Source of the DNA: Macrostomum lignano
Lineage: Eukaryota
NCBI GenBank assembly: GCA_002269645.1
Contig: NIVC01002194.1
Span: 23,349-87,348, forward strand
Length of the DNA stretch: 64,000 nt
Direction: 5' to 3'
The notes beneath the pieces were generated by a model. It was given only the letters and a program-made list of their open reading frames with translations, was not told where the DNA came from and made no database searches. Shown piece by piece: positions 1 through 64,000 of this stretch (its first letter is position 1; each line of letters starts with the position of its first letter). The position numbers and the translations under genes were made by a program.

Positions 1-305
<305 letters not shown>

Positions 306-1910
306 TTATTACTATCTAGTCATGCAAATGATAGAGTTTATCAGTGAAAATGTAATATCAAAATCAAACTAATGAAAGTATAAAACAGACAGCACAAACT
401 ATATTTGCAAATCAAAAACTAGAACTGAGTTTAATATAGAGCTGCTTCATAGACTGAGCCTTTATTCTAAATAGTGGCTAGATATTTATGCCACCAATAA
501 TTTTAGCTTATTTGTAATTAACTATAACCTTGAGGAAACTAACTGTCTTTCACATTCTATGTGGCCATACTTCCCCAGCCTACTTTAACTATTTGAGGTC
601 AATGAACTAAAAATTATATTTTATAAAAAAACTTCTATATAAAAAATTAAAGTCAAAGGGACTGGAACATACATGCACAACTGCTAGCCTACTGGCTGAC
701 CATACCTTTGCAATCTAAATTTTACCTGGCTAGTGTAACATAGTAAAACATATCAATATAAAAATATGAGACACTGATATCTACAAAGCATTTTGAAATA
801 TAGCTTTGCTCTATATCCAATTTTAATCTTTTCTCTTCTCTCTATCCTTTCTATCTTCTCTCTGGCTTCTCTCTCTTGATTTGATCACAAATGTAGGCTT
901 TTCTTTTATTCTTTCTTTTATTCATTCTTAATGTTTTTATTCTATGTGCAACTTACTTATTTAGCCTTGGGTTGATTGGTTGCGCAATGTGCTACTATGA
1001 AAATGCTTAGATCAGCTAGGTTCATTGCATAGATATGGTGGCTCTAACTAGGATAAATTGTGGCAGACTAAGAACAAGTCATAAAATTTATAACCAACAA
1101 TAAAAAAGACAAAAAGCAATGGAATGAAAAAAAATACAAAAAGAAAAAATTGCAAAGAATGATAAGTTATAATAAAATACTAAGACATGTAAGTAGGCCT
1201 AATAAATTCAATGGTTGTGTATATATAGTTTGACATCTTGAATATATTTGGTTGATCATAAAGATTGAAATAAATAAATATTTATATATTTTGTTTTGTA
1301 TTATTTAATTAAAGAAAATAACTTCGAAAATTATTTCTCATTCTTTATCAAGTTATTGTTGCTGAACACAATTTAAGGTAGACTTAGACAGCAGAAATTT
1401 CTATTCTGTTTTTAGCTCAAGTATATACTAATATCATTTGGTCTTTCCAAGATATGAAACATTCTGATTAATAAAACAGCAAAACTTTTATTCTATGCTC
1501 TCTAGCTCTAGTATATAGATGATTTTTTGGTTTTTCCAATATGGAAAACATTCTAATCAATAGAAAAGCAAATTTGTTAAATGACACCTGCTTTAAGAGC
1601 CAAAAGAACAATCAACTTTAGTCTGCTAGGTATCTACACTTTTTGGTGCCTATGTTTTTCAGTGCCTAGCAGTGGTCCCAGCGATGATGTCTATGATTTT
1701 TCGTGCCATGAAAAAAAATTCGCGCCAGAATTCGCGCAGAACAAAAGTAGCAATAAGACAACAAATATTTTTGCCTGCAGGCTTTAAAGTTTAAAGCTTC
1801 AAAAGTTCAAAACATGCCAATGCTATTAGCTTGTATGGTAATGCACTTTCATAGACGTGTATTCTTCACCTCAACATCAGGATGTACGGCGGCGGCGCTC
1901 TATAGCAACC

Positions 1911-2253
1911 AGCCAGCACCATAGCAACGAGGGTTTTCCCTTGGATACGTATCTTTTCTTAAGTGTGCCAGCTGACGCTCTGCGTGTGCCAAATAGACAA
2001 ACGTGTGTGCCACCTTCTGGCAAAAAGTGGCATTGATAGACATTTCTGGGCGCTGAAAGTAGAAGTTTAAAAATTACGAAAAAAAACATTTTTCTTTTCA
2101 TCATTGTGGGATCTCACTTAAACTTCAAGGTGTGAAGGCAGCATCAAAAGGTGGCACAAATGTTTGTCTATGTGGTACTATATAGCGCCAGCTGGCGCAC
2201 TTAAGGAAAGATACGTATCCAAGGGAAAACCCCTCGTTGCTATGGTGCTGGCT
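1911..2253. mobile_element. MITE-like inverted-repeat element nested in the hAT
   Basis: AGCCAGCACCATAGCAACGAGGG...GCCAGCTG at 1911 is the reverse complement of the sequence ending at 2253; imperfect pairing extends about 100 bp. No clear TSD. Confidence 0.75.
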
Positions 2254-2450
2254 TAGTGCTAACTAGAAGTGAATGTACCCTAATATAAAAAGTGAATATT
2301 AGTAAAATAAAAGTGCGCAGTCAGTCAAGTCAGCTAGAGATAAGGAAAATCATAGACGCTTCAGGATTTTGGGAAGCGATTTCACCGATGCATAAGCCTC
2401 CGAACTGGCCATTGCCAGCTTGCATGCCTTTTGCTTTAGCACACTGTCAG

Positions 2451-3131
2451 TCACACACTCTGCCTCCTTCTCTTTGCGCCTCTGGAGTTTGTTGCGATCC
2501 TGTCACAGCATCTCAATTTCTCGTTCTCGTTTCTCAGCTTTTTGAGCATCCAGCAGCAGCTGGTGGGCGACATCCTTCTCCTTAAGTTTAGTCTCAATTT
2601 CTTTGTCCTTCTCCTCCAACTTCTCGTGCAGATTGGAAATGGCCTTACTGGCCTGCTTCTTGGCTTGGACCGAGAAGCAGGCGACTCTGCGAGCTCCTTT
2701 GCACGGCGTGCCTCCTCAAAAGCTGCATCATCCTTCAGTCTTTGACGGTAGCTGGCGTAGGCACTGTTACACATATTGATCAGACTAGAAGTCACTGGCA
2801 GAGTAGCTGCAGTCCATTGTTGAGCTTGAAGGCAGGAACGAGCCACAACCAATGCCCTGACTGTTTCCGGTTTCAAAACTAAGCGTTTCTTTGTGACCGT
2901 GTCACTCAAAGTACTAAAGATGCGCTCAACTTCTGCACTTCCATTAGGAAGGATTAGAAGTGCGCAAACAAGTCGAATCAATAGAGGGCACTTGTCCCCC
3001 ACTTGCTCGGAAAGTCTTTGCCAGAATGTAACAATGTCCAAATCAGCATTGGCTGTGGAATAAATTTCGGTTTGATGCAGTCGAGCCTCTACTTCGAGAG
3101 AACCAATGTCAAAAGAACCACTCAGTTGCAA
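2451..3131 (-). pseudogene. hAT transposase C-terminal dimerisation-domain remnant
   Basis: DIVTFWQ...CPLLIRLVCALLILPNGSAEVERIFSTL...KRLVLKPETVRALV matches the hATC dimerisation motif. No catalytic core between the TIRs. Confidence 0.85.
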
Positions 3132-5629
3132 AAATTTGCGCCAGTCAGTTAGAAAAAATTTGCACCACAGCAGAAAAACTCGCGCATTTGCGCCACTTTA
3201 CTCAAAATTTGCGCCTGGTGTGAATTTGCGCCATCCTGGGACCACTGGTGCCTAGCATTTTGATGCCTCAGCTTACTTTTTAGTGCCTAAATTATAAATT
3301 AGAATTAGACACAAAAATATAAAAAGTGAGCCCTAATTTAGCAGTAATTGCTTTGTTTTTGCAATATTTATTTTAAAAACTAAGGTATTATTCAGTTTAT
3401 TAAGCTGATCTAGTGTGTTAATTAAAAAATAGGTTCATTTCATTTAATTTTTTTCTCTTGATTTGATTTCTCAAGAAATAAAACATGATTTTGTGATTCA
3501 AAAAATCAATATTATTATAATAGACTAGTCATAGAATTTGATAAAAACTACATATAGCATTGTTGATGGATTTTATCTTTACTTCCTAACTAAGTCTTCA
3601 TAGCACGCTTGCTAAGTATACTTTGTATTTGTATATATAGGATATAGCAAATGCATGCAATTAAATTGATTAGATTACTTTTTTATTAGGCCTTATCATT
3701 TTGGCATCATAAACTGAGATACCAAAAAGCAATCTGGGGTACCAAAAAGCATAGGCAAAATGCATGGAAACTGTCTACTAGCATATTAAAAAATTTTCTA
3801 GGTAGAAAAAATGTGAACCCTAGGCCTTACAATTTAGCCATTTGTAAAAATTTCTCTCTTATTTTTTCTTAAAGTTAAGCAACATATGCAAAAAAGCATA
3901 CTAGAAATATACTAGCAATTGTTTTTCTAGCTTTTAAGGTAGGCCTAAGTAGCATCTATCAATTTCATTGTTCTATTAATCAGAATATTTTTTACGTTGG
4001 AAAAATTAAATAGCATCTATATAGGCCTATTAGAACTAGACCACTCTTCCAAAGATGCTGTTTTCTCCACAAAGTTGCGGCGTGCATAAGGGTTTTTGGC
4101 CCTTATGCAATATGCAATAATATATGCAAAGAGACTTTAGATATAGCAATACTTACAAAAAAAATTTGGCATATAACCGCATGCAAAATAGATTCAAAAA
4201 TAAAATAGAGGTTTGGATTTGGCTAGACATGGATATTTAAAATTGGCAATGTCTTAATTGAAAGTTTTTATAATTATAACATTTTTAAAAAATAATTATA
4301 AATTAATATAACATACATATTTTTGTAACTTTGCAATACAATAAAAGACAAAAAAGTAATCTGATCCATGGAAAAGAAAGAATTTAATTTGTTTAAACAG
4401 GCTTCACTGCTTTTACTTAAGCAAAGTCCCCAAAAAATACGAGTGCATTTTTGCTTTCAACTTCTTCTGCTAGTCTTGTGTGTGGCACCCAATGTAGATA
4501 AGGCCCTTCCCATTCCCTTGACATGCAATGTGCAGTGCATATGAGATATCTAAATAATCTTGGTGTGCAGTGCTGCCATTGTGGATTAATGGGTCAGAAA
4601 AAAAATAAAGCAATAAAACTAGGCCAGAACCGGGGCTAAAACTAGACGAGTGAGATTTTTTGAAGTTAGGCCTACACTTTAGGCCTTGGCTTAAGTTAAA
4701 GCACTAACTAATATCTAGATCCATGAAGCGAAGGTGAGTTAAATCATATAATAGTATAGGCCTAGGTGAAACGTAAAAGTGAACTAAACCTGAAATTTAA
4801 ACGCAGGCGGACCAACCCAAATCTAACTTATCACAAGTCAGGCTGCAAGTCTCTAGAAGTCGGCTTATACGAGCATATTGCACAATGACTGAATTAGTTT
4901 CCTAAAATAGAAGGAAGGACCAGGAAAAAACAAAAGCCTGATATCAAAAAATTAGGCTTAGTATTAAAATTAACGGCTGTGAAAAATCACTAAAAAAAGA
5001 ATCAAAATGTCCTAGGGATTTCTCTGACTGGACGCACATAATCATGTCTTTGCTTTAGGTGAGTTTTTGTTCTAACGCTCATTCGGATATAACAGAAAAT
5101 ATACGCTCACGTTGTCTGAATGAGCGGAAAACAACCGGATATATCTCTGTTTCTGCGCATGTACATGAGTAGTACATTTACAGTACAGCTATCCCGATTG
5201 CTTACTTAAGCTACACGTATTACATGTTTAATGTTCAGCTTCAGCTATGTACGCTTCATATGCCTTGAGCATGCTTAGTAAAAATATTTATTTTTATTTA
5301 TTTTAGATGGGATTACGCATATACACTCTTTATTGCGATAATATTTAAACATATAATACATCTACATATAATAGATATACTGTACGCAAAATCAGATTTC
5401 TTCATTCTCTTTAAATTTTCCAAGATTTTAATCAAACCCAGTGGCGCAGCCGGATGCACATGATTCCGTGGCCGGCTCTTTTCCATTTCTATGTATACAC
5501 ACTATACTCATTCTGTTTTTGAATTGTACCATGAATTTGAAAAGCAATTTTAGTGGTACTAAAAGTGCATCATCGGCACTAAGATAATTTTTGGTTTCCA
5601 AACTATAGGGATTTCAATTTGAACACTGG

Positions 5630-6084
5630 AACACTGGCAGAATTCTCGCGACCATATATTTCGCGCTATACTTGTTTTCTGCGCGACTAGATTTTGCGCG
5701 AATTGAAATTGAAGTTACTGATTTCTCTAGACTTATTTCAAGCGACTAGATTTCGCACGACTGGATTGGATTTCGAGCGACTGGATTTGAGTTACATGTA
5801 GAGATCAATTAAGGACAACTAAGCAACGTAGTACGTACTACTTTATTAGTCCTGGTAGAGATATTGGGTTTTTTCATTTAAGAGATTTTAAACCCATATT
5901 TAAGATTTTAGATAGATTTAGATTAGATAGGAGTATTTGCATGTATTTAAATCCAGTCGCGAATTTAGTCGCTTGAATTCCAGATTGTTCAAAATCCAGT
6001 CGCGCTAATGCAGTCGCGCCGCGCTAATGCAGCTGCGTGAATGTCCATTTGCCTGAAATCCAGTCGCGCGAATTCTAGCGTCCC
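5630..6084. mobile_element. Decayed foldback/MITE with CGACTGGATTT subrepeats
   Basis: GCGACT(A/G)GATTT motifs at 5690-5790 are mirrored by AAATCCAGTCGC at 5950-6070. The right end reads GGGACGCTAGAATTCGCG on the minus strand. Left terminus and TSD are degenerate. Confidence 0.55.
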
Positions 6085-6906
6085 AGAATACCCTGTTATA
6101 GTCTAGAACGAGTAACATGTACAACGAGAACAAATGAGAACAGTGTACTACATGAATATTGGTACTTAGCGAGTTCTAGGTTGCGGATGAAGTCGCTTGA
6201 CAGCTTCAAAAAAGTCCAATTAAATTGTGTCATTTATCATTTGCAGAGTCAAATGTAACAAAATTGTGGCACAAGTCAAAGGCTTAGCAATCTATGGCCG
6301 GTTGCTATCGTAAAGAAACGGTAGCTACCGCTACAATTAACTCACGAGTCACAAAGGCATCCATTGTCTGCTCGTCACTTGCACCGAAAGGCAAACGTGC
6401 AGTCATTGTTTATTATGAGATTTGTCAGGTGATTTTCGCTGGAAATCGGTTGTCTAGCCTATCATGGGCGCATTAAGTCTGACGCGACTGACGTAGATGC
6501 ATGATGTCTCCCTGTCAGTTTCGTACGAGCCTGCTTGATGATTCATAATTCGCCTCGAATCAATTCATGTAGTCATTGTTTTGTATTCAAGCCGCCTCTC
6601 AGCTCCTGGTTATCTTGTCGGCGTTTCATTTTTTCTCTGAAAATTTTTCTTGCTGTTTTTTTCACGAATTTCCCTCCGCAGAGCCAACTTCACTTCTGTC
6701 CGATTTCTATCTCAGTCTGTACCTGTGTCTGCGTATCTGGTTTCTGGACTGCAGACAAGGTTCGAACAATTAAGATGGAAGCGAAATAGCTCGCGGGATA
6801 CGTGCGTCTGATTTTTCGTTCTCCGTTATTCGCTTCGCGGATCTTTCCAGAAGATATTCATGTTTGAGCGAAGTACGAGTAAAAAATTTCGTTTGTAAAA
6901 ACTTGG

Positions 6907-7203
6907 AGATGAAGCCTAGTGGTCGGACTCATGACTGAAAGGTCGGGGTTCGATTCTCGACCCACTCGGGACAATATGTGTCCTTGAGCAAGACACTTAA
7001 CGATCTGCATTGCTTCAGTTCAACCAGCTGTAAAATGGGTGCCAGCATTAGCTGGGGTAATTGAGGGTGTGTGTGGCGACCCCCCAGTCCTTGGACTGAA
7101 CAGCCGTACGCAGCCTTCAGATGCGCCGCGCAATAGCTGCGGCTGAGCTGTCGGTTGCACAACTGACCATTAGGGCAGGTGTAATCAATTAGTATTGTTA
7201 TTA
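6907..7203 (+). mobile_element. tRNA-derived SINE with CORE (MIR-like) domain, copy 1
   Basis: A-box-like TAGTGG and B-box GGTTCGATT, then TGTGTCCTTGAGCAAGACACTTAAC...CAGCTGTAAAATGGG resembling the MIR CORE consensus, and a TTA-rich tail. Closely similar to the copy at 25161-25467. Confidence 0.85.
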
Positions 7204-8383
7204 AAGTTAATATGGAGACACTTCCCCCAGATCAATGCTTAGGAAAAATTGCTTCTCTTTAGGAGCCAAAATGACGCTAAAATCTTGCCTGGGGCACTTT
7301 ATTGGGTGATTGGGAACTGCCGCTCATAACACCTGTTGTTTTTTAACAAATAATTCACCCGCAGATCTGAGCCGCTGACTTGCTTGGCGTCCTTGATAGT
7401 CTCTTCGATTCTGGTAGCTAGATCTTGATGTCATCTCTTGAAATAACTATGATGCACTTGAATTGGTCTTTTGGTTGACTCTGCATTGACAATTTGCAAC
7501 TTCATTTGGCTTGTCGCCACCGGCTTTGAATATGTCGCACTTGAACTGAGTTATTTGAACTTGACCGAAAAACCTGTACATTTACAGTATATTCAACATT
7601 GCACGTTGCAGCCAACATTCTAGCTTGAGCAAAAATGCAGTCAATTCGTAAGCCTGACAGTCACATTAAACTATGGGTGTTGTGACTTCTGGTTGGTGAC
7701 CCCCTGATGAAAGTCATGGATACGACACTGCTTGAAGGAACTGCAAGACATTTTACACTAAGAGATATGTCCTTTGTACTGATAATCAGAGCAATCATAT
7801 CTACGAGCATTAGTAGCTGTGGCCAACCTTGGCAACTGCTCAAGATCAAAGGACGTCAATCCAAGCAAAATCGAGCAGCAGACAGTCAATAAAATCGATA
7901 ACTTGTCCGGACTCAATTCGATTGGAAACGCTGCAAAGATGACACTCCTAATGAGATCTATCGTTATCGTTATATCATTGTATATGCTGAAGTGGTAATC
8001 ATCGACAATCTTATATGTAGTTTCGCTGACAAACAAAATTGAATTATAACACTCCAGCTGGCAGATGATCAACAAAGGACAGTGATAAAGCGCATTAAAG
8101 CATTAGCATGGATACAGGACCAATTCATGGATACGAAGACTATGAGGAGTTGGCTTGTACCTGATTTCAGTTGATTTACACTCAGAAGCATGCTGAAGTT
8201 TCCACAACTGATCCCAGTGTCCACAAATGGCAGCTTTAAAACCTCTTCAAGACGGTGAAGATATTTGTCACTCTCCGTTTCAGTCGGATGGGCCGAAATC
8301 GGGCCATAGACACTTTCTTTCTGCTCAAACACTGCATTCCCATTCCAGGCGGAAAGACCACAGAGTGAAAGATTTTATACATA

Positions 8384-9712
8384 CTTCGGCTGTCCGGAAA
8401 GTCGTGAGAATGTGTCAATTAAGTAAGAAAACAGCAAGCTGTTGAGGTGGCACACAGAAATGTTCAATAATAGACTCATATATGTCTATGGTGAAAATCC
8501 TTGTTACTCTAGTAGCAAAATAAGGGGCAGGAGCGAGCTCAGTATAAAGTGCTCAATAGCAAATGCAACGCGGTGATCAAGCTTGAAAATTTTGACTGCG
8601 AGTTCTTCAAAATGGAAGACTTCCAGGGTTATGCCTATGCTAGATACCGTCTTGGAATCTCCACTCTCAGCTGCAATGACGAGCTGCTCAAAGTTTATGG
8701 AGATGCTGCACCAGGTCAGTCAACGGTTTACAGATGGTATTCGAAGTTCCGTGACGAAGAATTTCCCCCGGTCTCAGCTCCTCGGACTGGCCGGCCACGG
8801 TCAACAAGGACAGCGGAACTGATCGAAACCTGCCGAGCTCTTGTTGAAGAGGATCAAAAAGTTAGTGTCCGAGACCTCGCTGACTTTTTGGAAGTTGGAA
8901 AAACAACAGTGCACGAAATTTTGACTGAGGATTTGCACCTTCGAAACGTTTCTGCTGTCTGGGTTCCGCATGCTCTATCCGAGGAGAACAAGACTGCTCG
9001 CATCAATTGTGCCAAGCAAATTCGCAGGCTTTTTTACGAGGGCATGGAAAACTTTTGTGACAAGTACGTGGTGGAGGATGAGACATGGGTGATATACCTG
9101 AACAACACTGGCACAAAGCAAAACAACAGGTGCTGGCTTGGCCAAGGGGATCATCGGCCCCAGGTTGTCAGGCACTCAGTCGGCAATGCAAAGACAATGC
9201 TTCTGGTTGCTTTTACTCCAAACAAGCGCTTCTCCATTGAATTCACAGCCCCAAAGCAAACTGTTGATGCAAATGGCATAGTTGAGTTCATTCGGCACAC
9301 CGGAGACCTATGGCGTACTCTCAGGTCAAGGCCAATTCATCCGACAATTGCGCGACCTCACGTGGCTCGTTCTATGCAGCAGTACATGGAGTCCCGGGAG
9401 TTCAGCTGGTGTTTCAGAGTCCTTACAGCCCAGACTTCAATTTTTGCGACCGTTTTTTGTTCAGTTGGATGAAGACTGATTTCTCCAGGCGAGTGTTCAG
9501 CGACCACAATCAAGTTCGAGAAGCTGCGTTGCAATGGGCAAGAGGCCTTGACTTCGATTGCTTGAAAAGAGAGGTTCAGCGACTCGTTGACCATTTCCAA
9601 GCTGTAATCAACGCAAGGGGAGATTACATTACCAACTAGTACAGTTATCGTGTTTTCTGATAGTTCTGACTGGTTTTTAAATACATTCTCACGACTTTCC
9701 GGACAGACGGAG
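8384..9712 (+). mobile_element. Full-length mariner (Tc1/mariner, DD34D) element, 1329 bp
   Basis: 30-bp TIRs CT(T/C)CG(G/T)CTGTCCGGAAAGTCGTGAGAATGT with 2 mismatches. TA at 8382-8383 and 9713-9714. Transposase inside. Confidence 0.95.
8612..9639 (+). pseudogene. Mariner transposase with frameshifts
   Basis: HTH region, WVPHAL, EDETWV, a scrambled HDNARPH near 9340-9362 and, in another frame, SPYSPDFNFCD. Restoring the frame gives 34 residues between the 2nd and 3rd Asp. One shift is a missing G in CCCGGGAG near 9395. Confidence 0.9.
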
Positions 9713-9810
9713 TAGATGTATGTCTGTGTCCTCTGTGAGTTTAGAACTTTATGTCACAGACGGAAGTGTTTTATATTAATCCGCAACATTCCCAAAGTGT
9801 TCCAAAAGGC

Positions 9811-10590
9811 ATGGCTTCGAGAAGACCTCCACCAAGGCAGGCTTTACTGGCCGCAAAACGCAGACTCGGTCTCGATTCCGACACCGACGAGTCTGAAATC
9901 AACGACAGCGCTGACTCGGACTCCGAGGATGAGGCTGTTATACACGGCTACCCTCATTCTCTCGCGGGCTATTTTATTCCAAATGCACATTGAGCTGATG
10001 TACGTGCAATGTTGGTGTACGTGTAATTGGATGTAACTTTCTCTTGTATCGAACCCTTAGGTTGGCTCTTAAATATATATATATCGCAATCAATGCCCAA
10101 GTCGGGGCCGAAGTCTTACTCAGCAAATTATCTCGGTTTCGCGTCAGTCACTATAGAGGCCAATTTGGAGCAAGAAGAAGACGAAATTGTGGAACAACAG
10201 GAAGCCTGGAACATTGTGTCGGAGCACGACGACGAACGACCGGATCAATGTCTCGAATTTCTGAGAACAACTGGCTGCAATCCATCCTGGAATCTGCCGG
10301 ACCAAGCCGATGATAATGAATCTTTCTTCGTCGAGAAGTTCTTGACAGGTAACATGTTTCAGCGTCTTTCGGACTGGACAAATGCGAGAGCTTGGAAGGA
10401 GTACGTGAATGTGCAGGAAGAGCCGGATGTGCCGCACAGGGTATGTCAGTGGAAGGACTGTAGCCCAAATGAAATTCGGAAGTTTGTGGGCATTGTGCTC
10501 TACATGGGACTAAACAAGAAGCCTGAATTGAACAGTTACTGGTCGAAGGATTTGTTCTACCACATCCCATACCTTCTTCCGACTTTTTAA
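9811..10590 (+). mobile_element. piggyBac transposase 5' remnant
   Basis: Acidic N-terminus MASRR...DSDTDESEINDSADSDSEDE, then FFVEKFLTGNMFQRLSDWTNARA...WKDCSPNEIRKFVGIVLYMGLNKKPELNSYWSKD typical of PGBD N-terminal regions. Stop at ~9993, truncated at a TTAA at ~10590, no catalytic core. Confidence 0.8.
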
Positions 10591-11674
10591 GGCTAATTCA
10601 CTCTTAGCCGTACTCTGCACTCTCTATGCATGCTGCCAGCTAACCGTGTGGACCTTGTGACGCAAATTGGATCACCCAAGTTGAGACGCGAACCGCGGGC
10701 GTAACGTGAATTGCGTCACCTGGGGCTGAGGTCTAAGAAAAGTTGACCAATGGTTTCGGAGTGGAAACTTGTACATGTTGCCGAGTCAACATTACACTAG
10801 CTTACAAACTTAAGCTTTCACAGAATGCTAATAGACACCTCAAAACAGTCGAAAGTGCTAGGCAAGAAGTTTTCATTTTTTTGGAATATAGTGCGTCTTT
10901 TAATGCAATGGTATAAAAACGTGATTATTATTCTTTTTTATGCAATTTCTTTTTTCTCTTGCTATACACCAGTCGCATTTGTGGTGTTGAACCATCATCG
11001 ACTTCGGACAGAATCAGTAGTGGCTGGAAGAGAGAAAGAGAGGTGGAGGTCTTCAAGCTTCAAACATGGGGTTCCGCCTATCGCAACAGCTGGATTGACA
11101 GCACGGCAGGTTTCCTGTATGGGAGAGTTCCCTATTGGTTCAGTGCCAGACTAGCCACTGCCAGTGAATCCACAGGGGCACAAAGAGTAGAAAACCGGTC
11201 GTAGCCGAGCTGTCTCTCTCACAGCTCCGTTGCGTCAAGGAATTTGCCAAAAAAAGCCGAACAGCGGGAGAACCCGACGGAATTATTTTCAATCTGCTCC
11301 AAGTAAGTTAAAGACGGCGGCTCACTTTGTGCGCCATGTTATCTGTCAGAATCTTCGTCTAGTTTTACCCAGCCCAGGATTGCCACGCAGTGATGGAATT
11401 CAATCTCTACTCGAGTTTGAGCAGTCAATGCGTAATCAAATTCTGGGCCAGTAATTGGGTCGATAATGCAAATCACTCTCCCCTCTGGCTGTCCACCTCG
11501 TCTCCAGTGGGACTGATCAGCTGTTGAAAGCCGATCGTAGGAGTTTGTGGGGGGGGCGACTCAGAAACTCAAGCTCGCACCATCCTATTGAATTTCTTTT
11601 TGCATCTGTCGCAACTTTCTTCCCATGTCCGGCATGGTTTCAGAGAGAATCACTTGCTTTACCGCGATAACAGC

Positions 11675-13079
11675 ATGGAGAAGAAGTTGGCGCTGATCAT
11701 GTTCGCGGCCTGCCTGCTGTTGGGCCTCGCGTTTGCCGCACCTGCTGCTAACAGCGACGAATTCGAGGAGCTTCAGTAAGTCAGTGTGATTCTTGCGCGT
11801 TCCCAAATTGATTCGTTTTTTAGATTCAGAAATATTGTATTTTTCAAGACGTCAGTTGACCGGCAGCCAAGGAAGACCTCTGACCACGCGCATGGATACG
11901 CACGCAGGCACACTCTCGCTCTTCCTATTACACACCGGTCTGTGCCTTCTGGGTTGGCCCTCAAGGCTCGTGAATCGCGCGGAAAGTCCCAGACCAATGT
12001 TTTCGTGCTCAAATCCAGGGATCTGTATAGCGCGGTAGTCGCGATGCAGAGTAGAATTGAGTACAAAGCTCCCGAATTGAAAGAGAAACTGTGTATTAGG
12101 ACAATTTTCATTGTATGACATGCTTGTTCGCATGCGTTTCCACCGTTTTCAACTGCTTTGGGGGTTCAGTCAGGTGTCAATACGAGATAAACTCACTGGC
12201 GTATGCCAAGGGAAAAAGTTATTAGTTCGAGAGAACCATCATCGTCGATCGGCTCGCAATCAAAGCTGGTCTGCTGTTTGAATAGGTGGATTGTCTTACC
12301 TGCACTGCAAATACGAGGGACGAGCTTAAGTGTCAGCCAGTCGCCCTGCAGAGCAACCACTTCAGAATTCATTTCCGATCTCTTTTAGAGATTCTGGAGA
12401 ATTCCAACAGTTTTTTTGCCAGTCCTGTTCGGCGTCCCCCACCCCCATGCAGTATTTTCCGTTCAGCTCGGATTGCTTTTTTCAATTTTCTTCTTTTTTT
12501 AATTTGAGCCTTGCGCTTGCCAGAGAGGGAAGCAAGAGGAAGCCCCAACTGTTCAGCACGTTGAGCGACTTGAGGCGCTTGAGAAGAGACGAGAATCGAA
12601 GACAGGATCTCATTAGCTGGACGGCGGCTGAGCCTCTGTAATCCTCCGGGTCACAGGAACCCGAAGGTCCTTCGACATCGATGCACCGCCTTATCGGAAG
12701 CCACGTTAGCAAATTTCATGCCGCATGCTCGCCAATTTTTAAGGCTTCTCCAGGATCAGTTCAGATGAGATAAGGAAAACAAATTTTCTTGGTGATACAA
12801 ATTTTGATAGCGATCGACCAGCCATGCTCCATGGCTTAGACCACAGGTGGTGGGACATAAACCACCTAGCCTATTATACCATCTGGATGTCTATCATGGA
12901 GTGCCAGTAGACTTACTGAAGGATCTGTTAGTTCAATAGAGTGATCCACTGTACTGCGGTCTCTCTGCAGAGCCGTGAAGCGCCTGAGCTCCGATCATCG
13001 CATTGCCGACCTTCTGGCCTCCCTGGGCGGTGCGGGCACCGGCGGTGGCCAGTACGGCATCGACCTCAATGCCAGGTGA
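11675..13079 (+). CDS. Secreted neuropeptide-like precursor; exons 11675-11775 and 12971-13075/13079
   Basis: Exon 1 [33 protein letters not shown]+CA|GTAAGT. Acceptor CTCTCTGCAG|A is phase-compatible and gives [35 protein letters not shown]. Signal peptide, acidic spacer, KR site. The 3' end is unresolved (read-through AGG TGA or donor GTGAGG). Confidence 0.75.
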
Positions 13080-13504
13080 GGCTTTGCAGGACTGCTGCTC
13101 TCTAATATACTCGTAATGTCCTATGCAGGCAAGTTGCTAGCCGAGTAGCTGCTAGTTAAGCAGAGTTGACCACGGTTAGTACGCAGCTGACTGCGTCAAT
13201 CCCTCCCACTGAGGCAGCCATTTAATCAGGCTGTTCTTCCAGTTCACTCTGCTGCTCTGATAGGGCAGCAGCTCCAAGTTGCGGTAGAAATGCAGGGTAG
13301 AAGCAAGGACGGGAGACTTTGGTTCTGAGAAAAGTCATAAGATCCTGGTTTTACCCGAAAAATACAATACGGAGATGGAGCTTTTAAATTTTTCAACACA
13401 AAAATAATAACAGCTGACGAGATTGATTGAAGATCGTGGATGTTGTCTAAAAAAGTATTTAAAAAGAAGTTCCCCATCCTACTTAAGTAGTCCTTAGGTT
13501 GGAG

Positions 13505-13957
13505 CACAGATACTAAAATAACTAGATGAGCCACTCAGGCATATATACATAGTAAAACTGCTTTCTACTATCAGTTCAGTAGCAAAGAAGAAAATATAAG
13601 CTATTTTATAAAAATAAAAGCAGCTGAAATGACTTTTGATAAGTTTAGAAGCCCAAGCTTGCAGGCGTAAACAACTTGCTAATTGGTTCAGCCATAATGT
13701 ACATTAGCCAGTCCACTGAAATGTACATAGCAGCTTTAGACTGGAATTCCAAGAAAGGCGATAAAAATTGCGGCGGGGCGGGGGGGTAGTGTGGTAAGGC
13801 ACGGTTGGAGGGTTTAAGCTGGGAGGGGGGTAAGAACCGATAAAGGAGCCTTGGCTTAAAAATACATTAAAATGCTTCTGTTTAATTTACTACTGAACTG
13901 AAAGTAGCTTACACGCAAATGTGCTGAGTGGCCCATCTGGTTATTCTAGTAGCTGTC
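13505..13957 (+). mobile_element. hAT-type MITE, ~450 bp, copy A
   Basis: Imperfect TIRs CACAGATACTAAAATAACTAGATGAGCCACTCAG / CTGAGTGGCCCATCTGGTTATTCTAGTAGCTGT. Homologous along its length to inverted copy B. No TSD found. Confidence 0.8.
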
Positions 13958-14678
13958 CATAGTACTGTAGAACGGGTACAAGTGTGGTTTTAAAATGTTT
14001 TTTTAGACAAACAATGCAAATTTTCAGTACGAATCGTAGGGCACGCCTCATCATTTCATTTTTCATGTCGTCAATTCAGCGGCAGACGGAAGCGAAGCAG
14101 CGGCGGCCTGCCTTGAGACTGCGGCGTCCTGAGAAGCGGCGCCTTGTGAACTGTCACTTTTGCCCCTCTTCCCTCACCGAACCGAGCGATGCCCACCCGC
14201 CTCCTCAAAACCCCTCTGTCTCGCGTGTGAAGGGTCCGTGCGATGAACTGAGACGCCTGCCGGAAGCTGAATCGAACATCCGCGTGACGACAGCTTTGAT
14301 TTCCGTTTAATAAAACTGGACGGCTGCAAATTTATCAATCTGGCAGTAAAACAAATTTGTTGGCCCAGTTTTTTCGTTATAATTCGAATTTGCATTGGTT
14401 GCGTGATGACCAATTGAATGGGCGGAACCGAGCACACTGAGCATAAGCTCGATAAATTCACTTCAAGCAGTTTGAAACTTGGTACTGCAGGCAAAGCTAT
14501 ACGAGTTCAGGTTCATGTCCTTTCTATACAGTCTAGCAAAAGCTTAACGAAAGATTATGGGACATCGGCAACGGGCAAGAATGCAGTTGTGTCCACGCTC
14601 TAGATGTACTTCGCAAAGGTCTGCTGCTCGAATTTTGTGAAATGGACTTTTACGAGACGAGCGTACCTTAGACAAACC

Positions 14679-15696
14679 CACAGCTACTAGAATAAGATGG
14701 GCCACTCAGCACATTTGCGTGTAAGCTACTTTCAGTTCAGTAGTAAGTTAAACAGAAGCATTCTAATGTATTTTTCAAGCCAAGGCTCATTTATCGGCTC
14801 TTACCCCCCTCCAGCTTGAACCCTCCAACCGCGCCTTTCCACACGGGGGCGCTTCATAAGACCTAAATTTCACAACGCCTAAAGCACGTGACTTCACATC
14901 ACCTAAATTTCATAACGCCTAAATTTCACAACGCCTAAAATCGAAAATGCAGCCTCCTTCACAACGCCTAAATTTCACAACGCCTAAAATTTCTGCACGC
15001 TCCTTCATATCGCCTAAATTTCATATCGCCTAAATTTCATAACGCCTAAAACCGAAAATGCATCCTACTTCACATCACCTAAATTTCATATCGCCTAAAT
15101 TTCACAACGCCTAAAAATCTGCATGCTCTTTCATATCGCCTAAACTTCATATCGCCTAAATTTCATAACACCTAAAACTGAATGTGAAGGAGAGAAGCAA
15201 AGATTTTAGACGTTGTGAAATTTAGGCGATATGAAATTTAGGTGATGTGAAGGATGCTGCATTTTCGGTTTTAGGCGTTGTGAAATTTAGGCGATGTGAA
15301 AGAGCGTGCAAATATTTTAGGCGTTGTGAAATTTAGGCGATATGAAATTTAGGTGTTGTGAAGTGTGGTGGTTTTAGGCGTTGTGAAATTTAGGTCTTAT
15401 GAAAGCGTCCCTTCCACACTACCCCCCACCCGCCTCAATTTTTAATTGCCTTTCTCGAAATTCCAGCCTAAGCTGCCATGTACATTTCAGTGAACTGGCT
15501 AATTTACATTACTGCTGAACCAATTAGCAAGTTGTTTACGCCTGCAAGCTTGGGCTTCTAAACTTATCAAAGTCATTTCAGCTGCCTTTTTATAAAATAG
15601 CTTATGTATTCTTTTTTGGTACTGAACTGAAAGTAGAAAGCAGTTTTACTAAGTATATGTGTCTGAGTGGCCCATCTTGTCATTTTAGTATCTATG
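14679..15696 (-). mobile_element. hAT-type MITE copy B, inverted relative to A and interrupted by a foldback insertion
   Basis: Reverse complement of copy A once 14845-15411 is removed. CA...TG termini. 8-bp TSD GACAAACC at 14671-14678 and 15697-15704. Confidence 0.85.
14845..15411. mobile_element. Foldback element with GGG...CCC termini and 8-bp TSD
   Basis: Long inverted arms built from CCTAAATTTCACAACG subrepeats. TSD TTCCACAC at 14837-14844 and 15412-15419. Confidence 0.9.
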
Positions 15697-16218
15697 GACA
15701 AACCCGGCTGAAATATCTTTAAAACTTTGGTCACTTAACAAACTCTTGTTTACTTCAAAGATTAAGAAACTTGGGAACTGAGCTAGGAAAACAAATGCAC
15801 ACTAATTGCTTGATTTGCAACATTTGAAAGAGCATATGGTGAGATACATGTAGTGTCAGTTTAGTGTTGAGAAACACAAAAAAAACTTCCTATCAACATG
15901 CAGCCTCAAGGGAAATTTTGCACGATTTTGCAAGCGTAGCTTTCTTCTACTGAAAGTCGTGTATTTCGCGTAATTGTACATTTCAGTTTCTTGGTTAGAA
16001 ATGATCTAGTTAGATACTGTGCTCATGTAAACGAACTCACATGGAGAAATGTTGCGCGTTCAATGTTTTTCTCGCCAGATCTCTCCGCTCAGCGCTGATC
16101 TCTTTATCTGAACGGCTCTTATCAACGGCAATTATGAAATAAAATCGACAGAGTTTTAGGCTACAGGGGCCCCAGCCCAGCCTAGTGCAGAGTGTGACTC
16201 TTACATGAGCCTAAAAAC

Positions 16219-16797
16219 ATGAAAACTGACGAACGCCGCTTCTGGTTCTGCTTCGCGGCGCTGCAGCTGTCACTCTGCCTGGCTGCCGCGCCTCTGGCCT
16301 GGCTGTCCGTCAGCCTGGCCAATGACGTGCCAGCTGTTATCGTTACGGCCGTCGGTGCCGCTCTGTGCTTGGCCTCCGTAGCTTTACTGTGCTCGGCGCA
16401 GTTTGCTGAAGGCGCCGCCTGCCTGACCCGCCTGCTGTGGCTGCGGGTGTTCACCGCCGGCTCGGGCGCTTGTGCACAGCTCGCCGCGGTCGGCCTGCTG
16501 CTGTTTGGCGCAGCAAATCGGCGTCTGCTGCCGACTGAAGCCGACGCGATCTGCGTGGCCATCCTGACCGGCTTAGCGGCGGTGAATTCGGCGCTGGCCG
16601 CGTCGGCCTGCGTGCACATCTACAACTGCGTGACCGCGGTGCGGCTCAGCTGGCGGGTGGCGGCGGCCCTCGAGGACGAGGCTGACGTCTTTGGACAGGC
16701 CGTCGACAGCAGGAGCAGGAGCGTCGCTCCGGTTGACTTGGAGGAGTCGGAAAAAGTTGTTGACGAATCTGGCGGGCAGCTGGAGCTGGACAGTTGA
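16219..16797 (+). CDS. Intronless 192-aa protein with about 4 hydrophobic (TM) segments and an acidic C-tail; family not recognised
   Basis: ATG-started GC-rich ORF in an AT-richer background. Hydrophobic blocks at about aa 9-32, 39-60, 72-97 and 110-135. Non-repetitive. Confidence 0.65.
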   Translation: MKTDERRFWFCFAALQLSLCLAAAPLAWLSVSLANDVPAVIVTAVGAALCLASVALLCSAQFAEGAACLTRLLWLRVFTAGSGACAQLAAVGLLLFGAANRRLLPTEADAICVAILTGLAAVNSALAASACVHIYNCVTAVRLSWRVAAALEDEADVFGQAVDSRSRSVAPVDLEESEKVVDESGGQLELDS

Positions 16798-17319
16798 AGT
16801 AGAAGGATGCTGGACTCAACTATCCTCATCTACTGAGCTTGGGGGCATCCGTTTGCCCCATAAGTTTACAGGTTAGGCAAGACATTTTTGTCTTGCAGGC
16901 AAAGTCGGTCCTATTTTTTGCTTATATATTTCTTGGCAGTGTTTCTTAATGTCAATCATCTCAATGTGTTGCCGGTCGATTGAGTATTTTTTTTAGCAAA
17001 ACAGTTCAGTGGCAAAAATCATTTGCGTCTTGCAGTGAAAACCGGCCTTCAGTGGATTTTTTTGCACGATTATTCGAGTGTGGCGCGCTTTTGAATCTAC
17101 GCTCGTAGGATTTCGTGAGTAGACAGCCCTGGAGGGGGAGCCAGAACTTTGCTGCTTTTCAAGCAAGTCTTTCAGTAGTAGCTTCTGATTCGTGTATTCG
17201 CGACCTGTCGTTTGTTCTTTATTCCAGTTGATAAATACGTTTGAAGTTAATTTGTACTACTAGCTACAAAAAATGGTCTTTAATAACAATCATTAGCGAC
17301 GGATCGAAAAGCTGTCTTA

Positions 17320-17885
<566 letters not shown>

Positions 17886-18744
17886 GTATCAGAGCCTCTT
17901 CAAGGTACTCAAGCATGAAATACTTTAATGTGTGTTGACTTACTGGATGATTTTGTGGAGCCTGGGACTTGAAGAATCAGGAAGACTTTTTTAAGACTTA
18001 AGAGTTCGTATGTTTGTTGAAAGATGCAGGATAAAAAATTCAACTCGCGCCCTTAAATTTCGCGAGCCTGCTGCTACACTCGTAGATTCTTGATTGATGG
18101 ACCCACGAGTGTTGTATGAAGAACCTTGCAAATAAGAATCGCTGCTTTACAATAAAAAAGCGTTGCAGTTCGGCTTCAAAAATGTTTATTTCCATATGAA
18201 ATGTAAAGCATATCAAATATTGGAATATCAAATAATATGAATGAAAAAACATCAATATTGCGTATGAATCACTTACTGCTAGTAGTGCGGATAGATACCT
18301 CAGCCGAAAGTGCATCTGACTATCTCACTGGGTTAACTAAAACTAATAGTGCGTCTCGTGCGCAATTTTTCTTTTAAATAAAAAAATATGATTGGGAGGT
18401 TGCCTTGTTTCAATTGTTTGTTTAGTTTGGCTTTAAAAAAAGACAAGAATATTTGCAATCGCAGTTGTTAAGTAGACTCAGACAGTCATTTGTAGTCAGG
18501 CCATCGATGTGGGATTTTTTGACAATGTTTCCTGCAGATTTCCTCTCCTTCGGTGATGGAGAAGCCTGTCTATAGGGTCAAAGTTCCCAGGCATAAAATA
18601 ACATTGGAAAATAGAGTTTTGTCTTCCCAACTGGTTTTCTACTTTCAGCTCCTTCAAACCTCAACCGGGCTGGATCACAGTGTAAACATCACGTGACGAA
18701 TAATAGAAATAGGTACTTGACAAGAACAACACAAAATACTAGCA

Positions 18745-20130
18745 TTGAAGTGATAGAGCTCCGCTACCATCCTACAAATCATTCGATGGAGCTCCGCTAC
18801 CCTCCTACAAAACATTCGATGGAGCTCCGCTACCCTCCTACAAATCATTCGATAGAGCTCCGCTACCATCCTACAAATCATTCGATGGAGCTCCGCTACC
18901 CTCCTACAAAACATTCGATGGAGCTCCGCTACCCTCCTACAAAACATTCGATAGAGCTCCGCTACCATCCTACAAAACATTCGATAGAGCTCCGCTACCA
19001 TCCTACAAAACATTCGATAGAGCTCCGCTACAATCCTACAAAACATTCGATAGAGCTCCGCTACCCTCTCACGAAACATTCGATAGAGCTCCGATACCCT
19101 CCTACAAAACATTCGATGGAGCTCCGATACCCTCCTACAAAACATTCGATAGAGCTCCGCTACCCTCTCACAAAACATTCGATAGAGCTCCGCTACCCTC
19201 CTACAAAACATTCGATAGAGCTCCGCTACAATCCTACAAAACATTCGATAGAGCTCCGCTACCATCCCACAAATCATTCGATAGAGCTCCGCTACCCTCC
19301 TACAAAACATTCGATGGAGCTCCGATACCCTCCTACAAAACATTCGATAGAGCTCCGCTACAATCCTACAAATCATTCGATAGAGCTCCGCTACCATCCT
19401 ACAAATCATTCGATAGAGCTCCGCTACCCTCTCACGAAACATTCGATAGAGCTCCGATACCCTCCTACAAAACATTCGATGGAGCTCCGATACCCTCCTA
19501 CAAAACATTCGATAGAGCTCCGCTACCCTCTCACAAAACATTCGATAGAGCTCCGCTACCCTCCTACAAAACATTCGACAGAGCTCCGCTACCCTCTCAC
19601 GAAACATTCGATGGAGCTCCGCTACCCTCCTACAAAACATTCGATAGAGCTCCGCTACCCTCCTACAAAACATTCGATAGAGCTCCGCTACCATCCTACA
19701 AATCATTCGATAGAGCTCCGCTACCCTCCTACAAAACATTCGATAGAGCTCCGCTACCCTCCTACAAAACATTCGATAGAGCTCCGCTACCATCCTACAA
19801 AACATTCGATAGAGCTCCGCTACAATCCTACAAAACATTCGATAGAGCTCCGCTACCCTCTCACAAAACATTCGATAGAGCTCCGCTACCCTCCTACAAA
19901 ACATTCGATAGAGCTCCGATACCATCCTACAAAACATTCGATAGAGCTCCGCTACAATCCTACAAAACATTCGATGGAGCTCCGATACCCTCCTACAAAA
20001 CATTCGATAGAGCTCCGCTACCCTCCCACAAAACATTCGATAGAGCTCAGCTACCCTCCTACAAAACATTCGATAGAGCTCCGATACCCTCCCACAAAAC
20101 ATTCGATAGAGCTCCGCTACCCTCCTACAA
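18745..20130. repeat. 33-bp minisatellite CATTCGATAGAGCTCCGCTACCCTCCTACAAAA, about 40 copies
   Basis: Read directly; ends ~50 bp from the GPCR stop codon. Confidence 0.97.
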
Positions 20131-20177
20131 AGCCTTCCATGAAGTGCCATGCCACCCCTCGCCAAGCCAGTGCTTAT

Positions 20178-22067
20178 TTATCGAGTTGTGCCAGCGGCGG
20201 CGCTCCTAGATTCCCAGTCTTCGCTGCCGGCAGAGTAGCTCTTGCCGCCACCGCCTCCTCCGCATTCTCCTCTTCCACAGGTCCGGTAGACGGCTACAAC
20301 GAAAGCCTGTCGAATCCGCGGCATGAAGGCAAAGTAGATAATTGGGTTCACCAGCGAGTTCAGGCTCACCAGGAACAGGGTGATGTTGTAGAAGAATGAC
20401 AGGAAATTGTTGGCGATGAGGCCGAAAGCGATCAGCAAGAAGTTGGTCTGGTTGGCGGCGAAGCAGAGCACGTAGGCGACCCCGGCTATGGTGAAGGTCT
20501 TGATCAGAACGCGCGAGGCCGCCAGCTTCTTGCAGGCCGCCTGCTGCTGCTGGGTGGTGAACTTGAACCGCTTTCGCAGCTCAACGATCATCCAAGCGTA
20601 GCAGACGGTCATGTTCACCAACGGGAAGGCGAACTTCACGGCGTAGTTCAACAGGCCGTAGGCGAAGGCCAGCTCCGGGGCACCAGGCCGGACAGGATGC
20701 AGCATCCGGCCGTCGGTCCGTCCGGGCTGCCGCGCCGAAAGTCGGCCAGGCCGCGCCACTGATGCGCCAGGCCGAGCAGCCAGGCCAGGCCGCAGGCCAG
20801 CCGAATCTTCCACAGCTGACGGCGCACCATTGGCCGCACGATGGCGAAGAAGCGTTCGAGAGTGATGATCTGCAGGTTGAACTGCGGGCAGAGCGAGGTG
20901 ATCGTTGGAAATCGAGTCTTCCACTGAAAGATTTCTCTTGGTGGGCTCCCCCTGTCTCTTGGTGGGCTCCCCCTGTCTCTTGGTGGGCTCCCCCTGTCTC
21001 TTGGTGGGCCCCCCCTGTCTCTTGGTGGGCTCCCCCTGTCTATTGGTGGGCTCCCCCTGTCTCTTGGTGGGCTCCCCCTGTCTCTTGGTGGGCTCCCCCT
21101 GTCTCTTGGTGGGCTCCCCCTGTCTCTTGGTGGGCTCCCCCTGTCTCTTGGTGGGCTCCCCCTGTCTCTTGGTGGGCTCCCCCTGTCTCTTGGTGGGCTC
21201 CCCCTGTCTCTTATCGTATCATTTCCTAGGAGCGTATTTTCTCTGTTTTCGCGCGTGGTGGCCCCTAATTGGGCCGTTTTATATTGTGCGTGTTGTGCGT
21301 ACGATCTACATGTATTTAGAGCGATTCGCAAAATAGTTGCGCGATCAATAATTTAGGTCTCTCACGCGTAGGGAAAGGTCCAGTTTCGTTAATTTTCAAT
21401 TTAGCCTGATCCTCATCGCGGTTTACTCTCTCCTCTAACTTTTATACGACCGTTCAAACATCCCTTTCCGCCATTTGCTAAGGTAGCTTCATGTGTTAGT
21501 TTTTCATATTTGTCCTACTAAGCAATCGGTCAGGGACAGGGCAATTGTCATTAGATTCACACAGATGAAGCACAGCCACCACCCCCAGGCAAATTCTGTG
21601 TACACAACTAAAAACGAATGAGTCAGGCCGTCCCTGTACACCCTGAGTGACCGGACTTCAGGCAGTCTCTCTGTTCCGTACGCAGCAACAGCATATGAGT
21701 GAAGTCTCACCGTGCTGGCATTGACCAGAATCCAGACGGCGCTCTGGCTGAACCACAAGTGACAGGCGATGCTACCCAACAGGTTCTCAGGCACCCTGCT
21801 GGGCAGGTGCACGGTGGACCACTTGACGGTGGTCACGGCGCAGGTGGCCAAGTCGATGACCGACTGGTTGATGACCAGCAGGCGCGGGTTGCGGCTCATG
21901 TGCATGTGGCGCCTGCACAGCAGCCAGATCACCACGGCGTTCAGAGCGATGCCAGCAATGGCGAAGCCCAGGTAGATGTAGGGCGCCGCGTCGCTTAGCC
22001 AAGTGCTGTTGGCGTGGGTCTCCGAGTACTCTTTGATGCAGACCTCAGCCTCCGAATCGTTGCTCAT
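20178..22067 (-). CDS. Class A (rhodopsin-like) orphan GPCR; exons 22067-21711 and 20881-20178; ~353 aa after one 1-bp correction
   Basis: Exon 1 MSNDSEAEV...GIALNAVVIWLL...QSVIDLATC...WILVNAST|GTGAGA. Exon 2 CCCGCAG|FNLQIITLERFFAIVRP...; then after a shift at the G-run 20677-20680, ELAFAYGLLNYAVKFAFPL...NSLVNPIIYFAF. ERF, TM5 Pro and NPxxY motifs present. Exon 2 is 704 nt, one short of a multiple of 3. Confidence 0.88.
20934..21210. repeat. 21-bp minisatellite GGTGGGCTCCCCCTGTCTCTT, about 13 copies, in the GPCR intron
   Basis: Read directly. Confidence 0.97.
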
Positions 22068-22127
22068 GCTTCTCGGCTTCTGAAGGCAAAGCGAAAAACT
22101 GTTAATTAAATTAAGATTCTTAAGTCT

Positions 22128-24225
22128 GAAACCCGTGTCCGAAACCCGTGTCCGAAACTCGTATCCGAAACCCGTGTCCGAAACCCGTGCCCGAAACTCG
22201 TATCCGAAACCCATGTCCGAAACCCTTGTAGAAAACCCGTGTCCAAAACCCGTGTCCGAAACCCGTGTCCGAAACCCGTGTCCGAAACCCGTGTCCGAAA
22301 CCCGTGTCCGAAACTCGTATCCGAAACCCATGTCCGAAACCCGTGTCTGAAACCCGTGCCTGAAACCTGTGTCCGAAACCCGTGCCTGAAACCCATGCCT
22401 GAAACTCGTGTCCGAAACCCGTGTCCGAAATCCATGTCCGAAACGAATTCCCGGAATCCACTCCCGAAACCCGTGTCCGAAATCCATGTCCGAAACACAT
22501 TCCCGAAATCCACTCTCGAAACCCATGTCCGAAACCCGTGTCCGAAACCCGTGCCTGAAATCCGTGTCCGAAACCCGCGTCCGAAACCCGTGTCCGAAAT
22601 CCATGTCCGAAACACATTCCCGAAATCCACTCTCGAAACCCATGTCCGAAACCCGTGTCCGAAACCCGTGCCTGAAATCCGTGTCCGAAACCCGCGTCCG
22701 AAACCCGTGCCTGAAACCCGTGTCCGAAACCCGTGTCCGAAACCCGTCCTTGAAACCCGTGTCCGAAACCCGTGTCCGAAACTCGTATCCGAAACCCGTG
22801 TCCGAAACCCGTGCCCGAAACTCGTATCCGAAACCCATGTCCGAAACCCTTGTAGAAAACCCGTGTCCGAAACCCGTGTCCGAAACCCGTGTCCGAAACC
22901 CGTGTCCGAAACCCGTGTCCGAAACTCGTATCCGAAACCCATGTCCGAAACCCGTGTCTGAAACCCGTGCCTGAAACCTGTGTCCGAAACCCGTGCCTGA
23001 AACCCATGCCTGAAACTCGTGTCCGAAACCCGTGTCCGAAATCCATGTCCGAAACGAATTCCCGGAATCCACTCCCGAAACCCGTGTCCGAAATCCATGT
23101 CCGAAACACATTCCCGAAATCCACTCTCGAAACCCATGTCCGAAACCCGTGTCCGAAACCCGTGCCTGAAATCCGTGTCCGAAACCCGCGTCCGAAACCC
23201 GTGTCCGAAATCCATGTCCGAAACATATTCCCGAAATCCACTCTCGAAACCCATGTCCGAAACCCGTGTCCGAAACCCGTGCCTGAAACCCGTATCCGAA
23301 ACCCGTGTCCGAAACCCGTCCTTGAAACCCGTGCCTGAAACCCGTGTCCGAAACCCGTGCCTGAAACCCGTGTCCGAAACCCGTGCCCGAAACTCGTATC
23401 CGAAACCCATGTCCGAAACCCTTGTAGAAAACCCGTGTCCGAAACCCGTGTCCGAAACCCGTGCCTGAAACCCGTGTCCGAAACCCGTGTCTGAAACCCG
23501 TGCCTGAAACCGTGTCCGAAACCTGTGCCTGAAACCCGTGTCCGAAACCCGTGCCTGAAACCCGTGCCTGAAACCCGTGTCCGAAACCCGTGTCCGAAAC
23601 CCGTGTCCGAAACCCGTGTCTGAAACCCGTGCCTGAAACCCGTGTCCGAAACCCGTGTCTGAAAACCGTGCCTGAAACCCGTGTCCGAAACCCGTGTCTG
23701 AAACCCGTGCCTGAAACCCGTGTCCGAAACCCGTGTCCGAAACCCGTGTCCGAAACCCGTGGCTGAAACCCGTGGCTGAAACCCGTGCCTGAAACCCGTG
23801 TCCGAAACCCGTGCCTGAAACCCGTGTCCGAAACCCGTGCCTGAAACCCGTGTCCGAAACCCGTGTCCGAAACCCGTGTCCGAAACCCGTGCCTGAAACC
23901 CGTGTCTGAAACCCGTGCCTGAAACCCGTGTCCGAAACCCGTGTCCGAAACCCGTGTCCGAAACCCGTGTCCGAAACCCGTGCCTGAAACCCGTGTCCGA
24001 AACCCGTGTCTGAAACCCGTGCCTGAAACCGTGTCCGAAACCCATGCCTGAAACCCGTGGCTGAAACCCGTGGCTGAAACCCGTGGCTGAAACCCGTGGC
24101 TGAAACCCGTGTCCGAAACCCGTGTCCGAAACCCGTGTCCGAAACCCGTGCCTGAAACCCCTGTCTGAAACCCGTGTCCGAAACCCGTGTCCGAAACCCG
24201 TGTCCGAAACCCGTGTCCGAAACCG
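22128..24225. repeat. 13-bp satellite TCCGAAACCCGTG with ~0.6-kb higher-order blocks
   Basis: Read directly. Variant motifs recur (GAATTCCCGGAATCC at ~22446 and ~23057; CCTTGTAGAAAA at ~22223, ~22848 and ~23420). Confidence 0.96.
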
Positions 24226-25160
24226 TCGATAATGGAATATTAAAAAGTCCTAAAACAAGAAATGTTAGCATTTTTCTGGACTTTGTATACAGAGTGTGAA
24301 ATTAAAAGCAATTGACTTACCGTCAGTTATTAGTAAAATATTTTATCAAATTAATTTCTTGATAACAGTGTTCCCAAATCCCACGCTGGACTCAGAGCTT
24401 CAGAGCTTTATACTTGCAGAGTCACCCTTCATTCGCTGATATCCTTGCCTGCCAATCATTGGCTGGTTAACTCAGTTCATTGACGAGTCCTGAGTCTCCC
24501 TTTGGATATTGGCTGAGTCAGCTAAATAGATCCGAAACGCCTAACAAGACTGGACAGGTACTGAATCCTAAAACTGTATTTATTAGTACTGAAAATTCTT
24601 TCAGTATCTAGCAGCTGAAGTGAGTTTACGGTAGATGCACAGCATGCAGTCTTCCTAAATGAAAGCTGTACTTACTGCGTCGAAAGTACAATTTTATTAA
24701 ATATCTGAGTTGACTAAAAATAAAAAAATAATTTTAAAAATTGTGAAGCCCGGAACTGCGTTACTAATAAATTTCAATTGATCAATTCGTAAAAATTTAA
24801 TAATTATAATTGAAGTTGAATTTTTGTAAAGAATGAAAATGACGATTTTATTACGGTCTGGTGCAGAACAGGATATGCTGAGAAACATCTATAATAATGA
24901 TTGGCCCTCAAATTCTTCAACACGTCATCGGTAGAGACAGAAGTGGTCCGGCCGAGTGTACGAGCGTATCTCAAAATTAATGAGCACTTCCGGTGCCTTC
25001 CTCTTATCCCTACTTGCTGACTGAAGCAGTAAGACGCAGCTCTCGTAAGTCCCGAAAGTACACATTCCGGAGATGCTGGACGGTCTCTGGTACTCGTACT
25101 GCATCACTTCTGAGGAAAAAAAGCTGAGCACAGAACACACACACAGGTTTTCGGTCTGCC

Positions 25161-25467
25161 AATAATAATAACAATAATTGACTACACCTGCCCTAATGGC
25201 CAGTTGTGCAACCGACAGCTCAGCCGCAGCTATTGCGCGGCGTATCTGAAGGCTGCGTACGGCTTTCAGTCCAAGGACTTGGTGGTCGCCACACACAGCC
25301 TCAATTACCCCAGCTAATGCTGGCACCCATTTTACAGCTGGGTGAACTGAAGCAATGCAGAGTTAAGTGTCTTGCTCAAGGACACAAATTGTTCCTGTGG
25401 GATCGAGAATCGAACCCCCGACCTTCAAGTCGTGAGTTCGACGCTGTATCCACTAGGCTACAACCCC
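25161..25467 (-). mobile_element. tRNA-derived CORE-type SINE, copy 2 (more complete head)
   Basis: Minus strand GGGGTTGTAGCCTAGTGG...GGTTCGATTCTCG...GTGTCCTTGAGCAAGACACTTAAC...CAGCTGTAAAATGGG...TTATTATTATT; homologous to 6907-7203. Confidence 0.87.
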
Positions 25468-25594
25468 TCTCGGTCAGCCAGAAATCCAGTAGTTCAGCAT
25501 TTAACGTAAAACTTGTACCGAACTTACAACTTTAGTTCGTTCAATGCTCTAAGATTTGTCAGCGAAACTGTTCTCGAAACATTGTGTCTCGAAG

Positions 25595-26224
25595 CTATGG
25601 GCGAGTTGCTATGGGCGAGTTGCTATGGCGAGTTGCTATGGGCGAGTTGCTATGGGCGAGTTGCTATGGGCGAGTTGCTATGGGCGAGTTGCTATGGGCG
25701 AGTTGCTATGGGCGAGTTGCTATGGGCGAGTTGCTATGGGCGAGTTGCTATGGGCGAGTTGCTATGGGCGAGTTGCTATGGGCGAGTTGCTATGGGCGAG
25801 TTGCTATGGCGAGTTGCTATGGGCGAGTTGCTATGGGCGAGTTGCTATGGGCGAGTTGCTATGGGCGAGTTGCTATGGGCGAGTTGCTATGGGCGAGTTG
25901 CTATGGGCGAGTTGCTATGGGCGAGTTGCTATGGGCGAGTTGCTATGGGCGAGTTGCTATGGCGAGTTGCTATGGGCGAGTTGCTATGGCGAGTTGCTAT
26001 GGGCGAGTTGCTATGGGCGAGTTGCTATGGGCGAGTTGCTATGGGCGAGTTGCTATGGGCGAGTTGCTATGGGCGAGTTGCTATGGGCGAGTTGCTATGG
26101 GCGAGTTGCTATGGGCGAGTTGCTATGGGCGAGTTGCTATGGGCGAGTTGCTATGGGCGAGTTGCTATGGGCGAGTTGCTATGGGCGAGTTGCTATGGGC
26201 GAGTTGCTATGGGCGAGTTGCTAT
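25595..26224. repeat. 14-bp minisatellite GGCGAGTTGCTATG
   Basis: Read directly; occasional 13-bp units. Confidence 0.97.
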
Positions 26225-26683
26225 GCAGCGCATCGGATAGCAGTGAGCGCTCTCCACCACCTGGGCAGCATCCGTATCGGCAGTCGATCGAGCGTCCAGC
26301 TGCCGCTCCGCCAGCAGCCAGGCTCGAGGAATCTCGCACAGCAAGCCGGCCAGATGGCCGAAAACGGCAGCAACGAGCAGCCAGAAAGCCGTTCCGCGCT
26401 CCGCCCAGATCGACTCGCCCTCGCCGGGCCCGATGGCGCCATCAGACCTTCGACTGCTGCCGCTAGGCGGCGGGGCTCCGCTGACAGTTGCTTGGCGCCG
26501 ACTTCGCCGCAAGCCAGACAGGCGATCTGCGCCGTCAGTGCGCCGGCCAGCAGGCCGACATCGGCGGCAATTGCGACAGTCATTGCGGAGTCCGGAAAGG
26601 CCGCAACGGCGGCGTGGAAGGCCAGGCTGCCAACTGAGGCGGCGAGACCGCCCGACAGGAACACAGCAGCTGAGCGCCAGTTC

Positions 26684-27068
26684 GAGTTGCCTGAATGTTT
26701 TCAACAGTTAGCCGAGTGTGAACTGGTTGCTAGGGCTTGAGTTGCCTGAATGTTTTCAACAGTTAGCCGAGTGTGAACTGGTTGCTAGGGCTTGAGTTGC
26801 CTGAATGTTTTCAACAGTTAGCCGAGTGTGAACTGGTTGCTAGGGCTTGAGTTGCCTGAATGTTTTCAACAGTTAGCCGAGTGTGAACTGGTTGCTAGGG
26901 CTTGAGTTGCCTGAATGTTTTCAACAGTTAGCCGAGTGTGAACTGGTTGCTAGGGCTCGAGTTGCCTGAATGTTTTCAACAGTTAGCCGAGTGTGAACTG
27001 GTTGCTAGGGCTTGAGTTGCCTGAATGTTTTCAACAGTTAGCCGAGTTTGAACTGGTTGCTAGGGCTT
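26684..27068. repeat. 55-bp tandem repeat, 7 copies
   Basis: GAGTTGCCTGAATGTTTTCAACAGTTAGCCGAGTGTGAACTGGTTGCTAGGGCTT repeated almost perfectly. Confidence 0.97.
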
Positions 27069-27655
27069 GTCCTGCGATGCTCTCATCCTCAAAGGGTGTA
27101 CGCTCGTACTAAAAGCCTGACAACATGCCCATTGTAACAACTGATACCATTTCACAAGTTTTTTTCACTTATGACCTTAAAGCGCACGAGCTAAAGGCCA
27201 GGATTTCAACGCGGCAGACCCTCGCTAATGTGGCTCGAACTCAGGGACTTGGGGGTTGGGAAGACTTCGTTCGCTGCCCGGTGAAGCTGGCCAATATTCA
27301 TGCGGACATCTCCGGTTTCTCTATCATTATAGGCGATGAAATATTTCATTTTTTCAATTCCTGAAATCGTCTTGAAGACACGCAAATTTTTTAAATAGAT
27401 TTCCGAATAATGCGCCAAAGATCTTGAAAACCTTATCCTTAAGTATAATCTTTTTGATTAATCCACTTCCTAAACCGTCTGATAATCCGACATTTTTTCT
27501 AATCCAAAATTTCCTGTCAGAATCGAAGAATCACGATCTGATTTTAGTACGGTATGAGAGGCCCGATGCGTTCTGTAGTGATCGCACAGCAATTCGGCTT
27601 TTAAAAGTTAAAAAATAATAAAAAAAATAAAGGCAAAACGAAACAGCAGCGAACC

Positions 27656-29236
27656 AATGCAACACACAGAAGACACAAGGATAAGGCACAATGCAACACA
27701 AACAAGACACAAGGATCAGGCACAATGCAACACACAGAAGACACAAGGATCAGGCACAATGCAACACACAGAAGACACAAGGATCAGGCACAATGCAACA
27801 CACACAAGTCACAAGGATCAGGCACAATGCAACACACAGAAGACACAAGGATCAGGCACAATGCAACACACACAAGACACAAGGATCAGGCACAATGCAA
27901 CACACAGAAGACACAAGGATCAGGCACAATGCAACACACACAAGACACAAGGATCAGGCACAATGCAACACACAGAAGACACAAGGATCAGGCACAATGC
28001 AACACACACAAGACACAAGGATCAGGCACAATGCAACACACAGAAGACACAAGGATCAGGCACAATGCAACACACAGAAGACACAAGGATCAGGCACAAT
28101 GCAAACACAGAAGACACAAGGATCAGGCACAATGCAACACACAGAAGACACAAGGATCAGGCACAATGCAACACACAGAAGACACAAGGATCAGGCACAA
28201 TGCAACACACAGAAGACACAAGGATCAGGCACAATGCAACACACAGAAGACACAAGGATCAGGCACAATGCAACACACAGAAGACACAAGGATCAGGCAC
28301 AATGCAACACACAGAAGACACAAGGATCAGGCACAATGCAACACACACAAGACACAAGGATCAGGCACAATGCAACACACAGAAGACACAAGGATCAGGC
28401 ACAATGCAACACACAGAAGACACAAGGATCAGGCACAATGCAACACACAGAAGACACAAGGATCAGCACAATGCAACACACACAAGACACAAGGATCAGG
28501 CACAATGCAACACAAACAAGACACAAGGATCAGGCACAATGCAACACACAGAAGACACAAGGATCAGGCACAATGCAACACACAGAAGACACAAGGATCA
28601 GGCACAATGCAACACACAGAAGACACAAGGATCAGGCACAATGCAACACACACAAGACACAAGGATCAGGCACAATGCAACACAAACAAGACACAAGGAT
28701 CAGGCACAATGCAACACACAGAAGACACAAGGATCAGGCACAATGCAACACACAGAAGACACAAGGATCAGGCACAATGCAACACACGAAGACACAAGGA
28801 TCAGGCACAATGCAACACACACAAGACACAAGGATCAGGCACAATGCAACACACAGAAGACACAAGGATCAGGCACAATGCAACACACAGAAGACACAAG
28901 GATCAGGCACAATGCAACACACAGAGACACAAGGATCAGGCACAATGCAACACACACAAGACACAAGGATCAGCACAATGCAACACACACAAGACACAAG
29001 GATCAGGCACAATGCAACACACAAGACACAAGGATCAGGCACAATGCAACACACACAAGACACAAGGATCAGGCACAATGCAAACAACACAAGACACAAG
29101 GATCAGGCACAATGCAACACAAACAAGACACAAGGATCAGGCACAATGCAACACATACAAGTCACAAGGATCAGGCACAATGCAACACACACAAGACACA
29201 AGGATCAGGCACAATGCAACACACACACAGACACAA
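27656..29236. repeat. 34-bp minisatellite AATGCAACACACAGAAGACACAAGGATCAGGCAC running into the gap
   Basis: Read directly. Confidence 0.97.
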
Positions 29237-29857
29237 NNNNNNNNNNNNNNNNNNNNNNNNNNNNNNNNNNNNNNNNNNNNNNNNNNNNNNNNNNNNNNNN
29301 NNNNNNNNNNNNNNNNNNNNNNNNNNNNNNNNNNNNNNNNNNNNNNNNNNNNNNNNNNNNNNNNNNNNNNNNNNNNNNNNNNNNNNNNNNNNNNNNNNNN
29401 NNNNNNNNNNNNNNNNNNNNNNNNNNNNNNNNNNNNNNNNNNNNNNNNNNNNNNNNNNNNNNNNNNNNNNNNNNNNNNNNNNNNNNNNNNNNNNNNNNNN
29501 NNNNNNNNNNNNNNNNNNNNNNNNNNNNNNNNNNNNNNNNNNNNNNNNNNNNNNNNNNNNNNNNNNNNNNNNNNNNNNNNNNNNNNNNNNNNNNNNNNNN
29601 NNNNNNNNNNNNNNNNNNNNNNNNNNNNNNNNNNNNNNNNNNNNNNNNNNNNNNNNNNNNNNNNNNNNNNNNNNNNNNNNNNNNNNNNNNNNNNNNNNNN
29701 NNNNNNNNNNNNNNNNNNNNNNNNNNNNNNNNNNNNNNNNNNNNNNNNNNNNNNNNNNNNNNNNNNNNNNNNNNNNNNNNNNNNNNNNNNNNNNNNNNNN
29801 NNNNNNNNNNNNNNNNNNNNNNNNNNNNNNNNNNNNNNNNNNNNNNNNNNNNNNNNN
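29237..29857. other. Assembly gap (621 N)
   Basis: Run of N. Confidence 1.
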
Positions 29858-30469
29858 AACTCGTCACCTGTCTCGCTGTCATAAAACTCACTGCATTCCA
29901 CCGATCTCAAAAACTCAACATCAACCCATCTGCTCCTCATCCCAGACACGGACCCCGAGCTGTCATCGTCAAACGGCACCACGCCAAGATCTTGCCGAGT
30001 CATCAGCCGCCCGATACGAGCTGCCGGCCAGAAGTCACCAGCGCTACACAGACTACACGCGACATCAACAATCATCATCAGCACGTTCAGATTCAGCATC
30101 AAGGACGGCAAGGCAGCACAAGTAGCAGCAATGAAATTTTGAAGCTCAGTGACAACAGCGAAGGAGGCAGCGGCGGTGAGCCGTTGCTTCTGCAGTCGGC
30201 CACTCAACAGACGACTCGAATTCCCACCGTTGTTGGCCTCGCAGCCACAGTTCGGCAGCAGCAGCTGCAGCAGAAACGCCAGGGCCGGCTGTCCGGCAAA
30301 TCTCGAGCCGGCAGCCAACAGCAGCGGGGCCAGCTGTCGCAGGCCAAGAGGCAGCAGCGACAGCGCAGAGGCTGCCACGGGTCAGGGGCGGCCGGCAGTT
30401 TATGCGGAGGGCGAGAAAGCACCCTACGGTGGATAGAATTGTCACTCTACTGCAGGTGAGGCTGGTTGA

Positions 30470-30484
30470 GACAGACAGGCAGGC

Positions 30485-30552
<68 letters not shown>

Positions 30553-30554
30553 GG

Positions 30555-30586
<32 letters not shown>

Positions 30587-30590
30587 GGCG

Positions 30591-30659
<69 letters not shown>

Positions 30660-30687
30660 ACGGACAGACGGACAGACAGACAGACAC

Positions 30688-30746
<59 letters not shown>

Positions 30747-30775
30747 CACAGACAGACAGACAGACAGACAGACAC

Positions 30776-30818
<43 letters not shown>

Positions 30819-30850
30819 CTCTGACAGACAGACAGACAGACAGAACAGAC
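30470..30850. repeat. (CAGA)n microsatellite, starting just after a GTGAG donor-like site at ~30455
   Basis: Read directly. Confidence 0.97.
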
Positions 30851-31397
30851 AGAACAGAAAACTCGAAGGGAAAAGGAGCAGAGCAGTGAAAAGTGCAAGA
30901 ATCTATTCTGTTCAGGTAACTGTCAGATCCGCCAGGAATGCAGGCCTGAGCTGCAATTACATGCAACAATAAAAGCACGGCCCTATGGAAAGCTGAAAGA
31001 AGAAAATCAGCAGGCTTTATCAGCACGTGTCTTTGCATGGAAATAGTCAGAATTAATTAAAACCGATGGCTGACGGATGTGCTTTTCCTGGAATTAACAG
31101 ATGCAAAGCCTCACCGATCGGGTTGGGGCTTGGCAATTTCATGGATAAGATTCTGTAGATGCAGATTAATTAAAGCAAAAAATTGAATCGGTAAATTTTG
31201 ATTTCAAAGAAATAAGAAGATTATTTTCTTTTTACCTACTCAGAAAATCGTTGACTGACAAAAGTGAATAATGAATTATAAACGTGAATTTTCAAGCTTA
31301 CCGTCGAGCAGAGTCGGATTCAAAGGAATATGGCAAGGTATATCTCGTGCGATAGAAAAGAAGGCAGCGTTCAAATAGAGGATAAAGAGGTGTCTCA

Positions 31398-32442
31398 GAG
31401 GGGAATTGCTCTGATGTCTCGGAGGGGAATTGGTCTGATGTCTTGGAGGGGAATTGCTCTGATGTCTTGGAGGGAATTGCTCTGATGACTTGGAGGGGAA
31501 TTGCTCTGATGTCTTGGAGGGGAATTGCTCTGATGTCTCGGAGGGGAATTGGTCTGATGTCTTGGAGGGGAATTGCTCTGATGTCTTGGAGGGGAATTGC
31601 TCTGATGTCTTGGAGGGGAATTGGTCTGATGTCTTGGAGGGGAATTGCTCTGATGTCTTGGAGGGGAATTGGTCTGATGTCTCGGAGGGGAATTGCTCTG
31701 ATGTCTTAGAGGGGAATTGCTCTGATGTCTCGGAGGGAATTGCTCTGATGTCTTGGAGGGGAATTGGTCTGATGTCTTGGAGGGGAATTGGTCTGATGTC
31801 TCGGCGGGGAATTGGTCTGATGTCTCGGCGGGGAATTGGTCTGATGTCTCGGAGGGGAATTGGTCTGATGTCTCGGCGGGAATTGGTCTGATGTCTTGGA
31901 GGGGAATTGCTCTGATGTCTCGGGGGGGAATTGCTCTGATGTCTCGGAGGGGAATTAATCTGATGTCTTGGAGGGGAATTGCTCTGATGTCTCGGAGGGG
32001 AATTGGTCTGATGTCTCGGCGGGGAATTGGTCTGATGTCTTGGAGGGAATTGGTCTGATGTCTCGGCGGGGAATTGCTCTGATGTCTTGGAGGGGAATTG
32101 CTCTGATGTCTCGGGGGGGAATTGGTCTGATGTCTCGGAGGGGAATTGGTCTGATGTCTCGGAGGGGAATTGGTCTGATGTCTCGGAGGGGAATTGGTCT
32201 GATGTCTCGGAGGGGAATTGGTCTGATGTCTCGGCGGGGAATTGGTCTGATGTCTTGGAGGGGAATTGCTCTGATGTCTCGGGGGGGAATTGCTCTGATG
32301 TCTCGGAGGGGAATTGGTCTGATGTCTTGGAGGGGAATCGGTCTGATGTCTCGGAGGGGAATTGGTCTGATGTCTCGGAGGGGAATTGGTCTGATGTCTC
32401 GGAGGGGAATTGCTCTGATGTCTCGGAGGGGAATTGCTCTGA
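31398..32442. repeat. 24-bp minisatellite GGAGGGGAATTG(C/G)TCTGATGTCT(C/T)
   Basis: Read directly. Confidence 0.97.
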
Positions 32443-32522
32443 TTGTTACAACGCGCAATATGATTAATGGCTTTTGTTTACCAAGGTATATATAAATTAT
32501 TTTAACTAATTTCAAAATCCAG

Positions 32523-35500
32523 GACAAACGAATCGATGACGACCAATTGGAGCAGATCCAGGACCTGCAGCTGCCTCTGCTCAGGAAAATTCTCAACGTG
32601 ATCTTCATCTCGTTAGGAGTAGTATTTCTGCTCGGGGTGATTGTCGTTATTGTTTACACTAATCTCGGTGAGCACTTTAGTTGAGTGTTTATAAGAGAGT
32701 AAGTAGAAGCTATAATGAGTGTTTATAAAGCACTGAAGAGTAAGTAGAAGCTAAAATGAGTGTTTATAAAGCACTAGAATGTAAGTAGAAGCTAAAATGA
32801 GTGTTTATAGAGCACTAGAGAGTAGAGCACTGAAGAGTAAGTAGAAGCTATAATGAGTGTTTAAAAAGCACTAGGGAGTAAGTAGAAGCTATAATGAGTG
32901 TTTATATAGCACTGAAGAGTAAGTAGAAGCTATAATGAGTGTTTATATAGCACTGAAGAGTAAGTAGAAGCTATAATGAGTGTTTATATAGCACTGAAGA
33001 GTAAGTAGAAGCTAAAATGAGTGTTTATATAGCACTGAAGAGTAAGTAGAAGCTATAGTGAGTGTTTATATAGCACTGAAGAGTAAGTAGAAGCTATAAT
33101 GAGTGTTTATATAGCACTGAAGAGTAAGTAGAAGCTAAAATGAGTGTTTACTGTTTATATAGCACTGAAGAGTAAGTAGAAGCTAAAATGAGTGTTTACT
33201 GTTTATATAGCACTGAAGAGTAAGTAGATGCTATAGTGAGTGTTTATATAGCACTGAAGAGTAAGTAGAAGCTATAATGAGTGTTTATATAGCACTGAAG
33301 AGTAAGTAGAAGATATAATGAGTGTTTACTGTTTATATAGCACTGAAGAGTAAGTAGAAGCTAAAATGAGTGTTTACTGTTTATATAGCACTGAAGAGTA
33401 AGTAGATGCTATAGTGAGTGTTTATATAGCACTGAAGAGTAAGTAGATGCTATAGTGAGTGTTTATATAGCACTGAAGAGTAAGTAGATGCTATAGTGAG
33501 TGTTTATATAGCACTGAAGAGTAAGTAGATGCTATAGTGAGTGTTTATATAGCACTGAAGAGTAAGTAGATGCTATAGTGAGTGTTTATATAGCACTGAA
33601 GAGTAAGTAGATGCTATAGTGAGTGTTTATATAGCACTGAAGAGTAAGTAGATGCTATAGTGAGTGTTTATATAGCACTGAAGAGTAAGTAGATGCTATA
33701 GTGAGTGTTTATATAGCACTGAAGAGTAAGTAGATGCTATAGTGAGTGTTTATATAGCACTGAAGAGTAAGTAGAAGCTATAGTGATTGTTTATATAGCA
33801 CTGAAGAGTAAGTAGATGCTATAGTGAGTGTTTATATAGCACTGAAGAGTAAGTAGAAGCTAAAATGAGTGTTTATACAGCACCAGAGAGTAAGTAGAAG
33901 CTATAATGAGTGTTTACTGTTTATATAGCACTGAAGAGTAAGTAGAAGTTAAAATGAGTGTTTATATAGCACTAGAGAGTAAGTAGAAGCTATAATGAGT
34001 GTTTACTGTTTATACAGCACTGAAGAGTAAGTAGAAGCTATAATGAGTGTTTATATAGCACTAGAGAGTAAGTAGAAGCTATAATGAGTGTTTATATAGC
34101 ACTGAAGAGTAAGTAGAAGCTATAATGAGTGTTTATATAGCACTGAAGAGTAGGTAGAAGCTATAATGAGTGTTTATATAGCACTGAAGAGTAAGTAGAA
34201 GCTAAAATGAGTGTTTACTGTTTATATAGCACTGAAGAGTAAGTAAAAGCTAAAATGAGTGTTTATATAGCACTGAAGAGTAGGTAGAAGCTAAAATGAG
34301 TGTTTGTATAGCACTGAAAAGTAAGTAGAAGCTATAATGAGTGTTTATATAGCACTGAATAGTAAGTAGAAGCTATAATGAGTGTTTATATAGCACTGAA
34401 GAGTAAGTAGAAGCTATAATGAGTGTTTATATAGCACTGAAGAGTAAGTAGAAGCTAAAATGAGTGTTTACTGTTTATATAGCACTGAAGAGTAAGTAAA
34501 AGCTAAAATGAGTGTTTATATAGCACTGAAGAGTAGGTAGAAGCTAAAATGAGTGTTTGTATAGCACTGAAAAGTAAGTAGAAGCTATAATGAGTGTTTA
34601 TATAGCACTGAATAGTAAGTAGAAGCTATAATGAGTGTTTATATAGCACTGAAGAGTAAGTAGAAGCTATAATGAGTGTTTATATAGCACTGAAGAGTAA
34701 GTAGAAGCTATAATGAGTGTTTATATAGCACTGAAGAGTAAGTAGAAGCTATAATGAGTGTTTATAAAGCACTAGAATGTAAGTAGAAGCTCAAATGGGT
34801 GTTTATAAAGCAGTAGAGAGTAAGTAGTAGCTAAAATGAGTGTTTATAAAGCACTAGAGTAAGTAGAAGCTAAAATGAGTGTTTATAAAGCACTAGAATG
34901 TAAGTAGAAGCTTAAATGGGAGTTTATAAAGCAGTAGAGAGTAAGTAGTAGCTAAAATGAGTGTTTATAAAGCACTAGAATGTAAGTAGAAGCTTAAATG
35001 GGAGTTTATAAAGCAGTAGAGAGTAAGTAGTAGCTAAAATGAGTGTTTATAAAGCACTAGAGTAAGTAGAAGCTATAATGAGTGTTTATAAAGCACTAGA
35101 ATGTAAGTAGAAGCTTAAATGGGTGTTTATAAAGCAGTAAAGAGTAAGTAGTAGCTAAAATGAGTGTTTATAAAGCACTAGAGTAAGTAGAAGCTAAAAT
35201 GAGTGTTTATATAGCACTAGAATATAAGTAAAAGCTTAAATGGGTGTTTATAAAGCAGTAGAGAGTAAGTAAAGACTAAAATGGGTGTTTACAAAGCACT
35301 AGAGAGTATATAGAAGCTATAATGAGTGTTTATATAGCACTAGAGAGTAAGTAGAAGCTATAATGAGTGTTTATATAGCACTAGAGAGTAAATAGAAGCT
35401 ATAATGAGTGTTTATATAGCACTAGAGAGTAAGTAGAAGCTATAATGAGTGTTTATAAAGCACTAGAGAGTAAGTAGAAGCTATAATGAGTGTTTATATA

Positions 35501-35632
35501 AAGGTGGTTGTAGAATTCAGTCAATTTTTTTTCTCAAAATCCAATCATAAATTAACTACGCATCACGTGATCTGTACTTCTCTCTGCACAACAGGCAAGG
35601 ATGACCATCACGGTGTTGCCAGGAGGCTGTAG
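32523..35632 (+). CDS. 3' exons (32523-32667, 35595-35632) of a protein with a C-terminal TM helix and short tail; upstream exons unresolved
   Basis: CCAG|DKRIDDDQLEQIQDLQLPLLRKILNVIFISLGVVFLLGVIVVIVYTNL+G|GTGAG, then phase-compatible ACAG|GC AAG giving GKDDHHGVARRL*. Confidence 0.55.
32690..35500. repeat. 41-bp AT-rich satellite AGCACTGAAGAGTAAGTAGAAGCTATAATGAGTGTTTATAT filling an intron
   Basis: Read directly; variants are clustered. Confidence 0.97.
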
Positions 35633-36459
35633 AGATGAGCTGCAGAGAGACTCGGTTCCCGATCGGACGGTTCAAAGGACGCGCTTATAAATTAATAAAC
35701 AGTCATTGCTACTCACTGTGAAATTTTATCAATTATCGCCAATTAAATTCCCGAGCTTACTGTCCGAATATTAATAATTGACCAAAGTACTCGTACTGTT
35801 ATTTCTGTGGCTGCGACTGCTTCTGTTAACTGTGAAATTAGAAATTGAATAGTCAGCTAATCTCTCTCAGGGAGAGAGAAGAGACGAGAGGAGATGAGCT
35901 ATGAGATGAGAAAAGGAGAGGAGAAGAGTCCGCCGACCCCTGCAGGTCAACAAAGTGGCCTATTTTTGAATTGACAGTTCAACAAACTGACCTACATACT
36001 TCACTGCATATATCGTCCATTATTATGTTGTGCCAAGCAATGTTTTGAGAGCCAATTTTCAGAAGCAACCAGCAAATGAATGAGTTAGGGCAGATGCTGC
36101 ACGAGTGCGGGGGGGGCTTGCATAGCCTGTATAGAGAGACACACGTGCATCATCACTGAGAAAAACCATGGGTTGAATAGAAACTCAACGACAACAAAAT
36201 TGTACACGGTTATTTCATTTTTCATCTCTCTGTCTCTCTGTCTCTGCTTGTGTCGCTGTGTGTCCGAATCTGAGTCGAACAATAGCAACTGCATGGCTCC
36301 ACTTGCCAAAACTCTTTTTTTATTAAAACACGTTTTCTCAGCTTAGTTGAGTCTCGTGTCAGCGGGTCTGGCAGTTGCAGACTCTCTTATCTGCATCTCA
36401 ACAGCTAGGAGTCGCCATCAAGTTAACACCTTTCCTTTATCCTGAAAGGAAATTTGAAC

Positions 36460-37265
36460 ATGGCAGCAAGGCGGTCAATAAGATTGGTTTGGCTGATACT
36501 GCTGATTGCTCTGTTGGCATGCGGGCTGACTGTCGGGTTGCCAACCAGCGATGATGAGTCAGTGCTGAGTCCTGAGATTAGTGAGTACCACAGTATTTCA
36601 TTTTTATGTTCATTTTATTCAACAGCACCGAAACAAAAAAGACTAAAAAAATTGTTATAGAAGAGATTCGTAAAGGAGAGATTCGTAGGGGTGAGATTCG
36701 TAGAGGATAGATTCGTAAAGGAGAGATTCGTAGGGGTGAGATTAGTAGAGGATAGATTCGTAAAGGAGAGATTCGTAGGGGTGAGATTCGTAGAGGAGAG
36801 ATTCGTAGGGGTGAGATTCGTAGAGGAGAGATTCGTAGGGGTGAGATTCGTACGGGCGAGATTCGTAGGGGTGAGATTCGTAGAGGAGAGATTCGTATGG
36901 GTGAGATTCGTAGAGGAGAGATTCGTACGGGTAAGATTCGTAGGAGTGAGATTCGAATAGGTGAGATTCGTAGGGGTGAGATTCGTAGGGGTGAGATTTG
37001 AAGAGGTGAGATTCGCGTATGATATGACTCGAAATAGTTTGAAAGCTGTGAAGCTATTACAACCATCGATGCACAAAAACTTTTTTATAATCTTTCACAG
37101 ATGTAAACAGGTTGACGGACTTCAACAGACTGGCATACAGCGATGACTCGTCAAGTAAAGCGGCCGATTCTAGCGAGCTCAACACTGTCTTCGAAGACGA
37201 AAGAGGAGAGGAAACGGCTGCGCAACGAAAGTGCCCGTATGGTTCGTCCAGTGAGTAACTAACTG

Positions 37266-37300
<35 letters not shown>

Positions 37301-37301
37301 G

Positions 37302-37344
<43 letters not shown>

Positions 37345-37417
37345 GACTAACTAACTGACTAACTGACTAACTAACTAACTAACTAACTGACTAGCTAACT
37401 AACTAACTAACTAACTG

Positions 37418-37452
<35 letters not shown>

Positions 37453-37493
37453 GACTAACTGACTAACTAACTAAATAACGAACTGACTAACTG

Positions 37494-37524
<31 letters not shown>

Positions 37525-37637
37525 GACTAACTAACTAACTGACTAACTGACTAACTGACTAACTGACTAACTAACTAACTGACTAACTGACTGACTAACT
37601 AACTAACTGACTAACTGACTAACTAACTGACTAACTG

Positions 37638-37680
<43 letters not shown>

Positions 37681-37929
37681 GACTAACTAACTAACGAACT
37701 AACTAACTAACTAACTGACTAACTGACTAACTGACTAACTAACTAACTAACTAACTGACTAACTGACTGACTAACTAACTGACTAACTAACTGACTAACT
37801 AACTAACTAACTAACTGACTAACTAACTAACTAACTAACTAACTGACTAACTAACTAACTAACTAACTGACTAACTAACTAACTAACTAACTGACTAACT
37901 AACTGACTAACTAACTAACTAACTAACTG

Positions 37930-37960
<31 letters not shown>

Positions 37961-37981
37961 GACTAACTAACTGACTAACTG

Positions 37982-38052
<71 letters not shown>

Positions 38053-40928
38053 GACTAACTAACTAACTGACTGAGTAACTCCGCTCTTTAAACTAATATC
38101 CCTACCCCCACAGGCATCAACTGCGCCCTGAGCAGCCAGGAAGCCACTGACGCAGAGGCTCCAGCCGAGGACCCAGTGGTAGAGCGGACCAAGTCCGCAT
38201 GGATCGAGGAGCTGCTCTCCAAGGCGGACAACGCGGACGCCGCGGCCGATTTGGTGCAGCAGATCAGGCGCAAGAAGTCCCGCAGCGGACTGCACAGCTT
38301 GCGCCGGGCCTGCCAGGCCATGTGCCCGAAATGCGTGTGCGGAGTCATACTGCTCACGCCCACCTACAGCTCCAAGACTGGCAAAGACAGAATGAAAGGC
38401 GTTGCCGCATCCATCGGCGCTAGCAGAGGCGCCAAGAAGATCAAGAAGGGCGCCAAAAAGAAGGCCGGAAAGAAGGTAAAGAAAGGTGCAAAGAAGGCCG
38501 GAAAGAAGGTAAAGAAAGGTGCAAAGAAGGTGAAGAAAGGTGCAAAGAAGGCCGGAAAGAAGGCGAAGAAAGGAGCAAAGAAGACCGGAAAGAAGGCGAA
38601 GAAAGGTGCAAAGAAGGTGAAGAAAAGCAAAAAGAAGGCCGGAAAGAAGGTGAAGAAAGGTGCAAAGAAGGCTGGAAAGAAGGTGAAGAAAGGTGCAAAG
38701 AAGGCCGGAAAGAAGGTGCAGAAAGGTGCAAAGAAGGCCGGAAAGAAGGTGAAGAAAGGTGCAAAGAAAGTCGGAAAGAAGGTGAAGAAAGGTGCAAAGA
38801 AGGCCGGAAAGAAGGTGAAGAAAGGTGCAAAGAAAGTCGGAAAGAAGGTGAAGAAAGGTGCAAAGAAGACCGGAAAGAAGGTGAAGAAAGGTGCAAAGAA
38901 GACCGGAAAGAAGGTGAAGAAAGGTGCAAAGAAGGTGAAGAAAAGCAAAAAGAAGGCCGGAAAGAAGGTGAAGAAAGGTGCAAAGAAGGTGAAGAAAAGC
39001 AAAAAGAAGGCCGGAAAGAAGGTGAAGAAAGGTGCAAAGAAGGCCGGAAAGAAGGTGAAGAAAGGTGCAAAGAAGGCCGGAAAGAAGGTGAAGAAAGGTG
39101 CAAAGAAAGTCGGAAAGAAGGTGAAGAAAGGTGCAAAGAAGACCGGAAAGAAGGTGAAGAAAGGTGCAAAGAAGGTGAAGAAAGGTGCAAAGAAGGCTGG
39201 AAAGAAGGTGAAGAAAGGTGCAAAGAAGACCGGAAAGAAGGTGAAGAAAGGTGCAAAGAAGGTGAAGAAAGGTGCAAAGAAGGCTGGAAAGAAGGTGAAG
39301 AAAGGTGCAAAGAAGGCTGGAAAGAAGGTGAAGAAAGGTGCAAAGAAGACCGGAAAGAAGGTGAAGAAAGGTGCAAAGAAGGTGAAGAAAGGTGCAAAGA
39401 AGGCTGGAAAGAAGGTGAAGAAAGGTGCAAAGAAGGCCGGAAAGAAGGTGAAGAAAGGTGCAAAGAAGACCGGAAAGAAGGTGAAGAAAGGTGCAAAGAA
39501 GGTGAAGAAAAGCAAAAAGAAGGCCGGAAGGAAGGTGAAGAAAGGTGCAAAGAAGGCTGGAAAGAAGGTGAAGAAAGGTGCAAAGAAGGCCGGAAAGAAG
39601 GTGAAGAAAGGTGCAAAGAAGGCCGGAAAGAAGGTGAAGAAAGGTGCAAAGAAGGCTGGAAAGAAGGTGAAGAAAGGTGCAAAGAAGACCGGAAAGAAGG
39701 TGAAGAAAGGTGCAAAGAAGGTGAAGAAAGGTGCAAAGAAGGCTGGAAAGAAGGTGAAGAAAGGTGCAAAGAAGACCGGAAAGAAGGTGAAGAAAGGTGC
39801 AAAGAAGGCCGGAAAGAAGGTGAAGAAAGGTGCAAAGAAGGCTGGAAAGAAGGTGAAGAAAGGTGCAAAGAAGGCTGGAAAGAAGGTGAAGAAAGGTGCA
39901 AAGAAGACCGGAAAGAAGGTGAAGAAAGGTACAAAGAAGGTGAAGAAAGGTGCAAAGAAGGCTGGAAAGAAGGTGAAGAAAGGTGCAAAGAAGGCCGGAA
40001 AGAAGGCGAAGAAAAGCAAAAAGAAGGCTGGAAAGAAGGTGAAGAAAGGCAAAAAGAAGGCCGGAAAGAAGGCGAAGAAAAGCAAAAAGAAGGCTGGAAA
40101 GAAGGTGAAGAAAGGCAAAAAGAAGGCCGGAAAGAAGGCGAAGAAAAGCAAAAAGAAGGCCGGAAAGAAGGCGAAGAAAGGAGCAAAGAAGACCGGAAAG
40201 AAGGTGAAGAAAGGTGCAGAGAAGGTGAAGAAAGGCAAAAAGAAAGTCGGAAAGAAGGTCAAGAAAGACACAAAGAAGGCCGAAAAGAAGTTTACGAAAG
40301 GCGCAAAGAGGGTCGAAGAAGGTGCAAAGAAAGCGGGTAAAGAGATTAGCAAAAACGTCAGAACGTCAAAATCTGGATATAAATCTGGACATAAATCTGG
40401 ATATAAATCTGGACATAAATCTGGACATAAATCTATATATAAATCTGGACATAAATCTGGACATAAATCTGGATATAAATCTGGACATAAATCTGGATAT
40501 AAATCTGGACATAAATCTGGATATAAATCTGGATATAAATCTGGACATAAATCTGGATATAAATCTGGACATAAATCTGGATATAAATCTGGATATAAAT
40601 CTGGACATAAATATGGATATGGAACTAAGAGGCATAAGCACGGATGGAAGACGCACAGCAAAGAACATTCTGATCATTTCGAAAGACATTCGGCAAAAAC
40701 TTCTGCAACTGGAGAAAGTTCAAAGTCGCTGAGAAAGGTACGAGTTTAATGTTGGCTGAAATATTCGCACGCATCAGGTTAATACAAGCTATGAAAACAC
40801 AAATTCATTTTCAGTTCGCAGGACGCGAATCTGCTGGATATCCGGTGGAGAAACAGGAGGACATCATTGAGGAAACTTCGCCGGACCTCGAAGGAAATCT
40901 GGCCATGAAGATTTTCTTCCGTTACTGA
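36460..40928 (+). CDS. Secreted, extremely Lys-rich repetitive protein, ~1002 aa; exons 36460-36580, 37101-37250, 38114-40737, 40815-40928
   Basis: All three introns are GT-AG with compatible phases (1, 1, 0); the total is 3009 nt. Signal peptide MAARRSIRLVWLILLIALLACGLTVG, acidic region, Cys cluster, (KKGAKKAGKKV)n, (KSG[H/Y])x~21, acidic C-terminal exon ending KIFFRY*. Confidence 0.85.
36660..37015. repeat. 15-bp minisatellite GAGATTCGTAGGGGT/GAGATTCGTAGAGGA in intron 1 of the Lys-rich gene
   Basis: Read directly. Confidence 0.95.
37256..38075. repeat. (TAAC/TGAC)n microsatellite forming almost all of intron 2 of the Lys-rich gene
   Basis: Starts immediately after the GTGAG donor and ends ~40 nt before the acceptor. 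Confidence 0.98.
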
Positions 40929-41024
40929 TGACCATTGTTGAATTTACTAAAATTCTGAACCGTTACATGCTAAATTTTGATTTTTTGCTAATTACAAATA
41001 TTTAATCTTGGTTGGTTCTAAATA

Positions 41025-41280
41025 TCCCCTACAGGTGTTCGGGATCTCAAAATCTCCCATAAAGGTGTTTGGGATTTCAGAATCTCCCATAGAGGTATTA
41101 GGGATCTCAAAATCTCCCATAAAGGTGTTCATGATCTCAAAATCTCCCATAAAGGTGTTCATGATCTCAAAATCTCCCATAAAGGTGTTCATGATCTCAA
41201 AATCTCCCATAAAGGTGTTCATGATCTCAAAATCTCCCATAAAGGTGTTCATGATCTCAAAATCTCCCATAAAGATGTCC
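41025..41280. repeat. 30-bp minisatellite ATCTCAAAATCTCCCATAAAGGTGTTCATG
   Basis: Read directly. Confidence 0.95.
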
Positions 41281-42141
41281 AGGACCTCAAAATTTCAGCT
41301 ACGTCTGCCAACGCGTATCAAAAAAACTCTAATTAAAACACACACTAATTGATATTTGACAATATTTTCTGTTTAAACTTTGCTCTAAATAAAATTTGGA
41401 AAAAAAGTTCATTAATAGATTTTTGCAGAAATAGTTTTCTCATCCAGTGTGCTACGAGTACTGCACCCAGTACCGATGTACTTTACTATTGTCTGAGGTT
41501 ACAAAAATGCACAAAAAGCATCGCAATATGATGATGTCTATACTACGAGTATATACTATTACAAGTGCTAGATAACAATTAAAGCATGTTCATTTAAAAA
41601 ATCAATCATTAAATTTAAATTATTGTTAATTATTGCGTAAAAAGTACATTGGGCGTTAATAACCCATATGAATTGTCATGAAATTCCCTATAAATAAATT
41701 AATAAACGAGAAAAGGTGTCACTAATACGTAATCGTGCTTTGATCGATCTAAAACAAAAAAAGAAAATTGGCAGCAATGCGCATACACGCTACTAGAATA
41801 CACAGTAAATCAGTAGTATAGATAGGAAAGTCAATAATGGTGAAAATGACGGTAAACGATCAGTTAATGCAGTTAATAAATTAACAAATATTAGTACAAG
41901 AGCAGGATTGCAGTAGAAAGAGACGATCTTGATCATGAATAGAATTTTGTTTGTTAAAAACAAAAAATATATTTATATTTTGATCCGTTCAGATTCCACT
42001 AAATTAATTGTTAATAACTCTGAGAATATGTTCAACTATTTTCTAAAAAGCACTCTTTATTACTTATTTCTAGTACTACTAATACTAATATACTAAAGAA
42101 CAAAATTGTGCATCAGATGAAAACATGTTTACTCAAGTTAG

Positions 42142-45100
42142 TCATGACCTAGTGCTTTCTCTGGCCAGATCTTCGTAAGCGGGCTCAGTTCTTTGATGTC
42201 GGCATTCGCTTATCTCGCTTAAGCCCATTCGACAGAGAAGCTGAAATAGGATTGAAGAGGGAGGAAAATGGGGTTAAAGTAGTAGAAGGGGTTGAGAAAG
42301 GCGTGAGGTGGATGTCTGCAGGGGCAGGAATGTACTGGGTGGGTTGGAGAAGGCGTGAGGTGGGTGTCTGCAGAGGCAGGAATGTACTGGGTGGGTTGGA
42401 GAAGGCGTGAGATGGGTGTCGGCTGATGACAGCAATTAAACCTATAAAATATACTACAATAAATTGGCTATAAAGGAACCACTTACAAGCAAAGCCAACA
42501 AATCGGCAGTCATAAGCATGTAGAAAACATTCTGCCAGCCTGTATTCACGATCAGACCCGTCAGCAGAGGACCGAGTGCAGCGCCTGAATTTTTCAATTT
42601 AGATAAGTTTGATGCTACAATTCATGCCTAGCCTACTATAAGTAGCTTAATTAGTAAGTAGTAAATATTACATACCCATGCTCCCTGTCCCATCGATAAT
42701 AGCAGTAACAGTGGCCAGAGCTTTTGAATCGCCTTTAACTGACGTGCCTAAATCGGCGCTTACCGCAGTAGTAATTAGCGCGTATGGACCATTAACTAAT
42801 CCTCCAGTGATTAGGAGCAGGACTAGAAGGACAATTATTTATTCAAGTGAAACTTTCATAAGTGAAATAAGAGAAATAATTGATCAAATATAATTATCCG
42901 TTAAACTGACCTATCGAGTTAAATAATGATGTGTCACCAAACTTCTCGTAGACAAACAGCTGAAAGTTGATATAAGAAGTTTGCTATAATTCAGTTATTC
43001 CTACAGAAATTGTAATTCTAATATGCGTATTTATGCACAATAGGGGTATGGTTAAAATTTACGAAGATTGGACACATGGAACTATAAAATGTACATGTAA
43101 TAGAAGAATTTACCACAAATTTAGTAGATAGATTAAGTACATACCATTGGTGCCGCAAGAAGCAGCATCATCATGCAGGTGAGAGCTCGCCGACCAGTCA
43201 CATCGCTAACAACCCCAGCTAATACACCTCCAACAATGCCGCCAACATCGAATAGAGTTGATAGAAATGCGCTCTCTTCTGGGTTGAGACCGCTGGAGTG
43301 CTTAATGTAATTTGGCAACCAATAGAGAAAGGTATAGCTGACCAGTTTGGCGAAAAACAGGCACAGGGAGTACTCGATAACGCCCTGAAATTTATTTTTT
43401 ATAAAATGAAGTTTCATCTTGACACCTCCTCACTCAACCTCAGACTACATGTACACCGGATAAAGATAACAGGCCGGCGGATAAATTGACACCAACCTCA
43501 CTCTGCCTAGACTGACTAGAAAAGATAACAGGCCGGCGAAGAAATCGACACCCACCTCACTCTGCCTAGACTGACTAGAAAAGATAACAGTCCGGCGGAG
43601 AAATTGACACCCACCTCACTAGGCCTAGTCTGACTAGAAAAGATAAAAGGCCGGCGGAGAAATTGACACCCACCTCACTAGGCCTAGTCTGACTAGAAAA
43701 GATAACAGTCCGGCGGAGAAATTGACACCCACCTCACTAGGCCTAGTCTGACTAGAAAAGATAACAGTCCGGCGGAGAAATTGGCACCCACCTCACTAGG
43801 CCTAGTCTGACTAGAAAAGATAACAGGCCGGCGGATAAATTGACACCCACCTCACTCTGCCTAGTCTGACTAGAAAAGATAAAAGGCCGGCGGAGAAATT
43901 GACACCCACCTCACTAGGCCTAGTCTGACTAGAAAAGATAACAGGCCGGCGAAGAAATCGACACCCACCTCACTCCGCCTGGACTGACTAAAAAAGATAA
44001 CAGGCCGGCGAAGAAATCGACACCCACCCCACTCCGCTTTGACTGGCTAGAAAAGATGACAGGCCGGCAGATAAATTGACACCAACCTCACTCCGCTTTG
44101 ACTGACTAGAAAAGATAACAGTCCGGCGGAGAAATTGACACCCACCTCACTAGGCCTAGTCTGACTAGAAAAGATAACAGGCCGGCGGATAAATTGACAC
44201 CCACCTCACTCTGCCTAGTCTGACTAGAAAAGATAAAAGGCCGGCGGAGAAATTGACACCCACCTCACTAGGCCTAGTCTGACTAGAAAAGATAACAGGC
44301 CGGCGAAGAAATCGACACCCACCTCACTCCGCCTGGACTGACTAAAAAAGATAACAGGCCGGCGAAGAAATCGACACCCACCCCACTCCGCTTTGACTGG
44401 CTAGAAAAGATGACAGGCCGGCAGATAAATTGACACCAACCTCACTCCGCTTTGACTGACTAGAAAAGATAACAGTCCGGCGGAGAAATTGACACCCACC
44501 TCACTAGGCCTAGTCTGACTAGAAAAGATAACAGTCCGGCGGAGAAATTGACACCCACCTCACTAGGCCTAGTCTGACTAGAAAAGATAACAGGCCGGCG
44601 AAGAAATCGACACCCACCTCACTCCGCTTTGACTGGCTAGAAAAGATGACAGGCCGGCAGATAAATTGACACCAACCTCACTCCGCTTTGACTGACTAAA
44701 AAAGATAACAGGCCGGTGGAGAAATCGACACCCACCTCACCACCTAAAGCATAGAAAATTAAAAAAAATACAGAACGTATGCTCGTCCACATACCGGAAT
44801 ACGAACAGCGCCTAGCAGGCTGATTGCCTTTCGACTGCCCATATCACTAGAAGCGGTCGACTCAGTCAGAGTAGAATGTCTTGGCAGCAGAGGGTCGGTG
44901 TCAGCGGCGGGCACCCGTTGATTAACTGACGAAGACGCCCTACTAGGAGGAGTCGCCCCGACAGGGGACGCAGACAGAGAAGAAGTCTGCTGTTGCTCAG
45001 AGTCGGGACTATCAAACCATTGTCGATCGTGGGTATTTGGTGCGTACTCAGTTATGTCCAATGTTGAAGGCGTTACCGACTGAACCATGATGTCCTAAAT

Positions 45101-48100
45101 AATATTATTCGTTACTTTATTAACAGTTATATAAATAAGCATTCCAAAAATAGAAACGAAATAAACTTTCAATAACATTAATGCTTTTTTTTATCTCTGT
45201 GACCTAAAAAAATAGTGTGAGGGCAGGTTTAATACGATAGTGCTTTAAAACTTACGTTCAGGGTTAGAGAGCTATATGATTTCGTGTTGAACTCGTATAC
45301 AGAATTTACACTACCTTATTGACTGCGTGTCAGTTCTGGCTTATCAAGATTTCAGCGAATTGTCAGCTTAGCAACGGCTGATTTACCTAATTTTTCCTGC
45401 GCTCTATATTTCCTATAGAATGGTACTAAGCTCTTCGCAAACTAAAGACTTTTTTGTTTCTTTTAAAATTAGTATGTTTTCCTTCTTAGATTTTAATTTT
45501 ATGTTAAACTTTCGATATAATGGCAGTACTATAGTTATCAATACAAAAATACAATCCAACCAATACAATATTAGAAGGACAAGTAGGAAATAACGAGACA
45601 CCAAATAACCGATGTTAAATTCTCACATTGGAAAGAATACCAGCCAAATTAATGTAAGAATTAGCAAATATAAGCAGACCAGTGCATATAAACGTATACA
45701 AGTTGAAAGGGGTGATAAATTTACATCTGACGCACACTGGGCATCTCGAGTAGAACCTGTAAATCCTGCGACTGGCAGAAAAAATATCAGACAGTCTCAG
45801 TGACAGTCAAGTGACTTCTTGATGAAGCCAACTAATCTGAACTATCGAAATCTACTTAAATAGAAACTATTTGCCCCTAAAACTCGATTAAGCATACTTA
45901 CCAAATCGTTATCGTGAGGCGACGGCAATCCAACATCGGTTGGGTCTGAAAAATTTGTTATATTGCTTCAGCTAGTTTAAGTTAAACAAAGTAATCATTT
46001 TTATGATCAGGTATCTATAATTACGTTTGACTATGTTGTGGCGTGAATGCAGGTCTTATTTTCTAACAAACCTGATGTCCCGAATCTTAGTGAAGAAACG
46101 TCACGTCCCTAGCAACTATTCTAAGAAATATGGTGGTCCAAAACATTATTCGAAGGAACCTGATGCTCCCGAACCGTATTTTAAGAAACCTGAAGATCCT
46201 GAACCCTATTCTAAGAACCATAAAGATTTCGAACCCTATTCTAAGAAAACTGAAAATTCGGAACCCTGTTCAAAGAAACCTGAAGAATCTAAACCCAATT
46301 CTATGAAAACTGGAGATGCTGAACCCTATTGTAGGAAACCTGAAGATCCTGAACCCTGTTCTAAGAAGCCCCAATATTCTCAACTCTATTCTAAGAAACC
46401 CCAAGATTCTGAACCCTATTCTAAGAAACCTGAAGATCCTGAACCCTATTCTAAGAAGCCCTAAGATTCTCAACTCTATTCTAAGAAGCCCCAAGATTTT
46501 GAACCCTATTCTAAGAAACCTGAAGATTCTGAACCCTATTCTAAGAAACCTGAAGATTCTGAACCATATTCTAACAAACATAAAGATTCTGAACCATATT
46601 CTAAGAAACCTGAAGATTCTGAACCCCATTCTAAGAACTCCTAAGATCCTGAACCATATTCTAAGAAACATAAAGGTTCTGAACCCTGTTTTAAGAAACC
46701 TCAAGATTATGAACCCTTTTCTAAGAAACCCAAAGATTCTGAACCCTGTTCTAAGAAACCTGTCATTAACCCTATTATACGAATCCTGAAGTTTCGAAAA
46801 CCTATTCCAAGAAACTATAAACCAGGAACCTAGCTCACGTACTCAAGGTCCTAAGTAAGTTAAACACAAACCAACTTACACGGAATTAATAACAGCAAGC
46901 AGAAACAGCCAACAGCAAAGATAATGGCGCCTGGCACTATGAAGCTCAAACCCCAGCTAGAGGAGACAAATAGGCCGGCAATTACGCTGCCGAGTATGTT
47001 GCCAGCTGAGGTGTGACTGTTCCAGACTCCCATGATGAAGCCGCGCCTGTGAAACAATGTGGAAAAATAGTGGTTTGTCAGAAATTATCAGGATTAGTTA
47101 GTAAAATAGTTGCTAGGAGTAACTTGACGGGGAACAATAATGCAAAATAATCCCATAAACAGCGCCAGTACCGGATGGACATTGTGAGAAGCATTAGATG
47201 GACATTATAAGCAATGGATAGACATTTTGAGAAGTACCGGATGGATATTATGAGAAGCATCAAATGGACATTATAAGCACCGGATGGACATTATAAGCAC
47301 CGGATGGACATTATAAGCACCGGATGGACATTATAAGCACCGGATGGACATTATAAGAAGCACTGGATGGACCAACTTTACCGAGATGCGGATAAAAAGT
47401 AAATATTTTTGGTATGTGCGTACGTGAATTCAGTAATTTAATTGCTGCAAAATATGTTATTTAAATAACTATACTCTGTCATTAAGTATGAACAAGTAGA
47501 ACTTTTTCGTTTAACAGAACGATATTATATAACCAAGGGTAAGAGAGTGACGTGGGTAAGACAGCTATCAGAGCTTTAGCGCATACAGAACTTACTAATA
47601 AGAATAAAATATCGCATCACGAGTGAAGATTAATATCTACACGTAAGTGTTATTTAAAACTAATTAAAAATTTGGCAAAGTGTTCAGTAACTAATGACAA
47701 TTTTTTAAACCTACCGTCCTTTGCCGAACCAGTGACCAACGCAAGCGACCACGCTGGGCCAGCCGGTGGCCTGAACCAGCCCGCCGAATATCTAATTATA
47801 GTAATTAGTTGGAATATTGCTGCCGTTAGATTCTGCTGTAATTTGCATGCAATCTTTGTAATGATTGCTAAAATTTAAATTGTCAAAACCTTTTGCAGCA
47901 TGCAATGAACCGTGATAATAATGAGATTGTGATTTCGTAGACGAAGAAATGAGAGGGAGAGGGGAGAGAGGGGGAGAGAGAGGGAGAAGGAGAAGGAGAA
48001 GGAGAGGGAGAGGAAGAGGGGAGAGAGGGGGGAGAGAGAGGGAGAGGGAGAGGAGAGGGAGAGGGGAGAGGGAGAAGGGAGAGAGGGGGAAAGGAGAGAG

Positions 48101-51100
48101 GGAGAGGGAGAGGGGAGAGAGGGGGAAGAGAGAGAGGGAGAGGGAGAGGGGAGAGGGAGAAGGGAGAGAGGGGGAAAGGAGAGAGGGAGAGGGAGAGGGG
48201 AGAGAGGGGGAAGAGAGAGAGGGAGAGGGAGAGGGGAGAGAAGAGAGAGGGAGAACAGGAGAAGAGAGAGGAAATAACGAGAGAGGAGAGCAGAGGGGAG
48301 AGGAGAGAGAATGGGGAAGAGGGAGTTTGCAAGGGGGGAGGCGAGGAAAAGAGAAAGCAGGCGGGTGTGACAGCATAAGATGTGCATGATTACAGGGGTC
48401 TATGAAATTTGCTTGCGAGAAGTTTGCTTGCCGAAGTTTGCTTGCGGGACTTTTGCTTGCGGAAATTTGCTTGCCGAGCTTTGCTTGCCGAACTTTGCTT
48501 GCCGAGCTTTGCTTGCCGAATTTTGCTTGCAGGAAATTTGCTTGCTGCACATAAGCTTGCCGAAGTTTGCTTGCAGGAACTTTGCTTGCCGAGGTTTTCC
48601 AGCCACAGTTTTCTTGCGGAACCTTAAAGAACCTATTATTTTTATTGAGCTCTTGTATTTCTATTTTTATTTACTAAGATTCGTGGAAGTCGCCTCTAGT
48701 GTTTATGATTTTGAATGAGGATATGTCGGATTTGAAAAGCCCTAATGCAGAAATGTAATAATTTAGTTTTTTACTGGGAATACATTTTCAACAAAAATTG
48801 GACACAATTTCGAACAATGACATATCGGATGATTTAGGCACCGAAATGTACAGAATATATTTTTTGGAAATGAACGTACATTGTACATGTACATCAATGT
48901 AAATCATTCCTAAATATATTAAATCTCTAAGTCTATATACTAAATTCTTAGAATGAAACTCTATAAGCCTAGTTTGAAAGCTTAGTGTGAAGTCAGTTTA
49001 TGTCGGCGCCGATAAGAATCCACTTGCAAAGCATCTGTAGTAAGTAATAATTGACTGACCAACTTTACAAGCAATCAAAACAAGCAAGCAGACAAGAAAA
49101 TAATTCGGCAAGTTAAAACCTTGCAATTGTGATTGCGAATTTCTAGGAAGCAGACATCAAAATTCGGCAAGCAAAGTTCGGCAAGCAAAGTTCGGCAAGC
49201 AAAGTTCGGCAAGCAAAATTCCTGCAAGCAAAGTTCGGCAAGCAAACTTCCCACAAGCAAACGTCGTACTCCCGATTACAGATTGCAAAGTTAGGCTCTG
49301 CTTAATGTGTGACAAATAAGAACAAAGACTGCACGAACCTGGACAAAGATGTAATATTCAATCCGATGGATTTGCAGATAATATCCAAAGCCAAACATGG
49401 CAGTCGTAAGTCCACTTAAAAGCATGCCAATACCTAAGTAATGCCGCAGATTAACTCTTTCTGCAATATGACCACTGAAAACAGTTTAAGGGAATGGCCT
49501 GTTTATATACAGTACTTTTTATATGAAATCAAAATCAAAATATTTTTATTTAACTAATAACAACAAATTCTTTACCTGACAAGCATACCAATTGCATAGG
49601 CAAATAAGTAAGCATATTCCAGTGAACCCAGCAGTTCTGTGTAGTCACCCTTATCTAAGATGTTAAAAATAAAAATAAATTGATGACAATTAATAATAGC
49701 AAGTTAATATGTTCAACTAATGTACGAAAAACAAATGACATACCAAATGGAGCCCAGCTACAGAATGCATTATTTTTGTCTGTTATAACAAAATGCTTTT
49801 TAGCAGCAACTTCTGTGCAGTTCTGATGCAAAACACTCTAAAAATGGAATATTAAAATTTAGGTTTCATTATTAAAGAAGTTGTATTAATAATAATATAT
49901 TATATCAGATATCTAAACTTACCTTAACAACAGAAATAGGCTTCCTTGATAGATGATAGGTTGTATAGCAAACAAATGTGAAAAATAAAATAAAGTATTG
50001 ATACCTAAAATGAGTTTTAACACACAAAAGTTAATCTTTAAAAAGTTTAGCAAAATAACATTTTGACTACAGCTAAGTCCATAGAATAAATTGAATTATT
50101 TGAATATTAATAATGAATAGAACCATTTATTTTTTTCAATGGTCAAAGGATGCTATCTTATCAATGTTAACATTTATTTTTTTCTGCTGTGGTGGTAGGG
50201 GCTGACTTCTAATATACTAAAAATGAAATGCTTGGTTGCTTGCTTGTAATTGATTTTCTCCCGAACGGCTCAACCGATTTTCTTCAAACTTGCACCATTC
50301 GATCAGAAATTTTCCCGGGACGGTACATGCATATTGGCTAAGAAATTGCTCAATGTTAAAGGGATTAAATATTCGAAAAACATGATTTTTTGCAAAGGTC
50401 AAGCAGCTCTTTCGACCTGAAATGCATTGTAAGAATGCTAGAGAAAAATCTGACTGGTTGAATTCTGATTCTGAAATAGATTGCATCACAATACACTTTA
50501 TTTATCGTCTGTGTACTGGCTGAATTTGACACTCAATTGAATTGCGTCACAGCTTTGAGTGTGAAAGCATAGCGCAGTACCCAATTTATATTACGTAACC
50601 ATATTGTTAACTTTCATAGACACTGGTACTGACTTGCCTAAGAAATTGATTATGTCATAACTGCTTCGCGTGACTTTTTACTCTACCTGACTTGGTGTGA
50701 GTGTTGAATTATATAAGTGGTACAAATTCACTGATAACTTCGATGAGAGCTAGCCTAGAGCTGAGCAGACCAGACTGCTAATGCAGCGACCTGGGTTCGA
50801 ATCTAAGTAGTTTAAAAGTAGTAGTGTAAAATTTTTTATTAAAAGCTTTTATTAAAGGACTAAATAAAAACACTTAGATTACTGCACTCGATAAGCTAAG
50901 GATTATTGCTCTTGGCAAACCAAGGAATACTGCACTCGATAAGCCAAGGATTATTGCTCTTGGCAAACCAAGGATTACTGCACTCGATAAGCCATGGATT
51001 ATTGCTATTAATAAACCAAGGATTACTGCACTCGATAAGCCAAGGATTATTGCTATTAATAAACCATGAATTACTGCACTCGATAAGCCAAGGATTATTG

Positions 51101-54100
51101 CTATTAATAAACCAAGGATTACTGCACTCATAAGCCATGGATTATTGCTATTAATAAACCAAGGATTACTGCACTCGATAAGCCAAGGATTATTGCTATT
51201 AATAAACCAAGGATTACTGCACTCGATAAGCCAAGGATTATTGCTATTAATAAACCAAGGATTACTGCACTCGATAAGCCAAGGACTATTGCTATTAATA
51301 AACCAAGGATTACTGCACTCAATAAACCAAGGACTATTGCTCTTGGCAAACCAAGGATTACTGCACTCGATAAGCCAAGGACTATTGCTCTTGGCAAACC
51401 AAGGATTACTGCACTCGATAAGCCAAGGACTATTGCTCTTGGCAAACCAAGGATTACTGCACTCGATAAGCCATGGATTATTGCTATTAATAAACCAAGG
51501 ATTACTGCACTCGATAAGCCAAGGATTATTGCTATTAATAAACTAAGGATTACTGCACTCGATAAACCAAGGATTATTGCTATTAATAAACCAAGGATTA
51601 TGCACTTGGCAAACCAAGGATTACTGCAATCGATAAGCCAAGGATTATTGCTATTAATAAACCAAGCATTACTGCACTCAATAAACCAAGGACTATTGCT
51701 ATTAATAAACCAAGGATTACTGCACTCAAAAAACCAAGGACTATTGCTCTTGGCAAACCAAGGATTACTGCACTCGATAAGCCAAGGATTATTGCTATTA
51801 ATAAACCAAGGATTACTGCACTCGATAAGCCAAGGATTATTGCTATTAATAAACCAAGGATTAATGCACTCGATAAACCAAGGATTATTGCTATTAATAA
51901 ACCAAGGATTACTGCACTCGATAAGCCAAGGATTATTGCTATTAATAAACCAAGGATTATGCACTTGGCAAACCAAGGATTACTGCACTCGATAAGCCAA
52001 GGATTATTGCTATTAATAAACCAAGCATTACTGCACTCAATAAACCAAGGACTATTGCTATTAATAAACCAAGGATTACTGCACTCAAAAAACCAAGGAC
52101 TATTGCTCTTGGCAAACCAAGGATTACTGCACTCGATAAGCCAAGGATTATTGCTATTAATAAACCAAGGATTATGCACTTGGCAAACCAAGGATTACTG
52201 CAATCGATAAGCCAAGGATTATTGCTATTAATAAACCAAGCATTACTGCACTCAATAAACCAAGGACTATTGCTATTAATAAACCAAGGATTACTGCACT
52301 CAAAAAACCAAGGACTATTGCTCTTGGCAAACCAAGGATTACTGCACTCGATAAGCCAAGGATTATTGCTATTAATAAACCAAGGATTACTGCACTCGAT
52401 AAGCCAAGGATTATTGCTATTAATAAACCAAGGATTACTGCACTCGATAAGCCAAGGATTATTGCTATTAATAAACTAAGGATTACTGCACTCGATAAAC
52501 CAAGGATTATTGCTATTAATAAACCAAGGATTATGCACTTGGCAAACCAAGGATTACTGCAATCGATAAGCCAAGGATTATTGCTATTAATAAACCAAGC
52601 ATTACTGCACTCAATAAACCAAGGACTATTGCTATTAATAAACCAAGGATTACTGCACTCAAAAAACCAAGGACTATTGCTCTTGGCAAACCAAGGATTA
52701 CTGCACTCGATAAGCCAAGGATTATTGCTATTAATAAACCAAGGATTACTGCACTCGATAAGCCAAGGATTATTGCTATTAATAAACCAAGGATTAATGC
52801 ACTCGATAAACCAAGGATTATTGCTATTAATAAACCAAGGATTACTGCACTCGATAAGCCAAGGATTATTGCTATTAATAAACCAAGGATTATGCACTTG
52901 GCAAACCAAGGATTACTGCACTCGATAAGCCAAGGATTATTGCTATTAATAAACCAAGGATTACTGCACTCAATAAACCAAGGACTATTGCTATTAATAA
53001 ACCAAGGATTACTGCACTCAATAAACCAAGGACTATTGCTCTTGGCAAACCAAGGATTACTGCACTCGATAAGCCAAGGACTATTGCTCTTGGCAAACCA
53101 AGGATTACTGCACTCGATAAGCCATGGATTATTGCTATTAATAAACCAAGGATTACTGCACTCGATAAGCCAAGGATTATTGCTATTAATAAACCAAGGA
53201 TTACTGCACTCGATAAACCAAGGATTATGCACTTGGCAAACCAAGGATTACTGCACTCGATAAGCCAAGGATTATTGCTATTAATAAACCAAGGATTACT
53301 GCACTCAATAAACCAAGGACTATTGCTATTAATAAACCAAGGATTACTGCACTCAATAAACCAAGGACTATTGCTCTTGGCAAACCAAGGATTACTGCAC
53401 TCGATAAGCCAAGGACTATTGCTCTTGGCAAACCAAGGATTACTGCACTCGATAAGCCATGGATTATTGCTATTAATAAACCAAGGATTACTGCACTCGA
53501 TAAGCCAAGGATTATTGCTATTAATAAACCAAGGATTACTGCACTCGATAAACCAAGGATTATTGCTATTAATAAACCAAGGATTATGCACTTGGCAAAC
53601 CAAGGATTACTGCACTCGATAAGCCAAGGATTATTGCTATTAATAAACCAAGGATTACTGCACTCGATAAGGCATGGATTATTGCTATTAATAAACCAAG
53701 GATTACTGCACTCGATAAGCCAAGGATTATTGCTATTAATAAACCATGAATTACTGCACTCGATAAGCCAAGGATTATTGCTATTAATAAACCAAGGATT
53801 ACTGCACTCATAAGCCATGGATTATTGCTATTAATAAACCAAGGATTACTGCACTCGATAAGCCAAGGATTATTGCTATTAATAAACCAAGGATTACTGC
53901 ACTCGATAAGCCAAGGATTATTGCTATTAATAAACCAAGGATTACTGCACTCGATAAGCCAAGGACTATTGCTATTAATAAACCAAGGATTACTGCACTC
54001 AATAAACCAAGGACTATTGCTCTTGGCAAACCAAGGATTACTGCACTCGATAAGCCAAGGACTATTGCTCTTGGCAAACCAAGGATTACTGCACTCGATA

Positions 54101-57100
54101 AGCCATGGATTATTGCTATTAATAAACCAAGGATTACTGCACTCGATAAGCCAAGGATTATTGCTATTAATAAACTAAGGATTACTGCACTCGATAAACC
54201 AAGGATTATTGCTATTAATAAACCAAGGATTATGCACTTGGCAAACCAAGGATTACTGCAATCGATAAGCCAAGGATTATTGCTATTAATAAACCAAGCA
54301 TTACTGCACTCAATAAACCAAGGACTATTGCTATTAATAAACCAAGGATTACTGCACTCAAAAAACCAAGGACTATTGCTCTTGGCAAACCAAGGATTAC
54401 TGCACTCGATAAGCCAAGGATTATTGCTATTAATAAACCAAGGATTACTGCACTCGATAAGCCAAGGATTATTGCTATTAATAAACCAAGGATTAATGCA
54501 CTCGATAAACCAAGGATTATTGCTATTAATAAACCAAGGATTACTGCACTCGATAAGCCAAGGATTATTGCTATTAATAAACCAAGGATTATGCACTTGG
54601 CAAACCAAGGATTACTGCAATCGATAAGCCAAGGATTATTGCTATTAATAAACCAAGCATTACTGCACTCAATAAACCAAGGACTATTGCTATTAATAAA
54701 CCAAGGATTACTGCACTCAAAAAACCAAGGACTATTGCTCTTGGCAAACCAAGGATTACTGCACTCGATAAGCCAAGGACTATTGCTCTTGGCAAACCAA
54801 GGATTACTGCACTCGATAAGCCATGGATTATTGCTATTAATAAACCAAGGATTACTGCACTCGATAAGCCAAGGATTATTGCTATTAATAAACCAAGGAT
54901 TACTGCACTCGATAAACCAAGGATTATGCACTTGGCAAACCAAGGATTACTGCACTCGATAAGCCAAGGATTATTGCTATTAATAAACCAAGGATTACTG
55001 CACTCAATAAACCAAGGACTATTGCTATTAATAAACCAAGGATTACTGCACTCAATAAACCAAGGACTATTGCTCTTGGCAAACCAAGGATTACTGCACT
55101 CGATAAGCCAAGGACTATTGCTCTTGGCAAACCAAGGATTACTGCACTCGATAAGCCATGGATTATTGCTATTAATAAACCAAGGATTACTGCACTCGAT
55201 AAGCCAAGGATTATTGCTATTAATAAACCAAGGATTACTGCACTCGATAAACCAAGGATTATTGCTATTAATAAACCAAGGATTATGCACTTGGCAAACC
55301 AAGGATTACTGCACTCGATAAGCCAAGGATTATTGCTATTAATAAACCAAGGATTACTGCACTCGATAAGGCATGGATTATTGCTATTAATAAACCAAGG
55401 ATTACTGCACTCGATAAGCCAAGGATTATTGCTATTAATAAACCATGAATTACTGCACTCGATAAGCCAAGGATTATTGCTATTAATAAACCAAGGATTA
55501 CTGCACTCGATAAGCCATGGATTATTGCTATTAATAAACCAAGGATTACTGCACTCGATAGCCAAGGATTACTGCGCTTGATAAGCTTGGCTACATGTAT
55601 AGGATTATTTCTATCCAGGGATGCTTGCTATTTAGGGATTCTTGCTATGTGCAGGATGCTTGCTATCTGGAAGGATGATTCTACATTATTTGGGGTATGC
55701 TTGCTATCTGCAAGATGCTTGCTATCTGCAAGATGCTTGCTATCTGCAGATGCTTGCTATCTGGGTGGATGCTTGCTAGGAGTATTAGGGGATGCTTGCT
55801 ACTGGGGGGATGCTTGCTGTCTTGGGAATATTTTCTATTTAGGGGTAATGACTAAAATTCATGAGAGCTAGCCTAGAGGTAAACAGACTAAACTGCTAAA
55901 TGCAGGGACGATGGTTCGAATTTTTAGAGAGTAGAGTTTTTTTAATTAAAGCCTTTTAACGCCAAGACAAAAAAAATTATGGAAGCGTCATGTAAACAAT
56001 CATACAAGCGTCATGTAAACAATCATAGAAGCGTCATGTAAACAATCATAGAAGCGTCATGTAAAAATCATAGAAGCGTCATGTAAAAATCATAGAAGCG
56101 TAATGTAAACAATCATAGAAGCGTCATGTTAAAATCATAAAAGCGTCATGTAAACAATCATACAAGCGTCATGTAAACAATCATAGAAGCGTCATGTAAA
56201 AAAATCATAGAAGCGTCATGTTAAAATCATAAAAGCGTCATAAAAAATCATAGAAGCGTCATGCAAGCAATCATAGAAGCGTAATGTAAACAATCATAGA
56301 AGCGTCATGTTAAAATCATACAAGCGTCATGTAAACAATCATACAAGCGTCATGTAAACAATCATAGAAGCGTCATGTAAAAAAATCGTAGAAGCGTCAT
56401 GTTAAAATCATAGAAGCGTCATGTAAAAATCATAGAAGCGTCATGTAAAAATCATAGAAGCGTCATGTAAAAAATCATAGAAGCGTCATGTAAAAATCAT
56501 ACAAGCGTCATGTAAAAAATCATAGAAGCGTCATGTAAAAATCATAGAAGCGTCATGTAAAAAATCATAGAAGCGTCATGTAAAAATCATACAAGCGTCA
56601 TGTAAACAAGCATAGAAGCGTCATGAAAAAATTATAGAAGCCTCATATAAAAACTAATGAAAGTGTGTCATTTAAAAAATTAAGAAGCATCATGGAAGAA
56701 TAAAAGAAGCGTAACGTAAAAATCAAAAGAAGCGTCATGTCAGACATGAAAGAAATGTCATATAAAAATTAAATGAAGCTATAGTACAGTGCTGTGCTGG
56801 GGAGAATTACTGAGACGTCAAGGCTCACAGAGAATAACTGAGATTACAGGGGGGTTTCTGAGATGTTAAAGCAAAAGTCAGAAGCTACTTCAAAGTACAT
56901 GTACTTTACTTAAGTTTTTTATTGCACACGGCTTGCCACGGTGGGGGGGGGCGCTGATAGAAGAAGAGTCATGTAAAAATAAAAGGAGCACTATGTATAC
57001 ATAAAATAAAAGTCATGTCAAAGTTAAAAGATTCATTTGGGAATTGCTACGATGTCAAAGCTTGGAGGGAATCGTTATAGTGCTGTGATTCTTAAAGAAG

Positions 57101-58352
57101 GAATCACTTAAATGCCAAGGCTTAGGGAAGAAGAATTGCTGTGATTTCAAGGCTTTAGGTTGGGTGAAAGTTAGGTTTACGTCAGGTTTGGGTTGAGGGT
57201 TAGATTTTAGCGCGTTTCAAGGTTAACAGGGGATTTTTTAGATTTCAAGGTTTATGGGGGCATCGCTGACATGTCAAGGCTTACGAGGGGAATCTATCTA
57301 TCTATCTATAGCTGAGATGTCAAGGCTCACGGGGGAATAAATGAGATGTCAAGGCTAATGTCAGAAGCTACATGTAGTTTATTGGAAAAAAGTTATTACA
57401 TTATTTGTTGGCTCCTCACGGGAGGGATCGCTGATAGAAAAAGCGTAATGTAAAAAAAAAGAAGCTTCATGTCAAAGTTAAGAGATTCATTTGGGAATCC
57501 CTACGATGTCGAGGCTTGCAGGGAATCGCTATAATGCTGTAGTAGTGCTATAGACTCTTAGAGAGAATTACTGAAATTTCAATGCTTTAGGGTTAGGGTT
57601 AGGGTTAGGGTTAGGGTTAGAAAATAGACAGATTTTTTAAGATTTCAAGGCTTGTGGGAGCATTGCTGAGATGTCAAGGGGGGAGTTGATATGTTAAGGC
57701 TTGTGGGGGGGGGGATTGCTGACATGTCAAGGCTTACAAGGGTACTGGTAGCGTACTGAAGCATACTGGTAGAAGTAGCTCTGAAAGAAGGCAAGTATGG
57801 TTGAATTTCAATGTCTGTTATAAAATTCTGCACAAACATGTTTTATTGGTACATAAGCCTGGAATTAAAATGAGAATTCGATTCCTAGCCCCCCTCCCTA
57901 AGAATTTTTTTCATTTAAAAGGATTCGTCCCTTGCTTATTGGCCACCCGAAGGCCATTTTTTATCAAAAATGATAAAAATAATTTTTATCAAACACGTTG
58001 ACATATACAGGGCTCTAAACTAAAAACTGTAAAAAGTTGATAGTTTTGTTTTACCTAAAATGCGTTATTAACGGTCTCCAAAAATTCCTATTTTAAGCTT
58101 AAGCTTAAGAAAAACACTTAAAGTACTCCTGCTAAAAGGTATATTATATTAGACGAATATTAATTATTTCTGCTCCCCGAAGGGGGGCAAAACTTTAGCT
58201 AGTAGAAGTGCTAAAATCGAAGGGTATTAAATTTTAAACGAAAGCTTATGAATACAAGATGCATAAAAGAAGAAGACTTACCAAACAACCCTATTTCTAA
58301 TTGTGATAGGCAGCGAATGCAATGCTTGAATTAGCAAGGGGAGCTGCGGCAT
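42142..58352 (-). CDS. SLC37A2: SLC37A-family sugar-phosphate/Pi exchanger (MFS, SLC37A1/2-like), ~560 aa, 14 coding exons: 58352-58282, 50004-49923, 49837-49744, 49654-49576, 49474-49339, 47791-47715, 47046-46880, 45945-45902, 45094-44795, 43384-43145, 42959-42911, 42822-42676, 42584-42487, 42240-42142
   Basis: Motifs [117 protein letters not shown]. All GT-AG, phases consistent, 1683 nt. Exact paralogue (A1 vs A2) is not decidable. Confidence 0.92.
43452..44740. repeat. 59-bp minisatellite in an SLC37A intron, about 22 copies
   Basis: GACTGACTAGAAAAGATAACAGGCCGGCGGAGAAATTGACACCCACCTCACTAGGCCTA and variants. Confidence 0.96.
46130..46765. repeat. 30-bp degenerate minisatellite GAACCCTATTCTAAGAAACCTGAAGATTCT in an SLC37A intron
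   Basis: Read directly; in-frame TAA interruptions. Confidence 0.93.
47165..47370. repeat. ~20-bp repeat CGGATGGACATTATAAGCAC
   Basis: Read directly. Confidence 0.85.
47950..48355. repeat. Polypurine (G/A) low-complexity tract
   Basis: About 400 bp almost entirely G and A. Confidence 0.95.
48396..49273. mobile_element. Foldback element with GGG...CCC termini and 8-bp TSD, 878 bp
   Basis: Left arm TTTGCTTGCCGAAC repeats, right arm GTTCGGCAAGCAAA repeats. TSD GATTACAG at 48388-48395 and 49274-49281. Confidence 0.9.
50743..50804 (+). mobile_element. tRNA-like (Pol III A/B box) fragment, probably a SINE head, copy 1
   Basis: ATGAGAGCTAGCCTAGAG...CAGACTGCTAATGCAG...GGGTTCGAATC; acceptor stem does not close. 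Confidence 0.55.
50878..55575. repeat. 4.7-kb hierarchical satellite (24-bp subunits, 48-bp dimer, ~359-bp and ~2.65-kb higher-order repeats) in SLC37A intron 1
   Basis: AACCAAGGATTACTGCACTCGATA alternates with AGCCAAGGATTATTGCTATTAATA. The marker ATGCACTTGGC occurs at 51600, 51959, 52174, 52533, 52892, 53227, 53586, 54232, 54591, 54926, 55285. Confidence 0.97.
55861..55921 (+). mobile_element. tRNA-like (Pol III A/B box) fragment, copy 2
   Basis: ATGAGAGCTAGCCTAGAG...ACTGCTAAATGCAG...GGTTCGAAT; direct repeat of 50743-50804. Confidence 0.55.
55980..56640. repeat. 21-23-bp minisatellite GAAGCGTCATGTAAA(C)AATCATA
   Basis: Read directly. Confidence 0.95.
57587..57620 (+). repeat. Short interstitial telomere-type repeat (TTAGGG)5 TTAG
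   Basis: Five perfect units. Confidence 0.9.
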
Positions 58353-61137
58353 GGTTAGTTCCCTAAAATTGAGCACAAAATGTAAGCGTAGCAAACTCTA
58401 ATGAACCTAAACCCAAATATTGCTTAACTCAATTAAAACTACTTGAGTTAATATATACTTGAGTCAGATGCACAGGAGTGTTCAAATAATGGCAAAGGCC
58501 ATAAGCTTAAGCCTGCTTAATCCGCGCTAAGTAAAGCACTTATGCAAATAGACTTTACTAAAGTTTTAACTTTTGTAGAAAAGCTCCAACTTAAATTTTG
58601 TTGCAAGCGAACACTGACGATAGCAACATAATAACAAAAAACAATCACTATTTGAAATAGAACTGCGTTTAAGTAATCAAAAACTTCAGAATTTGCTTAG
58701 TGGTTTAATGGCAAAAATATTAATTTCTCCTAAAGTTAAAAAAATCTGAATAAACCACGATAATTCTAACCGAGGACTATTTAATCATTGATTAAAACGT
58801 ACAAGTACAAACTAATGATGAGGACGCACCTTTTTTTCAATCTTAGAACCGCACATTTTGCTTCGATGCGCTTTTCCCCTACTGTCAGTAGGCTAGCTTG
58901 GGAATTTCTCTCCGTTCTCTCACCTAGGCTAAGTTCTATACTAATTTATGACATTACTATTAATTATCTTAGGTACTCAATGTACTTCTCTTCTCTTAGG
59001 ATTCTAATTTTGGATTGTTTACGCATCTTTGAAGGTCAGGCTGTCTGGGTTTGAGACGGATTGACCTCTAACAATCTAGACAGGCGACACTAAGTCTGGG
59101 AGGAATGTTTTCAACCCCATTCTGACCCCCAGATTTGTGGCTTTTTCACTGTTCTCAGTGATTTATGGCGGTCTAGCTGTCATTTTTGGCTCCAGCCTGT
59201 CTGGGTCAAAGAAGTCTTTCCAGCTCTCTCCCCCATCGCTCAGTTACTTTCTCCTTTGATTTATGGGCGTTTTGCTGTCACTTTTGTCGCCAGGATGTCT
59301 AGACAAGGGACTTTTATTGCGTTTTGCTCATGATTTATCACTGCACCTGTCAACTCCCCTGGGGTCTGAAGGCCACCTAGCGGAGTGGGTTTTGGGGTCT
59401 TGAGCTCAGCCAATTAGAGTCGACCGGACTGCCCTCGGCTCGACCAATCAGAAAATTCGGCGCCTATTTTAACAAAAGCTCTCAGCCAATCAGAACATTC
59501 GGCGTGCGTTATAACAAATCGGCCGCGAGAAAGCTATAAAAGGCAGCAACTCGACCCGCGCTCGAAAAGGTCTCTTGGCCTGCTTGGACCTCCCTTCTTG
59601 CACGGTCCTAACCCCGCCTTAGACGGCCCCTTCGGCATCTGCTCCGTCTTCGACGTCTGGTCCCCCTTCCCCCGGTAGTTTCGGCTTCAACAGCTAAGTT
59701 CCCCCTGAGAAGCATCATCGCAGTATCTCCCGGCAGTGATCTAAGAGCAGCAACGACAATCGGCAAGTGAAGAGTACCGGCGGCACTCGTCAGCTAAGAT
59801 CAGCAGCAGCATCCCATCTGAGCGCTTGGGTCTCTGTGGATCCCTTGGCTACCGGCAGTTAGGTCCTCTGATTGGTTTGGTGAGAGGCTATCTTGACCTG
59901 CTTAACTGGGTGCACCCTTTGTCTGACCCCTCCCTAGGTAGTCTGATAGGATTTGCACTTTTGCTTACTTTCTTTTTGTGTGTCAAACTTGAGGCAGAAG
60001 TGTCAGTTAATATTAAAAGTAGCCATTTGCTCTGACTCAATCTAAGGTGTTTAGAATAGCGGATTAAGTAAGAAAGTTAATTCTAGAAGTTAAAGACTTA
60101 GTGTTTTCTTTCTTTCTCCGCAATGCCAGCTGAGATGAGCGGCTAGATCTAGAGGCAAAGGTCACAGTGGACCGGAAGCGGCACAGTTCCCAGTCAATCA
60201 GTCGATCTCGGAAATCGCGATAAGCATGCAAATTAAGTGCCAGACTGGTGCTTTCGCGCAGTCTCAGGCAGCTAAGCGGCTAAAACGAGTTAAATGTTAG
60301 TCTAAAGATCTCCAAAGGTGGCAATACACCAACATCAACGCTATCTGTCGACGTGTTAACACATTTAGTGCCAAAGGTGTGCAGTTGCGTGTATTTGTAC
60401 ATGTACTTCTGGGAATTTGGTAATGAAATAGTACTTTTAGTAGTGTATGAAGGCTCGCCAGCGCAAGAACCCCCTGCAAAAGTCCTCTCTGTCCCAGCAT
60501 GGCCAATGCGATCCTAGTCCCAGCAGCGTTCCTTCTATTTGGCTATGACTTCGAGATGTAGACAGCTAAAAGACACTAGATGGCAGGTAAGTGCAGTGCC
60601 CCTCTAGTCGGAAGTCCGATTTCGATAGCTCCGGTTTGGTGAGCCGGGGCACACGGACTGGTGGCAGCGGGTTAGTTAATCTGCGGATTAGCTAATCTCT
60701 ACCTTTCAAATTCTCCCTGCTTGTCTCTCGCAGTCTTCTCTTAGCTATAGGACCTTGCTGCTCGCCCACAATCTAGCTACCATGGGGCTGACCATCTGAC
60801 AGGAGTGAGAGGCCAGAGATTTAAGTGATTCATTTCGGAGTTCTGAGGCCCGAAGGTATAGGCTTAAAAAGGCCGAAACCATCACTAACAAGATTTTATT
60901 ATTTTTGCTGATGCGACTCGAAAATCGAATTTGGAGAGGAAACACTGAATAAGTATTAATCCAGGCATAAATAGCTGTCCTAAATTATAGTTTAAAAGGA
61001 ACTGCGACTGAACAATAAAATGCATATGCAGCCATTAAATATTTTATTTAAGGTCAAGGCTTTCTTGCCATGTCATTACCAAGGATCAATGGAATGGCGA
61101 ATTTCAATACCAAATATATTTATGGTATAATTTTCAG

Positions 61138-63647
61138 TTAAAGCAGACAGCCACCTCCAATCTTTCCATTGATAACGTCAATAGTGTAGCCAGTACGGCG
61201 CAAAAATCTTCGCAAAGAAGAGTTCTTAACAGTGAACTCATTCGTTGTTCCACTAAAAGACTTGGGGCTCTCCCAGATCAGTACTGGTTTGTACCAGCCA
61301 AAGTGTTTTAATCGATAGATGCCAGGCTGTGCACATGCCGGAATGTCCCATTCGATGTGAGCTTCGCTGCGACCCAGAACACCGTTTGTTCTTACCCAAG
61401 AGAATCTGCAAGAGTCACATTTTTTCGTCCCGGATGTGGAAAAATTTATAGATAGAGCAAAGGAAATCTAATGATCATTTGTTAGCGTACCTAGTCTCAA
61501 CGCAGGCGTCATTGCAGATGTCCACCCAGCCGCCGTTTTCGGTTTTCTTTTGCACAAGCAGGAAAGTTCCACCCAGCATCATGTTGTTTCGTGGGTGACC
61601 AGTGCGGAATTTGGCTGATACAGTCTGGCCCTAATTTTTGCAGGAAAAATAACGCTATTTAACAGCGGGCTATTATAAATACACAGAACTAAAAGTGAGG
61701 AATTTAATGACAACCTCCATGTAAGGCAGAATTGGCAAACTCCGGCCCGCGAAGCCTCTATCCGACTCTCGGGTCCTTTGAAACTGCATGCACAATAGCA
61801 ATCCGGCCCACTCAAGGGTTGTCTCAGCTCTGCTGTCTTCCCTCTCTTCCCTCTCTTATCTCTCTCACTTCTTCTCTTATTTTATGTATCTTATATTCTC
61901 CTCTCCTTTCCCCTTCTCCTCTCCTTTCCTCTTATCTTCCTCGCCTCTTTCTTCTTATCTCGCTCCTCTATTCCCTCTCCCTTCCTCTCTCTTCGAGTTT
62001 CTATCGAAATTTTAGTCACTAACCGTCGACACAAAGCATGGTTTAAATAAAATTGCATATATAGCATGAATTAATTCTTTTGCACTCACGGCGCTATAAG
62101 ACGAAGCCGGTTGCTGGACAACGTCGCCAAAATTCCTATTAGTACCGACGCTATCGTAGACAATTGGCGATACAAATGACCAGCCTTTAATTGATCCAAG
62201 ATTGTTTGGCGGGTGAATCTCTGATTGGACAGCCGTGTTCGTGGCCAGAGCCGCCGCAAGTTTGCCGAACTGTTGTACGTATGCTGACAAAGTGTGCGGA
62301 CCAAAGATGGTCGATGCGGCCTCGTAGCGCTGGGCCTGTAGATCAAATTGGTGCCAGATTTCTATTTGCATCAGAAGTTTGATCCATCGATGAGAGAATC
62401 AATATTTTACGTTGCTAAAGAGGCTGCATGTCAACTTTAAATAAAAAATATGAAAGCCGCTCACTAGGGCCGAGACACCCCAAGGACCACTGAAATGTCC
62501 CAGTCGTCCTTGAGACACCACCTTGCCTTCCTGATTCGATTTAATAGGGAAAGGGAAATGAGGATCTTATGCCAACGTAAGCACTGAAACAGAGCCACAA
62601 TGCTCAGCTTGAGACCAACTTGACTCTGAGAAATAGGGCCGTAGTAGCCTAGCTTTGTGGTCCAGCGCAGCGTTTTTGTACCAGCGGCCCAGGCTCGATT
62701 CCAAGTGCAGGCACATTAACTTGAGGCTAAATGGGAATCTCGGGTTGGCTCTGCTCTCGTGCAATTAACGCTACTGAAGGCCAAACCCCAAGGCACAGTG
62801 AAGTGTACATGCCTGGCGATAAATAAAGTAAGGGCCACTGTACACTCTTGTGTGAGTGTGTGCCTGTGCGTATGACTGCGTACGTATCCGTGCGCTTGTG
62901 TGCCTGCTCAGGAGAGTCGGCGGAATGGGCAGTAATGCCTCTCGCCGGTTGTGTGACAATGTCTCTTAAGGCTCATTCACACTGCCACCAAACGAGCCAC
63001 CAAATCACACGACCAATGTACAAAGGAATCATATTCGATGTGCAAATTTTGTGATCACACGTAATTTGGTCTTATTTAAGATGGCAGTGTGAACGAGCCA
63101 TTAAAGTGTACCAGGGTGCACACAGCCCCCTGCCTCCGATAAAAAGACTCTCAATCGACAGCTGGTCGGGCCATGCAGTCGACTAAAATTTTTTGAACGA
63201 TATCCGACAGAGAAGTCGTCGGTTTTTTTCCAAGCCGCATTAATTGTTGACATCCACTTTGTCTTCACTTACCTGGTACTCCTCGAATGTGGTGACGTAG
63301 CTCGAGTAGAGATTCGACACTCCGGACAAGACGACTTTGGCGCCTGTCATGCCATTGTCGGCCAGGGCCTATCGATGTTTAAAACAAAAACATTGCAATT
63401 TTAACTTTGAACTGCTCATTTGAACATTCCAATTTCGTCGAGCTTTACCAAACTAATCTTGGTTTAAAAGACTTTGTTCTGAAAATTTCCACTGGCCACA
63501 AAGTCTACAAACCTTCTGCACAGCTTCCCGAACTCGCCGACCAGACATGGTGGTAAATTCGCCTGGCAGAGCGACGATCACTAGGGGACCGATTTTCAGC
63601 AGTTGAGTCTCGATCACCTTTGGCTGCCAGTCGGTCGGGAAGGTCAT
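61138..63647 (-). CDS. ASAH2: Neutral/alkaline non-lysosomal ceramidase, last five exons: 63647-63513, 63368-63273, 62335-62090, 61630-61491, 61405-61138; 5' part beyond the window
   Basis: WQPKVIETQLLKIGPLVIVALPGEFTTMSGRRVREAV, SNLYSSYVTTFEEYQ|AQRYEAASTIFGPHTLSAY, GHPRNN, IEWDIP...PGIYRLKHFG...FSGTTNEFTV. GT-AG with consistent phases. Confidence 0.93.
62970..63099. mobile_element. PIF/Harbinger (Tourist)-like MITE, 130 bp, in a ceramidase intron
   Basis: 18-bp TIR GGCTC(A/G)TTCACACTGCCA with one mismatch; TTA/TAA-type flanks. Confidence 0.75.
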
Positions 63648-63764
63648 CTGGAAATAATGCATTTTTAATGATCAGACTTACGACTGTTGAACGCTCAACT
63701 TTTGGGAGACAGTGCGAGACACTTAAATGAGTGCCGGCGACGCTAAAGTTACACCTGCAGGACA

Positions 63765-64000
63765 GCTAAATGAGCACTTAAGTCACACCTCCAGCACGAC
63801 TAAATGAGCACTTAAGTCACACCTCCAGCACGACTAAACGAAGACTTAAGTCACACCTCCAGCACGACTAAATGAGGAATTAAGTCACACCTCCAGCACG
63901 ACTAAATGAGGAATTAAGTCACACCTCCAGCACGACTAAATGAGGAATTAAGTCACACCTCCAGCACGACTAAATGAGGAATTAAGTCACACCTCCAGCA
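63765..64000. repeat. 34-bp minisatellite GACTAAATGAGGAATTAAGTCACACCTCCAGCAC, cut by the window edge
   Basis: Read directly. Confidence 0.95.

What the first reader, a model, noticed from the sequence alone, without database searches (positions are those of the whole stretch)
36460..40928. Orphan ~1000-aa secreted polycation: signal peptide, acidic pro-region, Cys cluster, ~630 aa of (KKGAKKAGKKV)n
Seen: four exons splice in frame to 3009 nt. A hydrophobic leader is followed by an acidic segment (DDESVLSPE...EDERGEE...EATDAEAPAED), a basic RRKK site, a C-x3-C-x2-C-x-C cluster, a repeat region in which about half the residues are Lys, and an acidic last exon. Unlike the other arrays in this window, this one keeps frame for 2.6 kb despite many A-runs, varies in whole codons (11-aa and 7-aa units, GCC/GCT swaps, A/T/V exchanges), and sits between non-repetitive coding sequence. 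Known: Lys/Arg-rich repeat proteins act as bioadhesives (flatworm Mlig-ap1, mussel foot proteins), and cationic antimicrobial precursors often carry acidic pro-pieces. Inference: a gland product (adhesive, egg cement, rhabdite/mucus or antimicrobial) whose charge is masked by acidic ends until processing. I do not recognise it as a described protein.
Basis: partly seen in the sequence, partly recalled or inferred. Interest (0 to 1): 0.8.

Follow-up and report, generated by a model that had tools for sequence, protein, structure and literature searches.

The report
Secreted lysine-repeat protein gene, flatworm
This looks like a real, unannotated four-exon gene of the flatworm Macrostomum lignano for a roughly 100 kDa secreted protein that is mostly lysine repeats, of the same general kind as the positively charged "cohesive" glue proteins known from flatworms, but its expression and function are untested.

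Summary
Exons 36460-36580, 37101-37250, 38114-40737 and 40815-40928 (+) all have GT..AG borders and join in frame to 3009 nt (1002 aa). The protein has a signal-peptide-like leader, an acidic stretch, RRKK, a C-x3-C-x2-C-x-C cluster, 639 aa of 55% Lys repeats and a mildly acidic tail.

"Keeps frame" is weak evidence: four of six frames are open across the array, and non-coding arrays in this window also lack indels. The stronger evidence is external. One homologue (P0002, 277 aa, an intronless, transcript-like Logan contig) has the same architecture: leader, acidic region, conserved helical module with an identical AMCPKCVCGVIL cluster, Lys-rich basic region, acidic tail. Module dN/dS is about 0.27.

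So it is a near-orphan family, not a strict orphan. No Pfam, PDB or fold match was found. The organism is M. lignano, identified by one UniProt hit.

Charge masking by the acidic ends fails: about -20 against +372, and RRKK is not conserved.

Best reading: a secreted polycation that cross-links or condenses polyanionic secretions, like flatworm ap3 and the Mlig-ap1 KR regions. No transcript of this locus was seen, so tissue and function are inferred.

The parts
36460..36580 (+). Exon 1. Start codon in the context gaacATGg. Signal-peptide-like leader at aa 1-26/27 (basic n-region, 12-residue Leu/Ile core, small residues at ACG / TVG). Start of the acidic region.
   Evidence: in-frame stop 11 codons upstream
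36581..37100 (+). Intron 1 (GTGAGT..CAG, phase 1), holding a 15-nt satellite at 36663-37015
37101..37250 (+). Exon 2, 150 nt, phase 1-1, an acidic Ser/Asp/Glu-rich segment. The same exon borders are used in the M. lignano UniProt prediction P0001, taken from another copy or assembly.
37251..38113 (+). Intron 2 (GTGAGT..CAG, phase 1), almost entirely the (TAACTAAC)n satellite at 37256-38080
38114..40737 (+). Exon 3, 2624 nt: the unique GC-rich 5' part, the Lys array, the KSGY/H array and a unique tail
38179..38355 (+). Conserved module VERTKSAWIEELL...ACQAMCPKCVCGVILL. It is 61% identical to P0002, is predicted to be a small helical bundle, and contains the non-conserved RRKK at 38266-38277.
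38311..38340 (+). Four-cysteine cluster C-x3-C-x2-C-x-C (CQAMCPKCVC). The AMCPKCVCGVIL stretch is identical in the homologue.
38428..40344 (+). Coding minisatellite of 47 x 33-nt (GAKKAGKKVKK) and 12 x 21-nt (GAKKVKK) units arranged in higher-order blocks. 639 aa, 55% Lys, net +349. Ala/Val recur every 3.64 residues. It contains 51 phase-0 donor-like AAG|GTRAAG sites.
40369..40620 (+). Second coding array, 21 x 12 nt (KSGY/KSGH): 13% Tyr, 11% His, 24% Lys
40621..40737 (+). Unique His/Lys/Ser-rich end of exon 3 (GTKRHKHGWKTHSKEHSDHFERH...SLRK)
40738..40814 (+). Intron 3 (GTACGA..CAG, phase 0)
40815..40928 (+). Exon 4: mildly acidic C-terminal tail (net -4) and the TGA stop. ATTAAA/AATAAA signals lie at 41332/41388, beyond a 30-nt satellite.

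Best explanation
This is a genuine four-exon Macrostomum lignano gene for a secretory-pathway polycation of about 104 kDa and pI about 10.9.

Shown:
- a leader with signal-peptide anatomy
- an acidic linker
- a roughly 60-aa helical module ending in a four-Cys cluster, under purifying selection and shared with one 277-aa homologue of identical architecture encoded by an intronless, transcript-like contig
- two in-frame coding minisatellites: 639 aa of GAKKAGKKVKK/GAKKVKK, then 21 x KSGY/KSGH
- a weakly acidic tail

Inferred origin. The ancestral protein had a short Lys-rich linker, about 85 aa in the homologue. In this satellite-prone genome it was blown up by unequal crossing-over of 33/21-nt units.

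Inferred mechanism:
1. After signal-peptide cleavage the Cys cluster disulfide-links or oligomerises the folded head.
2. The Lys array cannot be neutralised by the protein's own acidic parts, so it is packaged with polyanionic cargo (sulfated or glycosylated secretory material) in gland granules.
3. After release it acts as a multivalent electrostatic cross-linker or condenser of anionic glycans and surfaces. This is a cohesive or cement component like flatworm ap3 and the KR regions of Mlig-ap1.
4. The 3.64-residue Ala/Val periodicity would allow amphipathic helices once the charge is neutralised.
5. The Tyr/His/Lys block offers cation-pi, metal or oxidative cross-linking.

Confidence split: real gene for a secreted polycation about 0.8; cohesive, cement or glue-type role about 0.4.
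For: Gene model:
- In-frame, with canonical splice sites.
- The signal-peptide-like start is one of only 2 among 1764 ATGs in the window; hydropathy.
- Exon versus intron GC differs as expected.

Homologue P0002:
- E 1e-15 among 1.84 billion representative proteins; BLASTP E 6e-23.
- It sits on 923-nt and 908-nt intronless Logan contigs from two sequencing runs.
- Same architecture: signal peptide, acidic region, module, basic low-complexity region, acidic tail.
- In the module dN is 0.37 against dS 1.38, and half of the identical residues use different codons.

Module structure: the AF2 model has helices with pLDDT about 85.

Array:
- Lys codons are almost invariant, and variation is confined to the A/T/V/G/S positions.
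- Apolar residues recur every 3.64 residues, and the units form higher-order blocks.

Known analogues in flatworm glue: Mlig-ap1 KR regions (over 3600 aa, pI above 14); Mile-ap3, whose RNAi removes the dense core of adhesive vesicles; Tmed-ap3, a signal peptide followed by 3700 aa of GRKHS low complexity (PMC6410801, PMC6745481, PMC9229212).
Against: - No transcript or protein of this locus was found in any searched collection. The only public protein touching it is P0001, a frame-hopping chimera that uses exon 2.
- That other copy appears frameshifted within exon 2. This may be a real lesion or an assembly error.
- The array units are 90-100% alike, so the open frame says little about selection.
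- Composition differs from ap3 and Mlig-ap1: Arg is almost absent, Ala/Val are present, and there are no lectin, vWD or EGF domains.
- Six predicted tryptic peptides are absent from the published footprint MS tables. This is weak evidence, because the files are truncated and the identifications depend on the search database.
- The neighbouring genes (GPCR, MFS transporter, ceramidase) give no functional hint.
Confidence: 0.45

Rival explanations
1. It is an eggshell or egg-cement precursor. A Lys/His/Tyr-rich secreted protein is cured permanently by tyrosinase-type quinone tanning, with Tyr in the KSGY/H block as the oxidisable group and the many Lys and His residues as nucleophiles. On this view it is not part of the reversible duo-gland glue.
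For: - The 92-aa block has 13% Tyr, 11% His, 24% Lys and 22% Gly.
- DOPA and tyrosinase chemistry is tied to permanent adhesion and has not been found in flatworm temporary footprints (PMC9229212).
- From general knowledge: flatworm eggshell precursors such as the Fasciola vitelline proteins and schistosome p14/p48 are Gly/Tyr/His/Lys-rich.
Against: - Tyr is confined to about 9% of the protein, and the bulk is Tyr-free.
- No homology to any eggshell protein was found.
- There are no expression data.
Confidence: 0.15
2. The locus is not functional as drawn. It would be a redundant or decaying paralogue in a duplicated genome whose Lys-coding stretch underwent a recent neutral minisatellite expansion. 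The long open frame then reflects the youth of the array, not selection.
For: - About 38% of the window is tandem arrays, and non-coding arrays here also lack indels.
- Four of six frames are open across the array.
- Units are 90-100% identical.
- No transcript-derived protein of this locus appears among 15 billion proteins, although the homologue's does.
- The other copy behind P0001 shifts frame within exon 2.
Against: - All unique parts (leader, exon 2, module, tail, exon 4) are intact and in phase with good splice sites.
- The module is under purifying selection relative to the homologue.
- Lys codons are spared by the variation that does exist.
- Short-read assemblies are known to drop such low-complexity genes (PMC8621496).
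Confidence: 0.15
3. The main product is a short isoform of about 250 aa, like the homologue. One of the many AAG|GTRAAG donor-like sites inside the array would splice to the exon-4 acceptor, so most of the array would be intronic.
For: - There are 51 donor-like sites, all in phase 0, and the exon-4 acceptor is also phase 0.
- There is no acceptor-like site inside exon 3.
- The homologue is only 277 aa, with an 85-aa basic region.
Against: - Purine-rich GAR repeats are classical exonic splicing enhancers (general knowledge).
- The KSGY/H block and the unique tail of exon 3 stay in frame with no stop, which would be unnecessary if they were intronic.
- There are no RNA data either way.
Confidence: 0.1
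4. It is an antimicrobial or mucus-defence polycation made as a precursor whose acidic pro-piece keeps it harmless until cleavage at RRKK.
For: - Cationic amphipathic periodicity of 3.64 residues.
- An acidic region sits upstream of a basic region, with RRKK between them.
Against: - The charges do not balance: -16/-4 against +372.
- RRKK is not conserved and lies inside the conserved folded module.
- Hydrophobicity is very low: Ala/Val only, with Gly every 4-7 residues.
- A size of 100 kDa is unlike known antimicrobial peptides.
Confidence: 0.07
5. It is an intracellular histone-H1-tail-like or protamine-like nucleic-acid condenser, for example in sperm chromatin.
For: The Lys/Ala/Gly composition resembles H1 C-terminal tails, and the Lys/Pro/Ala region of the homologue resembles them even more.
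Against: - Both proteins carry a signal-peptide-like leader.
- No H15/linker-histone domain or any other Pfam domain was found.
Confidence: 0.03

Closest known systems
Flatworm adhesion protein 3 (Mile-ap3a/b of Minona ileanae; Tmed-ap3 of Theama mediterranea)
   Same: A stand-alone secreted protein made of a signal peptide followed by a very long, extremely basic low-complexity repeat rich in Lys and Gly (plus His and Ser in Tmed-ap3). It is hard to assemble from short reads. Its proposed role is electrostatic cohesion, and it forms the dense core of secretory vesicles (PMC6745481, PMC9229212).
   Different: - ap3 is rich in Arg (GRK/GRKHS); here Arg is 0.3% of the array and Ala/Val take its place.
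- ap3 is about 3700 aa; this protein is 1002 aa.
- This protein has a conserved N-terminal helical/4-Cys module and a Tyr/His block that are not described for ap3.
- Sequence homology was not tested, and expression is unknown.
KR-rich regions A-C of Mlig-ap1 (Macrostomum lignano adhesion protein 1)
   Same: Same species. Secreted, Lys/Arg-rich repeats of over 3600 aa with pI above 14, thought to bind polyanions (heparin blocks attachment) (PMC6410801).
   Different: Mlig-ap1 carries C-type lectin, vWD/C8/TIL and 17 EGF domains between its KR regions, and its repeats are K/R/P/S/N-type (for example SRKPRRKNRKSRKP). This protein has none of those domains and a different repeat.
P0002 (unnamed 277-aa protein from Logan contigs of runs SRR28338163/4)
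   Same: The only detectable homologue. It has a signal peptide, an acidic region, the same helical module with an identical AMCPKCVCGVIL stretch, a Lys-rich basic low-complexity region and an acidic C-terminus.
   Different: Its basic region is 85 aa, Lys/Pro-rich and not a perfect tandem array. It has no KSGY/H block and no RRKK. Its source organism is unknown.
Tyr/Lys/Gly/His-rich marine cement proteins (mussel mfp-5, sandcastle-worm Pc polycations) and flatworm eggshell precursors
   Same: The composition of the 92-aa KSGY/KSGH block. The idea that polycations are stored and delivered as complexes with polyanions (general knowledge).
   Different: No sequence homology. Tyr is absent from 90% of this protein. 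DOPA has not been found in flatworm temporary adhesive footprints (PMC9229212).
Histone H1 C-terminal domain / 11-residue amphipathic repeat proteins (apolipoproteins, alpha-synuclein, LEA3)
   Same: A Lys/Ala-rich, intrinsically disordered polycation. The hendecad/heptad spacing of small apolar residues (3.64-residue period) is compatible with helix formation on charge neutralisation.
   Different: It is in the secretory pathway, not the nucleus or cytosol. It has no H15 domain and far more Lys. The similarity is in composition and periodicity only.

Membership tests
Flatworm ap3 / KR-rich cohesive adhesive proteins | N-terminal signal peptide | tested here: met
   Basic n-region, 12-residue hydrophobic core and small residues at -3/-1. 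It is one of 2 of 1764 ATGs that pass a signal-peptide-like filter. SignalP itself was not available.
Flatworm ap3 / KR-rich cohesive adhesive proteins | [quoted passage not shown] | tested here: inconclusive
   The array is 64% of the protein, with K 55% and G 16%, but only 2 Arg in 639 aa, and A 14% and V 9% instead. His and Ser occur only in the 92-aa KSGY/H block.
Flatworm ap3 / KR-rich cohesive adhesive proteins | Sequence similarity to Mile-ap3, Tmed-ap3 or the Mlig-ap1 KR regions | not tested
The searches with the N- and C-terminal parts returned no such protein, but these searches included little of the array.
Flatworm ap3 / KR-rich cohesive adhesive proteins | Expression in adhesive gland cells, presence in footprints, RNAi adhesion or vesicle phenotype | not testable with these tools
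   Six predicted tryptic peptides are absent from the truncated footprint MS tables of PMC6410801. This is uninformative.
New family defined here (this gene + P0002) | Conserved helical module ending in A-C-x-A-M-C-P-K-C-V-C-G-V-I-L | tested here: met
   36 of 59 residues are identical (61%), E 1e-15 / 6e-23, dN/dS about 0.27. AF2 predicts helices with pLDDT about 85.
New family defined here (this gene + P0002) | Architecture: signal peptide, acidic region, module, Lys-rich basic low complexity, acidic C-terminus | tested here: met
   Both proteins have it. The family so far has only two members.
Cationic defence peptide precursors with an anionic pro-piece (defensin / proMBP type) | The anionic pro-region roughly balances the cationic mature part | tested here: not met
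   Net -16 (aa 28-140) and -4 (last exon), against +349 and +23.
Cationic defence peptide precursors with an anionic pro-piece (defensin / proMBP type) | A conserved processing site between the pro-piece and the mature part | tested here: not met
   RRKK aligns with QSRT in P0002 and lies inside the conserved, predicted-folded module.
Linker histone H1 / protamine-like sperm nuclear basic proteins | H15 winged-helix globular domain; no secretory leader | tested here: not met
   No Pfam domain at E<=1 apart from two sub-threshold chance hits. A hydrophobic leader is present in both family members.
DOPA-type cement / quinone-tanned eggshell precursors | Tyr-rich repeats flanked by Lys/Gly/His | tested here: met
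   KSGY/KSGH x21: Y 13%, H 11%, K 24%, G 22% over 92 aa. This covers only 9% of the protein.
DOPA-type cement / quinone-tanned eggshell precursors | Tyr hydroxylated to DOPA, co-expression with tyrosinase, homology to known precursors | not testable with these tools
   No homologue of that kind was found. The modification and the expression need experiments.

The most novel reading that the evidence does not exclude
The most novel reading not excluded: this is the founding member of an undescribed, taxonomically restricted family of secreted "head-plus-polycation" proteins. In this family a small disulfide-capable helical module anchors a Lys-rich tail, and the tail's length is set by an in-frame coding minisatellite. 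The array would then be length-hypervariable between individuals, and could be trimmed by its 51 phase-0 cryptic donors. That would give the animal a tunable polylysine-like cross-linker for gland secretions. Such a stand-alone polycation could also be the kind of "independent KR-rich protein" that Pjeta et al. (PMC6745481) proposed fused to a mucin-like core to create Mlig-ap1.
Probability: 0.15. Interest if true: 0.7.

Novelty: new variant of a known kind. Interest (0 to 1): 0.45.

Why it matters
If it is expressed, this would be a compact (1000 aa) stand-alone secreted polycation in the best-studied flatworm adhesion model. There, the positive charge of the glue has so far been attributed only to the giant Mlig-ap1. 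That would make it a tractable object for testing electrostatic cohesion and release (recombinant fragments, RNAi) and a simple template for biomimetic coacervate glues.

It also shows a protein-coding exon being inflated by the same minisatellite dynamics that fill about 38% of this window. It defines a small new module (helices plus an AMCPKCVC cluster) with no Pfam, PDB or fold relative.

Without expression data it remains a well-supported gene prediction with an inferred function.

Tried and rejected
- Word-indexed protein search with the N-terminal 203 aa. It returned only P0001, a frame-hopping ab initio M. lignano prediction that borrows exon 2. This identified the species but is not evidence of transcription.
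P0001 is not on record in the contig collection.
- Search with the two-sequence module alignment found nothing, not even P0002, so that index is incomplete.
- Search with the C-terminal 225 aa returned only chance SGHKSGH low-complexity hits.
- Two further hits of the exhaustive search, P0003 and P0004, are bacterial repeat proteins matching "WAQEAYLKASNA". They were rejected as spurious.
- A metagenome scan for the module gave 600 pattern matches, none confirmed.
- Pfam, PDB sequence search and Foldseek against PDB gave nothing significant; the best Foldseek E-value was 0.38, to generic helical bundles.
- Rfam and tRNA scans of the window found nothing.
- Literature searches for the repeat peptides and for the SRR run numbers gave no hits.
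- Six predicted tryptic peptides were searched in the footprint MS supplements of PMC6410801, with no hits. The tables are truncated and the identifications depend on the search database.
- I considered using the intact frame of the array as evidence of selection and rejected it.
- The 765-aa and 581-aa minus-strand ORFs across the array are by-products of the repeat: they start at TTG and have no coding flanks.

Full report
**What is there**

The window is eukaryotic and extremely rich in minisatellites. Tandem Repeats Finder arrays with score at least 100 cover about 24 of 64 kb, and there is one assembly gap at 29237-29857.

On the + strand, four segments with canonical borders join in frame: 36460-36580, 37101-37250, 38114-40737 and 40815-40928. 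The donors are A|GTGAGT, A|GTGAGT and AAG|GTACGA. The acceptors are tttcacAG, ccccacAG and ttttcAG. Together they make 3009 nt, or 1002 codons plus TGA. My first attempt started one base late, at 36461, and failed.

The ATG sits in a good context (gaacATGg), and an in-frame stop lies 11 codons upstream. GC is 0.50-0.63 in exons 1, 2, 4 and the unique 5' part of exon 3, against 0.31-0.42 in the three introns. Two of those introns are almost entirely satellites. The repeat blocks inside exon 3 have lower GC (0.46 for the K array, 0.28 for the KSGY/H block).

**Anatomy of the product**

| Residues | Feature |
|---|---|
| 1-26/27 | Leader MAARRSIRLVWLILLIALLACGLTVG: basic n-region, 12-residue Leu/Ile core, small residues at -3/-1 |
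| 28-140 | Acidic region, net -16 |
| 142-145 | RRKK |
| 157-166 | CQAMCPKCVC |
| 196-834 | Lys array: 47 GAKKAGKKVKK-type and 12 GAKKVKK-type units; K 55%, G 16%, A 14%, V 9%; net +349 |
| 927-965 | His/Lys/Ser-rich unique stretch |
| 966-1002 | Mildly acidic last exon, net -4 |

The mature protein would be about 104 kDa with pI about 10.9.

**Is it more than chance?**

This is weak.
- Two of the three + frames and two - frames are open across the array.
- Every other array in the window also yields long ORFs.
- Several clearly non-coding arrays show 0% indels.
- The 33-nt versus 21-nt unit difference is essentially one 12-nt event, copied by higher-order blocks such as "b t 7".

Better internal evidence is the following.
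- Only one frame is open through all four parts of exon 3: the unique 5' part, the K array, the KSGY/H array and the unique tail.
- A crude signal-peptide filter passes just 2 of the 1764 ATGs in the window, and one of them is 36460.
- Within the array, the 18 nt of Lys codons per unit carry 3 of the 14 distinct variants. The 15 nt of non-Lys codons carry 11.

**External evidence**

The N-terminal 203 aa hit only one public protein, P0001 (UniProt A0A1I8JRP0, Macrostomum lignano). This identifies the species. P0001 is a frame-hopping ab initio chimera. It strings pieces from 29.9-30.6 kb and 32.5 kb onto exon 2, and it leaves the model's frame within exon 2. It shows that a second copy or assembly of exon 2 exists, possibly with an indel. 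It says nothing about transcription.

An exhaustive HMMER scan of 1.84 billion representative proteins with the unique part of exon 3 found one true relative, P0002, at E 1e-15. Two bacterial repeat proteins from that scan were rejected as spurious.

P0002 is 277 aa. It is encoded without introns on 923-nt and 908-nt Logan contigs from two sequencing runs, SRR28338164 and SRR28338163. It therefore most likely represents a transcript. Its organism could not be determined.

P0002 has the same architecture as the window protein: a signal-peptide-like leader, an acidic region, the module VEATKRSWIAEL...AAADL...SGLRSLKAACKAMCPKCVCGVILM, an 85-aa Lys/Pro-rich basic region and an acidic C-terminus. 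Over the 59-residue module:
- 36 residues are identical, and 18 of those use different codons;
- dN is 0.37 against a saturating dS of 1.38.

This is protein-level purifying selection. It validates exon 3's reading frame, and it also shows that an upstream leader exon is required.

AlphaFold2 on the two-sequence alignment predicts four short helices with pLDDT about 85 in the core. Pfam, PDB sequence search and Foldseek against PDB give nothing significant. The module is therefore undescribed, and the protein is a near-orphan rather than an orphan.

**What I could not get**

No transcript or peptide of this locus itself turned up. The remaining protein searches returned nothing useful. The spliced model cannot be looked up in the contig collection. 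The repeat peptides occur in no paper. Six predicted tryptic peptides are absent from the published M. lignano footprint MS tables, but those tables are truncated and depend on the transcriptome database that was used. The published work itself notes that Lys/Arg low-complexity genes assemble poorly from short reads (PMC8621496; PMC6745481).

**Mechanism**

Shown: a secretory leader, a conserved folded head with four clustered cysteines, an enormous polycationic tail, and a Tyr/His/Lys block.

The charges are about -20 against +372. RRKK is QSRT in the homologue and lies inside the conserved helical module.

The counter-ions must therefore come from elsewhere. From this I infer packaging with polyanionic secretory cargo, followed after release by multivalent electrostatic cross-linking of anionic glycans and surfaces.

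Flatworm glue gives a direct precedent.
- The KR regions of Mlig-ap1 (over 3600 aa, pI above 14) are thought to bind polyanions; heparin blocks attachment, and Lys/Arg block release (PMC6410801).
- In Minona and Theama the polycation is a separate secreted protein, ap3. It is needed for the dense core of adhesive vesicles (PMC6745481; PMC9229212).

The Ala/Val residues of the array recur every 3.64 residues, at hendecad a/d/h and heptad a/d positions. The tail could therefore become an amphipathic helix once neutralised.

The KSGY/KSGH block resembles permanent-cement and eggshell chemistry more than temporary glue. DOPA has not been detected in flatworm temporary footprints. This keeps an egg-cement or eggshell role alive as a rival.

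The homologue's basic region is short and non-tandem. The 1.9-kb array here is therefore best explained as an in-frame minisatellite expansion of an ancestral Lys-rich linker.

**Rivals**

- A recently expanded, unexpressed or decaying paralogue.
- A short isoform. The array has 51 phase-0 AAG|GTRAAG donor-like sites and no internal acceptor, and the exon-4 acceptor is phase 0.
- An antimicrobial precursor.
- An H1-like nuclear protein, which the leader in both proteins and the lack of an H15 domain contradict.

**Verdict**

This is very probably a real, unannotated M. lignano gene for a secreted polycation belonging to a two-member, previously undescribed family. Functionally it is closest to the flatworm ap3/KR-region cohesive proteins, but membership of that family is not established: Arg is almost absent, homology was not tested, and expression is unknown.

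Novelty: a new variant of a known kind. Interest is moderate. It would rise if long-read cDNA, in situ hybridisation and RNAi place it in a gland secretion.

Noticed in passing
window 38428-40344: The Lys array contains 51 donor-like AAG|GTRAAG sites, all in phase 0, and exon 3 has no acceptor-like site. The exon-4 acceptor at 40815 is also phase 0, so any of these donors would give an in-frame shorter protein resembling the 277-aa homologue.
   Followed up: partly
window 29936-30590, 32517-32596, 37103-37251: The UniProt M. lignano entry A0A1I8JRP0 ("CG11148", P0001) is a chimera. It hops between reading frames across several satellite-separated pieces and ends in exon 2 of this gene, where it leaves the model's frame. 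This suggests either mis-annotation or an indel in another copy or assembly.
   Followed up: partly
window 20178-20924 (-) and about 21504-22100 (-): Rhodopsin-family GPCR exons (7tm_1, E 4.6e-10). A 21-nt array (20934-21212) and a 2.1-kb 13-nt array (22124-24224) lie next to or between them.
   Followed up: partly
window 2451-3131 (-), 8549-9472 (+), 10027-10590 (+): Transposon remnants: a hAT C-terminal dimerisation domain, Mos1/mariner-type HTH domains, and a piggyBac-type DDE_Tnp_1_7 fragment.
   Followed up: partly
window 42454-43417 (-): Exons of a major-facilitator-superfamily transporter on the minus strand, just downstream of the gene (MFS_1, E 3.7e-8).
   Followed up: partly
window 62012-62371 (-): An exon of a neutral/alkaline ceramidase (Ceramidse_alk_C, E 8e-8).
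   Followed up: no
window 29237-29857: A run of 621 N (scaffold gap) directly after a 34-nt array, so array lengths in this assembly may not be exact.
   Followed up: no
whole window: About 25 distinct tandem arrays with periods of 4-59 nt, plus a 48/359-nt higher-order array at 50877-55584, cover roughly 38% of the 64 kb. Most give long spurious ORFs in several frames.
   Followed up: partly
window 41020-41293: A 30-nt satellite lies between the stop codon (40928) and the first poly(A)-signal-like hexamers (ATTAAA at 41332, AATAAA at 41388), so the 3' UTR may itself contain a minisatellite.
   Followed up: no
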